Positions 1-64,000 of a DNA stretch of 64,000 bases are shown piece by piece. The first letter of the stretch is position 1. Each line of letters begins with the position of its first letter. The position numbers and the translations under genes are program-made. The notes under the pieces were generated by a model that did no database searches, was not told the DNA's origin, and saw only the letters and a program-made list of their open reading frames with translations. The DNA is from an uncultured Chloroflexia bacterium (lineage in GTDB: Bacteria > Chloroflexota > Limnocylindria > Limnocylindrales > CSP1-4), in the NCBI GenBank assembly GCA_963712745.1, contig CAVQJC010000001.1, positions 384,001 through 448,000 on the forward strand, written 5' to 3'.

Positions 1-1
1 C

Positions 2-931
2 TACGCAACCGGCATCTGCGGCACCGATCTGCATATCCAGGACGACGAATTCACGTCCGTCCCACCGGTCGTGATGGGCCACGAGGTCACCGGCGTCGTG
101 GTCGAGGCTGGTGCTGGCGCAGAGGCTGCCCTGGGCAAGCGCGTCTCGCCCGAGACCTACTTCTTCACCTGCGGCCGCTGCGATGCCTGTCGTGCCGGTC
201 GCCGCAACCTGTGCCAGCAACGGCGCAGCATCGGCTCACATGTGAACGGCGGCTTTGCCTCGCACGTGCTGGTGCCGCTCCACAACCTGCACGAGGTCCA
301 CGCCTCAGTCGGCGAACATGCAGGCGCACTGTACGAACCGCTGTCGTGCGTGGCGCAGTGCCTGTGCGATCCGGCCGTGGCGTCACCGGGTGACACCGCG
401 CTCGTGGTCGGGCCGGGCGCCATGGGCATCCTGAGCGCCCAGGTCTTGCGTGCGCAAGGCGCCCACGTGACCGTCTCCGGCACGGCGCGTGACCGGGCGC
501 GCCTCGATCTCGCCGCGTCGCTGGGTCTCGCGGTCACCGAGGCGGACGGGCTTGAAGAGGCCATGCCCGAGGGTGGCTTTGATGTCGTTGCGGAGTGCTC
601 CGGCTCGGCCGCTGGCGTGGATGCCGGGCTGCGCTCGACCAGACGCGGCGGCCACTACGTCCAGATCGGGCTGGCCGGCAAGACCATCCAGCTCGATATC
701 GACTTGATCTGCCTGCGCGAGCTCGTGGTCACCTCGGGCTTCGCGAGCACGCCTCGTTCATGGCGTCGCCTCGAGTCGCTCATCGCCGGAGGCCACGTAC
801 AACTCGATCCCCTGGTCACCGACGTGTTGCCGCTATCGGAGTGGCAGATGGGCTTCAGCCGCACCCGGCAAGCCAATGGCCTCAAGGTGATGCTCGACCC
901 GCGCCTTGATGGTGCGCACGAGGGGGAGTAG
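2..931 (+). CDS. Zn-dependent alcohol/polyol dehydrogenase (MDR family), 5'-truncated by window edge
   Basis: Frame open from base 2: GICGTDLH, GHE, structural Zn cysteines CGRCDAC...C, Rossmann GPGAMG. Confidence 0.9.
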   Translation, partial: YATGICGTDLHIQDDEFTSVPPVVMGHEVTGVVVEAGAGAEAALGKRVSPETYFFTCGRCDACRAGRRNLCQQRRSIGSHVNGGFASHVLVPLHNLHEVHASVGEHAGALYEPLSCVAQCLCDPAVASPGDTALVVGPGAMGILSAQVLRAQGAHVTVSGTARDRARLDLAASLGLAVTEADGLEEAMPEGGFDVVAECSGSAAGVDAGLRSTRRGGHYVQIGLAGKTIQLDIDLICLRELVVTSGFASTPRSWRRLESLIAGGHVQLDPLVTDVLPLSEWQMGFSRTRQANGLKVMLDPRLDGAHEGE

Positions 932-935
932 GCCG

Positions 936-1721
936 ATGAGCGAGACCTTCAGCCTGGCTGGCAGGAACGCTGTCGTGACGGGGCTCTCGGGCGGCATCGG
1001 CCAGGCCATCGCGGCAACGCTCGCCCGCGAGGGCGCCAACGTCGCGGGCGACTACCTCAGCAATACCGAGGGTGCCGCCGCGACCGCCCGATCGATCGAG
1101 GCACAGGGTCGCGAGGCACTCATCATGCAGGGTGATACCGGCGATGAAGCGCACATCCAGACTCTCGCCGACGAGACCGTGGCGCGCTGGGGCAGCCTCG
1201 ATATCTGGGTCAACAACGCCGCCCGGCTGATGGTGCGCGACTTCTTCGAGACCTCCAGCGATGACTGGCACGGTCTGCTGCAGGCCAACCTGCACGGCTA
1301 CTACTACGGCTGCAAGGCAGCCGCAGAGCGGATGCGCGGGCCAGGCCCTGGCCGCATCATCAACATCACCTCCGAAGCCGATGTGCAGGCCATCAGCGGC
1401 CTGAGTGCCTACATCACCGCCAAGGGCGGTGTGGTGGCCTTGACCAAGGTCCTGGCCCTCGAACTCGCCCCGTACGAGGTGACCGTCAACGCCGTTGCCC
1501 CGGGTGCCACCGAGACACCCCTCAACGCGGTGGCCTATACCGACGAAGTGCGTGCCAACTACGACAGGCGCATCGGCCTGGGCCGCATCGGCGTGCCCCA
1601 GGAGATCGCCGATGTCGTCGCCTTCGTGGCCTCGGACGCATCCCGCTACATGACCGGCCAGGAGTTGCTCGTCGATGGCGGACTGTCGATCAACGGCAAC
1701 GTCGGGCACGCCGCCACATAG
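936..1721 (+). CDS. SDR family oxidoreductase (glucose 1-dehydrogenase/FabG-like)
   Basis: TGLSGGIG, NNAA, YITAK catalytic motif, VNAVAPG; ATG at 936 after purine-rich GAGGGGGAG. Confidence 0.9.
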   Translation: MSETFSLAGRNAVVTGLSGGIGQAIAATLAREGANVAGDYLSNTEGAAATARSIEAQGREALIMQGDTGDEAHIQTLADETVARWGSLDIWVNNAARLMVRDFFETSSDDWHGLLQANLHGYYYGCKAAAERMRGPGPGRIINITSEADVQAISGLSAYITAKGGVVALTKVLALELAPYEVTVNAVAPGATETPLNAVAYTDEVRANYDRRIGLGRIGVPQEIADVVAFVASDASRYMTGQELLVDGGLSINGNVGHAAT

Positions 1722-1723
1722 GG

Positions 1724-2699
1724 GTGGCGCCGCTCGTCCTCGTCATCGGCCGCCAGTTCGGGGAGCCCCCGCCAGGCCTCCCGGAAACCACGAACGCCGT
1801 GCGCTACGTCTTCGCGGATGACCTCGAGGGTGTCCGTGAATACATCGCCGAGGCCGAGATCGTCTTCCACTACGGTGGCCCGCGCACCGCACTTCGGGAT
1901 GTCTGGGCGGAGACCAGCCGACTGCGCTGGATCCACGTCGGCAATATCGGCGTCGACTGGGCGCTCTTCCCCGAGCTGATCGAAAGCGACGTCGTGGTGA
2001 CCAACAGCCGCGGCGTGTTCGATGTGAGCATGCCCGAGTACGCCCTTGCCTTGATGCTGGCGTTACTGAAGGATCTGCCGGGCAGCATCAGGCTCCAGCA
2101 GCAACAGCGCTGGCAGCATCGTGCTCTCGAGCCACTGGCGGGCGGGCACGTGGTCATGCTCGGTGCCGGGTCCATCGCCCGCTCCACCGGCCGGGTATTG
2201 CGGGCCATGGCCATGAGCGTGACCATCGTGGGCACCACCGAGCGCGATGGTGGCGTTGACGAGGGGCGCATCCGCAGCGTGGCTGATCTGCACGACCTGC
2301 TGCCTGCGGCCGACTGGCTCATCTGTGCGACACCGCTGACACGAGCGACACATGGGCTCATCGGCGCTGCCGAACTGGCGCAGCTGCCTCGAGGGGCGCG
2401 CGTCGTGAACATCGGGCGCGGGCCAGTCGATCTCGGAAGCCGCGCTGCTCGGAGCGCTCCGCTCGGGCGCGCTCGCCGGGGCAGCACTGGATGTCTTCGA
2501 GACAGAGCCACTGCCTCGGGGGCACCCTTTCTGGTCGATGCCCAACGTCATCGTCTCACCGCACATCGGCGGTGACGTCACGACATCGGGTGCCGCCTTC
2601 ACGCGCTCGTTCCTGGCCAACCTGGAACGCTATCTGGAGGCCCGCCCCATGCATGATGTCGTGGACAAGCACCTCGGCTACGTGCCCACCACAAGCTGA
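1724..2699 (+). CDS. D-2-hydroxyacid dehydrogenase (frameshift near 2430)
   Basis: VTNSRG, GAGSIA, VNIGRG; alternative frame continues AALDVFETEPLP...VSPHIGG to TGA at 2697-2699. Confidence 0.85.
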
Positions 2700-2754
2700 C
2701 CAGGGTTCGCGGGAAGAGCCCAGGGAACGACCGACCGCATAGACTGCAAGTCGC

Positions 2755-3699
2755 ATGCCACTTGTCGCCCTCGACGGGCTCACCAAACGCTACCCCCAGG
2801 GCGTCGTCGCGCTGGACGCGCTGACCCTCGAGATCGAGCCGGGCATCGTCGGCCTGGTCGGTTCGAATGGCGCCGGCAAGTCGACCCTCATCAAGATCCT
2901 GTTGGGCCTGCTCGACGCGACCGCAGGCAGTGCCCGGGTCCTGGATCTCGATGTCGCCACCCAGGGCCAGGGCATCCGCCAGTACGTCGGCTATATGCCC
3001 GAGCATGACTGCCTGCCCGGCGACATCTCGGCCAGCGACTTCGTCAATCACATGGCCCGCATGTCGGGCCTGCCCAAGGCCGCGGCTCGCGAGCGCACCT
3101 CCGATGTGTTGCGCCACGTGGGGCTCTTCGAAGAGCGCTATCGACCCATGGGTGGCTACTCCACGGGCATGAAGCAACGCGTCAAGCTGGCCCAGGCGCT
3201 CGTGCACGACCCCAAACTGCTACTGCTCGACGAACCCACCAACGGCCTTGACCCAGCCGGGCGTGATGAGATGCTCGAGCTCGTATCGCGCACCGGGACC
3301 GAGTTCGGCATCGCCATCATCATGGCCAGCCACCTGTTGGGCGAGATCGAGCGGGTGTGCGATTACCTTGTCGCGATCGATGCTGGGCGCTTGCTGCGCG
3401 CCGCCGCGCTGCAAACGTTCACACAGCAGACCGGCGTCCTCATCGTCGAGATCGATGAGCGACCGGAGGCGCTGGCCGATGACCTGGCCGCACGCGGCCA
3501 TGACGTACGCGTGGACGGCCACAACGTGCTCGTCCAGATCGAGCACGACGAGACCTACGACCACGTGCGCGATGCCATCGTCGACCTCGGGCTGGCCATG
3601 ATCAGGATCGAACAACGCCGCAGCAAGCTCGAGGACCTCTTCCGCGAAGAGCCTGTGCCCGCCACCGAGTCGCCAGATGCGCCCGAGGGCGATGCATGA
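2755..3699 (+). CDS. ABC-2 type transporter ATP-binding protein
   Basis: Walker A GSNGAGKST, signature YSTGMKQR, Walker B LLLLDEP. Confidence 0.95.
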   Translation: MPLVALDGLTKRYPQGVVALDALTLEIEPGIVGLVGSNGAGKSTLIKILLGLLDATAGSARVLDLDVATQGQGIRQYVGYMPEHDCLPGDISASDFVNHMARMSGLPKAAARERTSDVLRHVGLFEERYRPMGGYSTGMKQRVKLAQALVHDPKLLLLDEPTNGLDPAGRDEMLELVSRTGTEFGIAIIMASHLLGEIERVCDYLVAIDAGRLLRAAALQTFTQQTGVLIVEIDERPEALADDLAARGHDVRVDGHNVLVQIEHDETYDHVRDAIVDLGLAMIRIEQRRSKLEDLFREEPVPATESPDAPEGDA

Positions 3700-4631
3700 C
3701 CGACGCACCCATGACCACACCGTCGTCCGAGGGCCGTGGTGGCAGCATCTACGACCTTGGGTACCGGGGGTACGAAGGCGTGCGGCTGGGGCGCCGCGCC
3801 GTCATCGGTGCCCTGCTGACCCACAGCCTGCGCACGGCCTACGGGCTGGGGCGCAGTACGCGCTCGAAGATCATGCCGGTCGGGCTGGCGGTGTTTGCGG
3901 TCCTGCCGGCGCTACTGGCGCTGGGCATCATCGCGCTCATCTCGCAGATCGGCGCCGCGGGTGAAGCCTTCGAGGCCATCTCGCCGATCCGCTACGCCAC
4001 GCTGTTCCCGTTCATCGCGGTGCTCGTGTTCCTCTTCTGCGCCTCGCAAGCGCCGGAACTGTTCGGGCGTGACCAGCGCGCCGGCACCCTGCCGCTGTAC
4101 TTCTCGCGCGCGACATCGCGCATGGACTATGCCACGGCACGCACTCTCGGCCTGCTGGCGTCGCTCCTGGTGCTGGTGCTCACCCCGCAACTGCTCCTGT
4201 TCGTCGGCCGCGTGCTCGTCGCCGAAGACCCCTTCGATGGCTTGTCCGAAGAGCTGCCCAGCATGCCAGCCGCCGTCGCGGTGGCCCTCATCGTGGCCAC
4301 CCTGGTGGGCTCGGTGTCCGCAGCCATCGCCGCGCTCACACCGCGACGCGCCTACGCCACGGTCGCGATCATCGGCATCTTCCTGTTGCCCAATATCGTG
4401 GCTGCCCTGCTGGTCGAACTCGAGACCGGCAGCCTGGGCCATCTGGCGGTCTTGCTGAGTCCGGCCGATGTGCTCGACGGCGTCAACGCCACGCTGTTCG
4501 GGACCGCCCCCGACAACCCTACGGTCGAGGCCGCGGACCTCGATGGCTGGATCTATCTGGCCACCGTAGCCGCGTGGATCGTCGGCTCGCTGACGTTGCT
4601 CATGCGCCGCTACCGGCGCATCGAGGTATGA
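3696..4631 (+). CDS. ABC-2 type transporter permease
   Basis: About 6 hydrophobic helices, D..AGTLPLYFSR motif, ATGA overlap with ATPase. Confidence 0.9.
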   Translation: MTDAPMTTPSSEGRGGSIYDLGYRGYEGVRLGRRAVIGALLTHSLRTAYGLGRSTRSKIMPVGLAVFAVLPALLALGIIALISQIGAAGEAFEAISPIRYATLFPFIAVLVFLFCASQAPELFGRDQRAGTLPLYFSRATSRMDYATARTLGLLASLLVLVLTPQLLLFVGRVLVAEDPFDGLSEELPSMPAAVAVALIVATLVGSVSAAIAALTPRRAYATVAIIGIFLLPNIVAALLVELETGSLGHLAVLLSPADVLDGVNATLFGTAPDNPTVEAADLDGWIYLATVAAWIVGSLTLLMRRYRRIEV

Positions 4632-5565
4632 ACACCGACGCGCCCGGCGGCGCTGCCATCCGGCTCGACCACGTGTCGCGCTGGTACGGCAGACGTGGTC
4701 GCCGTCAACGACATCAGCTTCGAGGTGAGCCCAGGCGTCACTGGGCTGCTGGGCCCCAATGGCGCAGGCAAGACGACGCTGCTGCACATGACCGCGGGCC
4801 TGCTGGCGCCTTCACCGGGCGACGTGCTCGTCAATGGCGAGCCGACCTGGCGCAACGCGCAGATGTATCGACACGTCGGCCTGGTACCGGAACGCGAGAA
4901 CGTCTACCCCTACCTCACGGGACGTGAGTTCGCCATCGCCAACGCGCGACTGCAGGGCCTGCCCGATGTGCTCGCGGCAGCTGAACGAGCCATCGCCCTG
5001 GTCGACCTCGCTGACGCCGCCGACCGCCGCATCGGGACGTACTCCAAGGGCATGCGGCAACGCATCAAGATGGCGGCGGCGCTCGTGCACGATCTCCGCG
5101 GTGCTGATCCTTGACGAGCCGTTCAACGGCATGGATCCACGCCAGCGCCTGCACATGTTCGAGCTGCTGCGCTCGATGGCCGAACAGGGCCGCACGGTGC
5201 TGCTCTCGTCACACATCCTCGAGGAGGTCGAGCGCGTGGCCGATTTCGGTGCTCGTGACTCTACTCGGGCCGGCTCGCTGCAGCCGGCGACTTCCGCTCC
5301 ATCCGCCAGTTGATGACCGACCGGCCACATGTCTTCCGCTTGCGTTCGTCAGATGACCGACGACTGGGCTCGGCCTTGCTCAAGGAGGATTGCGTCTTCG
5401 GGGTCGAGCTCGGAGCGAAGGGCCTGGTCGTGCGCACGTCTGACTACGGTCGCTTCACGCGACGAGTCCCCGTGGTCGCGCAGGCGGCAGGACATCTCAC
5501 TCCTCGAACTGGCACCGACCGATGATTCGCTCGAGTCAGTCTTCGCCTACCTGGTAGGCCGATGA
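4628..5565 (+). CDS. ABC-2 type transporter ATP-binding protein (several frameshifts)
   Basis: GPNGAGKTT, YSKGMRQR, ILDEPFNGMDP, SSHILEE and DDSLESVFAYLV spread across frames. Confidence 0.85.
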
Positions 5566-6285
5566 TCACGCGCATGCCCATCGTGGCCATCACGCTGCGC
5601 GGCCTGCTCGATCGGCGCCGCACGTGGTTGATGGTGCTGCTCGCGGCCGTGCCGGTGCTCATCGCGTTGGTGGTCGTGTCATTCGGCAACACCAGCTTCA
5701 CCGAGCGGATCTTCGACCAGCTGGTGGTGCGCACGGTCTTGCCGCTCATCGCGCTGGTCTTCGGTACCGCCGCGATCGGCACGGAGCTCGACGACGGCAC
5801 CGTGGTCTACCTGCTCGCCAAGCCACTGCGCCGGCTACACGTGGTCCTGGCCAAGTCGACCGTGGCGGCCGCACTGACCATCGCGCTGATCGTGCCCGCG
5901 ACGCTGCTCACCGGCCTGGTGGCAGCGACGCAGAACGCTGACCTCGACCGAGGCCGTGCTGGCGTTCGCCATCGCGGCCGCCGTGGGTGGCGCGGCATAC
6001 ACCATGGCGTTCTTCACGCTGAGCACGTTCACCTCGCGTGCGCTGGCGGTGGGTCTGGGCTATGTGCTCCTCTGGGAGGGCGTACTTTCGGGCCTGTTCG
6101 ACGGCTCTCGGCTCTTCTCGATCCGCCAGGCCACGCTCGGCCTGGCGGCACAGATCCAGGGCGTCGAACGCTCGTCCGCGACCGATGGCACCACGGCCAC
6201 GGTGTTCCTGCTAGTAGTCATCGTCGGGTCCGTGGCACTCGCGACGTGGCGACTCACGCGCTTCCAGATGCGGGGTGGTGACTGA
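5562..6285 (+). CDS. ABC-2 type transporter permease (frameshift near 5950)
   Basis: ELDDGTVVYLLAKP motif; hydrophobic helices continue in ORF 5956-6285. Confidence 0.85.
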
Positions 6286-6355
6286 GCGCAGGACGCTGTC
6301 GCACTGTGCTTGTCAAGCCGTGCTATCGGTCGCACAATCGATAGCGATATGACCG

Positions 6356-6823
6356 ATGCGACCCAACCGCGCCAGACCACCGCAGCCGCCGAGCGGACCT
6401 CTCTCGATCCTGACGTGCGCCGAATGCGGCAAGAAGAACAAGATCCGCCCGAGCGAGAAGGGTTCGCCGCACTGTGGATCCTGCGGCAAGCCATTGCCCT
6501 GGTTGGTCGATGCCAGCGACGCCACGTTCGCGCAGGAGGCGCGCGCATCGGTGGCGGTGCTAGTGGACCTGTGGGCACCGTGGTGTGGGCCGTGCCGCGT
6601 CGTTGGACCTCAGCTGGAGGCCCTGTCGCGCGAATATGCCGGGCGCATCAAGGTGGTCAAGGTGAACGTGGACGAGAACCCCGGACTCTCGCAGCAGTTC
6701 CAGGCCACGAGCATCCCGACCCTCGTGGTCATCAAGGGCGACCGGGTGGTCGACCGTATCGTGGGCGCGCTTCCGCCGTCAGAGCTGAAGATGCGCCTGT
6801 TTCCCTATCTGATGAGGACCTAG
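6356..6823 (+). CDS. trxC: Thioredoxin with N-terminal Zn finger (thioredoxin 2 type)
   Basis: CAEC...CGSC Zn finger followed by WAPWCGPC active site; exact start uncertain. Confidence 0.85.
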   Translation: MRPNRARPPQPPSGPLSILTCAECGKKNKIRPSEKGSPHCGSCGKPLPWLVDASDATFAQEARASVAVLVDLWAPWCGPCRVVGPQLEALSREYAGRIKVVKVNVDENPGLSQQFQATSIPTLVVIKGDRVVDRIVGALPPSELKMRLFPYLMRT

Positions 6824-6872
6824 ACACCGCAGGTCGGATCGCCGGCCACGAAGCCATCGAGGCCAGGCCCGG

Positions 6873-8115
6873 TCAGGAGCCCCAGCTGCGCCGGTCAGCG
6901 GTCGCAGGTCGACCATCTGCTGTCCACCGGACGTCTGTAGCGGCGCATCCTCGGTGGCGCTCAAGAGCCACTGACCGTCGGGCACCTCCACGCTGAAGGT
7001 CGCAGAGTCGCTGGTCGTGTCGACCACCACGCTCGCATCGATGGGCTCGGGGGCATCCTCGGAGCCGACTGCGGTCAAGGCCAGCTCGACGGTACCGCCG
7101 AGCGCCGAAAGCTCTGAGCTGATGTCCGGGCCCTGACTCCAGCCGACCGTGTAGCGGATGATGCTGTTGCCCGGAGCAACTTCCGCCGCTTCGGCGGCCC
7201 CAGCGGAGTAGGTCGCCAGGGCTCGACACGCGAGGGGCTTGCCAGACTTCTTCAGGTTCAGGCCCCAGGCAGCCGAGTCCAGGCCGAGGAAGCGCCCGCC
7301 CGTCGGCAGGCGCAATTCATCGAAGACATCGCCGTTCGGACCTGCAGCGCGGAGCGTCACCGTGGCAGCGGTAGCACCCTTGGGCACGCGGGCGATGTGC
7401 GTGATCACGCCACGCTTGGAGTCGTAGTAGCCCATATCGCGCGACGGCCCATTGAAGAACGGGATGGGCGAGATGCCATCCCAATCGGTCAGCGTGGTCG
7501 TGCCGGAAGCCCAGTCCTGACCGGGGTACGAACCACTGATCGAGAAACTCTGGGCACCCCGGTATGGGCCCAGCAAGCTACCAGCCTCGTGCGGCACCCC
7601 GTCGGGACCATCGAAGGTGACGATCAGTTGCACGTCGGTGTCTGGGTTGTTGGGTATCTTGGCGGCGGTCTTGGCGATGATGTAGAACCCGTCATCGCCT
7701 TTCTTCCAGTCAGCATCTGCCCCGTAGTAGCCGCCCGCGGTGCCCGGCGGGTAGTCCTCGGCGAGCTTGCGCAGCATCTTCGAGCCAGCCGCAGCGCTCG
7801 ACGACGTTGACCTCGGTGAGGTCGGTCCACGCTGTCAGCATCGACGATATCGCGGCCATCGAGCGCGATCTGGTCGCCGATGGGGTCCTGGAAGCGGACC
7901 CAGTCCTTGGCCACCTTGGCCTGCGCTACGCGCATGTTCTTGCTCTTGCCCTTGACAGTCTCAACCGTCGTGCCAACGGGGTCTCGTGTCGCTGACCGCA
8001 TCGGTCTCGGGCGCTCAGCGTTCGCGGCGAAGACGCTGCCACCGTTCCCGACTGCCAGGATGAGGAGGGCTAGGGCCAGGCTCATGGAAGTGCGCACGAA
8101 CGGTGGGGTCATCAT
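6873..8115 (-). CDS. Secreted hypothetical protein (frameshifted, ends approximate)
   Basis: Signal-peptide-like N-terminus MMTPPFVRTSMSLALALLILAVG after GGAG; FQDPIGD...D motif; continues in ORF 6779-7777. Confidence 0.6.
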
Positions 8116-8570
8116 GAGGGTCTCCGCGTGGACGACGCACATCGCTGGCAGGTAGCCGTCGTTGCCGTGCATCCTGTGTCGGATGGTCAGTGGCCCTCGA
8201 TTATCGGCGCTGGAGGGGAATCCGGCGCGCTCTCTCCGCGAGTACCTCGCCGCGCCGATGGACGCCGGGGCCGCCCGCTCGTCGGCCAGCGATCCTGGTC
8301 GATGTACGCGAGGCCGCGCACTGCTTCCGGCACGCCTCGTCTCAGCCTGGTCCTGGTAGATCTGACGCATCACTGTCCCAGGAACACTGGGGCGGCAGCT
8401 CGACCGATCCGGCCGACGCTGGCACGGCCGGGCCAGCGTGTCCAGGACACCAAGCGTGAAAGCGATGGCTGCATCGCCCGATGGTAGCTCCCTCGCAAGC
8501 CCCGCTGACCGAGGATCACGGGTGGCGCGAGCGACATCGTCGCCGGCCCTGTCCGGGACGACGCCGTCCG

Positions 8571-8973
8571 TTAGCCTCGCAAGCGTCGTCGGGCGGATGT
8601 GGAGTCGTACCGGATAACCCTCGTCGTATGTCGCCCAGGTGAAGTCCCAGCGAGGCAGGTGCGCGGCGTACTTGGCCCGGTAGTCGGGATCAGCGCTGGG
8701 TGGCACATCGGTTCCGATGATCTCGGCGTCACCCTCGATGATGACCAAGCCATCACCATCGGCATCGCTGTTGAGATTGAGCGCCACGCGCGGATTGGCG
8801 CGGATGTTGCGTAGGCGCGGCGTCTGATCCTTCGAGTAGACCAGGATGACGTCATCCTTCAGGACGAGCCAGACGGCCGATGGCTGAGGCTGGCCCGTAG
8901 CGTTCACGGTGGTCAGCCAAGCCACGGTCGCGTCGCGTAGGCGAGCCTGGACATCGGGTCGATCGTCGTACAT
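8571..8973 (-). CDS. PPOX-class putative F420-dependent oxidoreductase
   Basis: VAWLTTVNATGQPQPSAVW, PRLRNIRANPRVALNL, YRAKY; frameshift at extreme C-terminus. Confidence 0.85.
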
Positions 8974-8979
8974 CAGGGC

Positions 8980-8989
8980 AGCATAGACT
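8980..8989. promoter_or_regulatory. Overlapping divergent -10 boxes (TATGCT minus, TAGACT plus), probable bidirectional leaderless promoter
   Basis: Only 22 nt separate the divergent ATGs at 8973 and 8996; each TANNNT box lies 6 nt from its ATG; no SD. Confidence 0.55.
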
Positions 8990-8995
8990 GCCGAC

Positions 8996-9779
8996 ATGCC
9001 GCCGACCGTCCATGCCACCCGTTACATCGCACCACTGCGGGAGGGCGGTTCTCTGCCGGGTCTGATGGAGGCAGACGACGAGGGCACCTACGTGGTCAAG
9101 TTCCGCGGTGCCGGCCAGGGGCCCAAGGCGCTGGTGGCGGAACTGGTGAGCGGACAGATCGGGCAAGCGCTCGGGTTGCCGGTACCAGATCTGGTGTTGG
9201 TGGAACTCGATCCCGCCTTCGCGCGCTTGGAGATGGACCCCGAGATCCAGCACCTGCTGCGTGCCAGCGAGGGCCTCAACGTGGCCCTCGATTTCCTGCC
9301 TGGATCGATCAGCTACGACCCCCAGGTGCCCCCGCCGGTGGATGCCGACTTCGCGGCCGCGGTCGTCTGGTTCGATGCCTTCATCACCAACATCGACCGC
9401 ACCGCGCGCAACACCAATATGCTCAGCTGGCACGGTCGGCACGTGGCTCATCGACCACGGCGCGTCGCTGTATTTCCAGCATGACTGGCGCGATGTGCTG
9501 GGCCGTGCCATCGATCCCTTCACGCTGGCGAGGGACCACGTGCTGCTGCCGTTCGCAGGTGACATCGCAAGCGCGGGCCAGCGGGCGCGAGGGCGATTGA
9601 GCGCCGAGGTGCTGGAGGCGATCCTGGCGTCGGTGCCGGACCTGTGGCTCTCGGCTGGCTACGGCGATGAGTCCGTGCCCCAGGTGCGCGACACGTTGCT
9701 GCGCTACCTGCTCGTGCGCCTTGATGCCGCCCGTGTATTCGAGGAGGAGGCCGACCGTGCCCGAGCGCTGCTCGTATGA
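8996..9779 (+). CDS. HipA-like (PI3/4-kinase fold) kinase (frameshift near 9440)
   Basis: PLREGGSLP glycine loop, YVVKF, NIDRTARNTN catalytic loop, LIDHG metal-binding motif. Confidence 0.85.
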
Positions 9780-10144
9780 CTACGCGGTAGTCCGCGTGGT
9801 GCCCTCGGAGGAGCGGGCCGAGTTCATCAACGTCGGCATCATCCTGCACGCCAAGGCCCATGGTGTCCTCGCGATCCGGATCGATCTGGACGAGGCGCGA
9901 TTGCGGGCCATGGCGCCGTCCATCGACGTAGCCATGGTGCGCGCGCATCTCGAATTCGATGCAGCGCATCAGCGCGGGTGGTACGGACACCGGACCCATC
10001 GGCCGACTCAGCCAGTCACAGCGCTTCCACTGGCTGGTGTCGCCGCGCAGCACCGTCATCCAGACCTCGCCGGTGCACTCGGGCCTGTGCGACGACCCGC
10101 AGCGCGAACTCGATCGGCTCTTCGGTCGCCTAGTGGAGAGATGA
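9757..10144 (+). CDS. DUF3037-like protein (frameshift near 9955)
   Basis: YDYAVVRVVP..ER.EFINVGIIL and RFHWLVSPRSTVIQTSPVHSG; overlaps kinase stop. Confidence 0.8.
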
Positions 10145-11349
10145 GCTCACTCGTCGCTTCCAGTCTCGACGTGATCGAACGGAATCAAGCGTCCACTGGG
10201 GCCTTCGTCGCCGCTCCGGGGTACGCAACGTACGCCTACAGCTGGTTGCGCGACGGGTCGTTCATCGCGGCAGCCCTCGATGCCTACGGTCGCAGGTCCG
10301 CTGCTACTGCATTCCATACCTGGGTCGCCCGGACCATCGAGCGGTACGGATACAAAGTCGAACGCCTTGAGGCCAGCGTCGACGCGACGGGCAAAGACGG
10401 CGGCAGCGCGGTCATGCCGCTCGACGATAGCCACGCACTTCACACGCGGTTCACCGTCGAGGGCGTGGAGGGAAGCGAAGACTGGGGCAATTTCCAGCTC
10501 GATGGCTATGGCTTCTGGCTCACGTGCGTTGCCCGGCATCTGCTACTCACGGGAACGGACCCAGCGCCGTTCTTGACCGCGATCGACCTGGTCCGCCGAT
10601 ACCTGGCACTCAGTTGGGAATACCCCTGCTACGACGCCTGGGAGGAGTACCCGACGCATCGGCACATGGCGACCTGGGCGGCGGTCTCGAAGGGGCTCGC
10701 CGCATCCGACCAGCTCGGCTTGAGCGTGGTGCCGATCGGAACCTCCGGGGAGATCCTGCGGCGACTCGTCAGCCTGACCCAACCCGACCACGTGCTCAAG
10801 AAGTTCGTGCCCGGGGATGCTTCGGGCATACATGCGGCGGCGGCCGAGGCCCCGCCACGAACAGGCGTGACTTCGGCCGGCCACGAGCGCATCGGGCGCG
10901 CGTTGACCGATGACGACATCGATGGCAGCGCTCTGCTCGTGTTGGGTGACTTCGGACCGTTTTCGCCGACCAGCAACATCGCGCGCAGCACGATCGGCGC
11001 CATCGACGCATCTCTCGTCCATGAGGGTGGCGTACACCGGTACCTCGAGGATGAGTTCTACGGAGGCGGTCTCTGGGTCGTGCTCGGAGGCGCTAGGGCT
11101 GTCGTCCTCGCCAGCATGGACCCACAAGCCGCGGCCAAGGCCATCGAATGGATCGAGTCCACGGCGGACCCCCAGGGCTACCTGCCGGAACAGGTTTCCG
11201 TGCGTCTGCGCAAGCCGGAGCGAATGGCGGCCTGGGTGGACCACTGGGGCCCGCCTGCCCAACCCCTGCTGTGGTCTCATGCGATGTACCTTCTGGCCGT
11301 AGACGCAATGACCAAGGCAGCGAGCAGCCGATCCTCGAACCTGACCTGA
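10141..11349 (+). CDS. Glycoside hydrolase family 15 (glucoamylase/trehalase-like)
   Basis: YSWLRDGSF, QLDGYG, DAWEE, LPEQV, PLLWSHAMY motifs. Confidence 0.85.
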   Translation: MSSLVASSLDVIERNQASTGAFVAAPGYATYAYSWLRDGSFIAAALDAYGRRSAATAFHTWVARTIERYGYKVERLEASVDATGKDGGSAVMPLDDSHALHTRFTVEGVEGSEDWGNFQLDGYGFWLTCVARHLLLTGTDPAPFLTAIDLVRRYLALSWEYPCYDAWEEYPTHRHMATWAAVSKGLAASDQLGLSVVPIGTSGEILRRLVSLTQPDHVLKKFVPGDASGIHAAAAEAPPRTGVTSAGHERIGRALTDDDIDGSALLVLGDFGPFSPTSNIARSTIGAIDASLVHEGGVHRYLEDEFYGGGLWVVLGGARAVVLASMDPQAAAKAIEWIESTADPQGYLPEQVSVRLRKPERMAAWVDHWGPPAQPLLWSHAMYLLAVDAMTKAASSRSSNLT

Positions 11350-11400
11350 TCGTGGGGGTCGGTTGCCGACGATCCCGTTTCTGATCACGCAGGAGCAGAC

Positions 11401-12165
11401 ATGCAGCATCCGTTCGATCTCTCGGGCAAGACCGCGCTGGTCACGGGTGCCAACCGTGGCCTTGGTCGCGCCATCGCCGTGGGCATGGCATCCGCGGGAG
11501 CAGACGTCGTCGGCGTGTCGGCGAACCAGGCCGCCATCGACTCGGGCGTCGCGACCGAGGTGGCGGCGACGGGACGGTCGTTCGCCAGTCACGCTTGCGA
11601 TCTCGCCGACCGCGACGACATCTACCGTCTGGTCGAGACACTGAGGGCGCAACGACTGGCCATCGATATCCTCGTCAACAACGCTGGCATCGTGCGGCGT
11701 GCACCGGCGGCGCGCCACACCGATGCTGATTGGGATGACGTGCTCGATGTGAATCTGACGGCGCCGTTCATCCTCGCCCGAGAGTTGGCCAAGCCGATGC
11801 TCGAGCGTCGGCACGGCAAGATCATCTTCATCGGCTCGGTGCTGAGCTTCCAGGGCGGCATCAACGTGCCTGGCTACGCCGTCTCCAAGAGCGGCATCGC
11901 TGGGCTGACCAAAGCACTCGCCAACGAATGGGCGGCCGGCAACGTGAACGTCAACGCCATCGCGCCCGGCTACATGACCACCGATAACACCCAAGCCCTG
12001 CATACGGACCCGGTCAGGTCGAGGGGTATCCTCGAGCGCATCCCAGCGGGTCGCTGGGGCAGAGCCGAAGACATCGCGGGTGCCGCGGTCTTTCTTGCCT
12101 CGCGCGCAGCCGACTATGTGCATGGCAGCGTGATCAGCGTGGATGGCGGGTGGATGGGACGCTAG
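11401..12165 (+). CDS. kduD: 2-dehydro-3-deoxy-D-gluconate 5-dehydrogenase-like SDR
   Basis: SVLSFQGGINVPGYAVSK, ALANEWA, ERIPAGRWG, VDGGWMGR typical of KduD. Confidence 0.85.
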   Translation: MQHPFDLSGKTALVTGANRGLGRAIAVGMASAGADVVGVSANQAAIDSGVATEVAATGRSFASHACDLADRDDIYRLVETLRAQRLAIDILVNNAGIVRRAPAARHTDADWDDVLDVNLTAPFILARELAKPMLERRHGKIIFIGSVLSFQGGINVPGYAVSKSGIAGLTKALANEWAAGNVNVNAIAPGYMTTDNTQALHTDPVRSRGILERIPAGRWGRAEDIAGAAVFLASRAADYVHGSVISVDGGWMGR

Positions 12166-12259
12166 GGCCATCAACCACCGGCCAGCCAAGCAAGCCCCGC
12201 CATCGACTCCGTATCTCCGCAAACGCTAGGCACGGGACCATGCCCCACACCGGCCCTCG

Positions 12260-13842
12260 ATGGACGTCTATTCCCGCCAGCAAGCGAAGGCGATGACGAC
12301 AGACAGAGCATCGCTCCGCGCAGAACGCATCCCTGGCATCGCCGGCAGCGTGCGGGTGCCCCACTTCGAGGCTCGTGTTGTGCGCGACGAGCTGGTCACC
12401 GAGGGTGACGAGGATGTGCTGCTCGGCCACCAGGTGGGCGAATGGTCAGGTCACGCGGGTGGCAACTGGGTGCGCTGGCGTTGGCAGGATGACACGCTGA
12501 CTGTCACCAACGACCCCTTTGGTGCCTATCCGTGCTACTACGCCGCCACCGATTCATCCATCGCGATCTCGCCGTCGATCGACCGACTGCTGACTTCGGG
12601 TGCAAGCCGTGAGCTTGACCTTGATGCTCTCGCCGCATTCCTGGCCGTGGGCTACTACCCCGGCACCGATACGCCGTTCCGTTCCATCCGGGCACTGCCC
12701 CCTGCCTGCGAGCTGACCTGGAGCAAGCGCAGCCTGTCGATCGCGAGTCATCCGACTCGCTTCGTCCTTTCGGACATGACGAGAGCACAAGCCAGCGAAG
12801 GCGTGAACGAGCTCTTTCGGCAGGCCATTGCGCGTCGCATCCCCGATGGTCCGGCCGACTACATCATGCCCATCAGCGGCGGCCGTGATTCGCGACATAT
12901 CCTGCTCGAGCTCATGCGCCAGGACCATCCGCCGCGTATGACGCTGACGGTCGACCACTTTCCCTTCGATTGGGGCGGCGACGTGCCATATGCAGCACGT
13001 CTGGCCCACGAGCTGGGCCTACAGCACACGGTGGTGCGGCCGGATAGGCCGGTCGTGACGGAACAGCGCAAGAACCATCTGGTGAGCTACGGCTCGCCGA
13101 TGCACGCCTGGTTCGTCCCGGCTGCTGACCTGCTGACTGCCCAGACCAGCTATACCTACGAAGGCCTGCCTGGGGGCACCGTGCTGGAACGCCACTTCTT
13201 CTCGAACAGGGTCCGGGCCAAGGCCGCTGCGGGCAGCTGGGACGAGCTGGCCGCGTGGATGGGCAAGAAGGCTGACGGCCAGCCACGCTACGCACCACTG
13301 CTGACAACATCGCTGCGAGAGACCCTTGGGGCCGATCGCGCAACGACTCGCATCCGCGCCGAGATAGAGCGGCACCTCGACAAGGATGACCCCCTCATGT
13401 CGTACCGTTTCTGGAATCGCACGATGCGCGAGTCGACGCTGGTCCCCAACGCCATGATGTCCGGCATCCCGGCGGTCTACACGCCGTTCATGGACCCCGA
13501 TTTCCTCGTCTTCGCCATGTCGATCCCGCCGCAATTCATCGACCGAGCCTTTCACGACGATCTGCTGGCCGCGGCGTTTCCGCAGGTCGCGCACGTGCCC
13601 TACAAGCCAGAACGCAAACCCAGACCGTCGCGCAGCTACCTCCGACGCCTTGACCTCGACATCCTGCGGTTGCTGCAACACAGCGATGGCTCGCTGGTGG
13701 ATCGGTCGTCACTCATGCGGCGTGCCGTCGGAGGATCGTCCGAGGCGACGACTGGTTCACGTGGGGCCGCCGGTTCTCCCTACTGACCTACCTCGTCCAG
13801 CTCGAGGAGTTGCAGAACCCGGAGCCCGACTCTGCGACGTAG
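12260..13842 (+). CDS. Asparagine synthase-related protein (probable frameshift near 13735)
   Basis: DPFGAYPCYY and DTPFRSIRALPP Ntn-like region; PP-loop ISGGRDSR; TPFMD. Confidence 0.75.
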
Positions 13843-13954
13843 GCTCGAGGATCCTGGGGCACTAGGCGCACGCGTGAGACGCGAGCCACCCCGGCCCCGA
13901 CTGCCGATGGCTGGTCCTCGTGTCAGCCAGCCCCCGAGGTTCGGCTCGGGCGCG

Positions 13955-16310
13955 TCAGCCGAAGAACTCGGTCGTCGTCGCGACCATCAGACGAACCGCC
14001 AGGGGGATGGCTGATTCGTCCACATCGAACGAGCCGCTGTGCAGGTCGAGTCGTTTGCCGAGTGCGCTCGGGTCGTGCACGCCGACGCGGACGTACGCGC
14101 CCGGCCGCTCGAGCAGGTACCAGGCGAAGTCATCGCCGCCCCAACTCTGGATGATCGGGCGGATGGCAGCCAGGCCGAACTCTGCGATGGCCGCGGCGTG
14201 CACATCGGCCGCGACAACCGCATCGTTGATGACCGGCGGCACACCCTGGACATAGTCGAGCTGGTATTCGGCGCCACTATCGACGAGCAGCTCGGCGAGC
14301 GCGCGGCCGACAGCCTGGGGCAACCGTCGCCAGGTCTCGGTCGAGGGTGTACGCACCGAACCGCGCAACACGCAACGAGACGGGATGACGTTGGCAGCGT
14401 CGCCGGAGCGCAACATCCCGAAGCCGACGCGCACCGCCGCCGGGTCGCCGCTCAGCTCCGCGATCCTGCCGGGTAGCGCCTGGACGAGGCGAGCCGCCAG
14501 CGTGATCATGTCCACGGTCCGCTCCGGCCGGGCTGTATGACCGCCCGGACCGGTCAGCGTGATAGTCAGCATGTCAGCTGCCGAAGAGACCGGACCAGGC
14601 CCGATGCCGAAGAGACCTGCGTCCAGCGACGGGTCGCAATGCAGTCCCACGATGGCGTCCACATCATCGAGCGCGCCATTCTCGATCGCCGCCAACGCAC
14701 CGCCGGGAACACGCTCCTCGTCCGGCTGGAAGATGAAGCGCACCGGGCCGCCGAGTCGCTCAGGGTGATGCGCCAGGTAGAGGGCAGCACCGAGCATCAC
14801 GGTCGTGTGCACGTCGTGGCCGCAGGCGTGTGAGATACCGGGTACCTGGCTGCGGTAGTGCGCGTCCTTCTCGTCGTCAAGTGGCAACGCATCGATGTCA
14901 GCCCGTAACGCCAACCTTGGGCGCTCGTCGTGCCCTGGGCTGATATCGCAGATAAGACCCGTGCCCGAGGCCAGCACGCGCGGCTCCAGGCCAGCCAAAC
15001 GGAGTCGCTCGCCGATCAGCTCGGTCGTGGCGTACTCCTCACCGCCAAGCTCGGGATGCGCATGCAGTCGGCGCCGCACAGCGATGAGATCTTCGCCGTG
15101 TTCACCGAGCCACGTATCGATATCGCGGGTCCTGCCGACGCTGTCCACGCTCACGGCGGTCGTCGGGCGATCGTCCGCCAGCTCATCGGCCAAGTGGTTC
15201 ACCACATCGAGCAGCGTAGCGCCCTGCTCCACGAGCTGTCGTTGTCGCATCGCACCCGAGCCATGTTCGAGGATAGCCAGCACAGACAGCAGCTCAGCAT
15301 GGCATCCCAGGCGCGTCGCGGTCGGCTCGAGCTCGGCCACGAGTTCGCTGACCAGCTCGCGAACCGGTCGGCGCGCGGGTCGGCCATCGACGCCGCCGTC
15401 CTCGACGATCAGAGCCGCGTCCAGACCGTACCGCCCTGCCAGCCAGCGGTTCTCGTGGACAGTCCATTCGCGCGGTGGGTCAGGCAGGCCACTGGCATCG
15501 AGACGTTCGTGACAGCGCGCGACCATGCACTGGGCCAGCGCAGCGATGGCCGTCACCTCGGATAGCGTCTGTGGCGCATCGCACATGCGCAACTCGATGG
15601 TGCCGAACTCGGGGTGCGGACGGATGTCCCACCAGACCTCACGGATCGAGGTGATGAGCTGTGCATCGAGCAACGTCGACATGAAGGCCTCGAAATCGAC
15701 CCAATCCTCGAGCTGGGGCGGCAGGCCGGCCGTCGGCAGGGACTCGAAGACCTTCGAGCGCGCCGACGCGAGGCCGGAGTCCTCGCCTTCGAAGTACGGA
15801 CTCGACGAGGACAATGCGAGGAAGAGCGGCAGGGTGCGGCGCAGCTCGTTGATGATGGCGATAGCGCGCTGGCCGTTGCGCACTCCGACGTGCACGTGCA
15901 TGCCACAGATCAACAAGCGCCGCGCCGGCCACTGCATCGCCTCGACCAGCTCCTCGTAGCGCGGGTCCGGGACTGATCTGCTGCCTTCGGGCGATGCCGA
16001 ATGGGTGCGTGCCGGAACTGATGATGCGCAGCCCGCGTGTATCGGTGTGCTGGCGCAGCTCATCGAGTGTGCCCTGCAGATCGCGCCGGACTTGAGCCGG
16101 CGTTTCACAGACGCCGGTGATGATCTCGATAGTCGACTGGAACAGCTCGTGCTTGGCCTTGGGGTGTTCGCCGCCGGGGTGACCGGCGCCCATCTCGGCG
16201 AGGATCTCGGTGGCCGCCGACACGAGGTCGCCGGTTTGCGCATCGATCAGATGCAACTCCAGTTCGACGCCGACTGTCTGTCGGTCATTGCGTGTGAACT
16301 CGATCGCCAT
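13955..16310 (-). CDS. YbdK/GCS2 glutamate-cysteine (carboxylate-amine) ligase apparently fused to an M20D amidohydrolase (frameshift near 15975)
   Basis: TVGVELE, GMHVHVG, WWDIRPHPEFGTIELRMCD; same frame continues into RRRLHAHPELG, ALRADIDALP, HACGHDVH, FQPDEE, GGHTARP. Confidence 0.85.
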
Positions 16311-16519
16311 CAGGCCGACGGTCCCTCTGCTTCAGGCGTGAGAGTCTCTCATACCCCAAACGACCGAGCGAGCATGGCGAACACAGTTGCTGATCGAGAG
16401 GGACCTGGAATCATCCGATTGGGGCGATGCCGGACGACGGGTCGAAGTCCATCGTCGCGAGATACGGGGCGAGCCGCCCATGGCCCATGAAGAACGCTCT
16501 CAGAGAGGGGAGTTCCAAG

Positions 16520-17395
16520 ATGTCGGATGACGCTGCATCTAGGTCGAATTGGCGCCGCACGTTGAGGCTCGGGCTCGGCAGCGCCATCGCGCTGTGCTTT
16601 GCGCTAGTCGGAGCGGGCGCCATCGCGCAGTCAAGCCCGGAGCCCAGCGCGCCGGCGTCCACGTCAGGTTCGGAGGCGTCCGTCAGCGAGCCGATCCCGA
16701 TGAATTCACTCGGGGACCTGTCATCCCTCGACGCGGTGGTGACCATCACAGCCGACGGGACCATGGAAGGCAAGCAGATGAGCGGTGACATCACCGCGAC
16801 GTTGACCAGCAACGATCAATCACAGAGCCAGATCGACGTGACCGGCAGCCTGCTTGGTCCCGTCGCGGCGCAAGTCGGGGGCAAGCTCGTCGGGCTCTTC
16901 CGACCCAAGCAGGCAAGCGTCTACACCGTGTCCGACGGCACCTACGTGGTCGTCTCGGGTCTCACCGACGTGTGCGTCAAGCCCGCGGACAACGCGGCGA
17001 CCGACGCACTCAGCCAGCTAAGCCCGCAGGTCCTCATGGAGACGCTAACGAGCAGCGACGTCGCCCAGGGCCAGTTCGTGGGTGACGAGACGATCGACGG
17101 AACCCCGGTCAAGCATTACGTCATCGACGGCGCACAGTTCCTGGACGCGGCGCAATCGGCGAGCACCGACCCGACTGTGCAGAGCTTCGCCCAGTCGCTC
17201 ACCGGCGCTGCGGACGCCGATCTGTATGTCTCGACGGAGAGCGGCTACCCGGTGAGTTATAGCGGCAGCTTCAGCGGCGCATACGAACCATTGGGCCTGG
17301 ATGGCGACTTCACCGTCCAGATCGACCTGACCGGCGTCAACTCGAACGCGCCCGTGGCACTGCCAGGAGCATGCGATCACCCGATCCCCTACTAG
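16520..17395 (+). CDS. Secreted protein, possible LolA/LppX-like fold
   Basis: Signal peptide ending AIA-Q, Ser/Pro linker, GDETIDGTPVKHY motif, two Cys. Confidence 0.65.
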   Translation: MSDDAASRSNWRRTLRLGLGSAIALCFALVGAGAIAQSSPEPSAPASTSGSEASVSEPIPMNSLGDLSSLDAVVTITADGTMEGKQMSGDITATLTSNDQSQSQIDVTGSLLGPVAAQVGGKLVGLFRPKQASVYTVSDGTYVVVSGLTDVCVKPADNAATDALSQLSPQVLMETLTSSDVAQGQFVGDETIDGTPVKHYVIDGAQFLDAAQSASTDPTVQSFAQSLTGAADADLYVSTESGYPVSYSGSFSGAYEPLGLDGDFTVQIDLTGVNSNAPVALPGACDHPIPY

Positions 17396-17630
17396 GCACT
17401 CCTCGGCCAGATGCAAGGACAAGGATCGCTGGTGAGCTCGATGCCGACAACGTCGTGGGGCAAGTGACACGACCTGCCAGTGACACGGTTTCGGTGACGA
17501 TGGACAACCCTTCCGTCGTCAGACCATTGACGGAACGAAGGTCCCGTCCGCATCCTAGTACTTCCGGCGCTTCCCCTCGAGGGGATCCGAGCCGGTCACC
17601 CTTGTCGTCATCGCTAGGAGCCAACTCAAA

Positions 17631-17888
17631 ATGGATAGCCCCCAGGATCGATTCGAACGAAGGACCTACCGGGTCCGCTTCGATGGTGGACCGCGGGATG
17701 CCGCACAGACCGCAGTCCTGAGCCTCGACTCGGGCCAGCCGCCCGACATCCTCCTGACCCCCGGCAAACCTGACTGGATCTATGTCCTGGCTGGGGGTGC
17801 CCGCCGGGACGGCAGCCTGCCGTACTTGTGGATGCCACACGGGAGGAGGGTTGCTGCCCTGAGGGGTCATTCGCCACGGACGACCTAA
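17631..17888 (+). CDS. Small hypothetical protein (85 aa)
   Basis: AGGAG SD upstream; VRFDGGPRD motif. Confidence 0.5.
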   Translation: MDSPQDRFERRTYRVRFDGGPRDAAQTAVLSLDSGQPPDILLTPGKPDWIYVLAGGARRDGSLPYLWMPHGRRVAALRGHSPRTT

Positions 17889-18230
17889 GGGCTGCGGCCC
17901 CGACACGAAGGAGAGAGAGATGCCGGGGCCGCGGAGGATGGGTGAGGAGGGCCCGGCGCCAATGCCTGCCTAAAGCGGCTACCGGCGGGGGTAGTGATCG
18001 AGCGAGCTCCTCGTCGTCGGTGCCGACGGGCCTTGGTGCGCAAGATGGGAGACGCGACAGCTCACGGGTTCGAGACGCTCGAGGCCCAGGGTCGCCTCTG
18101 CCCAATTTGACATGCGCTCGTCGGTATCTCCATCATGAGCGCTGCTGAAGACCATCGCTGCGGACCATCTGGACGTAGCTCGGATTCCGCGGGACGGTCG
18201 TCCTGCCGGGGGATACGAGGAGAACGACTC

Positions 18231-19238
18231 GTGCGCATAGGGCTCTTCGGAGCGGGGCGCATCGGCAAGATGCATGCCGACGTGTTGACGACGCTCGACG
18301 GGATCGACCAGATAATCATCGCGGACCCGGACGCGGCGGCCGCCGCCAGGCTTGCCGAGCAGATCGGCGCCACTTCCGAATCTGTGGATGACGCGGTCGC
18401 TCGCGTTGACGCGATGATCATCGCGGCTGCCAGCGATGCACATGCCCCGCTCACCCGCACGGGCCTCGAGCGCGGCATCCCGGTCTTCTGCGAGAAGCCG
18501 CTGGCGCCGGATCTCGCCGATGCCATCAGCCTGGCGCGCGACATCGAGGCCTCGGGCGTGCCATTCCAGCTCGGCTTCCAGCGGCGTTTCGACCCTGCCT
18601 ACATCGAGGCGCGACGCCTGGTGGACAGCGGCGAGTTGGGCACGCTCTACTGCGTTCGCCTGGCCGGCCATGACCCGGCGCCACCCCACGAGTCGTACAT
18701 CCCTGTTTCAGGGGGACTCTTCCGGGACTTCTCGGGCCATGATTTCGACATCCTGCGCTGGCTCACCGGCAGCGAAGTCGAGGAGGTCTATGCCGACGGG
18801 TCGGTCCGAGGTTTCCCCGTGTTCGCCAAATACGGCGACGTCGATACGGCCACCGCGATGTTGCGACTCGAATCCGGGGCGCTGGCGGTCATGACCGTTG
18901 CCCGCCATGACCCGCTCGGCTATGACATCCGCACCGAACTCTTCGGGTCCAGGGACAGCATCAGCGTAGGTATGGGGCCGAGGCAGCCCATCCGCTCGGT
19001 CGAACCCGGAGTTCCAGCACCTGCCGGCCCCGCCTGGCCCAACTTCCAGGAGCGGTTCGCCGACGCCTACCGCGCAGAGCTCGAGGGTTTCCTCGTGTTG
19101 GCGCGCGGAGAGGGCCGATCCGCATGCACGGCCCTTGACGGTGTCGAGGCTGGCCGCATCGCCGAGGCGACGACTCGCTCCCGCCTGGAGCATCGACCCG
19201 TCCGTCTCACGGAGATTCCCGGCGTGGTGGATCGATAA
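18231..19238 (+). CDS. iolG: myo-inositol 2-dehydrogenase (Gfo/Idh/MocA)
   Basis: GAGRIG, CEKP, GFQRRFDP, HDPAPP..YI..SGGLFRD...HDFD, GYDIRTE; iol context. Confidence 0.8.
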   Translation: MRIGLFGAGRIGKMHADVLTTLDGIDQIIIADPDAAAAARLAEQIGATSESVDDAVARVDAMIIAAASDAHAPLTRTGLERGIPVFCEKPLAPDLADAISLARDIEASGVPFQLGFQRRFDPAYIEARRLVDSGELGTLYCVRLAGHDPAPPHESYIPVSGGLFRDFSGHDFDILRWLTGSEVEEVYADGSVRGFPVFAKYGDVDTATAMLRLESGALAVMTVARHDPLGYDIRTELFGSRDSISVGMGPRQPIRSVEPGVPAPAGPAWPNFQERFADAYRAELEGFLVLARGEGRSACTALDGVEAGRIAEATTRSRLEHRPVRLTEIPGVVDR

Positions 19239-19266
19239 CCGGGACGGGCGAACCTGCGCACTGTGC

Positions 19267-21512
19267 CTACCCGCTCCTCCCGACGCCGAACGCTGCAAGT
19301 ACGTTGCGTACGAGGGTCGCGATAGCCACGTCCGAAGCGAGAGCACCCGTTGCCCCGATGCTACCGAGACTCACGACGCGGCCGCCGGCGGGTCGCTCCC
19401 AGTAGATGAGGTCTGCGCCCTGGTCATGCCTGAGGCCCTGCCATTCGAGGTTGGGCTGCTTGGCAGTGGCCAGAATCACCTGCCCCGGTAACGCTTCGGC
19501 GCGCGTGCCCACCTTCTCCGGGACGGCGTCGAACTCATAGCCACTGACCATCGGTCCATTCAGGCCGGACTCGCCGATGGTGCCGGTCGCGGACAGCGGG
19601 ACCCATTCGGGCTGATGAAAGAGCCAGTGTTCGGGCCGCAGCACCAGCAGGGGGCGGAAGGCGGTGGGCGTGCCATCGTCGATCATGCCCTGTGGGTCCA
19701 GACCCAGCGTCTCGTGAGCATGGCGGCCGATACGACGATAAGAGCCTCCGGGGCGCCCGTCGGTCGAATGCCAGCGCTCGCCCCAGTGATCGGGATCGAG
19801 CCAGCGCACATCGACATCGTCGACCTCCTTGCGGCACTCCAACAGCGTCATCGACCGATCGAACGACACACGCCAATGGATGCTGTCACCCGACAACGAG
19901 ATGACCGCTCCGCCGCGATCCAGATAGTCCTCGACGCCCGTGCGGGCCTCATCGGACCAGTACTCCGAATGACCAGCCACGAACAGCACGTCGAAGCCAT
20001 CGAGCAGGCCGGGTTCCTCATGCAGATCGTGATCGGTGATGACCTCGAAGGCGTAGCCCTCGCGCTCCAGCCAGGCTTCGGCGTAGCGCTCCGGCCGGAC
20101 AAGGTGCGAGTGTCCGATCGCAGCGGCTCGTGCGGATTCGAAGCCGAAGGGCGTGGCGCGCGGCGATGGTGCACACGTCGTGAGCCAGAAGAATGGCCGG
20201 CCGCTGGCGTGCGTCGAATAGAACGACGCTTCCAGCCCGAACGACCGAGCAGTCGCGCTGGGGCGCCGTCCGTAGGCGTACCAGGTATTGGTGGCCAACA
20301 GTAGAGCGACGCTGCCGGAGCGACGCGGTCGCCGTCGTACGACCGCGAAGGTGATGGCCGTCGCATCATTTTCGGGCTGTCCAGTCAGCCGAATGAGTCC
20401 CGCGTACAGTCCTGAGGCCGCATCGTGGGGGACCTGCCACTCGGCTGCCACCGGCCACTCGCAATCGAGTAGATCATCGCTGGAAAGGCGGAGGCCATGG
20501 CCACGGCTGGCGTCGCTCGCGGGGTCGTAGCTGGCATCGCCGCGCGAAGGATCGAACCGCGGTCCGCCGATCTGCCAGGTCCCACCTTGCACGATCGTGC
20601 CGTGTCGTTCGCAGCCACTCGAAATCGGCCACCTGGTCGCCACGTTCTTCGACGAGGTCCCAGGCGCCCTGCAGCGGACCAAGGTCAAGCTCGCTCAGCG
20701 GGGTTCGTCCGCGATCGGCGACGATCGCGCCGAGCTTCGTAGCGTCCAGGATGGTCGCCGCGATGAACGGGGCGGCGACGTCGCCATCGAGGAAGTCATC
20801 GGCCAGTCCTCGTTCCGCTGAAGCACCGATGCGCAATCGAGAGTTCGCTCCGGCTTCGGCGAGCCCACCTCGGCGCGAATCCATCCTGGGGCGTGGCAGT
20901 GGCCACCGTGACCCCGTCGGTGAACATCGCCAGTTCATCACGGCCGAGTGTCGCGGCCACATGTACCCATCTCCCAAGACGCTCACCCAGCAGCGGCTCC
21001 GTCCAGTGCATCCGCTCGTGGTCGAAGACTCCACCGTCGCCGACATAGCAACCGATGCGACCGAGGTGATCGACCACGAGCGCGAAGCGTGCGGCCATCG
21101 GATAGTCCAGGTCGCTGATCAGGCTCGACCAGGCCCACTGGAGTTCGTCGAGCACCGGTAGTCGCCAGAGCCGCAGCCAAAGGCCGCAGCTGAGTGGGCC
21201 GGCGGGCAAGGGCGCCCCGCCGACATGGATGTAGGAGCCTGGCTCGATGTGCTGCGGCGTCGCAGTCGCGGATTCGAAGGAAGCGAGGGTCTCGACGTCT
21301 GCGCGATCTGCCTCAGCATCGCCGGGCGCATCGATGATGGCGTGCCGGCCTAGCCTGACCACGTCGAGTCGATATGCAGACGGCGCACTCAGGTGGAAGC
21401 GCACCGACTCGCCAGGGGCGACCCCGACCCGGTCGACGTAGCCCAGCGGACCCCGCACGGCGATCCTCCTCGCGTGTTCGGGCCGCTCCATCGCGATGCC
21501 CTGCGCGTTCAC
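19267..21512 (-). CDS. N,N-dimethylformamidase large-subunit-like protein with LamG-like insert (frameshift near 20800)
   Basis: GYVDRVGVAPGESVRFH, VPHDAASGLY, ATNTWYAY, WLEREGY..EVITDHDLH, GHSEYWS, GYEFD. Confidence 0.8.
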
Positions 21513-21552
21513 GGCCCACTACCTGGTGAAAGCGTGGGCGCTGCATGCATGC

Positions 21553-22428
21553 CTACTGCGCTTGCGTCTGACTCTCGGCGCCGTCGCCTGCCTTGTGTGA
21601 GCCGATCTCGGCGGCGTACTCCTCCAGCTCGTGGCCCAGCTTGTCGAGCTCCTCGCCACCACCCATGAGCTTCAGGAGTTCTTCGCGTGGCAACTCTTCC
21701 TTCTCGAAGGTCCCGACCTGCTGGCCGCGGTCGAGGATCACGAATCGCTCGCCGACCGGATAGGCATGGTTCACGTTGTGCGTGATGAGGATGATGCCGA
21801 GGCCGCTTGCCTGCGCGGCGACGATGTAGCGCAATACGATGGCCGCTTCCTTGACACCGAGCGCCGAGGTCGGCTCATCGAGGATGACGACCTTAGCGCC
21901 GAAGTGGACCGCACGGGCGATGGCCACGGACTGGCGCTCACCTCCTGAAAGCGTGCCCACCGCCTGTGTGGTATCGCGCAGGTCGATGCCCATGCGATGC
22001 AGCTCCTCGCGGCTGATCTTGTCCGCTGTAGGGGCGTCATAGCGTTTGAACGGACCCCAGCCCCGTGTCGGCTCGTTGCCGAGGAAGAAGTTGCGCGACA
22101 CGCTCATGAGCGGGCACATCGCCAAATCCTGGTAGACGGTGGCGATGCCCCGGTGCAGCGCATCCCGAGGCGACTGCAGGTGGACTTCCTTACCATCGAG
22201 GAGGATCTGACCCTCGTCGGGCGGATGCACGCCCGAGAGAGTCTTGATGAGGGTGGACTTGCCAGCCCCATTGTCTCCAAGCAGGCAGACCACCTCACCG
22301 GCCCGGACGGTCAGCGAGATGTCCTTGATGGCGATGACATTGCCGAAGTATTTGGTCAGATTGCGGGCTTCGACCAGTGGTGCTCCTGTCGAGGCTCCCT
22401 TGGCCTCGGGTGCGCTGGCTGTGGTCAT
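21553..22428 (-). CDS. Sugar (inositol) ABC transporter ATP-binding protein
   Basis: [32 protein letters not shown]. Confidence 0.95.
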
Positions 22429-23498
22429 GATCGGACTCCAGTGCCTCGCTGCCGGACGTAGTTCGAGAGCAACACCGCCACCAGGAGGACGATACCCAGG
22501 ATGGCGAAGTACCAATCCGATGAGTAGCCGGCAAGCGGGATGCCCACTTTGGTCATGCCCAGGGTGAGAGCGCCGAAGAACGCTCCGATGGGTGAGCCGT
22601 AGCCGCCGGTCAGCAGCGTGCCACCGATGACCGAAGACGCGATCGCTTCCAGCTCCTTCTGCTCACCCCGCAGGACGTCTGCCGAGCCGAAGGTCAGGAC
22701 CTGGTTGACGCCCAGCAGGCAGGCCGAAGCCGCGGTGGCCATGAAGAGCGAGATCTTCACACCGCGGACCGGCACGCCCACATTCCGAGCAGCCGTCTGA
22801 TTGCCGCCGGTACCGAAGATCCAGTTCCCGAACGTCGTCTTGAAGAGGACCCAGGCCGCGATGACGGTGACGATCAGCCACCAGAATACGGCGGCCTTGA
22901 TACTGAAGTCACCTACCGCCAGGTCACCGGTGAAGAACGTGACGAGGAAGTCATCCGCGGTGAGCTCGCGCAGCCCGCCCACCTGGGTGCGACCGGTGAT
23001 GTACCGGGTGATGCCGATGGTCACGCCGCGTAACAGGAAGAGCATGCCCAGCGTCACGATGAACGATGGCAATCGCGTCCGCGTCACCAGCCATCCGTTG
23101 ATGAAGCCGACGAAGAGAGAGAAGGCGAACGCCACGATGATGGCCACGAAGGGTGCCAACTGGAATTCGGCGATACCCAGCGCCAGCACCATACCGGAGG
23201 CGCCGATCATCGAGCCCACCGAGAGATCGAACTCGCCGGCGATCATGAGCAAGCTGACGGCCGCCGCGAGGATGCCGACCTGTGCCGCGACGTCAAGCCA
23301 GTTGCTGATGCCACGAGGCGTCAGGAAGCCGTTGGCGAAGCATGCCTGCGGATCGCCCATGCATTCCCAGAGGGGCCAGGTGAACACCAGGATGGCGATG
23401 AGCGTGGTCAGCACAGCGCCTGTCTCGGGCCGGCTGAGCGCCGCCTGCCACCAGCTCCGTTTTCTGACTCGCTCGTCCTTCCGCTGAGCTTGCGTCAC
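22425..23498 (-). CDS. Sugar (inositol) ABC transporter permease (CUT2)
   Basis: [39 protein letters not shown]. Confidence 0.95.
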
Positions 23499-23543
23499 GC
23501 TTCGGTCCTCCCTCTAAGGCCCGTGCCAGGGATGGTGGAACAA

Positions 23544-23576
23544 AAACGGGGGGCGGGTCCAGCCCGCCCCCCGTTT
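23544..23576 (-). terminator. 14-bp stem hairpin between binding-protein and permease genes (terminator or mRNA stabiliser)
   Basis: AAACGGGGGGCGGG-tccag-CCCGCCCCCCGTTT; T-run on minus strand. Confidence 0.75.
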
Positions 23577-23585
23577 ACAGGACTT

Positions 23586-24558
23586 CTAGCGGATGCCCTC
23601 GGCCGACAGGTCGATGACAGCCGCGGCATTCTCAGCGGTCACGAAGCCTGGGCCGGTGAGGATCGACACCACCGCCACCTGGGATCATGCCGCCGTAGCG
23701 GTTGTACAGGGTCAGCATCACCACCGGCAGGTAGCCCTGCAGGTACTGCTGCTGGTCGATGGCGAACAGCATGTTGCCATCGACGATGGCCTGCAAGGCG
23801 TTCGGCGACAGGTCGAACGTGGCCAGCTTGGTCTGTCCGAGGATGCCCAAGTCCTCGAAGGCGAGCAGTGCCGGATCCGCCCCGGTCGGGCCCAGAGTCA
23901 GGACGCCGTCGATGTCAGGGTTGGCGGTGAGAGCCGCCGAGATGGACGCCTGAGAACCCGCCGGGTCGGTCAGGTCCACCGCGAGTACCTCGGAGGTACC
24001 ACCAGCCTCGGCGAGCGCGTCAGCGAATCCCTGGCAACGCAGGTCGAGGGCAGTGTTGCCGACTTCCTGGTTGACACACAGACCCGTGGTCACGCCGGAT
24101 TCGGCCATACGCTTGCCGCCGCCCAGGCCGGCCACGTATTCGGTCTGGCCGACATGGGCCAGGATGCCGAGCGCCGCGTAGTCGTCAGAGCCCGAGTTCA
24201 TCGAGATGACCGGGATGCCGGCTGCTACAGCAGCCTCGATCGACGGGCCAAGCGCGTCGGCATCAGGCAGCGAAACGACGATGCCATCCGGGGCTGACGC
24301 CACGGCGGTATCGATCAGCTGTGCCATCGCTGGCATGTCGAACGTGGGCGGGGCGGTGTAGTTGACGGTTACGCCCATCGCCGCAGCTGCATCGATCACG
24401 CCGTTCTGCACGACCGACCAGAACGGGTCGGATGCCTGACCGTGGCTGACAACCTCGATGCGGATGTCATCCTGCGCCGCGACTCCGGCGGGCGCGACAG
24501 CCGCTCCGGCCAGCAGACCGATGCTGATGAGGCCGACAAGCCCCTTCTTGTATCGCAT
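23586..24558 (-). CDS. Sugar (inositol) ABC transporter substrate-binding protein (frameshift near 23670)
   Basis: Signal peptide, [34 protein letters not shown]...LSAEGIR stop. Confidence 0.9.
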
Positions 24559-24649
24559 CCTAGATCTCTCCTTACTGGCGGATGACTCCGCCGCTCTCCC
24601 TTGGGCAGTTGATCAAACCGTGGGTCGTCTCCTCGCGCTACCTCCTTCG

Positions 24650-25544
24650 CTAGTGCTCTCCATGCGTAAGGGATTCGAGATAGCGGACGCTCTTCTCTGC
24701 GTCACGCAGGGGTCCTTCACCTGGAGCAGGGTCCCGATCAAGCGAGACGTCCTGCTCGAGCACGTACCAGCCACTGTAGCCAGCGCCCTCGAGCACGTCG
24801 ATCACGCCAGCGATGTCCACATCCCCGTCGCCCACGGCGGTGAACATGCCATCGAGCGTAGCCTGCTTGAAGGTGGTCTCACCCGTGCGCACTCGTTCAG
24901 CCAGCGCACCATCGACATCCTTGAGATGGACGTGCACCACGCGCGATGCGGCCAGTCGTGCGATCGCGACCGGATCGGCGCCGGCGACGTAGAGATGACC
25001 CGTGTCAAGGCAGAGATCGACATCCGATGACTGGAGCAATCGCTCGACCTCCGGCTGTCCGGCGATGGCCATGCCCCAGTGTGGATGGAGGGCTGTGGTC
25101 AAGCCGTTGCTCGTCACGAGATCCTGCAAGCGGCGCAGGTTGATGAACAGTGTCTGCCACTCGGTCTCGTCCAGCTCGACGGGCGTGTCATAGCCGTCCA
25201 GATGGGAGCTCGGGCCAAGCACCAGCACCTTCGCCCCCGTCGCGGCCAGCTGGCGAGAGGCCCGATCGACATAGTCCAGGCCCGCCTCGAAGCGGTCCTG
25301 GCGGTAAAGCACGGCAGGTACGAAGCCTCCCACGACCCGCATCCTATAGCGCGCCACGTACGCACGCAGCTCGTCGGGGTCAGCTGGGAGATAGCCATCG
25401 GGGCCGATCTTCCGTCGCCGACAGGCCGACTTGGGCCATCTCAGCCATGACGCGATCGCGGTCCATCAGGTGTCCCCACCCGGGCGATCCGTCCACGCCC
25501 CAGGTGATGGGGGCGCCAGCGATCCGGCCGCCTAGATCACCCAT
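24650..25544 (-). CDS. iolE: Inosose dehydratase (frameshift near 25410)
   Basis: AGAPITWGV, HPHWG, LDTGH, HVHLKDV, GWYVLEQD. Confidence 0.85.
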
Positions 25545-25569
25545 GCTCGAGTCCTCCGTTGACCATGAG

Positions 25570-25619
25570 TGGAACGTTCCAACCGAGCCACCGTATACTT
25601 GCCCGGAGATCGCTGTCAA
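25570..25619. promoter_or_regulatory. Divergent iol promoter region with perfect palindrome TGGAACGTTCCA (candidate repressor operator)
   Basis: Palindrome 25570-25581; TATACT on plus at 25594-25599; TTGACA-N16-TATACG on minus. Confidence 0.65.
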
Positions 25620-25681
25620 CCGATGTTGGAAATGCCTGGGCAGCGTGCTGACCGCAACGGCGACGCACGATGGGAGGGTGG

Positions 25682-26875
25682 ATGGCAAGATCGATCGGTA
25701 TCGGCGTCATCGGCCTCGGCTGGATGGGCCAGGCGCATTCGCGGTCCTATCGAAGTATCCCAGCGTATTTTCCCGAGGCTGGCATCACGCCGCGACTGGT
25801 CGCCATCGCGGACAACCTGCCTGAGCGCGTCGAACTGGCAAAGGCCAAGTACGGCTACGAGTTCGGAACGACGGACTGGCGTGAGTTGATCGAGCGTGAC
25901 GACATCGATGTCATCGACATCACCGCGCCGAACGCGCTGCACCAGGAACTCGCCGAGGCTGCGGCCGCAGCCGGCAAGCACATCTTCTGTGAGAAGCCGG
26001 TCGGCATCGATCCGGCGGCCACGGCCGCCATCGAGGCGGCTGCCCGCCAGGCCGGTGTCATCACCGGGTGCGGCTATAACTACCGCTGGGCGCCACTCGT
26101 GCAGTACACCCGAGGTCTCATCGAGCAAGGCCGCTTTGGCGACCTGACGCACTATCGAGGCCGCTTCTTCTCGATGTACGGCCGAGACCGCCTGGGCCTG
26201 CTGTCGTGGCGCTACCTGCAGGCGGAGGCCGGCTACGGTGCGCTGAGCGACATCATGTCGCACACCATCGATATGGCCCAGCATCTGTGTGGGCCGATCG
26301 CCCGCGTCGTCTCTGTCAAGGACACGTTCGTGAAGGAACGCCCGCTGCCAAGGCCCGGCGCCGCCACCCACTACGAACGAGGCAAGCCTGACGATCCCAC
26401 TGGGGCAGTGACCAACGAGGACTACGTCGGAGCCCTCGTCGAGTTCGCCAGCGGCGTACGCGGAACGCTGGAAGCAGATCGATCGATCTTCGGACCGCAA
26501 AGCTCCATCGCCTACGAGCTCAACGGGTCGAAGGGCGCTGCCTCCTGGGACCATGAGAAGCTCAACCAGCTCCAGCTGTACCTGCCCGAAGAACAGCCCG
26601 TCGACGGCTTCATCGAGGTGCTGGCGGGCGACGCTTTTCCGCACCATGGGAACTTCGTGCCCGGAGGTGGCAATTCCATCGGCTACGAGGACTTGAAGGT
26701 CATCGAGGCCATGGAATTCCTCAAGGCCGTCGCGGCCGAGCGGCCTTTCGCTCCCGACTTCGGCGACGCGGTGGCCAACGCATCCGTCGCGGCCACGATG
26801 ATCAGGTCGTGGCAGTCGGAGCGCTGGGAAGCGGTGGTCAGCCTACGAGTCGATGATGGTCCATCGAGTGCTTGA
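25682..26875 (+). CDS. Gfo/Idh/MocA oxidoreductase (inositol-isomer or levoglucosan dehydrogenase-like)
   Basis: GLGWMG, CEKP, GYNYR, GALSDIMSH, TNEDY, GYEDLKVIE. Confidence 0.9.
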   Translation: MARSIGIGVIGLGWMGQAHSRSYRSIPAYFPEAGITPRLVAIADNLPERVELAKAKYGYEFGTTDWRELIERDDIDVIDITAPNALHQELAEAAAAAGKHIFCEKPVGIDPAATAAIEAAARQAGVITGCGYNYRWAPLVQYTRGLIEQGRFGDLTHYRGRFFSMYGRDRLGLLSWRYLQAEAGYGALSDIMSHTIDMAQHLCGPIARVVSVKDTFVKERPLPRPGAATHYERGKPDDPTGAVTNEDYVGALVEFASGVRGTLEADRSIFGPQSSIAYELNGSKGAASWDHEKLNQLQLYLPEEQPVDGFIEVLAGDAFPHHGNFVPGGGNSIGYEDLKVIEAMEFLKAVAAERPFAPDFGDAVANASVAATMIRSWQSERWEAVVSLRVDDGPSSA

Positions 26876-27638
26876 GAACCGGACCAAGGCGAGACTGGCC
26901 GCCGGTGAGGCCGTTTTCGGTTGTTTCGTGCGCTACGCAGACCCGGCGTTCACGGAGTTCGCTGCCATGCAGGGCTGGGACTTCCTTGTCTTCGATGCCG
27001 AGCACGGCACGCTCGAACCACGTGATGTGGAGGGGCTGTGTCGCGCCGCTGAGCTGCGCGGCGTAACGCCCATCACCCGCGTGACCACGAATCAGGCCCA
27101 CCAGATCCTACGTTTCCTCGATACCGGCGTACACGGGTTGCATGTGCCCTGGGTCGATACCGCGGCCGCCGCAGAGCAAGCCGTCAAGTCGGTCAAATAC
27201 GAGCCACGCGGGCAGCGAGGACTGGCAGGCAGCCGCGCATCTGACTGGGGTATGTACGAATCGATCGCAACGTACACAGAGCGCGCCAACCGGGAGACGC
27301 TGGTGGTGATCCAGATCGAGACCCCCGGCGCGGTCGACGCCATCGAGGAATACGTCGCCCTCGATGGCATCGATGTCCTCTTCATCGGACCCACCGACCT
27401 GTCGCATTCCCTCGGCCATCCGGGCGACCTGTCACACCCCGAGGTCGTCAAAGCGATGGACCGGGTCGCCGAGGTCGTGGTCCGCTCGAACAAGGCGCTG
27501 GGCATCTACGCGGCGGTGCCAGGTGCGGCCAGGACGTGGCTTGACAAGGGAGCTCGTTACATCACCACCGGCACCGATGGATTCATCAAATCGGGCATGC
27601 AGGACTACCTCGCCCAGGTACGTGACCGAAGGAGCTGA
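26868..27638 (+). CDS. HpcH/HpaI class II pyruvate aldolase
   Basis: FDAEHG, PRGQRG, QIET, FIGPTDLS. Confidence 0.9.
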   Translation: MLENRTKARLAAGEAVFGCFVRYADPAFTEFAAMQGWDFLVFDAEHGTLEPRDVEGLCRAAELRGVTPITRVTTNQAHQILRFLDTGVHGLHVPWVDTAAAAEQAVKSVKYEPRGQRGLAGSRASDWGMYESIATYTERANRETLVVIQIETPGAVDAIEEYVALDGIDVLFIGPTDLSHSLGHPGDLSHPEVVKAMDRVAEVVVRSNKALGIYAAVPGAARTWLDKGARYITTGTDGFIKSGMQDYLAQVRDRRS

Positions 27639-27640
27639 GC

Positions 27641-29485
27641 ATGGACACCATCCGACTGACCACGGCGCAGGCGATCGTCAGATGGTTGCTGGCTCAGCGG
27701 ACCGTCGTGGATGGGGTGGAGCTTGCGTTGTTCGCCGGGGCGTTCGGCATCTTCGGCCATGGCAACGTCACCAGCCTGGCCGAAGCGCTCGAGCCGGTTC
27801 AGGACGAACTGCCCACGTGGCGGGGCCAAAACGAGCAAGGCATGGCCCTGGCCGCCGTAGCCTATGCCAAGGCGATGCGAGGGCAGCGGATCATGATCGC
27901 GACCTCATCCATCGGCCCTGGTAGCACGAACATGGTCACCGCCGCTGCGGTCGCTCACGCCGATCGTCTGCCGCTGCTGCTGCTCTCCGGTGACACTTTC
28001 CAGCACCGCATCGTCGACCCCGTGTTGCAGCAGGTCGAAAGGTTCGATGATCCGACCGTGACGGTCTGCGACACATTCAGGCCGGTGACGCGCTACTGGG
28101 ACCGCATCAGCCGGCCCGAGCAGATCGTGCAGTCGCTCCCCCAGGCGGTGGCGGTGATGCTGGATCCGGCGACGCGGGGACCGGCCTTCTTCGCCTTGCC
28201 GCAAGACATCCAGGCCGAGGCATACGACTACCCGGCCACGTTCTTCGAGCCGGTCGTCCACTACATCCGTCGACCCGGGCCCGATCCGCGAGATGTCGAG
28301 GCGGCTGCAGCGATGCTTTCGTCGGCGTCCAAGCCGCTCATCATCGCTGGCGGCGGCGTGCACTACTCGGATGCCGTGGCGACCCTCACCGACTTCGCGG
28401 AACGCCACGGCATCCCCGTGGTCGAGACGGTGGCAGGCAAGGCCACGCTGGTCCACGACCATCCCAACTATGCCGGTCCCATCGGCGTGACTGGATCGAC
28501 GGCGGCCAACGCATTGGCCCAGGATGCCGATGTGGTGCTCGCGGTGGGTACCCGTCTGCAGGATTTCACCACCGGTTCCTGGTCGGTGTTCCGCAATCCC
28601 GATCTGCGCTTGATCGCCATCAACACCACTCGTTGGGACGCGCACAAGCAGATGGCCCAACCCGTGATCGGTGATGCCAGGGTCTCGCTCGAGGCGCTCG
28701 ATGACGCGGCCCGTGAGTACAGCGCGCCTTCCGATTGGTTGGTCTTCGCGCAGCGCCAGATCGCTGCGTGGCACGACTATCTCGATACCTGGAAGACGGC
28801 GCCGGGCGATGGTGCCCCAGCCTACGCTAACGTCATCGCGGTCATCAACGAGCTGTGTGACGACGACGACTACTGCCTGTCCGCGGCGGGTGGCTTGCCC
28901 GGCGAGCTAAGCATGGGCTGGCGTGCGAAGTCGATCCACTCCTTCGACTCCGAGTACGGCTACTCCACGATGGGCTATGAGGTCGCCGGCGCCTGGGGCG
29001 CCAAGATGGCTCGAGGTCGAGGTGATGTCATCTGCTGGGTCGGTGACGGCTCGTACCTGATGATGAACTCGGACGTCTACTCGACGGTCCTGACCGGTCA
29101 CAAGGTCATCTTCATGGTCCTTGACAACGGTGGCTTCGCCGTGATCAACCGCCTCCAGGTCAATACCGGAGGGGCCGAGTTCAACAACCTGCTGCGTTCT
29201 AGCCGCCACACCGACTACTTCCAGGTCGATTTCGTCAAGCACATCGAATCGATGGGTGCCATCGCCGAGAAGGTGGCGCACATCGAGGACCTACCGGCTG
29301 CCTGGCGTCGCGCCAAGGCGGCTGACCGCAGCTACGCCATCGTGCTGGACATCGATCAGTACACCTGGACCGAGGGTGGCGCCTGGTGGGAGGTTGGCGT
29401 TCCCGAGGTCAGCGAGCGCGGCGAGGTAAGAGCAGCCCGTGCTGCGTGGGAGGCTGCCAAGAAGCATCAGCGGGTCGGCGTGTGA
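27641..29485 (+). CDS. iolD: THcHDO hydrolase (ThDP-dependent)
   Basis: IRLTTAQAIV, GIFGHGNV, GQNEQGMA, EYGYSTMGYE, GDGSYLMMNS, WWEVGVPEVS. Confidence 0.95.
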   Translation: MDTIRLTTAQAIVRWLLAQRTVVDGVELALFAGAFGIFGHGNVTSLAEALEPVQDELPTWRGQNEQGMALAAVAYAKAMRGQRIMIATSSIGPGSTNMVTAAAVAHADRLPLLLLSGDTFQHRIVDPVLQQVERFDDPTVTVCDTFRPVTRYWDRISRPEQIVQSLPQAVAVMLDPATRGPAFFALPQDIQAEAYDYPATFFEPVVHYIRRPGPDPRDVEAAAAMLSSASKPLIIAGGGVHYSDAVATLTDFAERHGIPVVETVAGKATLVHDHPNYAGPIGVTGSTAANALAQDADVVLAVGTRLQDFTTGSWSVFRNPDLRLIAINTTRWDAHKQMAQPVIGDARVSLEALDDAAREYSAPSDWLVFAQRQIAAWHDYLDTWKTAPGDGAPAYANVIAVINELCDDDDYCLSAAGGLPGELSMGWRAKSIHSFDSEYGYSTMGYEVAGAWGAKMARGRGDVICWVGDGSYLMMNSDVYSTVLTGHKVIFMVLDNGGFAVINRLQVNTGGAEFNNLLRSSRHTDYFQVDFVKHIESMGAIAEKVAHIEDLPAAWRRAKAADRSYAIVLDIDQYTWTEGGAWWEVGVPEVSERGEVRAARAAWEAAKKHQRVGV

Positions 29486-29531
29486 TCGTGGCCGCGAGGG
29501 TGCTTGCACCGCCTGCGTGTGTGGGCGCCGC

Positions 29532-30338
29532 ATGACCAGCGAGGCTGGCAAGGTCGCGATCGTCACTGGCGGCGCGTCGCTCATCGGATTGGCTATCGCT
29601 GGCCGGCTGGTCCGAGCCGGCGTGCGCGTCGTGCTCGGAGATGTGGATGCATCGGCTCGTGACGAAGTCCAGCGCGTCCTTGACGGGAAGGGTGAGTTTC
29701 TCTGCGGCGACGTCTCCGACGACGCCTTCCTGGATCTCCTCGTGGCGGCGGCCGTCGAGGGACTGGGCAGGCTCGACCACGTCATCACCGCACCGGCCAT
29801 CTTCGACGACGACGGCTACCAGACGTCCTGGGAGCTGTGGCACAAGGCACTGGATATCAACACGCTGGCGGCTGCGCGTTTGACCGGCAAGGCCGCCCCG
29901 CACCTGCCCAGCGGGTCTTCGGTCGTCTACGTGGCTTCGGTCTCGGGTAGCACAGCACAGCCCGATCGAATGGTTTACAACGTCACCAAGGCAGCGCTGC
30001 TGATGCTGGCCAGGAGTGGCGCTCAGGCCCTGGCAGGCGATGGCATCCGGGTAAACGCAGTCTCGCCGGGGTGGACCTGGAGCCGAAACATCGAGCGCCG
30101 CTACGGCTCCCGTGAGAAGGCTGATGCCTTCGCTGCCGAATTCCAGCCGCTGGGGCGCATGGCCGACCCAAGCGAGGTTGCGGACGCGGTGATGTTCCTC
30201 ATCTCCGCTCAGGCCTCGTTCATCACCGGGACCAACCTCGCGGTGGATGGCGGATACGGGGCGATCGGTCCCGAGGCGCTCGGCCAGGCGCAGCGGAAGC
30301 ATCGACCCACCCCGCCGGACGAGACGCGCTCGCCATGA
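29532..30338 (+). CDS. SDR family oxidoreductase
   Basis: TGGASLIG, YNVTK, VNAVSPGWTWS, VDGGY. Confidence 0.9.
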   Translation: MTSEAGKVAIVTGGASLIGLAIAGRLVRAGVRVVLGDVDASARDEVQRVLDGKGEFLCGDVSDDAFLDLLVAAAVEGLGRLDHVITAPAIFDDDGYQTSWELWHKALDINTLAAARLTGKAAPHLPSGSSVVYVASVSGSTAQPDRMVYNVTKAALLMLARSGAQALAGDGIRVNAVSPGWTWSRNIERRYGSREKADAFAAEFQPLGRMADPSEVADAVMFLISAQASFITGTNLAVDGGYGAIGPEALGQAQRKHRPTPPDETRSP

Positions 30339-31333
30339 GCTACGACCTGATCACCGTCGGTCGCGTGACGATGGACCTCCATGCCCAGAACATCGGCGCA
30401 CCCTTCGAAGAGATCACCGGCTTCGACACCATGGTCGGCGGCAGCCCTACCAACATCGCCATCGGCTCGGCTCGGCTGGGACTGCGGCCGATCGCGTTCA
30501 CCGGGGTGGGCGATGACCTGGTCGGGGACTACGTCCTGCGCTACCTGCGCGATGCCGGTGTAGAGACTGCACACGTGATGCGCAAGGTGGGCAAGCGGAC
30601 CTCGCTGGCGATGGTTGCGGTCCAGCCGCCTGACCGATTTCCGTTGTCTTTCTACCGCGAGGACCCCGCGGACATCTACCTGACCGTCGAGGATGTCGCC
30701 TACTTGCCATTCGACGATGTGCCGGCCGTCCTGCTCTCAGGCAACGCCTTCAGCCGGGGCACCTGCGTCGATGCCGCACGCGAGTGTGCCGAGCTCGCGA
30801 ACCGCGATGACATCACCACGTACATGGACCTGGACCTACGGCCGACCGAGTGGTCAGACCCACTTGCCTACGGACGCACGCTGCGCTCGATCCTGCCGCT
30901 CGTCGATGTCGTCATGGGGACCGAAGAAGAGTTCTACGCGGCCCTCGCATCCGACCCGGTCGCGTTGATCGCGCGGGAGGCGATCGATCAGCCTGGTCAA
31001 GATGTCCTCGAGGAGCTGCTCGATGGGCTCGCCGGCGATGGCGCCGTCGAGACCATCGTCCTGAAACGGGGCTCACGTGGTGCGACAGTCATCACCGCGA
31101 GGGGGCGCGAGGACGTGCCTGGCTTCGAGGTCGCTACGGTCAATACGGTGGGCGCCGGCGACGCCTTCGCAGCGGGCTTCATGCGCAGCCGGCTGCTTGG
31201 CTGGGATCGGTACCGCGCGACTCGGTTTGCCAACGCCTGCGGAGCCATCCAGGTCACCCGCCATGGTTGCTCGTCCGCATTCCCGACCGAGGCGGAGGTC
31301 CTGGACTTCATCGAGAGCCATGGAGGACTGTGA
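30335..31333 (+). CDS. iolC: 5-dehydro-2-deoxygluconokinase (PfkB family)
   Basis: DLITVGRVTMDL, GGSPTNIA, DLDLRP..W, GAGDAFAAG, ANACGAI. Confidence 0.9.
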   Translation: MSYDLITVGRVTMDLHAQNIGAPFEEITGFDTMVGGSPTNIAIGSARLGLRPIAFTGVGDDLVGDYVLRYLRDAGVETAHVMRKVGKRTSLAMVAVQPPDRFPLSFYREDPADIYLTVEDVAYLPFDDVPAVLLSGNAFSRGTCVDAARECAELANRDDITTYMDLDLRPTEWSDPLAYGRTLRSILPLVDVVMGTEEEFYAALASDPVALIAREAIDQPGQDVLEELLDGLAGDGAVETIVLKRGSRGATVITARGREDVPGFEVATVNTVGAGDAFAAGFMRSRLLGWDRYRATRFANACGAIQVTRHGCSSAFPTEAEVLDFIESHGGL

Positions 31334-32184
31334 TGCCCGAACATCAGCTGCGGTCGGTGCCGGGAGCCAGAACCGCCGTCAAGGTTGACCCGGCCAGCGC
31401 TGGCTGGACCAGCCTCGACTTCTCCGTGCTTGGGTTGGACGGGCCGGATGGCCACACCATCGAGACCGGAGAGCGCGAAGTGGCCATCGTGCCGCTGGAG
31501 GGGGCCGTCCGGGCCACGATCGCGGAACAGGAGTTCAGCCTGCGCCGGACAAGCGTCTTCAGCGAGATGCCGCAGGTCCTCTATCTCCCGCCCGGGCAGA
31601 CCGTTCGACTCGAGGCGGACGGGCGCGCAGAGGTCGCCGTCGGCGGTGCACCCGCGCAGGGGCGCTATCCGGTACGCCTGTTCGCACCGACCGAGATGCA
31701 CTCCGAGATCCGCGGCGGAGGCGGCGCTACGCGACAGGTCAACCACATCCTCGCGCACCCGCTGCCCGCGGAACGGCTCATCCTGTACGAGGTCTACGTC
31801 CCCCGGGGAGGCTGGTCGGGCTGGCCGCCCCACTGCCACGACGGCTACGAAGGCTCGCCCTACCTCGAGGAGACCTACTACTTCCGGTTCTCCCCTGCTG
31901 ACGGCTGGGGAATCCACCGCAACTACCGTGTGGATATGGACTTCGATGAGACCTTTGCGGTGCGCGACCGCGAAGTCGTCTGCGTCACCAGGGGCTTCCA
32001 TGCCAGCGCCACGGCTCCGGGCTCGCACATGTACTTCCTCAACTACCTGGCTGGCGATCTGGTGGACGAGGACCGGGCGATACCCCCGTTCTTCCAGCCC
32101 GAATACCGCTGGATCGATGGGCATTGGGACGTTGACGCCATGACGCTGCCGGTGGTCACGCCCAACGGAGCGGGAAGTGACTGA
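31333..32184 (+). CDS. iolB: 5-deoxy-glucuronate isomerase
   Basis: RGGGGATRQVN, WSGWPPHCHD, LEETYYF, YFLNYLAG. Confidence 0.9.
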   Translation: MPEHQLRSVPGARTAVKVDPASAGWTSLDFSVLGLDGPDGHTIETGEREVAIVPLEGAVRATIAEQEFSLRRTSVFSEMPQVLYLPPGQTVRLEADGRAEVAVGGAPAQGRYPVRLFAPTEMHSEIRGGGGATRQVNHILAHPLPAERLILYEVYVPRGGWSGWPPHCHDGYEGSPYLEETYYFRFSPADGWGIHRNYRVDMDFDETFAVRDREVVCVTRGFHASATAPGSHMYFLNYLAGDLVDEDRAIPPFFQPEYRWIDGHWDVDAMTLPVVTPNGAGSD

Positions 32185-33145
32185 TGGCGCGACGCTCACA
32201 CCGGGGAAGGTCCGCGGACTGGCGGCCACATCCACCCGCGAAGGCGTCTTCTGCATCCTCGCCATCGACCACCGCGATTCGTTGCGAATCGTCCTCGATC
32301 CATCCGATCCGGACGGTATCCCCGCAGCCGCCCTGACCGCGATCAAGCTCGAGCTGCTGGACGGTCTCGCTGACGAAGCCAGCGCGGTGATGCTGGAGCC
32401 TGAGTACAGCGCGGCACAAGCGATCGTCACGCGTACCCTGCCCGGCCATGTCGGCTTCCTCGCTGCGGTCGAAGCACAGGGCTACCTGGGCGACCCGGCG
32501 GCGAGACAAACGTTGCTGCTCGAGGGCTGGAGCGTAGCGAAGGCCAAGCGACTCGGCGCCAACGGCATCAAGTTGCTGGTGCTCTATCGCCCGGATGGGG
32601 GAGCCATCTCCGAGGCACAGGAGCGCACCGTCGCGGACGTCGTCGAGGACTGCGCGCGATGGGACATCCCGTTGTTCCTAGAGCCGCTGCTGTACGAGGC
32701 CAGCGATGGCGCGACGACGGAGCGCCGCGCGCTGGTCATCGAAACCGTGCGGCGGTTGGGCGCACTCGGCCCGGACGTGCTCAAGGTGCAATTTCCGGTG
32801 GACACCGATGTAGAGCCCGACCGCGCACGCTGGCGGGATGCGTGTGCCGAGCTCGACGACGCTGCGCCGGTGCCGTGGGCACTGCTATCAGGCGGCGGTA
32901 GCTACGCGCGGTTCCGCGAGCAACTTGAGATCGCCTGTGCAGCGGGCGCATCGGGTTTCATGGTCGGTCGAGCGCTATGGGGCGAGTACGTGACTGCATC
33001 CCTGGTCGCCCGTCCGGAGCTCCTCCGGATGACGGTGCAGCCACGCTTCGCCGAACTCTCTTCGATCGCGCGTGCACAGGGTCGCGACTGGGGCCAGCGC
33101 CACACGCTGCCGGGCGTGGACGAGCAGTGGTACAGGTCGTATTGA
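32177..33145 (+). CDS. LacD-type class I aldolase (tagatose-1,6-bisphosphate aldolase family)
   Basis: LAIDHRDSL, SAVMLEPEY, KLLVLYRPD, DVLKVQFP, ASGFMVGRALW. Confidence 0.85.
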   Translation: MTDGATLTPGKVRGLAATSTREGVFCILAIDHRDSLRIVLDPSDPDGIPAAALTAIKLELLDGLADEASAVMLEPEYSAAQAIVTRTLPGHVGFLAAVEAQGYLGDPAARQTLLLEGWSVAKAKRLGANGIKLLVLYRPDGGAISEAQERTVADVVEDCARWDIPLFLEPLLYEASDGATTERRALVIETVRRLGALGPDVLKVQFPVDTDVEPDRARWRDACAELDDAAPVPWALLSGGGSYARFREQLEIACAAGASGFMVGRALWGEYVTASLVARPELLRMTVQPRFAELSSIARAQGRDWGQRHTLPGVDEQWYRSY

Positions 33146-33177
33146 AACCGCACGATCTGCGTACAACGGCGCCATCG

Positions 33178-34224
33178 TCAGCCCGTGACGGTATGGGCGG
33201 AGGTCGGTCCGGTGACGCCGGCAGCTTCATAGATCCTTCCGATGAGCTGCAGATTGGCCACGGCATCCTCGGGCGGGACCGGCGCAGGGCGTCCATCGAG
33301 GATAGCCATGGCGAAGGCTGTGGCCTGCAGACCGTACTGGTCGGCCGCCGGGACTTCGATCGTCCGTATCGACGAGTGGTGCGGATGGGCGTCGCCGCCA
33401 GTGCCGAGGGTGATCGTGGTCCGGTACGTCGCGGGGCAGTTGAAGGGATCAGCGACCGACAGCCAGCCGGAGGTGCCATGCAGGCGCACGCGGTGGTCGG
33501 GCTCGTGCTCCATGCCGACCGTGAATGCGGCACTCGCGTCGCCGTAGTCGAGGATGGCGCTGAAGGCCAAGTCGATCTCATTCGCCGCGTCCAGCCGAGC
33601 CGTGGCCAGCACCATCCGCGGATCATCGCCCAGCAACCAGCGGCTGAGGTTGACCGCGTAGCAGCCCACGTCCAGCAGGGCCCCGCCGCCCCGCGCCATC
33701 GTCGTGCGATAGTCGCTCGACTCCAGCCGCGAGCGGAAGGCAAACCAGATCTCGAGCTCCAGCAACCGGCCGATGGCACCATCTGCGAGCAGGCGACGCA
33801 CCTCGGCCCAGGCCGGATGGAAGCGATACATGAAGGCTTCCATGAGGAGCACCTGTCGCTCGCGGCAGTAGGCCGCCACCGATTCCGCCTCGGCCGCGTC
33901 CAGGGCCAGCGGCTTCTCGCAGAGGATGTGCTTCCCGGCATCGGCAGCGGTCCGTATCCACGGCGCGTGCAGGTCGTTCGGAAGCGGCAGGTACACCGCG
34001 TCGATGTCGGGGTCTGCGAGCAGTGCCTCGTACGTGCCATAGACGCGGTCGATGCCGTATTTGGCAGCTGCAGCTTCTCCGCGGTGTCGGTCACGCGAAG
34101 CCACCGCCCTCAGCTCACACAGCTCGGCATCGCGGATCGCGGCGAAGACGTGGTTCGTCGCGATCCGGGCCGTGCCCAGGACGCCCCACTTCACCGTCTG
34201 CTGCGTCGCTCGTGCCTCGGTCAC
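33178..34224 (-). CDS. Gfo/Idh/MocA oxidoreductase (xylose dehydrogenase-like)
   Basis: WGVLGTARIA, PLPNDLH, LCEKP, MEAFMYRFHP, GGGALLDVGCY. Confidence 0.9.
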   Translation of the reverse strand: MTEARATQQTVKWGVLGTARIATNHVFAAIRDAELCELRAVASRDRHRGEAAAAKYGIDRVYGTYEALLADPDIDAVYLPLPNDLHAPWIRTAADAGKHILCEKPLALDAAEAESVAAYCRERQVLLMEAFMYRFHPAWAEVRRLLADGAIGRLLELEIWFAFRSRLESSDYRTTMARGGGALLDVGCYAVNLSRWLLGDDPRMVLATARLDAANEIDLAFSAILDYGDASAAFTVGMEHEPDHRVRLHGTSGWLSVADPFNCPATYRTTITLGTGGDAHPHHSSIRTIEVPAADQYGLQATAFAMAILDGRPAPVPPEDAVANLQLIGRIYEAAGVTGPTSAHTVTG

Positions 34225-34399
34225 TTTCGCCGCCTCCCTGCGGGGTTTGCATGCGCCAGCCTACTGGACCCGGAGGCGCCATGATGCCCCTGAAGCGGGC
34301 CGCCATCGGGTCCCGCGGATGACCGCACGGGGACGAAGCGGCGATAGCTTCAACCAGAAGCCGTGGGTGGCCCAGCTCCGGCTACTCTCGCGCGCGATC

Positions 34400-35833
34400 C
34401 TACCACTCGGTGGCTGCCACGGCCTCGGGGGTGATGACGTAGGTCTCGATCTGGCCCGCCCCCGTAGCCGTTGGTGGACCTGAAGCCTGGACCCACACCG
34501 AGCCGTCCGGCGCGATGTCGAAGGCGTAAACGCACACATCGCGGAGATGTCGAGCCAACGTCGTGCCGTCGAACCGGGCGATCCCCTCGCAGCTCGCAGG
34601 GTCCTCCACGTCCGGCGTCAGCCAGACGCTTCCGTCCGCTGCCGTCTGGAGGAACGACCAGCTATGGGTGCGTGGTCCCATCAACGGAACGCCCTCATCG
34701 CTGGAATAGATGGTCGTCGGTCCACCCTCGACGTGCACGAGGTAGGGAGTGGGCAGGGACGACGCCTCGCCGTCGGCCAGGCCCTGACCGGCGAGCGGAA
34801 CCATGGTCTGTTGATAGATCCAGTAGTCACCATGGACACCCATGTCCACCGGCCCGAGTCCGATCGACAGTGCGCCAGCCGGGCCGTAGCTGCCACCACC
34901 GGCCTGGGGAAAGCCCAGCCACAGCTCGCAACCTGGGCAACCTTCGTCCTCATCCATCAGCAGGAGGACTTCCACCTCGGCGTCCGGTCGCTCATAGCTC
35001 TGGGCGAAGAAGTCGTGGACGACCGGGCTGACCCAGAGATCGCTCACTCGTGGTCCTGCGTCCCCGCCCACGTCTCCGACCTCGACCCAGCCCGTCCCGT
35101 TGAAGCGTTCGAGGGTCGAGCCATCGGTGGCCCAGACCGTGCCGTCTGGCTGCATGTCGAAGGCCGTGACGCCTTCCTTCCGGACCGTCCACGTGCCATC
35201 GGTGAAGGACACCAGGTGGCCACCGTTGATCGTCCAAAGCACGCCATCAGGGGCCACCTTTACCTTCTGTCCCTGGCGACCTCCGATCTCCCTGCCCACT
35301 GGATAGCTGTGCTCGTCACCGACTCGAAAGAAATCGTCATGCCCAACGACCCAGACGCTGCCGTCGAGCCCCGCCACGACGTTGGTGCGGTAGAACGCCT
35401 GGGGCCCATCGCCCGCTCCGGCCACTGGTCGAGACAGGTCACGCACACCATCACTGACGACACGGAATACTCCCTGCTCGACTCTTTCAGCGGAGAGAGC
35501 CACGCCTGACAGCAGATCGGGCATGACCGAGGCCTCCGGCGCTGCTGTCGCAGTTGCGGTCGCTCCAGGCACCGTTGACGCCCCGACCACTGGCAGCGAC
35601 TCCTGGCTCGCCTGCTGCGTGAGAACGCCCGCGAGCAGGAACCCGCCGAAGAGCGCCACGATGGCACCCGCGACGATGAACTTGGTCGCACTGAACATGG
35701 TCTGGAACCTCCACCTGGGGGATGTGGTCGTGGTGGCGTGCACGATCTCCATGGCATCGAAGCGCGGCAGCGGACCGATCTCGCGTCGCAACTCATCGCC
35801 GATCTGGCGTTCGAAGGCGGTCATGTCGTCCAT
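34400..35833 (-). CDS. Putative anti-sigma/sensor: short cytoplasmic N-terminus, one TM helix, extracellular beta-propeller-like domain
   Basis: TM IVAGAIVALFGGFLLAGVL; repeated xDGxVW motifs; TGATG overlap with sigma gene. Confidence 0.7.
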   Translation of the reverse strand: MDDMTAFERQIGDELRREIGPLPRFDAMEIVHATTTTSPRWRFQTMFSATKFIVAGAIVALFGGFLLAGVLTQQASQESLPVVGASTVPGATATATAAPEASVMPDLLSGVALSAERVEQGVFRVVSDGVRDLSRPVAGAGDGPQAFYRTNVVAGLDGSVWVVGHDDFFRVGDEHSYPVGREIGGRQGQKVKVAPDGVLWTINGGHLVSFTDGTWTVRKEGVTAFDMQPDGTVWATDGSTLERFNGTGWVEVGDVGGDAGPRVSDLWVSPVVHDFFAQSYERPDAEVEVLLLMDEDEGCPGCELWLGFPQAGGGSYGPAGALSIGLGPVDMGVHGDYWIYQQTMVPLAGQGLADGEASSLPTPYLVHVEGGPTTIYSSDEGVPLMGPRTHSWSFLQTAADGSVWLTPDVEDPASCEGIARFDGTTLARHLRDVCVYAFDIAPDGSVWVQASGPPTATGAGQIETYVITPEAVAATEW

Positions 35834-36375
35834 CAGTCGAGGTCCTGTCGTAGCAGATCCAGGAGGCGCTTCAGTCGTTGACGGGTGCCCGCTGGGCTGA
35901 TCCCGAGGGCGGTCGAGAGTTCCGTCGCGTCGAAGCCGAGGACGTAGCGCATCGTGAGAAGCGCTCGGTCATCAGGGTCCAGTCGCTGCATGGCCGCACG
36001 GAGATCCATCCCATCGACCCCTGTCGCCGGGTCGGTGCCGCCCCGCTTCTCGGATGCATCGACGACGACCTCTACTTCAGAGCGCCTTCGTCGCTTGCGC
36101 ATGAGTTGCTTCGCTTCATTCACTGCGACCGAGATGAGCCAGGGGCGAAGGCGCTCCGGCTGGCGGACCGATCCGAGTTTCTTCCAGGCGATGGACCAGG
36201 CCGCTTGCACGGCCTCCTCGGCCATGAGCCGATCGCGGCAGACGATCACACAGATGCCGTACATCTCGTTCTGGTATGCGGTCACGATGCTACCGAACGC
36301 GATGTCGTCTCCGGCAGCGGCGGAGGCGAGAGCTACCGAGAGGTCCCGATCAGCCGTGTTGGTCATCGCCTCCAT
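35833..36375 (-). CDS. ECF RNA polymerase sigma factor
   Basis: Region 2 AEEAVQ...LRPWLISVAVN; region 4 LDPDDRALLTMRY...GTRQRLKR; 180 aa. Confidence 0.9.
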   Translation of the reverse strand: MEAMTNTADRDLSVALASAAAGDDIAFGSIVTAYQNEMYGICVIVCRDRLMAEEAVQAAWSIAWKKLGSVRQPERLRPWLISVAVNEAKQLMRKRRRRSEVEVVVDASEKRGGTDPATGVDGMDLRAAMQRLDPDDRALLTMRYVLGFDATELSTALGISPAGTRQRLKRLLDLLRQDLD

Positions 36376-36382
36376 ACCTGGT

Positions 36383-36411
36383 TAGATGCATGGCGAGCGC
36401 AAAGTGTGACA
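36383..36411 (-). promoter_or_regulatory. Candidate ECF autoregulatory promoter TGTCACA-N16-CATCTA
   Basis: Minus strand reads TGTCACA ctttgcgctcgccatg CATCTA, ending 7 nt before the sigma ATG. Confidence 0.6.
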
Positions 36412-36611
36412 GCGGCCAGGATCAACTCGGGAGTGGAAGGATGCGCAGGACCGTGAAGGCGAGAGTGTTCGATGCAACCTCGGCGGGGCCGTCAGCACTA
36501 CCTCGGCGACCCGCGCCTCGGGCTAGCACTCATGCGGGCAGGCCACCCGGTCCGAGTCCGGCCTCACATCGGCTGCTGGGAGTCACAAGGAAGCCTGGTT
36601 CCACTCACATG

Positions 36612-36701
36612 TGGCGGAGAGGGTGGGATTCGAACCCACGAGACGCTTGCACGCCCAACGGTTTTCAAGACCGTCGCTTTCAACCACTCAGCCACCTCTC
36701 C
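36612..36701 (-). tRNA. tRNA-Ser (anticodon TGA)
   Basis: GGAGAGGTGGCTGAGTGG...CT-TGA-AA, long variable arm, GGTTCGAATCC, encoded CCA; 90 nt; TATCCT -10 box upstream. Confidence 0.97.
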
Positions 36702-37025
36702 AGCAGCGGCAGGATAGCAGCGAGGCGGGCCACGAGCTCCCCAACGGCGAACGAAGCTAGCTGAATACGCCCCCACGGGACGGCCATGCGGACAGCAGCA
36801 CCCTCGACCTCATTGACGCCGCCGTTTGCCAGCTGGCTGGTGCGCGACGTCAGCGCCACCGTATGTGCGCGTCGCGCAAGCGCACAGGCATCCGACAGGC
36901 GTACCTCGCTCGTGAAACGAGCATTGTGAATTCGACACTTGACTTCGGCATTCGCTTGCTTGAGATTCCGTCGATTGGATCCCCAACGGCGTCGGGCCAG
37001 TCCGCCGAAAGATTCGGAGTCAGCC

Positions 37026-37694
37026 GTGGATGCCACCCTACTTCATCCCCGTAGAGCAACCAGGCGCTCGTTTCACGCGGTCGTTGTCGGGGCCCTCCTC
37101 GCAGCCGTCGTGATCGGATCGCCGGTGGCAGCTGCCAGTACTCCCTTGAAACGGAACCTGGTGAAGAATCCCGGAGCCCAGGCGGGCATCAGCCGCTGGG
37201 AGACGTTTCCGCCGTCCGATTTCACGACCCACGCCTACGGGCCACCTGGTTTCGGCTTCCCATCCAAGGCCGCCTCCCATGCCATCGGTGGGAGTTCCCT
37301 GTTCTTCTACGCCGGCTTGTATGACTACGGCTACGGCACATGCGGGGATGCGCAGCAGGCCATCAGGCTCAGACACCTCGGTTCAGCGGTCGATCGCGGA
37401 CACATCAAGGTGACGTTCACGGGTTATGCCGGCACGAATGGCGGTGCGAGTATCACCGCCCACACCGACCTGTACTTCCGTGATGGCCGGAACCACTCGG
37501 TCTCCAAGAACGGCTTCACGCGTTCGTTCACGAGCACGAATGAACAGTACGAGCGAGTCTGGGGTTCGACGAAGCTGCCAAGGAAGACGCGCATCCTGCG
37601 CGTCCACCTTTGGGCCGACGGCGACGACACGACGACCTCGGGCGATTGCCAGGCATTCTGGGACAACATCAAGGTCACGCTGAAGCGCGTCTAG
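37026..37694 (+). CDS. Secreted basic protein with a galactose-binding/FBA-like jelly-roll domain
   Basis: Signal peptide ending VAA-AS; NLVKNPGA at N-terminus and FWDNIKVTL at C-terminus, typical of CBM4/FBA-like folds. Confidence 0.6.
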   Translation: MDATLLHPRRATRRSFHAVVVGALLAAVVIGSPVAAASTPLKRNLVKNPGAQAGISRWETFPPSDFTTHAYGPPGFGFPSKAASHAIGGSSLFFYAGLYDYGYGTCGDAQQAIRLRHLGSAVDRGHIKVTFTGYAGTNGGASITAHTDLYFRDGRNHSVSKNGFTRSFTSTNEQYERVWGSTKLPRKTRILRVHLWADGDDTTTSGDCQAFWDNIKVTLKRV

Positions 37695-37715
37695 GCGCCC
37701 GCTGCGGTACGGTCC

Positions 37716-40700
37716 GTGGCCCAGAGGATGAAGATCGGTCGTCGCGACCGCCCCCCGATGCTGCGCAACGATGGTCGCCGCTGGCCAGCGATGAGCCTGG
37801 GCTTGCTGCTCGCGTTGGTGCCATCGGTGGCAGGGTCAGCCAGCGCCACGTTGGCACAGTCGGATTGTGGCAACGAGGTGGAGCCCAACGATGCCCCGGA
37901 GCAAGCTGCTTCCGTAGTTGGAGCATTCTGCCGTGTGGGCACCTTGCCCGACGGCGACCAGGACCTGTTCGTCTGGGAACTCGATGCAGCAGACGCATCC
38001 AGCCGATGGACCATCTCGATCGACGGTGTGCCAGGGACCTCTACCGTCGTGCAGGTGATACCCATCACCTCCGATCAAGGCGTGTCCCCCATGGCGGTCG
38101 GCAGCCCGTTGGTGAAGGTGTCGACTGAACCACAGGCTGAGAGTCCCACCACGCAACCTGACCTGCTGCTCGGGCAGGGACGCTATCTGCTGGGAGTCTC
38201 GCGTTCCCCACTCCCGGACGGCTCCAGCCCGACCACGTTTGGGTACGCCCTTTCCATCAGTCCCGGGGCCACGATGCCCGAACCGGGTGACGCGGAACCG
38301 AATGATGATGAGGCGCATGCCAGTCCGGCGAGTGGGACGTTCTCGCTGAGCGGCGACGGCGCCAGCACCGACGATGTCTTCGCCTGGACGCTCAGTGAGG
38401 CGGATGCCCTGCAGGCCTGGCAACTCGATGTCCTCGGTCAGGTCGGTGCGTACTACTACCTGACGCTCGCCGGCCAGGATGGCCAGCAACTTGTCTCGGT
38501 CTCGGACGATGCGCTGGGGGCTGCCCACCTGTACGATCTGCGGCTTGCTGCGGGCACCTACTTGGTGACGGTCAGCAACCAGGGCGAAGGGGTACGTCCA
38601 TATGCCCTGGCAAGTCGCGCTAATGAGCCTGGTCAAGCCGATGCAGAGCCCGATGACGATACTGGTCAAGCGCTGCCGATCGACCCGGAAACGCGCGTCG
38701 CACGAGGGCGACTCGCGCGCTCTGGTGATATCGATACCTTTCGGTTCGCCGTAGACGAAGCGGGTGCCTCACTCCAGATGGATGTCACCTTGCTCTGGCG
38801 CGGGACTACGACGCGCCAGGTCTGCCTGCTCGATGCGGGAGGCGCGACGCTCCAGTGCCAGGCTGGCAAGTCGGGGGCGGTCCTGCGCGGGCTCGTCTTG
38901 CCGGTTGGCGACTACTTCGTCCAGGTCAGCGGCGATAGCGACCTGAACGATGCATACGCGCTACGGATCGATCCGACCAGCCCACCCGCGCCGGATTTCG
39001 AGGCTGAGCCCAACGACAGTCCGGCCACGGCGACCCACTTCACCCCGGACCTCACCATGCGCGGCTACCAGATCGAGACCGATCCAGACGTGTTCAAGGT
39101 GAGCGTGTCGGGCGATCCACAGCTCTGGCAGGTCGATGCGACGGGGGATCACATCAGCCAGCTGCGCTGGGTCGGCGCGGATGGCATCGACCTGGCAACT
39201 GCGGACGTCGGCGCCGACGGACAGAGCGCGAGGGTGACTGACATGTACCTCATCCCCGGAGACTTCTGGGTGCGCATCGATGGGGCCGGCGACTATGCCC
39301 TGAGCCTGACGGCGCTAGGTCCGCCGGTGACAGGGGGCGAGCGCGAGTCCAACAACGTCAGCGATGCCGCGGAGCCGCTGCTCATGGGCGATACCCGGAG
39401 CGGGAGACTGGCCGGGCCGACGGATATCGATGTGTTCCGTCTCTCACTCTCGGCCCCCGAGCACATCCGCATCGATCTGGCGCCCCCTCCAGATGGGGCC
39501 ATCGCGATGGCGCTGATGCAGGATGGCGACACGATCGCGCAGGTGCGCTCCCCGGAAGTTGGCCGGCGACTAAGCTACGACGCGCAGCTGTCCGCCGGCG
39601 ACTACGAGATCTGGCTGAGCACCGGGACCCCGAGTGAGCAACGCTACGACCTCACGGTCAGTCGCGAAGATCCTTTCGCGTACGCCCTGGACCAGGAGCC
39701 CAACGACACGGCCAAGACCGCCCGCACGCTGCACCAAGGCATGCTCATCGCAGGATCCGCATGGGTGCCCTATGACGAGGACTGGTACCGGCTTGAGCCC
39801 CTGGCTGACGGCGCGGAACTCCGGGTCAGCGCGAATGGAGCGGTCGATCGCGTAGAACTTAGCGACGGCGCCAGCAGTATCGAGCTGATCCAGGATGAGC
39901 TCGACGGGGCCCTCGTGGCCCAGGAGCCCCCGATCGGCGTGCCGCTCTTCCTTCGGGTCGTCGCGATCGGCGACTATCAACTGACCGCCAACGACGTGGG
40001 CATGCTCACGGACGGTGGGGACCCGTCAGCGGCGAGCACGCTGACGGCACCGCTTCCAGCTTCCCTCGCGGTCCGCCTGGATACGTCGGCTGTGGCGGCG
40101 TACTGGCCTGCGGGCCAGCGTGTCGCCGGTACCATCTCGATCACCAACACATCCGCTGTACCGCTCGAGCTGGACCTCGATAGCGTCACGAGCCACTACC
40201 TCTGGAGCACCGAGCTCGACCAGCGACACGTGACCGTGCCCGCGGACACGGCTATCGAGGTGCCGCTGATGGTCCGGATCCTCCCTGATGCCTGGGCTGA
40301 CGTGCCAGCGCGCGTGACCGTGCGCGCCCGGGATGCAAGCGGAGCTACGGCCACCGGCTACGCCGAACTGACACCTAGTCGCGACACAGTGCCCAGTGAC
40401 CCGGTGCAAGCCTGGTCGGTGCCGGCTGCATTGCTCGGCGGCCTCGATGTCGCCTCTGCTGCGCTGGGCGGAGTGCCCGGGGGCTCCAGTCGACGTCGAC
40501 CAGGAGGCGAAGCTACATGACGGCGTGACCCCATCGGGTGACGGCTTCGGGGTGCCATTTACCGAAGGCCAGCCACTCACGTTGACGGTTGATCTGGCCG
40601 GAGACGAGCCGGTCCTCGTGGCAGGCACGATCCTCGACCCGCAGGCGCGAGGGATGCCCATCGACGGACTGCCGCATCATTTCGCACTGCTCCTGTCGGA

Positions 40701-43230
40701 CGATGGGGCGAATTTCACGGTCGCACTCGAAGATGACCTGGACCCGCTGGCCATCGACCAAACGTTCGAACTGCCGACGCCCATGCCAGCACGGTACGCG
40801 CAGCTGCGCATCGATTCCGTCTATGGGTCGGCCGCGACGACGACCGCCGTGCTCGGCGAGTGGAAGGTCGTGGCCGTGCCCGGTGACACACCGATACCGG
40901 GCCTGCTCAACATCGCCGACCCGATGCGTGGCGGGCACGTCGTCTGGATGGACCCGCAATCAGAAGATCTCACGTTCGCCGACACGCTTCTCGACGAGGA
41001 CACCGCGCGGCAGACACTCTCCGCGACGCCCGGGACTCGGCTTGCGTGGGCGATCGGGTTCCAGGATGATCGGGCGGCGCGCATCGAGCGGCTCGAATGG
41101 GTCGACCCACCGGACACCGATGCGAGCATGCGATTCAAGCAAGTGGACATCGCCGTTACCACGGGCAGCGCCATCGGCCCGTGGCGGGACATGGGCACCT
41201 GGGACCTGTCCCGCGGCGATGACGGCAGCGTGGCGCCCTTCACGTTCGAAACACCCGAGTGGGCTCGCTTCGTGCGCTATTCGGGCAAGGCTGTGCCAAA
41301 AGGTGGCTATGCCGCCGAAGAGCCAGCGGTCCTGCGCATCCTTGAGACACCGACGGACGACGCCTATCGATCGGTCCTGGGCGAATGGGGCCAGACCAGT
41401 CGCAGTGGCCCATTCGAATGGCTGGAGCCACCAGACGTCACGGCGCCTCCGAGTGTCGCGGAGGCCAACGACTCGCCTGCGACTGCCCAGGCCTTGCCAG
41501 CCGCTACCAAGGTCACCGATCGCGTCCAGGCCGAACACGACGTCGACTGGTACTCGTTCACCGTCCCGCGCGGGCAGAACAGCGTCACGTTCACCGTCGG
41601 CGGTCAGCCGAGCGTCGGGGTCAGCCTAAGCCTCGCGGACGTCGACGGGACGACCGTACCGATGACGTTCATGGAGGGGGATGCTCCGGGCACGGTCAGC
41701 TATAGCGCCCCGGTCGCGGGAGGTGCCTCCTATCGTGTGCTGGTCGAGCAGCCGCCCTTCTCCGCGGTGGTGACCTTCGACACCAGCGGCAGCATGGGCG
41801 ACTACCTCTCGTTCGTCCGACAGGCATTGCGCTCCTATGCCGACGGAGTCACGCAGGGCCAGGAGACCATCCAGGTCGTGCCCTTCGAGGCGCAGCCCTT
41901 GCTGCCGGACTGGAGCGACGATGCCTACGTCCTGGGTAATGCCGTGGCTGGCTACGTACCTGGCGATGGGTCCAGCTCGGCTGAGGCCGCGCTGCTTGAT
42001 GCCAGCAAGTTGCTGACGGGGCACGAGGGTGCGCGGGCCATCCTGGTCGTCACCGATGGCGAGACCTCGTCGTTCGCCAAGAGCACACAGCTCTGGAACG
42101 AGCTCGCCGCCGTGCGACCGGTCATCTTCGCGGTCCACGTGGGCGGTGACTCAGAGCCGCGTCAGAGCCGCCACTTCATGCAGGATTGGTCTGACGCGGC
42201 TGGCGGCTACTACCAGTACGCGCGCACGCATGCCGAGATCGATCGGGCCTTCGATCGCATGGCCACGTGGCTGCGCCGCCCCGCCGCCTACACGCTCTCG
42301 TATGCGACATCGATCGAGCAGCTGCCTCCTCCCGAGCCCGGGTCCCTCGACGTGGTCAGCTGGCCAAGTGCGGATGGCAGTCCTAGCCAGCCCACCGTTG
42401 GCAAGGACGTGGCGATCGAACTGATCCTCGATACCTCGGGCAGCATGCTCGGATCGTTCGGCGGGAAGCGCCGCATCGATGTGGCCAAGGAGGCCTTCAC
42501 GAGCCTCGTCGATGATGGTCTGCCGGCTGGCGTCCCGGTCGCGCTGCGGGTCTTCGGAGACCGCGGGGACCAGTGTGCGACCCGTCTGGCCGTGCCCTTC
42601 GGCCCGCTTGACCCGCGCACGCTGACCCGGTTGGTGGATGGGATCGACGTCATCCAGGCGACCGATACACCCATCGCCGCGGCGCTGAGCCGTGCGCCAG
42701 AGGACCTGGGCAGTTCGAGCGGCAGCCGCATCGTGCTGCTCATCACCGACAGCGAGGAGACCTGGCCGAACCAGGATCTGTGTGGCCGGGATCCGGCCGA
42801 GGCTATCCGCAAGATCCGGCGTGAGGGCATCACCAGCGTGAACGTCATCGGCCTCGCAGTCAACGACCGGAAGGCCACCCAGACGATGAAGCAGTGGGCT
42901 CGCGTGGGCAACGGCAGCTACTTCAAGGCAGGCAGCCTCGAGCAACTGGCGGCTGCGGTCAGGTCGGCGGTGAGCGCGCCGTACGCGGTCTTCGACGCAG
43001 CCGGCACGGAGGTCGCGAACGGCGTCGTCAACGCCGCACCCGTGCAGTTGCCGCCGGGCAGCTACCGGGTCGTCGTCTCGAGCGATCCGGAGGTCACCTT
43101 CGAAGCCGTAGCGCTCGAAAGCGGCCGGTCAGTGACGGTCACCATGCCCAACGCCGAACCAACGCCGCCACCGAGCGCGAACCAGCCGGCCGAAGAGGCA
43201 CCAGCGACAGCCCCGCCAGAAGGGACCTAG
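37716..43230 (+). CDS. Giant secreted protein with about 7 PPC-like repeats, Ig/discoidin-like domains and two VWA domains (frameshift near 40480)
   Basis: Signal peptide; EPND-like...DxDxF/Y repeats; two MIDAS DTSGSM motifs with VTDG and ITDS; Pro/Ala/Glu tail. Confidence 0.8.
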
Positions 43231-43232
43231 GA

Positions 43233-45464
43233 ATGCGGTTCTTGACCATCTCACAACGCTCGGCCATCGCCTTGATGGCTGTCCTTGCCCTATCGAGTGC
43301 CGGACTCCCCATCGCTCCGATCGAAGCCGCTCGGGCTGCAGACAGCGTGCCGGTCTCGTTCGCGCTGCCCGACCCTTCTGAACTCGAGGCAGACACGAGA
43401 CTGACCACCGACGACGTGCCGGCCCCTGTGAGCGGGACGCTCGATCTGGGCTTGGTCCAGGACGCCGCGGAGGCGCTGCTCGGTTCGATGCCCGCTGAAG
43501 AGTGGGACCTTGCTGCGCTGAGCTGGTCATTCGCAGGCGATGCCGAGGCGGCCTTCGCCTTCGTCCGCGATCGCATCGGCTACGAACCCTACCCGGGAGT
43601 ATTACGCGGCGCCAAGGGCACCCTGGCGGCGCGGGCCGGCAATGCGTACGACCGGGCCATCCTGCTCAAAGCGCTACTCGACGCCATGCTGGTGCCCACG
43701 CGATTCGCTTTCGGGCAGCTCGACGAAGCTACGGCCGGGGAAGTCCTGGCGCGCACGTTCGTGGCGCCCTCAGACCCGCTGCCGAACGTGGACATGGCAG
43801 GGGCCGCCGTCATCGATGCGCCGGCCATGTCCAACCGTGCCCGCCGTGACTACGCGCTCCTGCGCGAAGCGCTCGGGCAGCGGCTCGACTCGGTGACGGC
43901 CGCCCCTGCTGCCGGCGCGGCGACCGATCCGCAGCATCACGTATGGGTGCAGGTCCTTTTGGGCGCGGATTGGGTCGACTTCGACCCCACACTGCCCGAG
44001 GCACAGCCGGGCGACACGCTCACCCCTATCGTTTCCACCGCTGCTGAGATCCCGGCCGCCGAGCGGCAGAGCGTCCGCCTGGAGCTCGTGGCAGAAACAC
44101 TCACGAGCGGCAGGCTCGAGCGTCATGACGTGCTGGACAAGACACTCGACGTGGCGGAATCCTCCGACAGCGAGATCTTCCTCTACTTCCAGCCCGCCAT
44201 CGGCGGCATCGGTGGGTCGATCGCCCAGGCACTCGGCGAGGCCACCGGTTACCTGCCCGAGCTGATGATCGACGGCGTCGTCACCCAGGGCTCGAGCTTC
44301 CCGGTCCTCGGCGGCACGGACATCTTCACAGGGGAGGCCCTGGGCACATCAGGCGACGAGACCACGCTTGCCAGCCTGCGGCTCGTGGCGACGCGCCAGG
44401 CGCCAGGCTATCCGGCCGATGCCTTCGTGCGTACGCTGATCGATCGGGCGCTCCCAAGCGATCGAACCACTGGCGACGTGTCGTTCGATCGCCTCACACC
44501 ACTACAGATCGGACCGGCCGGTCCCGTGGACCTGCTGCCCCTGCACCACCTGATGATCTCGTCCGGGAGCGCCAACGCGCGCAGCCTCGTGCTCCAGCGT
44601 GCTCAGGTGGCCCGCTTCGTCGACTTGCATCTGCTGGACCCGGACGAAGCCGACGGCTACGCGCTCTCGGACCTCCTGTGGCCGGTGGCAGTCGCCGATG
44701 CCGGCCTCGTCCTGGCATCAGAGCGAACCATCGTGCACGGTCTTGGCGTGCCCGGCTCGGTAGGTGCGTATGTCGCGCGACCAAGGATCTTCATCGCCTC
44801 GCTGGCACCCACCGGTGTCGGCGAGGGTGGTATCGCCTACGAGACCGACCTGCTGGCCGACGATCTACGCATCATCGGCCCGGGTGGGCAAGCGGTGGGA
44901 GACGCAACGGACCGGCACATCTGGTACGGAGCCGCCGAGGCAGCCCTGGAGACCGAGTTCGCGTTGGCGACGGCGCGCGGCCTGGATCCTGCGACACGGA
45001 CGGTCACGGCCGTGAGCCTGGCGATGGGGTCGCCGCTAACGGTGGTCGCGGCTCACGACCAGAACGCTATCGGCGGCAGTGCGCAAGCCCTGCAGGAGGC
45101 GGTCGCAGGCGGGCTGATCGCGGTCGTGCCCGGGCCAGCGGATGCGGCGGAGGCCTGGTGGACGGTCGATCCCTCTGATGGCCAGACGCGATCGATCCTC
45201 GACCCGGGTCTGGGGGCCGGACGGGGTATCGGCAACAACTACGTCAACGAAAGCAAGGGCGCTACGCACTACGTGGACGACAAGGGCAACTCACTGGTGC
45301 GCAAGGCGGCGGGACCGCCCTCGCGTTGTGGCGGCGGCCAGGAGTACGTCGTGGTCATCGGTTGCGTCTCTACGCCGGTCGCGTGGACGATCTATGGCGT
45401 CGGCGCTGTCATCCTGATCGCGGTCGCGTATGGCGCGAGCAAGTGGTTGCAGTCCAAACTCTAG
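43233..45464 (+). CDS. Exported transglutaminase-like fold protein lacking the catalytic Cys, with C-terminal hydrophobic segment
   Basis: FAFVRDRIGYEPY.GVLRGAKGTL...GNAYDRAILL, HVWVQV, WVDFDP; WWTVDP then TM-like tail. Confidence 0.7.
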   Translation: MRFLTISQRSAIALMAVLALSSAGLPIAPIEAARAADSVPVSFALPDPSELEADTRLTTDDVPAPVSGTLDLGLVQDAAEALLGSMPAEEWDLAALSWSFAGDAEAAFAFVRDRIGYEPYPGVLRGAKGTLAARAGNAYDRAILLKALLDAMLVPTRFAFGQLDEATAGEVLARTFVAPSDPLPNVDMAGAAVIDAPAMSNRARRDYALLREALGQRLDSVTAAPAAGAATDPQHHVWVQVLLGADWVDFDPTLPEAQPGDTLTPIVSTAAEIPAAERQSVRLELVAETLTSGRLERHDVLDKTLDVAESSDSEIFLYFQPAIGGIGGSIAQALGEATGYLPELMIDGVVTQGSSFPVLGGTDIFTGEALGTSGDETTLASLRLVATRQAPGYPADAFVRTLIDRALPSDRTTGDVSFDRLTPLQIGPAGPVDLLPLHHLMISSGSANARSLVLQRAQVARFVDLHLLDPDEADGYALSDLLWPVAVADAGLVLASERTIVHGLGVPGSVGAYVARPRIFIASLAPTGVGEGGIAYETDLLADDLRIIGPGGQAVGDATDRHIWYGAAEAALETEFALATARGLDPATRTVTAVSLAMGSPLTVVAAHDQNAIGGSAQALQEAVAGGLIAVVPGPADAAEAWWTVDPSDGQTRSILDPGLGAGRGIGNNYVNESKGATHYVDDKGNSLVRKAAGPPSRCGGGQEYVVVIGCVSTPVAWTIYGVGAVILIAVAYGASKWLQSKL

Positions 45465-45642
45465 GGCGAGGCCGCAGTGCTGGACTGCCGATTCCGCTGG
45501 ACTTTCACGTGCCTTGGGGCAGATCGAATAGCAGGGCACGTTTGCGCGAGCGTAGAGAGCGTCAGTCTGTGTCTCGGCGGCGCGTCGTGGATGCAAAGCT
45601 CGAGCGTGTGAATCGACCAAGCTAGCGGTATGCTCTGCGGCC

Positions 45643-46819
45643 GTGAAGCTACGTCGTCGATCTGTCGTCACCCTCGCAGGCGCGCTACTGCTGGTGCTCG
45701 CCCTGGCGTTGCCCGGCCTCGCTGCCGGACCAGCGGAAGTAGACGCCGAACTGGCGGCCAAGCTGCAGTACCGGCTTGATCGCTGGCGGCACGAGCCACC
45801 GGGCACCCGGGGTCGCCGCTGCCGTCCGTCTGCCAGACGGCAGCCAATGGATCGGCACATCGGGCAAGAAGACCGTCGGCACGTCAGCCCAGGATCGTCC
45901 AGCCCGGCACGCCCTTCGCGGTGGCATCGCTGACCAAGACGTTCGTCGCGGCGCTGATGCTGCAACTCAACGAGGAAGGCAAGCTGGGCCTCAACGACCC
46001 CATCTCGAATTGGCTGCCCTGGTACCCCAAGGCCGACAAGATGACCGTCAGGATGCTGCTCAGTCATCGCAGCGGGCTCTTCGACTACTTCAGCCACCCA
46101 CGTTACGAGAGGCGCGTCTTCGGACGGCCCCGCCACAGTGGACCGTCGGCGAGATCCTCAAGCTGCGTGGCCCGCGCTACTGTGCTCCCGGCCGCTGCTA
46201 TCGCTATTCGAACACCAATTACGTCATCCTCGGTGCCATCGCCAACCGAAGGTGACCGGCAAGTCCGTAGCCCAGCAACATCCGTGAGCGGTTCCTTGAG
46301 CCGCTGGGCCTGACCGACACGTTCTTCCAGGGGCAGGAGCCGATCGCCAAGTTCCCGGCCAAGGGCTACTGGGCCAGGACGCGCGGCTACGCCGGATTTT
46401 CGGATGGCAGCCGCTATCGGCCGAATACGTCCGCCGCGACGGTCGCCAATGCTGCGGGAGCGCTGGTGTCCTCGGTCCGCGACATCTCCGACTGGCAGGA
46501 CGCGCTGCTCGGTGGTGACGTGCTCAGCCCGTGGTCCCTGAAGCAGATGACCTCGTTCCACCCCCGCAGCGGCTATGGCCTGGGCATGCGCTACGCCTGG
46601 CTCGACGGCATCCGTGGCATCGGCCACGGTGGTTCGCTGCGCGGCTTCGTCTCGATCATGTATCGCCTGCCCGAGCAGGATCTCGATGTGGTCGTCCTGA
46701 CCAACCTCGGACGCACCAACCTTCAGGGCCTCGCCGACGTGCTCACCCGCGTCACGTTGCGCTTCCTCGAGCCACCCGCTCCGCCGGACCCTGAGCCGGA
46801 GCCGGGCGCGGCGGCTTGA
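45643..46819 (+). CDS. Secreted serine hydrolase (beta-lactamase/D-Ala-D-Ala carboxypeptidase family; several frameshifts)
   Basis: SLTK (SxxK), LLSHRSGL, YSN, GHGG across frames. Confidence 0.85.
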
Positions 46820-47009
46820 TCAATCGACAGCACGACGCCAGCCGGCGGTAGAAGTGGGCGATGCGTGGCTGCTGCCAACTGACGTCGAGAAGCGATGGGA
46901 AGCCCGGCACCATCAGGACGTCGATGAGGCCGCTACCGAGCACCTGATACGCGATGCTGATGTCGCCACTGAGGGCGTAGCGGACCGCGCTCGGCGCGTT
47001 GGCGCTCAT
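46817..47009 (-). pseudogene. N-terminal fragment of an alpha/beta hydrolase (type often fused to adenylate cyclase or LuxR domains)
   Basis: VRYALSGDISIAYQVLGSG..D...VPG...W..P...FYRRLAS..RLI; homology stops at the convergent gene's stop codon. Confidence 0.7.
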
Positions 47010-48321
47010 GGCCCGATGCGCTCTCCCAGGCGATCGCGGAGCACGTCCGGCACGCGGATGGAACCGTCGGGCTGCTGGTAGACCTCGAGGATCGCGGCCA
47101 CGGTGCGCGGCAAGGCCAGGCCGGAGCCATTGAGCGTGTGGAGCACTTCGGGCTTGGCGCCAGCCTCAGGCCGCCAGCGGATGCTCATGCGACGTGCCTG
47201 GTAGTCGCGGAAGTTGGAGACCGAGCTGACCTCGAGCCAGTCCTCGACACCGGGGGCCCACACCTCGAGGTCGTACTTCTTGGCCTGCGTGAAGCCCATG
47301 TCGCCGCTGGCCATCAACTTGACGCGATACGGCAATCCCAGACGCTGAAGGCAGATCTCGGCGCGCTCGGTCAACCACTCGAGCGTAGCATCTGATTCAT
47401 CGGGCTTCTCGAAGGCGACCATCTCCACCTTGTCGAACTGGTGCACGCGCAGGATGCCGCGCGTCTTGGCACCCGCTGCACCGGCCTCGCGCCGGAAACA
47501 CGGCGAGTAGGCGACGTAGCGGATGGGGAGCTGGTCGGCCTCGATGATCTCGTCGCGATGGATGTTCGTGACCGGCACTTCGGCCGTGGGCACGAGGAAG
47601 AGCTCGTCGCGCGTGACCACGTACATCTGGTCTTCCTTGTCCGGGATCTGGCCCGTGCCGCGCGCAGAGTCAGCGTTGACGACGATCGGCGGCCAGACCT
47701 CGGTCATGCCGTGCTCGGTGGTGTGCAGGTCAAGGAAGTAGTCGATGAGCGCGCGCTGTAGCTTGGCTCCAGCACCCTTGTAGAGCGGGAAGCCGGAACC
47801 GCTGATCTTGGCTCCAGCGGCCAGATCGATCATGTCCAGCGACTCGGCCAACTCCCAGTGCGGCTTGCGCTCCCATGGCTGCACCTTCCTCATCATCAGC
47901 GACGGCGTGCTCAGCGGGTTCGCCCCAGGTCCGGACGATCTGGCTGGCCTCTTCGCCACCGATCGGCACGCCCGCGTCAGGCGGATTGGGAATGCGGTAG
48001 AGCAGTTCGTCGAGCCGCGTGACGATCTCCAGGAGGCGCGTATCGAGCCCGCTGATCTCGCCACCCAGCCAGGTCGACTGTTCCTTGAGCCGGGAGACTT
48101 CAGGGCCGTTCGGGTCGGCGCCGCCTCTGATGGCGTGGCCGATGGATTCGGAGATGAGCTTGCGCTGGTTGCGCAGATGGTCGCCCTTGCCAAGCACGTC
48201 GCGGCGCTCCGCGTCGATGATCAGCGCCTGATCGATGAGCGTCGGATCCTCGCCCTTGGCGATCGGCGCCCGCACGGATGCGGTCGGCTTCTTCCCGCAG
48301 CCGGGTCGGTCCGACACTCAT
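47006..48321 (-). CDS. serS: Seryl-tRNA synthetase (frameshifts)
   Basis: IPNPPD, LVPTAEVP, CFRREAGAAG, RVHQFDKVEMV, EVSSVSN, HTLNGSGLA. Confidence 0.95.
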
Positions 48322-49924
48322 GACATGACCTTCCCGGCAGCCGCAGCCGCCTCCAGCCGCGCGATGACCATGGTCTCGGCCAGGCTGGCCAGCAGCCAGC
48401 CAGCTCGCGGACCATTGGTCCGTCCAAGGAAGGCTGCGTAGACCGCCGCGAACGTGTCGCGAGAGGAGACGCCGCGTGCCTGCCCGGTACGGTAGATGAG
48501 GTCCTGCCAGGCGTCACCAGAGCGCGGATGCTCCGCGGCCACGCCCTTGGCCAGATCGCCCAGGAACAGCCACTGCACCTCGTTGAGCTCTGCGACCTCG
48601 GCCGGCACATCATCGGCGGACGGCGACCTGGTAGCGCTCGGGTGCGAAACTCTCGAGCCACGTGCTGGCGACCTCGTGCTCCGTGAGGCCACGATGGCCA
48701 GTTCCGCGTCATCGAGCGGCGCACCCTTCTCGGCCGCCATGCGCTCGTCGAGGTCGACGCCGGGCACCTGCACCAACAGCGTCAGGTGACGGAAGGCCGG
48801 GCGGAAACGCGCGCGCCTCGACCTCGATATCGGCGTTCGGGTCCAGCAGGCTGGCCGGAAGATGCGCTCAGGATTGGGCGGCAACTCGCCACGGAAGGGC
48901 AAGCCGGCGGTCGCCGTCGCGACTCGGTCGAAGTCGTCGAAGAGGCCCGGGATGGCATCGCCCTCGGGGTCGAACTCGAGCGCCCGCTTGGGCTTGTGCC
49001 GCAGGAACAGGAAACGCAGCAGCTCTGGCGGCAGCAAGTCGGCCATCTCATGGGCAGCGGCCCCACTGCCCTTGGACGTGCTCATCTTGCGACCGCCGAC
49101 GTTGAGGAACTCGTAGGGCACGTTGACGGGTGGTTCGCGATCGAAGACCTCGCGACTGATGGCGTCGCTGCGGTCGCGACTGCCGCCCTTGGTCGCGAGG
49201 TCCTTGCCGCAACCCTCGACGGTGATATCGAAGTGGCTCCATTTGGCAGCCCAGTCCACGTTGAAGGGCAGCTTGGCACGGCCGCTGAACGGGGCGACTC
49301 GCCGCCATTGTTTCCGCAGCCAGTGGCCCAGGCCACGTAGTCCGGCTTGCAGGCATACGCCACGGTCTCGCCATCCCAGTCGGTGGCGAGCGTCGTGCCG
49401 ACGCGCCCGCAGTCCTCGCAGATGACCGAGACCGGCAGCCAGCCCGGGGCGCGCTCGACGTTGCTGACGCGCAGGTAGATCTGCACGGATGGTCTCCGCT
49501 CCGTCGAGCGCACGACGGATGAAGGGGTCCATCGAACCGTCGCCGTACAGCTCGCTCATCCAGTAGATCTCGGGTTCGATGCCAAGGCCCGTGAAGGTGC
49601 CCATGAAGAGCTCGCCCACGAAGTAGCGCGCATAGCTCTCGGCGGCACTGCCCTCGGGCGCTGGCACGTGTGCCAGCGGCACGCCCATGTAGCGCTCGAC
49701 CGCGTCGGGCGTCAGGAGCGCCTGCGCATCCATGGGATCGAGGTCATCGACGCCGTAGAGGAAGCGGCTGGGCCGCTCGGCTCGTGACCAGTGCTCGTTG
49801 GATAGCATCGTGCAACACCACGCCGCGCAGCGAACCGATGTGCACCGTGCCCGAGGGCGTCTTCGAGATCGTTGACGACCTGCGGGCCATCGAGTGATGT
49901 GGCTAGCTCGTCAGCCCAGAACAT
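48318..49924 (-). CDS. lysK: Class I lysyl-tRNA synthetase (several frameshifts)
   Basis: MFWADELA, TPSGTVHIGSLRG, DDLDPMD, AKLPFNVDWAAKW, EGCGKDL, KMSTSKG, GPRAGW. Confidence 0.9.
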
Positions 49925-49969
49925 GGTGCGCGGTTTTCCCTGTCCCGGAGATGCGGCCCGAGACTCGTG

Positions 49970-50440
49970 TCAGCGGATGCTGACGATCGTATAGGTGGAG
50001 TCACCGGCCGGCACCGAGACGGTCACTGCATCGCCCTTCTTCTTGCCGAGCAGTGCACGGCCAACCGGCGAGTTGTTGGAGATGCGTCCCTCATCGGGAG
50101 CAGCCTCGGCGGCACCGACGATGGTGTACTTCTCCTTGCCGTTCTCGCCTTCGATGGTCACGGTCGAACCGATCTGCACGATGGTGCGGCTGTGATGCTC
50201 ATCGATGAGCACAGCGTTCTTGATGATGGCGGTCAGTGACTGGATGCGCCCCTCGACGAAGGCCTGCTCGTTCTTGGCGTCCTCGTACTCAGCATTCTCC
50301 GTGACGTCGCCGTATTCCTTGGCGTCATGGATGCGTTGAGCAACCTCGGGTCGCTTGACGTTGGTGAGCTCGGCGAGCTCTGCCTTGAGCTTCTCAAGAC
50401 CTTCGGCCGAGAGGTATTCGGGCTTGTTAGCGTTCACCAA
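49970..50440 (-). CDS. greA: Transcription elongation factor GreA
   Basis: AKEYGDVTENAEYEDAKNEQAFVEGRI, ISNNSPVGRALLGK. Confidence 0.97.
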   Translation of the reverse strand: MVNANKPEYLSAEGLEKLKAELAELTNVKRPEVAQRIHDAKEYGDVTENAEYEDAKNEQAFVEGRIQSLTAIIKNAVLIDEHHSRTIVQIGSTVTIEGENGKEKYTIVGAAEAAPDEGRISNNSPVGRALLGKKKGDAVTVSVPAGDSTYTIVSIR

Positions 50441-50603
50441 GGAATCCTCGTGAGCGAGCCAATATGGGCTAGGTCAGGCGTATGCGGAAGATGGGCTTGT
50501 CAGGGAAGGGTCCCGACGGTCCGCCGCTACGCCCCGCGAGAACGGGCGGCTTGGGCGCCGTTCAGTTGGCGCAATGCTACCACTCGCGGCCCAGAAGCGA
50601 CCG

Positions 50604-51645
50604 CTAGCGACCCAGTTCGGCGCGCACCGTGCGGGTCGCTCCGCACCAGCGAGCGCATCTTCTCGACGGCCAGCGGACGCGCGGTCTGGCTGTAGCCGCA
50701 GTCGGCGGTACAGCCAGAGCTTCTCGGGCGCACACGACTCGAGCAGCCTGCGGATGCGCGACGGCCACGATCTCCGGCGTCTCCGGTCGCGCGCCTTCAC
50801 GTCGATGATGCCCGCCGCGAGGATCTTGTCGCCGCCGTACTCCGCCCACAGCTCGGTCTCCCACATCGAGCGGTTGGCGAACTCCAGGCTGAGCGCGTCG
50901 TAGGCGAAGATCCTTGAAGTACGGCGCGAACGCCGCGTACGAGCGGTACGAGGTGGCCGGTCGGCCGCGGAAGTTGCCGAAGCAGAGGTGCAGCGAGGTG
51001 GGCGCGTCCACGCCGTCGAGGCAGGCGTTGGTGATGTCGACCATCTCCGGCAGGCCGCCGGGCATGATCCAGAAGGCTGGCTCATCGAGCTGGATGAACG
51101 TGGGCGCCCGCGGCCACGGCCGCCTTGAGCTCCCGATTGATGTCCGGCACCAGCGCCCAGGCGACCTTGCCCTTGTCGGCATAGGCCGGCGCCGGGGTCG
51201 ATGCGGAACGCCTGCGTGACGGGGCCCTGGAGCGCGCTCACGAAGGGCTGCTCGGTGCGCGTCAGCAGGTGCTCGACCTCGGCCACCATGTCGTAGCCGT
51301 CGGGGCACGTCGAGGGCGCGATCGCGCGGAAGGCGTCGAGCTGGTCCGGACCCGGGTAGCCCAGGCGGCGCTCGTAGTCGATCGCCTCCAGGCCCGGTGA
51401 TCTGGCCGTGGAAGTTGCGCGTGAAGTCGGCGCGCAGCATCTCGCCGTCCGAGACGATGTCGTAGCCGGCCTCCTCCGCCTCGCGCAGCGCGAGCTCGGC
51501 ACCGTCCTTGAGCGACTCGTCGATGTCGGAGGGGCCCAGCTTGCCTTCCGCGACGGCATCGCGGACCAGCCACATCCAGGACGGCACCCCGGAGCTGCCG
51601 ATGGACTGGACGGGCAGCAGGGGCAGGTTCGTCGAGCTTGGCCAT
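50604..51645 (-). CDS. Cobalamin-independent methionine synthase catalytic-domain-only (MetE-like) Zn protein (many frameshifts)
   Basis: IGSSGVPSW, VSDGEMLR, IQLDEP, HLCFGN, LEFANR, GIIDVK, DCGYSQT. Confidence 0.8.
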
Positions 51646-52162
51646 CAGGGTCCTCCTGGGTGGATCGGGCGGTCGGAGGCGACGCCGACGGTCGGTCGCT
51701 GGAACAGCTCGATGTGGTAGCCGTCGGGGTCGATGCAGGTAGGCGGCACGGCCGCCCTTGTTGGGCCCGACCGGGATCTCGACCGCACCCGCGGACCGGG
51801 CTCGGTAGCCGGCGGCGACGGCCCGGGCGTGCAGTCGCGGCCGCATCCGTGACGTGGAAGCAGAGGTGGCCGGTGCCCGGGTCCCAGGCTCGCGGGGCGG
51901 GCGTGGGCCGAGCGTCCGTGCCGTGGTACTCCAGGAGCTCCACGATAGACGCCCTCGCTGCCGGGGATGCGCAGGTAGACGATGCGGGCGTCGGTCATGT
52001 CGATGCCCATCACCGCCCGGACGTAGTCGACGGCGTCCAGCGTCACGTCGAAGTGGACCTCGAGGCCCAGCGTGTCGCGGTAGAACGCCAGCGACTCGCC
52101 TCCATGTCGCTGACCGCGATGCCGCCGTGGAAGAAGCCGCTGATCGGCGAGGACGCGTTCAC
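51645..52162 (-). CDS. VOC/glyoxalase family protein (frameshifts)
   Basis: HGGIAVSDME..LAFYRDTLGL, ELLEY, GHLCFHV, DPDGYHIELFQ. Confidence 0.8.
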
Positions 52163-52169
52163 GCGGTCG

Positions 52170-53166
52170 TCAGGGTGCGTCGGCCGGTGGCGTGAAGCCC
52201 TGCCGCTCGTAGTGCACCGCACGTGGCTTGGTGACGTCCTTGTAGATGAACCAACGGCAGGGACGGTCGGGCAGGTCGCAGTCCTCCAGAGGTCGCAGCG
52301 GCGGCTGGCCGTCGGCCATCTGGATGTACTCGAGCGCGATCATCGAATGGACGCTGTACCAGCCCATGCCGGTACGGACCTGCGTCCAGGCATGAGGCGT
52401 CTGTTGGAGGCCGGCTGATGGGGCGCACGCCCGCTGTCGGGGTCACCCCGCCGCAGCACGCCGCAGCTGCCACAGGGGTCGAGCGACATGACGTAGCGAT
52501 CACCCTCATCGCTGACGCCGACATCGCCGCGATGGCGCGGGCCGGACAGGTGCCCACCACGCATGCCCTCCACGCTGAGCTGGAGTCGCTCTTCCGGGCT
52601 CATCGTGGGCCACAGTTCGTAGCGCGGCTTCCAGATGTGCTCGTAGGCCAGCGTGACCACCTCGCGCACGGCATCCTCGCCGTATGAGTCGGCGATCTCC
52701 GTGAGGACCTCCTGGATCCAGACCACGAGGCCATCGTGCTGCGCGGCCCAACGCACCCGCATCAGCTCGATGGCAGTCGTTGGCCGTTTCGGCGTCGCGA
52801 GCGGCGATGGCGCCCAGCGCGCGCTCGAGATCGACCGCTGCCCGGCTGGTACGCGCGGTAGCCCTTCAGCAGGGTCGTGCCGAGGCCCGTCTCAGCTGGC
52901 ACCAGCCTTGCCCAGGCGGTAGTCGAGGATGTCGGCGAGCCATACGAAGAGCACGTCGTTCATGGTCCGGATCTCGCTCACGAAGTAGCGGGCCAGCTCA
53001 GCCGCCAGCGTCCCAGCGGCCATCGCGCAGCGCCTGCTTCGGCGAGCGTCTGGGTGCTGGTGCCCAACGTTGCGAGGCCGTCCTGGCGGATGGGCCGGCC
53101 CAGCACCTCGCTGTAGCCGATCGGGCTCCCGTCGATCGATGCGCTGTCCGATCGCTGCGTGGTCAT
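52170..53166 (-). CDS. Hypothetical protein with DPCGSCG and C-terminal Cys/His motifs (frameshifts)
   Basis: Contiguous coding fragments YSEVLGRPIRQD, HDGLVVWI, EGMRGGH, DPCGSCG, PCRWFIYKD; AGGAG SD. Confidence 0.65.
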
Positions 53167-53246
53167 GCGTCAGCTCCTTCTGATTCGTAGGCTATCGTCT
53201 GCCCGACGTACGTCCAAGGCGGCGAACACAGAGCGGGAGGTGTCAG

Positions 53247-54012
53247 GTGGATGGAGGTCGCGCAGGCTGGGGCCTGGAGGGTCACGGTATCATCGTAACG
53301 GGCGCAGCACAGGGCATCGGTGCGGCTACGGCGCGGGCCTTCGCGGATGTAGGCGCGCACGTGACGGCGGTCGACCTCAAGACCGAAGCGGTCGAGACCG
53401 TCGTTGCAGCGCTTCCGGGAGGGCCACACAAGGCCGTCGGCATGGATCTCAACGATCTTGCCGCGCATGCTCCGCTGATCGCCGAGAGCGCCGCCGAGTT
53501 CGGTGACGTAGTCGGTATCGTGCTGGCGGCCGGGGTGCTCAAGCGCGAGGCGTTCACCGAGGTCACTGAGGAGGCCTGGGATTGGCAGGTGGATACGAAC
53601 CTCAAGGCGACGTTCTTCCTGTCTCGCGCGGCGGGTGAGTATTTTCGCGCGGCCGGCATCAAGGGCAGCATCACCACGTTCACCTCGATCTCGGCGGTGA
53701 CCGGCGGCGTTTCGCCCGCTCCCGCGTACGGAGCGTCCAAGGGCGGCGTCATCACCGTGACCTATCGCCCTGGCACGGCAGTACGGACCGGACGGCATCC
53801 GCGTCAACACCATCTGCCCGGGTTTCATCGACACGCCGATGCAGCGGTCGGGCTTCTCGGCCGCGACGCAAGCCGGCGTCGATGCCATCCCCATGAAGCG
53901 TATGGCCGCCCCCGAGGAGGTCGCCTCGGTGGCCGTGTTCCTGGCCTCGAATCACGCCTCTTACGTGAGCGGTGCGCTCATGAACGTCAGCGGCGGCGCC
54001 TACATGGGCTAG
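53247..54012 (+). CDS. SDR family oxidoreductase (frameshifts)
   Basis: TGAAQGIG, YGASKGG, RVNTICPGFIDT, VSGG. Confidence 0.85.
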
Positions 54013-54032
54013 CGTCACTGGGCGGCCTGGCA

Positions 54033-55398
54033 TCACGCAGCACCGCGCTGAGCCCGCCACGCCTCGACCGACGCGTATGCCTCAGCCTCCGCCTGTCCCA
54101 GGTAATCCCCTGGCCCAAGCACGGCCAGGTCGTCATCTGCGATGCCGCTGACCTCGAGCAGCGCGTCGCGCAGGTCGATGCCCCGCTTCTTGGACGCGAC
54201 TGCGGCGGCGTAGACGACATCGTGCGCGTCTTCGCGACCAAGCTCGGGCGCCAGCTGGAACATGTAGGCCTCGGACAGCGTGCGGCCCTGTTCCAGCCCG
54301 AGGTTGCTGCGTCATGCGCTCGCGGGTCCACGCTCAGGCCGGCCACCACGCGAGCGGCGATACGCAGGCTGCCCGCGGTCAGCACTGCCACTTGAGGCAA
54401 CACGTGCCATTCGATCTGCCACTCGCCCGCCGAGCGCTCATGGCCGGCCTCCATGGCGCGGTAGAGCGAGGTCGACATCGCGGTCACCGAAGCGGCCATG
54501 CCCACGATCGCCTCGGAGTCGATGGGGTTGGCCTTCTGGGGCATCGTCGATGAGGCGCCGCGATGGTGACCGGTCGATTCGGTGACCTCCGCCGATCTCC
54601 GTGCGCGCCAGGTCGATGACCTCGCGGGCCAGGCGGCAGTGACCGAAGCGGCCCGCGCACACACCGCGCCGAACGCAGCGATGCCATCGCGTGTCACGTG
54701 CCATGGTCCGTCGCCGACGAACAGGCCCAGGCGCTCGGCGGCACCAGCTCGCACCTCTGACGATATGGGGTCCGTAGCCGGCCGAGGTGCCCGGCCGCGC
54801 CATGCAGGCTGACACGACAAGCCTCGGCTCGCACGGCCACGAGATCCCGGCGCACTCGCAGGCATTGCCACAGGAACGTGGCCAGCTTGGCCCCCAGGGT
54901 GATGGGCACGGCCTGCTGGCCATGCGTGCGGCCCGCCATGACCGTGCTCGCGTGTGCCTCGGTCATCGTCGCCAACGCATCACCCAGGTCGAGCGCCAAT
55001 GCGTCGAGTCGATCGATGGCCGCGGCCAGCTGGATGGCCAGCCCGGTGTCCATGATGTCCTGCGTCGTGGCGCCGTAGTGCATCGAGCCACTGGCGTCGG
55101 ACGGCAACGCGGCCGTGACCTGTCGGATGAGCGGCAGGATGGGATAGCCCACGTTGCCGGTCTCGCGCCAGAGGGCGTCGATGTCGATGTTGTCGAGCGT
55201 ACAGGCGGCGGTGATGGCGTCTGCCTGTGACGGCGTGATATCCCCGACCACGGCCTGGCTTTGCGCCAGGGCAGCTTCGGTGCGCAGCCACGCGTCGATG
55301 GTGTTCGCCTCGGAGAAGACGGCTTCCATCTGCGCGTCGCCGAAGGTGCGATGCAGCAGCGAGAAGATGCTGCCGGGATGCTCGCGCGAGTCGCTCAC
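54033..55398 (-). CDS. Adenylosuccinate lyase/PcaB-like lyase, fumarase-aspartase superfamily (frameshifts)
   Basis: HYGATTQDIMDT, GRTHGQQAVP, SSTMPQKANP, HERSAGEWQIEW. Confidence 0.85.
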
Positions 55399-56479
55399 TG
55401 GCTACTCTGCGTGATCTCGTCCAGGCGCACCGAGCGATGCTCCGCGGCCGACAGATAGGCCGCCTGGGTGACCGCGACGGTGTTGAGGATTGTCGCGCCC
55501 GGCCGTCGCGGGCGCTCGGCCGGTCTCGATGGCGTCCATCAGGTCACTCATGGGCCCGAGGAAGGCATCCGGGATCCACAGCGTGTCGAACTCGATACGC
55601 CTGCACCTGGACGCCGTCGCGGTACAGCGCCAGCGTGTCAGGCCGCCCGTCCGGGTAGTCGTACATCAGGCCGATGGTGCCCTCGAGCGCGCCGCGCGTG
55701 CCCATGAAACGCAGCCTCGGCGTAGACGTCACCATGCAGGTCGTAGTGGTTCGCGGCCACGAGCGCTTGCCGCCTGTCGGCGTACTCGAGGATCGTCTTG
55801 GTGGCCGTCTCCCCGACGACCGGATCCTGCTCGGGGTAGCGACCGTGCACGCTGGTGACCCAGACCGGGTCACCCAGGATGGAGCGCAGCGAATCCTGGT
55901 AGTGGATGCTGTGGTACATCATCTCCAGCTGCGGCGCGGACGCCAGCCACGGCCAGAGGTGCCAGGGTGTCATCACCGAGACCTGGATCTGCGCCTCGGC
56001 GACCTCGCCGATGGCGCCACGCTGGATCAGATCGGCGCGATGCGGCGATGGCCGGATCCCAGCGCATCTGGTGGTTGACCGCGAGGAGGACGCCGGCCGC
56101 CTCGGCGACTTCGACCTCCGCGAGCGCGGTCGCATAGTCGAGCGCCAGCGGCTTCTGGCAGAGCATGTGTTTGCCGGCCGCCGCCACGAGCGGCACGATC
56201 TCCGGCTGCACCCACGGCGGCACTGCGATGTCGACGATGTCTACGCCTGGGGTGCCGAGCAGCGCTTCGACCGACGCCAGCCACGGTGTCGATCTCGAAC
56301 TCCGCCGCGACCGCGCGTGCCTTGTCGGGGTCCACGTCGTAGACCGCCACGACCTTGAGCCCGGCGTCGCGGTACGCGGGCAGGTGTGCGCCGCTCACGA
56401 TGCCGCCACAACCGATGATGCCGATACCTCGCTGACGGCCGGCGCCCTCGGGGATGCGCCAATTCGGTTCGATTTCCAA
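55395..56479 (-). CDS. Gfo/Idh/MocA oxidoreductase (frameshifts)
   Basis: GCGGIV...HLPAY, LCQKP, VNHQMRW, HSIHY. Confidence 0.85.
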
Positions 56480-56545
56480 GCCGTGCCTATCCCTTCAGTG
56501 ATGCGGGCGTGCCGGATCAGTCATGCGAGCGTGCCGGAGCTGACT

Positions 56546-56869
56546 TCAGTCCGTGTGGAAGACCTCTTGCATGTCCGACCACCACTCCCCTTCGGCACGA
56601 TCGGCCAGCGGCTCCTGCAGCGGCATCATCTGCTCCCACCAGAGCTGCGTCTCGGGGTCGTCGGCCATCTTCTGCATGTCGGCATCGAAGTCGTCGCCGA
56701 CATACTCGAAGTAGGCGAACAGCTGCCCGTTGCGATGGAAGATCGAGTAGTTGCGGATGTTGCTCTGCTCGATCCGCTCGAGCACGCCGGGCCAGACCGC
56801 CGCGTGCGCCTTGACGTACTCATCGAAATGCTCGGGCTTCAGTCCGATGACCTGGCCGAACCGCTTCAT
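56546..56869 (-). CDS. L-rhamnose/L-fucose mutarotase (DUF718 family)
   Basis: EYVKAHAAVWP, NIRNYSIF, LFAYFEY, WW..M..LQ, EVFHTD. Confidence 0.9.
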   Translation of the reverse strand: MKRFGQVIGLKPEHFDEYVKAHAAVWPGVLERIEQSNIRNYSIFHRNGQLFAYFEYVGDDFDADMQKMADDPETQLWWEQMMPLQEPLADRAEGEWWSDMQEVFHTD

Positions 56870-57725
56870 GCCGCCGCTCCGATCGAGTACAGAGCCGCGG
56901 CATTGTCGCCCAGGATGGCGGCCCGGTCTGCGGCGCTGACGGCCAGGCTGTCGAGCGCCTTGTCGGTCTCGGTCCAGACCTTGGCGTAGTCGCCCGCGAG
57001 GATGGCCACCGGCCAATCGCTGCCGAACATGAGCCGCTGCGGCCCGAAGACCTCGAGCGCGAAGCCGATCGACTCCTCGAGGTCGTCGGCATGTCCACGT
57101 GTCCCAGTCCGCGGCCGTGTTCAGGCCGGAGACCTTGGCATGCACGTTGAGGCGCCTCCGCCGCGGCCTTCATCTCGGCCTTCCAGACGGCGTAGTCGCC
57201 GCTCACGATGGGCGGCTTGGCCAGGTGGTCGATGACGATCGTGAGGTCGGGTACCGCCTCCGCGAGCGCCGGCACATGCAGCAGGTGCAGCGGGTGGACC
57301 GCGACGACCTCGAAGACGAGCTGGCGCTCCGCGAGCACCTTCAGTCCCTCGATCGACGGCCGGTCGGACGAGCCAATCCGGGTCGGCCTCCTCGTGGTTC
57401 AGGTGGCGCACGCCCTTGAACCACGGGTTCGCGAGGTACTTGCTCGTCGAGCACGCGTGCCGTCTGCGGAGGCATCCTCGAGCGGCACCCAGCCCACCAC
57501 GGCACCGATCCATTCGTGTTCAGCCGCGTGGGCCAGCATCGAGTCGGTGTCGGCGAAGGAGTTGGCTGCCTGCACCAGCACCGTGCGGTCCACGCCGGCG
57601 GCCCGCAACTGGGGCGCCAGCTCCTCGGGCGTGAAGGTGCGGTAGATGGGGCCGTACTCGGGCACGAGCCAGGGGTAGTCGACCTTTTCGAGATCCCAGA
57701 AATGCTGATGGCAATCGACGATCAT
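56866..57725 (-). CDS. Amidohydrolase-2 sugar lactonase, L-fuconolactonase-like (frameshifts)
   Basis: IVDCHQHFW, TVLVQAA, KGVRH, DHLAKP, KVSGL, MFGSDWPV. Confidence 0.85.
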
Positions 57726-57792
57726 CTGCAGCGCCCCTCCTGCTGTTCGTGCGTGTCAACTCGCGCAGGGTAGCCCTCGGTCGATGCGCGAA

Positions 57793-59175
57793 TCATACGG
57801 TCGCCCATGCGTCCAGATCACCCATGGCCGCATCGAGGATCTCGACCATGCGGTCGATATCGGCTTCGGTCGCGATGACGGCGGGCGCAACGAAGAGCAC
57901 GTTGCCCGGGTGCAGCAGCAGCGTCGTGAGGCCGCGATCACGTGCCGCCATGCGCAGCCGATTGCCTGCCGCGAGTCGGATCAGCGAAGTCCTCGCCGGT
58001 CTGCCGTCGCGGACCACCTCGAGACCCGCCAGCAGTCCCTTGCCGCGCGCGTCCCAGTAGGTGCGGTGGTGGCTGAGCGAACGCAAGCCCGCCAACAGCC
58101 GTTCGCCCAGCACGGCAGCTGCGTTCCCAGAGCCGCTCGGCCTGGACGCGCCGCAGCACACTCAGGGCAGCTGCGGCCGCGATGGGGTGGCCAGCGTACG
58201 TGTGGCCGTGCAGGAAGACACCTTCATGCTCGATGAAGGTGTCCCGGACGTGAGGCGCGATGAGCGCGGCACCGATCGGCACGTAGCCGGAACTGAGCGC
58301 CTTGGACATGGTGATGAAGTCGGGCGTGATGTCGTCCCATTCGGTCGCGAACAAGCGGCCCGTGCGACCCATACCGGTGATGATCTCGTCGACGACCAGG
58401 AGGACGCCGTAGCGGTCGCAGACGGCTGCGCAGGTCGCGCAGGTAGCCGACCGGCGGCACCGAGACGGCGATGGCCGTGGCACACGGATCGACCACGACC
58501 GCCGCCACCGTCTCGGGACCCTCGGCCCGGATGGTCGCCTCGATCTTGTGGACACACGCGAGGTGACGGCTGGCCTTGCCGAAATCGCACTGCTCGCAGG
58601 CGCCCGCGGGTGCGATGCGGCCCCACGAGAGCCCGCCGTCGTAGACCACGTTGCGCGAGGCGAAGTAGTTGCCATCGAGCGCCATCGCACCGGCCGTGAC
58701 ACCGTGGAAGGCACCTTGGCGGGTGATGACCTTCATGCGATACGGCTCACCGCGCAAGGCGTGGTACTGACGCGCCATCTTGATGGCCACCTCATCGGCC
58801 TCGGCACCGCCGGGCGTGAAGTGGGCCATGGCCATACCCGGTGAGGCCGCTACCAGCTCGGCGGCCAGCTCCAGCCTGGGGCGGCGTGACGAAGCGAAAG
58901 ACATCGACGAACGACATCGTGCGCGCCTGCTCGGCGATGGCCTCGACCACGGCCTCGTCGCCGTGGCCCAGGATGAGTGCCTCGAGCGCTGAGGTGCCAT
59001 CGAGGTACTCGCGGCCCTCAGCGTCCCACGTAAGCACGCCTCGACCGTGCGTCATGACGCGGATCTCGTCGCGCATGCTGCCCTGCGCGCCGGGCGGCGA
59101 GTAGGGCATCCACAGATGGTCCTGCGCCTGTTGCCGCCAGCGTGCGCCGTTCGGATCGGCGGGCCCGCGACTCAA
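57793..59175 (-). CDS. Class III PLP-dependent aminotransferase (frameshifts, start approximate)
   Basis: YLDGTSAL, FHGVT, DEIITGMGRTG, PDFITMSKALSSGY, HGHTYAGHP. Confidence 0.85.
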
Positions 59176-60035
59176 TGGACGTCGAGGCCCAGGGCGGCGG
59201 CTCGTACGGTCAGGTTGCGCTTGGCCAGGCCGATCTGCGAGACCGGCAGGTGCTCGATGACCGCGTACATGTCCGGGCCCGAGCGCCGCGGTGCGCTCGC
59301 AGCACGGTATCGATGATCGAGGTCGCCGGTACCCGGGATCGTCTCGGCGATGTGGACGCACCAAGCGGTCCTCAAGGTAGAAGTCCTTGATCTGGACGGT
59401 GCCGCAGAACTCGCCGCAGACGTCGAAGTACTCGTTGACCATGGCGGTCGTGTCGAAGGCGGTCGGCAGGTCACGCACGAAGTTGACCAGGTCGATGTTG
59501 ATGGTCACGTCGCGCGGGATCGGTGCGCTCGATGACGCGACGCACGCGTGCGGCGTGTCGAGCGTGGAGGTGGCGTGTGCCTCCAGCACGATCTTGACGT
59601 CCTCCGGCACGGCGACCTCGAGGATCTCCGAGATGCTGCGCACCAGCCGATCCTCGCTGGCCTGGCTGTGGTTCTCCGGATGCGGCCACCAGTCACCGCG
59701 CGGGTTGTGGCTGGTCGGGCCGGATGCCGGACTCCGGCACACCCAGGCGCGCCGCCAGGCGCACGATGTCCGAGGCGGCCTCGACGCCGGCTCGACGCAC
59801 GTCCTCGTCGGCGCTGATGATCGCTCGGATACGGGCCCCACAGCTGGATGAAGTCCAGGTTGTTGCCGCGATGTGCGAACGCAGGTTCTCGGCCACCTCG
59901 TCGGTGATGGTGGACGCCGGCACCGTGAGGTGGGCGCCCGATGCCGCTGAAGCCCAGCTCACGCGCGAACGCGATGGACTCGTAGCTCACATCGGTCCAG
60001 TCGCTCCAGACCACTCCCAGGACGCCGAAGCGCAT
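59172..60035 (-). CDS. Sugar phosphate isomerase/epimerase (AP-endonuclease 2 TIM barrel; frameshifts)
   Basis: LEAH, IDLVN, QIKD, PGTGDLD, IEH metal ligands. Confidence 0.75.
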
Positions 60036-60094
60036 CTGCTCCTCCCGATACGTCGTTGTCTGTGGCCTACCGTAGGCGACCGACGAACTTGCAG

Positions 60095-60935
60095 TCAACC
60101 GGTTGAGCGATGGCGCGCGGCCGCCTCGTGCGCTGCCGCGTCAGTCGACGTGTTCGTCTGAAGCGCTCGAGCGCGGCTGGCCCACAGCTCGCGGATCGTC
60201 CTCGTCGGTATCGGTGCCGCCGGTGTTGAGGATCGAGACGTCGCGCTCCTCGATGGTCGCGGAACGTCGTGGCCGCCAGCGCCTCGTGGTGGCGTGGCGA
60301 TGGCCTCGAACACGGCGTTGCCGATGAGCACGTGGCCCAGGTCGTTGAGGTGGCACGAGTCGGTATGCAGCAGCCAGTCGGCGCCACCCATGATCTGCTG
60401 CGCGTCCACGAAGATGCGCCCCCAGCCGCTCGGCCGTCAGCGGATGGCCAGGTTGTAGGCAGTCGCGATCGTCCTGCGTCCACCGGGTCCAGGTCGGATA
60501 GACGGCCGGATCGTTGGCGCCCTTGCCGAAGGCCTGGTGGTAGATGCCCACGAGCACGACCAGCGCGCCGGTCTGTCGCCCGATGTCGCGTGACGATCGA
60601 TCTCGATGTCCTCGACGTAGTCCTGCGAGCGGCATGCCGGAGCGCATGTCGTTGAGCCCCTCGGCGATGATGACCAGGTCTGGGTGCAAGGTCGATGCAG
60701 TGCTCCTGGTAGCGCTCCAGCAGGCTGGGCTTGGCCGATTCCGCGTAGCCCGGGCAGCGCGGCGACAGGACCCCTGCGGGCAGGCCGCGATTGAAGACGG
60801 TCGGGGCCCTCGTCCTGGAATTCGCGCAGCAGGCGCGCCACGACCTGATTCCACTCGTGCTCGGGCTGCGCAGCACACATGCCGTACGAGATGCTGTCGC
60901 CGATGACCACCATGCGCTGAATGGGCGATCGACAT
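60095..60935 (-). CDS. SGNH/GDSL hydrolase (frameshifts, end approximate)
   Basis: IGDSISYG, GLNDMR, DSCHLNDLGH. Confidence 0.8.
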
Positions 60936-60965
60936 GGGCGCTCCTCCTTGCGGTCGTGAGCGCGT

Positions 60966-61715
60966 CTAGCGCGTGAAGATGGTGCCCGTGACGTCGGCGG
61001 CGTCGTCGGAGGCGAGCCAGGCCATGATGTTGGCGATGCCTTCCGGCTGGACCAGGCTGGCCAACTCGGCCTCGTACGCGGCCCGATCACCGGTCGCGCG
61101 GAGGTCTCCTCGATGACCGAGACCTTCATGCGGCGTGACCACCTGGCCGGGGCAGACGTCGTTCACGCGCACCCCGTGGGCGGCCAGATTCGCCGCGCAG
61201 GACCATGGCGAGCCCGTGCACGCCACCCTTGCTGGAGCCGTAGGCATACGACGAGCTGCCACCGCTGACGCCGGCGCCGGATGCGGTCAGCACGATCACC
61301 CCGGCACCCGCGCGTCTGCATGCGTGGCGCGACGTGCTTGCTGACCAGGAACGAGCCCTTCAGTTGACGTCGATGACGTCGTCCCAGGTGGCCTCCGGGA
61401 AGTCCGCGATGTCGACGCGCGCACCCTTCAGGATGCCGGCAAGGTGCAGCAGCACGTCCGGTCCGCCAGCCAGCCACGTCGGATCGCCTCGTCGACAGCC
61501 GCTGCGCACCTCGTCCTCATCGACCACATCGACGTGCCAGTAGCGGCACTCGGCGCCAGCTGACGCTGGCCAGTCGACGCGCGGTCGCAGCATCGGCGTC
61601 GTTGACGTCGAACGCGGCGACACGCGCGCCCAGCGAGGCGACCTTGAGCAACGGTGGCTCGGCCGATCCCGGTCGCAGCCCCGGTGACGATGATGCGCTT
61701 GCCGCTGAGCGACAT
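60966..61715 (-). CDS. SDR family oxidoreductase (frameshifts)
   Basis: TGAATGIG, VNLKGSF, YGSSKGG, RVNDVCPG. Confidence 0.8.
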
Positions 61716-61838
61716 GTCCGTTCCCTTCTGCTGTGAGTCGAGCGCTGCGAGCCTGAGGCCCAGCCATCAGCTCGCCACGGGCCGCTGTCCGAGGTGGACC
61801 TGGCCTGCGCACGGCTACGAGATGGCGATGCTACTAGG

Positions 61839-62268
61839 TGTAGTTCCCACACGCCTTGTTGACGATCAAGAGACGGGAGATTCCCGTCTACCCGACCCCA
61901 GGCCCAGACCGCTACACCCCAGAGGACGACCGCAAGGACCGTAAGGAAGCCGAGATGGACCCAGTATTGGGGGTCCTCCAGCCGCAGGGACCCATCCACA
62001 TCGGTCTGGAACATCGTCACCACCCAGCCAGAACGCACTCAGCGTGAACTGCGCTGCGCGACCCGCGCGATGACGCCGAAGAACCCGTTCCGCTTGCTCA
62101 TGGAGCCCCCCTTCCGCAACCGTAGAGTGTGTGGTGAGCCAAGGCGTGGCGCTCAGCGCGGTGAGCCGCCTACTCCCGCTTGCTCTCATCTTCCGGGTTC
62201 CCGTCAGCGGGTCAAGTGTCGAACGGCCCGGCGGCCCCGGACTATCGACAAGGTGCCTGGGAACTACA
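61839..62268. mobile_element. 430-bp non-autonomous element with IS481-type terminal inverted repeats
   Basis: TGTAGTTCCCACACGCCTTGTTGA versus reverse complement of right end TGTAGTTCCCAGGCACCTTGTCGA (20/24 identical); TGT...ACA termini; flanks ACTAGG and CCCAGG. Confidence 0.7.
61866..62101 (-). CDS. Probable small membrane protein carried inside the element (frameshifted, end uncertain)
   Basis: GGAAGGGGG upstream of ATG (MSKRNGFFGVIA); hydrophobic segments AQFTLSAFWL/VVTMF and YWVHLGFLTVLAVVLWGVAVWAW. Confidence 0.45.
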
Positions 62269-62422
62269 CCCAGGACGGCGTCGTCGACATCGGGCCGGTG
62301 CGTCCGAGCGAGCAGGCCGAGCTTGACCACCGCGGCTGACTGCCCATACGCTGAGCCGCCGCAGGACGAGCATCAGTCCGGGCCGCAGCGCGGAAACGCG
62401 ATCGGGCACGAAAGGAGGGTCC

Positions 62423-63378
62423 GTGGCAGCAACGGTGATGACTGTCCGCGGGCCAGTACCGGTCGAGCAGCTGGGTTTCACGCTGCCACACGAGCACGTC
62501 TTCATCGACCTGGTGCGCATCTTCCCGGCCAACATGCTCGCGTTCGACTTCCAGCTGATCGATGAAGCGCTGGCCATCGAGGAGGTCAGACGATTCGTCG
62601 AAGTGCGGCCCGGTTCGCTCCCGGACGGCCAGCGCTCGTCGACGTCACCACCGACGCACGCGTGGGCCGGCAGCCAGAAGCGCTTGCGCCGCGTCTCCGA
62701 GGCACTCGACCTGCACCTGATCGTCTGGCCTGCGGACGCTACCGGGAACCGTGGTTCGAGCCGGACTTCGAGCGCCGCAGCACGGTCGACCTGGGCCGAC
62801 TGCTGGTCGACGAGATCGAGAACGGCATCGAGGATACCGGCGTGCGTCCGGGCATCATCGGCGAGCTCGGTGCGGACCGCGACTTCGTCAGCTCCGCCGA
62901 GGAGCGCGTCCTGCGAGCGGCCGCCATGGCCCAGGCGGCCACCGGCCTGGCCATCACCTTGCATGCTCGAGCGAGCCGGGTGGGCATGGATCAGCTCGCC
63001 ATCCTCGAGGATGCCGGCGCAGACCTGCGACGGGTCATCGTGGGCCACTGCGACACCGTACCGGACCCCGACTTCCACGAAGCCCTGGCAAGACGTGGCG
63101 CCTGGGTCGAGTTCGACACCATCCGCGGCAAGGTGCCCATGGTCGCCGGACGCAGACTCGACTTCATCCGGGAAGTGCGCCGGCGCGGCTATCTCGATCG
63201 CCTGCTGCTCTCGCAGGACACGTGCGCCTTGTCCCACCTGCAGGCGTACGGCAACACCGGGTACGACTACCTCGCGACGGGCTTCCTCGAGCTGCTCCGC
63301 GACGAGGGCCTCAGCCCAGAAGAGCTGCACTTGCTCTTCGTGCGCAACCCCACCAGCGCGATCGCGATCGAGGCGTGA
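62423..63378 (+). CDS. Phosphotriesterase-related (PHP) lactonase/hydrolase (frameshifts)
   Basis: MTVRGPV...LGFTLPHEH, GIIGELG, ITLH, GHCD, LLSQD. Confidence 0.9.
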
Positions 63379-64000
63379 CGAGCGATAGGCTCGCTGCGAG
63401 GGCAGTCTCGGCGCAATGGACCCGCAGACCGACCAGTCGCCCTGGTGACCGGTGCGTGCCCGCGGTATCGGGTTCGCGACGGCCGCGTGCACTCGTCGAC
63501 GAGGGTACGAGGTGTTCGTGGCCGACATCGATGCTCGAGGCCGCACGCGACGGCCGCGACTCGTCTGTCGCGGCCAGGCATCGCACGAGCGATGGAGATG
63601 GATGTGGCCGACTCCGGGTCGATTTCCACGGCCCTCGCGTCGCTGGAGACAGGACGGCTCGACCTGGTGGTCAGCAACGCCGGCGTCGTACAGCCGGCCC
63701 GCTCGGAGGAGCTCGATGAGGCGGCGTGGGAGCTACGTCCTGCAGGTGAACCTCTTCGGCGCCTTCCGGCTCGTACGACAGACATTCGAGCTACTGCGAC
63801 AGTCGGAGCGACCGTCGATCGTGTTCATCTCGTCGATCGCGGCCCATCGAGGTCTTCCGGCTCGCCTCGCCTACAGCGCAAGCAAGGGAGCCCTGGAGTC
63901 GATGGCGCGCGTGCTGGCCGTGGAGTGGGGACTCATTGGGCATCAGGGTCAACGCCGTCGCCCCGGGTTTCATCTCCACCGAGCAATCCCGCGCCATCGC
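63375..64000 (+). CDS. SDR family oxidoreductase, 3'-truncated (frameshifts)
   Basis: VALVTG, NAGV, YSASKG, RVNAVAPGFI. Confidence 0.8.

Follow-up and report, generated by a model that had tools for sequence, protein, structure and literature searches.

The window analysed here, a stretch of 64,000 nucleotides from an uncultured, high-GC bacterium, contains three adjacent and co-oriented genes (g1, g2 and g3; Table 1), as given by open reading frame (ORF) calls and translations. The tight packing described in the initial annotation was confirmed, as 21 nt lie between the g1 stop codon (TAG, 37692–37694) and the GTG of g2, and 2 nt between the g2 stop codon (TAG, 43228–43230) and the ATG of g3. 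The 2-nt gap, together with an RBS-like GAAGGGA located upstream of this ATG and within the 3' end of g2, suggests that the translation of g2 and g3 is coupled. The start codon of g2 is ambiguous (GTG 37716 or ATG 37728), where the alignment of one relative begins at 37728. Sugar-catabolic genes adjoin the cluster, and the next gene downstream, a member of the beta-lactamase family, is broken into three pieces.

Table 1. Features of the g1-g2-g3 cluster, in window coordinates.
Feature	Position	Strand	Basis
g1, FBA/CBM-like lectin fold, secreted (signal-like), basic, 222 aa	37026..37694	+	ORF, pI, AF2, Foldseek
g2 first ORF (frame A), 934 aa; signal-like N-terminus, six PPC-like repeats, Ig-like domain	37716..40520	+	ORF, relatives
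Six tandem PPC/collagen-binding-domain-like repeats, ~115 aa each, opening with E-P-N-D-like motifs	37875..40058	+	Motifs, repeat HMM
Ig-like beta-sandwich (NEW3/FixG_C-like), boundaries approximate	40083..40355	+	FixG_C, NPCBM_assoc
g2 second ORF (frame B), 944 aa; two CBM32/discoidin, seventh PPC, two VWA, beta-sandwich, Pro-rich tail	40396..43230	+	ORF, Pfam, NCBIfam
g2 frame break, frame A to frame B (+1), in CCCGGGGG (C3G5 run)	40476..40483	+	Sequence, P0124
Two discoidin (F5/8 type C)/CBM32-like domains, boundaries approximate	40560..41400	+	Pfam, profile vs PDB
Seventh PPC-like repeat	41458..41724	+	Pfam PPC, repeat HMM
VWA domain 1, MIDAS-type motif (DTSGS ... S ... D)	41752..42315	+	TIGR03436, VWA_3 in relative
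VWA domain 2, complete MIDAS	42421..42921	+	Pfam VWA_2, alignment
C-terminal beta-sandwich of g2, boundaries approximate	42973..43170	+	tblastn, conserved residues
g3, type-I membrane-anchored transglutaminase-like pseudo-enzyme, 743 aa	43233..45464	+	ORF, Pfam, AF2
Transglutaminase-like core of g3; Ala138 at nucleophile position, His236 and Asp251 kept	43542..43988	+	Pfam, model
C-terminal transmembrane helix of g3, after CxGGxEY...GCVSxP motif	45372..45458	+	Model, alignment A1

The two ORFs of g2 are collinear halves of one acidic protein, with frames offset by +1, and the frameshift previously suspected near 40480 was located in the C3G5 run listed in Table 1. The genuine coding follows frame A until about 40482 and frame B from about 40480. 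The closest relative, P0124 (1825 aa), aligns with the first ORF at residues 5–902 (60% identity) and with the second at residues 899–1795 (77% identity), thus crossing the junction at residues 899–902, while the tblastn pieces of a relative overlap at 40474–40487. All 74 longer relatives of g2 are intact single ORFs. The one-base change may be an assembly error. It is unlikely that the cluster is decaying in this organism through a real frameshift, which would make g2 a pseudogene between two intact genes and leave the system non-functional. The out-of-frame g2 and the likewise fragmented beta-lactamase family gene speak for such decay, but there is only one break, it falls within a homopolymer run, and both halves are long and open with the above identities to an intact relative. 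Moreover, the MAG loci L016, L018, L032, L050 and L060 carry many frame breaks, as is typical of indel-prone assemblies. Given this single homopolymer break, the long frames, the intact relatives and the indel-prone MAGs, an assembly error is at least as likely as a real frameshift. Decay would in any case touch the window's copy only and not the g2-g3 module, although this copy, being out of frame, may not be produced at all.

Domain make-up of the three proteins

The product of g1 is a basic protein (pI 9.95; 9.66 without the leader) with the jelly-roll fold ascribed to it in the initial annotation, as supported by an AlphaFold2 (AF2) model (pLDDT 82.5) and by Foldseek, whose best matches are the sugar-binding domains of Fbs1, Fbs2 and FBG3 (E 3.7e-7 to 8e-7), followed by CBM16, CBM61, CBM22 and CBM4. 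The match with Fbs1 (E 3.7e-7) has a TM-score of 0.59 when normalised by the query and 0.73 when normalised by the target, and g1 also matches an Atlas FBA cluster with a score of 0.91, while Pfam gives no significant match (FBA, E 0.13). Its family comprises 39 proteins including the window's own, every one annotated at most as 'hypothetical protein'. The gene lies beside the g2-g3 pair in only 3 of 73 loci, all of them close relatives, so that its earlier assignment as a general member of the system was not upheld; g1 is a clade-specific accessory gene, lectin-type by fold, with predicted sugar binding.

The g2 protein begins with a hydrophobic segment (15-mer, Kyte-Doolittle 2.07), and has the domain order of six PPC-like repeats, an Ig-like domain, two CBM32/discoidin domains, a seventh PPC-like repeat, two VWA domains and a beta-sandwich. 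The E-P-N-D-like motifs are located at residues 56, 194, 311, 431, 544 and 661 of P0002. An HMM built from these six repeats matches the seventh copy, which was not in the training set, at residues 355–443 of P0003 (i-E 7.8e-9), and Pfam PPC matches the same copy at 382–442 (E 4.7e-4; 21.4 bits for a single repeat, below the 25.9 cut-off), while none of the first six repeats is matched by Pfam. A comparison of the repeats with the PDB gave weak matches to the binding domains of the collagenases ColG/ColH (E 0.035, 0.3). The Ig-like region has a FixG_C match of E 0.21 in the window copy, and the equivalent site in a relative (L031) matches NPCBM_assoc with 27.0 bits (cut-off 24.4). For the discoidin region, Pfam F5_F8_type_C gives 21.2 bits at residues 58–143 of the window copy, below its cut-off of 28.2, and exceeds it in four relatives (L002, 33.9; L003, 35.2; L031, 32.6; L053, 64.0 bits), while the A3 profile matches, in two of its regions, the CBM32 modules of Clostridium perfringens NagH/NagJ, Bacteroides thetaiotaomicron and an alginate lyase (E 1.3e-6 to 1.6e-4). 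Of the 74 full-length g2 relatives, 32 have PF04151 (PPC) among their precomputed domains, and the count for PF00754 (F5/8 type C) is likewise 32 of 74. The PPC and discoidin domains named in the initial annotation thus stand below the Pfam cut-offs in the window copy and above them in relatives.

The same annotation had given g2 as an acidic protein of about 1830 aa with two intact MIDAS motifs, which agrees with the length of about 1825 aa, the pI of 4.2–4.4 and the two DxSxS motifs found here (DTSGS at residues 462 and 679 of P0003). VWA domain 1 matches NCBIfam TIGR03436 at residues 453–640 (E 5.3e-10; 39.3, below the cut-off of 81.25), and its equivalent in L045 matches VWA_3 with 31.8 bits (cut-off 27), while L053 shows strong VWA matches for both domains. 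In VWA domain 1, D462, S464 and D554 are conserved in at least 90% of the aligned proteins, and the middle MIDAS position is serine, replaced by threonine in L053 and L056. VWA domain 2 matches Pfam VWA_2 with 48.6 bits (cut-off 27), and its residues D679, S681, S683, T758 and D785, which are predicted to bind a metal ion, are invariant in all 21 aligned proteins; its nearest solved structures by profile are mussel PTMP1 (E 8.4e-15) and the BatB-type VWA entries 4jdu and 3ibs. The C-terminal beta-sandwich contains the invariant residues G876, G888 and Y890, and together with VWA domain 2 is the portion in common with short VWA partners in distant phyla, where the tblastn matches of distant loci span residues ~660–917 of g2C.

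The g3 protein, previously read as a 743-aa transglutaminase-fold protein with a hydrophobic C-terminus, indeed matches Pfam PF01841 (Transglut_core) at residues 104–252 with 30.9 bits (cut-off 23). Its AF2 model (pLDDT 80.6, pTM 0.83) contains a papain-like core, where a helix (138–151) is combined with strands 235–243 and 246–250 bearing H236 and D251, a placement that agrees with the TGL triad geometry in the account of PMC3495828. Foldseek relates g3 to 3isr (a putative Cys protease, prob 1.00), LapG (4u65_E, prob 0.97) and FXIII/TG2/TG3, these transglutaminase-like matches having E of only 0.03–0.4 and low TM over the whole model. The best E for the whole model is 0.021, with no match at 0.001 or below, and no fold family was assigned by Foldseek to two thirds of the protein. 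The model ends in a helix at 714–742 (C-terminal 19-mer, Kyte-Doolittle 1.89), while only 42 of 160 relatives show a GCVSxP-like pattern as in the conserved motif that precedes it, and no match was found to the NCBIfam sorting-domain models (LPXTG, PEP-CTERM, GlyGly-CTERM, MYXO-CTERM etc.) at E up to 0.01. A hydrophobic N-terminal segment is found in 173 of 196 TG-like proteins and in 67 of 74 g2-like proteins, and a C-terminal TM-like segment in 151 of 196 and 2 of 74, respectively; the topology expected if g3 serves as the anchor is thus conserved. For all three proteins, export signals were judged from hydrophobicity alone.

The nucleophile of transglutaminases canonically lies in a G-x-C motif. 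The Cys-equivalent position of g3 was placed from the secondary structure of the model and the triad description in PMC3495828, and cysteine occupies it in none of the 160 family members and none of the 83 locus ORFs, with alanine in 103 and serine in 39 of the 160, which bears out the earlier reading as a pseudo-transglutaminase. The histidine and aspartate of the triad are kept in 156 of the 160 and Asn137 in 144, and near-invariant residues (Asn137, Asp140, Arg125, Arg202, Asp206, His236 and Asp251) cluster around the cleft, where the family carries the conserved motif aGN[AS]xDR. As the cysteine is lost throughout the family and the remaining cleft is near-invariant, g3 is most likely a binding site and not an enzyme; inactive TGL domains are described in PMC3495828 as peptide-binding modules. 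According to the same source, TGL domains bearing serine might be active, and the serine of 39 members leaves room for catalysis in some of them.

The serine-bearing members also bear on whether g3 acts as a processing or maturation factor that cleaves, releases or cross-links g2, as in LapG/LapA or sortase/VWA-tipped pili, either by a non-cysteine mechanism or by holding g2 for another enzyme. The structural matches to LapG and 3isr and the near-invariance of His236, Asp251 and nearby polar residues would suit this role, and the gene linkage described below fits it equally well. Nevertheless, we consider it distinctly unlikely, as alanine predominates at the nucleophile position (the window's g3 included) and cysteine never occurs there, so that catalysis would require an unprecedented mechanism, and no LapD-like, type-1-secretion or sortase gene lies nearby.

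Linkage of g2 and g3 across bacteria

The neighbourhood search with the TG-like protein that the initial annotation had proposed was carried out, and shows that the g2-g3 linkage is conserved across five or more phyla and occurs in all orientations. Among the 73 loci retrieved with this query, 32 contain a g2-like gene, and 30 of 35 g2-like segments are located within 2.5 kb of a TG-like gene (10 divergent, 10 tandem g2→TG, 5 tandem TG→g2 and 5 convergent). The pairs occur in Chloroflexota, Thermomicrobiota, Acidobacteriota, Pseudomonadota and Planctomycetota, and in two unclassified MAGs. On a TG-like tree of 64 rows, g2 is adjacent in 26, near in 5 and absent in 14, while the flanks of 19 are too short for judging, and the adjacency is spread over all major clades. 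Absence here means that the flanks, of 6 kb or more on either side, contain no g2-like gene, and one of the 14 rows is a spurious overlapping frame; these rows suggest that the TG-like protein can act alone or with a distant partner. Two loci (L004 and L032) contain two g2 copies each, every copy adjoining a TG-like gene.

All-against-all clustering revealed no third conserved gene, the other multi-locus clusters being antisense shadows and local housekeeping synteny, and Pfam found no family in common among 83 flanking ORFs from 20 loci. When the clade of the adjacent TG-like gene (13 and 10 rows, three rows being N-terminal fragments) is mapped on the g2 tree, 5 changes are counted, compared with a mean of 7.8 after shuffling, where 13 of 500 shuffles give 5 or fewer. 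The g2 tree is not cleanly sorted by TG-like clade, so no partner-specific co-diversification is seen, and closely similar g2 proteins adjoin either deep clade of the TG-like protein.

The adjacency of g2 and g3 in several phyla points to an undescribed cell-surface module, which is probably adhesive. Somewhat short of an even chance, we tentatively propose that the two genes form a conserved extracytoplasmic module, in which a dead TG-like protein tethers or receives a giant secreted protein, putatively a glycan- and metal-dependent binder. In this proposal, g2 would be exported through its N-terminal signal with no membrane anchor of its own, as a long modular binder whose six PPC-like repeats may form a stalk, while g3 would be exported with its N-terminus outside and held in the membrane by its single C-terminal helix. 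From this arrangement we infer that g3 may be the membrane receptor or tether keeping the secreted g2 on the cell surface, where either the vestigial cleft of g3 could grip a peptide of g2, or an acidic g3 residue could be coordinated by the metal ion in a g2 MIDAS. Candidate roles are adhesion, aggregation or matrix scaffolding, in which the distal g2 domains, together with g1 in the loci that carry it, might bind glycans or other polymers. In diderm phyla, without further export of g2 both proteins would reside in the periplasm, which would suit a surface adhesin less well. For effector display, another role raised in the initial annotation, nothing in the analysis points to it.

Alternatively, g2 and g3 may be co-regulated without forming a complex, as independent extracytoplasmic binders serving the same process, for example one in which polysaccharide or particulate substrates are captured or an extracellular matrix is built, with g3 binding an envelope or matrix component. 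The CBM32 domains of g2, the lectin fold of g1, the sugar-catabolic neighbours in the window, the 14 rows without a nearby g2 and the very similar g2 proteins beside either deep TG-like clade are consistent with this explanation. We regard it as rather unlikely, as the adjacency survives rearrangement into four orientations across phyla and each duplicated g2 copy retains a TG-like neighbour, such persistent adjacency being the usual signature of interacting products, while the flanking genes vary between loci and thus reveal no common pathway.

It is highly improbable that the cluster is a vWA-based conflict or defence system (MoxR-vWA or ternary type) in which the TG-like protein would act as effector peptidase. 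Such systems combine vWA and TGL peptidase domains (PMC7159879, PMC8195603), and PIN and OLD-family nuclease genes adjoin the cluster in L006 and L014, but PADLOC assigned no family to g1, both g2 ORFs, g3 or the neighbouring 477-aa ORF, no conserved MoxR, STAND or other NTPase lies beside the pair, all three proteins carry export signals, and the TGL domain lacks the cysteine.

Comparison with known systems

No published description or named system was found for g2-g3 in the literature, PADLOC or NCBIfam, in agreement with the initial annotation, and none of the five ORFs above matches a PADLOC model of a known anti-phage defence system. In the Lap system of Pseudomonas and its relatives, a giant repeat-rich adhesin is encoded beside a dedicated transglutaminase-fold protein, likewise to g2 and g3, where LapG decides the retention of the adhesin LapA on the cell and LapD is the receptor; LapA also carries a VWA domain. 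LapG is an active Cys protease (PMC3032545, PMC4359373), whereas g3, with its 743 aa, has alanine at the nucleophile position and carries large additional domains as well as a TM anchor at its C-terminus, and no sequence homology between the two was found beyond the fold. Neither a LapD-like c-di-GMP receptor nor RTX repeats or type-1 secretion genes were found in the window, and GGDEF/EAL, ABC-T1SS and RTX families are neither present among its neighbours nor conserved in related loci. A single RTX protein occurs among the related loci, in L057. The cluster does not match a Lap-type adhesin control system, as the cysteine, LapD, the T1SS and a conserved RTX protein are missing.

The MoxR/vWA/YebA(TgpA) operon is the one conserved prokaryotic neighbourhood known to pair a vWA protein with a TGL membrane protein, containing a MoxR ATPase and, in an eight-TM protein, a cytoplasmic-loop TGL domain with intact triad, according to PMC3495828. 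By contrast, g2 and g3 are predicted to be exported and are accompanied by no ATPase, and g3 has one C-terminal TM helix and has lost the cysteine. The cluster does not match this operon either, as no MoxR-type (AAA_3) ATPase was found among the 17 ORFs of the window or the 83 flanking ORFs of 20 loci, and g3 contains a single hydrophobic segment at each terminus.

The g1 protein shares the galactose-binding-like jelly-roll of Fbs1/FBA and of CBM4, CBM16, CBM22 and CBM61, but has only 8–17% sequence identity over the listed Foldseek matches, and differs from these modules in that it is an independent protein, secreted and bacterial, that belongs to a small family. Ligand binding by MIDAS VWA domains is generally metal-dependent. 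VWA domain 2 of g2 has the same DxSxS...T...D pattern as integrin I-domains, CglB, PTMP1 and BatA/BatB, among which the myxobacterial CglB is described as a MIDAS VWA surface adhesin (PMC9946355), while neither the combination of seven PPC-like repeats, two CBM32 and tandem VWA domains nor an obligate TG-like neighbour was found described for MIDAS VWA adhesins in the literature. For g3, the inactive TGL modules of Rad4, Cyk3 and CC2D2A/CEP76 likewise have a papain-like fold with an incomplete triad, and are proposed in PMC3495828 to bind proteins or peptides. These modules are eukaryotic and intracellular, whereas g3 is bacterial and predicted to be extracytoplasmic, keeps the histidine and aspartate of the triad, and carries the aGN[AS]xDR motif.

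Gene layout and the frame break of g2

The window (about 67% G+C) contains three co-oriented genes: a small jelly-roll gene (g1), a giant PPC/CBM32/VWA gene (g2) and a transglutaminase-like (TG-like) gene (g3). The gaps of 21 nt and 2 nt reported in the initial annotation are borne out by ORFs, stops and starts: the g1 stop codon (TAG, 37692–37694) is followed after 21 nt by the earliest g2 start (GTG at 37716; alternative ATG at 37728), and the g2 stop codon (TAG, 43228–43230) after 2 nt by the ATG of g3, with the sequence GAAGGGA within the end of g2. A promoter scan returned 0 promoter-like sites, and a terminator scan one terminator-like site, located within g3, which is fewer than the shuffled expectation. 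The 64-kb window encodes no second TG-like or g2-like gene.

Features of the window in and around the g1–g3 cluster
Feature	Position	Strand	Description
Sugar or inositol-type catabolic cluster	23632–34224
ORF next to sigma factor	34400–35833	−	477 aa
ECF-type sigma factor	35833–36375	−	Sigma70_r2 + r4_2
tRNA-Ser	36612–36701	−	anticodon TGA
g1	37026–37694	+	222 aa
g2, first ORF	37716–40520	+	934 aa, P0002
g2, second ORF	40396–43230	+	944 aa, P0003
g3	43233–45464	+	743 aa, P0005
Two-Cys motif of g3	45276–45371		g3 residues ~682–713
Beta-lactamase-family gene (PF00144)	45921–46819	+	in three pieces
PF00144 piece	45921–46313		profile positions 52–118
PF00144 piece	45776–46255		profile positions 124–158
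PF00144 piece	46271–46819		profile positions 168–313
Housekeeping genes	47006–51943	−
Class II tRNA synthetase core	47006–48193	−
Class I lysyl-type tRNA synthetase	48318–49808	−
GreA/GreB	49970–50440	−

The two overlapping ORFs of g2 are shifted +1 relative to each other, and their products align as collinear halves of one protein. In the closest relative, P0124 (1825 aa, one ORF), residues 5–902 align with P0002 at 60% identity and residues 899–1795 with P0003 at 77% identity. The frameshift first placed near 40480 was thereby confirmed, with the junction in a CCCGGGGG run (40476–40483) and P0124 spanning both halves; the tblastn pieces of a second relative overlap at 40474–40487, and all 74 longer relatives (1653–1958 aa) are single ORFs. 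The break may be an assembly artefact, as it is single, lies in a homopolymer run and separates two otherwise well conserved halves, and as there are many comparable breaks in related MAG loci and the next downstream gene is also fragmented. Five MAG loci (L016, L018, L032, L050 and L060) carry g2 and g3 relatives in many frame-shifted pieces, which suggests that assemblies in this genome group are rich in indels. The PF00144 gene directly downstream of g3 is either a pseudogene or broken by assembly indels, a distinction relevant to the reality of the g2 frameshift.

Domain content of the three proteins

The basic protein encoded by g1 (pI 9.95) could not be assigned to any family by Pfam, NCBIfam or PADLOC, and its Pfam FBA match is sub-significant (E 0.13). 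It belongs to a tight family of 39 proteins including the window's own (~224 aa, 45–67% identity), none of which bears a name other than 'hypothetical protein'. The AlphaFold2 model (20 sequences, pLDDT 82.5) consists of a disordered leader followed by an all-beta sandwich, which gives 129 Foldseek matches in the PDB at E ≤0.001, headed by Fbs1, Fbs2 and FBG3 sugar-binding domains (E 3.7e-7 to 8e-7) and followed by CBM16, CBM61, CBM22 and CBM4 modules; in a language-model atlas, its matches include an FBA cluster (0.91) and DUF642/CBM_4_9 clusters (0.88–0.89). Based on the model and these matches, g1 is identified as a secreted stand-alone lectin-type jelly-roll, with sugar binding predicted from the fold.

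The acidic g2 protein (pI 4.2–4.4) has no significant Pfam match in its N-terminal half, which is composed of six repeats of ~115 aa with E-P-N-D-like motifs at the repeat starts. A repeat HMM trained on the window and P0124 matches an untrained region, residues 355–443 of P0003 (i-E 7.8e-9), where Pfam PPC scores 21.4 bits, under the cut-off of 25.9, and 32 of the 74 full-length g2 relatives have PF04151 as a precomputed domain. The repeats are followed by an Ig-like domain (NPCBM_assoc, 27 bits in the L031 relative; FixG_C, E 0.21 in the window) and two discoidin/CBM32 modules, which score 21.2 bits in the window and are thus sub-cut-off there, with relatives passing; the profile of the second-ORF alignment (A3) matches solved CBM32 modules at two distinct regions. 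Then come the seventh PPC repeat and two VWA domains. VWA2, a bona fide MIDAS VWA, passes the Pfam threshold (48.6 bits), and its residues D679, S681, S683, T758 and D785 (P0003 numbering) are invariant in 21/21 aligned proteins; in VWA1, D462, S464 and D554 are conserved in at least 90%. The closest solved VWA structures are mussel PTMP1 and BatB-type domains. The protein ends, without a hydrophobic anchor, in a conserved beta-sandwich followed by a Pro-rich tail. The PPC-repeat half (37716–40480) is far less conserved than 40480–43230 (60% vs 77% identity to P0124), which would be expected if a distal stalk diversifies faster.

Residues 104–252 of g3 match Pfam Transglut_core (30.9 bits vs a cut-off of 23), with no further Pfam or NCBIfam family. 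The AlphaFold2 model (26 sequences, pLDDT 80.6, pTM 0.83) shows a multi-domain ectodomain flanked by an N-terminal helix (3–22) and a C-terminal one (714–742). Foldseek with the whole model returned nothing at E ≤0.001 and no fold family for most of the protein, including the domains past residue 260; its weak matches (best E 0.021) include the TG-like proteins 3isr, LapG (4u65_E), arylamine N-acetyltransferases and FXIII/TG2/TG3. Against PDB sequences, the best hit of the g3-family profile (A1) is an unrelated proteasomal ATPase segment (E 0.03), and the core alone gives no usable match (best E 0.3).

In the available text of PMC3495828, the TGL triad is described as a Cys at a helix start, with two consecutive strands contributing His and an acidic residue. 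In the g3 model, helix 138–151 begins with Ala138, His236 lies in strand 235–243, and Asp251 follows strand 246–250. Among 160 family members, position 138 is occupied by Ala (103), Ser (39), Asp (7) or rare others and never by Cys, while the His and Asp are present in 156 and Asn137 in 144; 83 ORFs from the fetched loci follow the same pattern at position 138, again with no Cys. Residues R112, D113, Y120, G122, L124, R125, G126, D140, R202, D206, H236, W238 and D251 are invariant around the cleft. The absence of Cys in 160 proteins and these invariant residues mark the family as an old, uniformly Cys-less transglutaminase-like lineage with a strongly constrained cleft, and g3 is assigned by homology to the transglutaminase-like superfamily, its catalytic triad being incomplete. 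Source names, where any, are 'hypothetical' or 'transglutaminase domain-containing'; automatic annotation would misread such members as cysteine proteases, which the uniform loss of Cys corrects. A profile search of 1.84 billion representatives, clustered at 50% identity, retrieved 6990 sequences at E ≤0.001, 4181 at ≤1e-10 and 2260 at ≤1e-30.

Immediately ahead of the C-terminal TM helix, g3 contains a conserved two-Cys motif (CxGGxEY ... GCVSxP), with a GCVSxP-like pattern in 42/160 relatives and no match to the NCBIfam sorting-signal models. This motif may represent either a disulfide next to the membrane or a sorting or anchoring signal that is unrecognised or new.

Linkage of g2 and g3 across phyla

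The neighbourhood search proposed in the initial annotation was run with the A1 profile on one genome per species and gave 204 pattern matches, 136 of which were confirmed; the best 80 yielded 73 loci from Chloroflexota (Limnocylindrales, 'Chloroflexia'), Trueperaceae, Alphaproteobacteria, Gemmatimonadota, Acidobacteriota, Planctomycetota and others. Within these loci from the best 80 of 136 matches, tblastn detected a g2-like gene in 32/73, and g1 in 3/73 (L006, L014 and L016), each with both g2 and g3. The g2-like segments lie within 2.5 kb of the TG-like gene in 30 of 35 cases, representing five named phyla, and the 30 pairs are divergent (10), tandem with g2 leading, which is the order of the window (10), tandem with the TG-like gene leading (5) or convergent (5). 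The linkage thus persists through rearrangement across phyla, and the operon proposed earlier as a system stands as a conserved two-gene g2–g3 module, g1 being clade-specific. Loci of Acidobacteriota and Planctomycetota match the g2 of the window only in VWA2 and the C-terminal part; the partners there are shorter (386–1351 aa) and have no long PPC stalk. Both families occur mainly in poorly studied environmental phyla (for example Chloroflexota/Limnocylindrales, Acidobacteriota and Planctomycetota), and the VWA linkage provides a concrete testable hypothesis for both.

In a TG-like tree of 64 rows, 26 are adjacent (≤1.5 kb) to a g2-like ORF and 5 are farther off; 14, of which one is a spurious frame overlapping another, lack a g2-like gene across 6 kb or more on each flank, and for 19 the flanks are too short for a call. 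The g2-adjacent rows are scattered over all major TG-like clades, and g2 proteins do not group cleanly by partner clade in their own tree, very similar ones standing beside either deep TG-like clade. The module is often locally multiplied: L004 and L032 carry two g2 copies, each adjoining one of two or three TG-like genes in a 20-kb span, and L053 and L056 carry g2 followed by two tandem TG-like genes. In L003 and L010, a second TG-like gene lies 2–4 kb from the first.

All-against-all clustering of 4001 ORFs for a third conserved gene returned only antisense shadows and local synteny, the latter restricted to close Chloroflexota (ABC sugar transporter, GFO/IDH/MocA oxidoreductase and amidohydrolase). 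Pfam detected no shared family in 83 of 131 candidate flank ORFs, those farthest from the pair being dropped; no MoxR ATPase, DUF58, sortase, type-1 secretion or LapD-like gene is conserved beside the pair in the fetched loci. PADLOC found nothing for g1, either g2 ORF, g3 or the neighbouring 477-aa ORF.

Divergent from g1–g3 in the window, the sigma factor gene overlaps by one base the start of the 477-aa ORF, whose product has one TM segment (~51–70), repeated DG[ST]VW motifs and no Pfam family, features suggestive of an anti-sigma or sensor partner. The sigma factor was rejected as a part of the module, its relatives occurring in 2/73 loci (L015 and L028), both without g2. The tRNA-Ser gene separates the sigma factor gene from g1. 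The upstream catabolic cluster encodes a periplasmic sugar-binding protein, a xylose-isomerase-like TIM barrel, two GFO/IDH/MocA oxidoreductases, an HpcH/HpaI aldolase, a TPP enzyme, an SDR, a PfkB kinase and a DeoC/LacD-family aldolase; in close Chloroflexota relatives, TG-like genes likewise lie beside related ABC transporter, oxidoreductase and amidohydrolase genes, and this neighbourhood looks like lineage synteny rather than a functional link. The downstream housekeeping genes place the cluster in an ordinary chromosomal context.

Two other genomic contexts were observed. In L006 (10889–13054) and L014 (13406–15540), the loci most like the window that also have g1, the cluster is followed by a PIN-domain gene and an OLD-family (DUF2813 + TOPRIM) ATPase-nuclease gene, which are of defence or mobile-element type. 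In the Phycisphaerales MAG locus L062, a VWA-matching ORF (11917–15969, 1351 aa) begins within the end of the TG-like gene and ends with a zinc-ribbon-like CxxC...CxxC tail, and the gene directly upstream of the TG-like gene (upstream gene at 8745–9779) encodes a CsgG-like, zinc-ribbon-containing protein; L062 is a different elaboration of the module.

Proposed role of the pair and known systems

Hydrophobic segments differ between the two families: TG-like proteins have an N-terminal one in 173/196 and a TM-like one at the C-terminus in 151/196, and g2-like proteins in 67/74 and 2/74, respectively. On these features and the domain content, g2 is a secreted, anchorless giant made of binding domains, and g3 a pseudo-enzyme that is anchored in the membrane and has a conserved cleft. 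Mechanistically, the simplest proposal is that g3 serves as the tether or receptor of g2 on the cell surface, either by the cleft gripping a peptide or by the MIDAS coordinating an acidic residue of g3; peptide binding by the cleft has been proposed for inactive TGL domains elsewhere, in the available text of PMC3495828. Glycans or polymers would then be the ligands of g2 and, in loci that have it, of g1. Anchoring through g3, as suggested initially, is plausible given the conserved C-terminal segment, the contact between g2 and g3 being the inferred part. Several findings argue against or limit the tether model: some TG-like genes have no nearby g2-like gene, similar g2 proteins stand beside either deep TG-like clade in an unsorted g2 tree, Ser occupies the nucleophile position in 39/160, the pair would be periplasmic in diderm phyla, and the copy of g2 in the window has a broken frame. 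Complex prediction of g3 residues 40–700 (A1) with P0003 residues 650–925 (VWA2 and the C-terminal sandwich, A3) gave a score of 0.00 in two uncontrolled runs, which weighs neither for nor against a contact. If the tether model is true, it would extend both the known means of retaining giant adhesins on monoderm-type envelopes and the known uses of pseudo-enzymes; if false, the two genes are still an ordinary, well-defined pair.

A bolder and rather unlikely reading is that the pair is an ancient, widespread receptor–ligand system, in which a long-Cys-less TG fold with its cleft kept became a dedicated membrane receptor for MIDAS-VWA proteins. The TG-like family has at least 2260 clusters (50% identity, E ≤1e-30), and the pair occurs in at least five phyla. 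If this reading is true, bacteria would have their own equivalent of integrin-type, metal-dependent adhesion, derived from a dead enzyme.

The earlier statement that the operon matches no named system agrees with the literature searched and with PADLOC, and no description of the g2–g3 pair was found in that literature, whose coverage leaves most subscription journals outside. In the available accounts, the Lap system resembles the pair in placing a giant adhesin beside a TG-fold protein, but LapG is an active Cys protease under LapD control and no defining Lap part is found here. The MoxR-vWA-YebA operon likewise couples vWA and TGL proteins, but is ATPase-driven and cytoplasm-facing, as far as the available text of PMC3495828 describes it. 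The g2–g3 pair is grouped here with known systems in which a surface adhesin has its own accessory protein.
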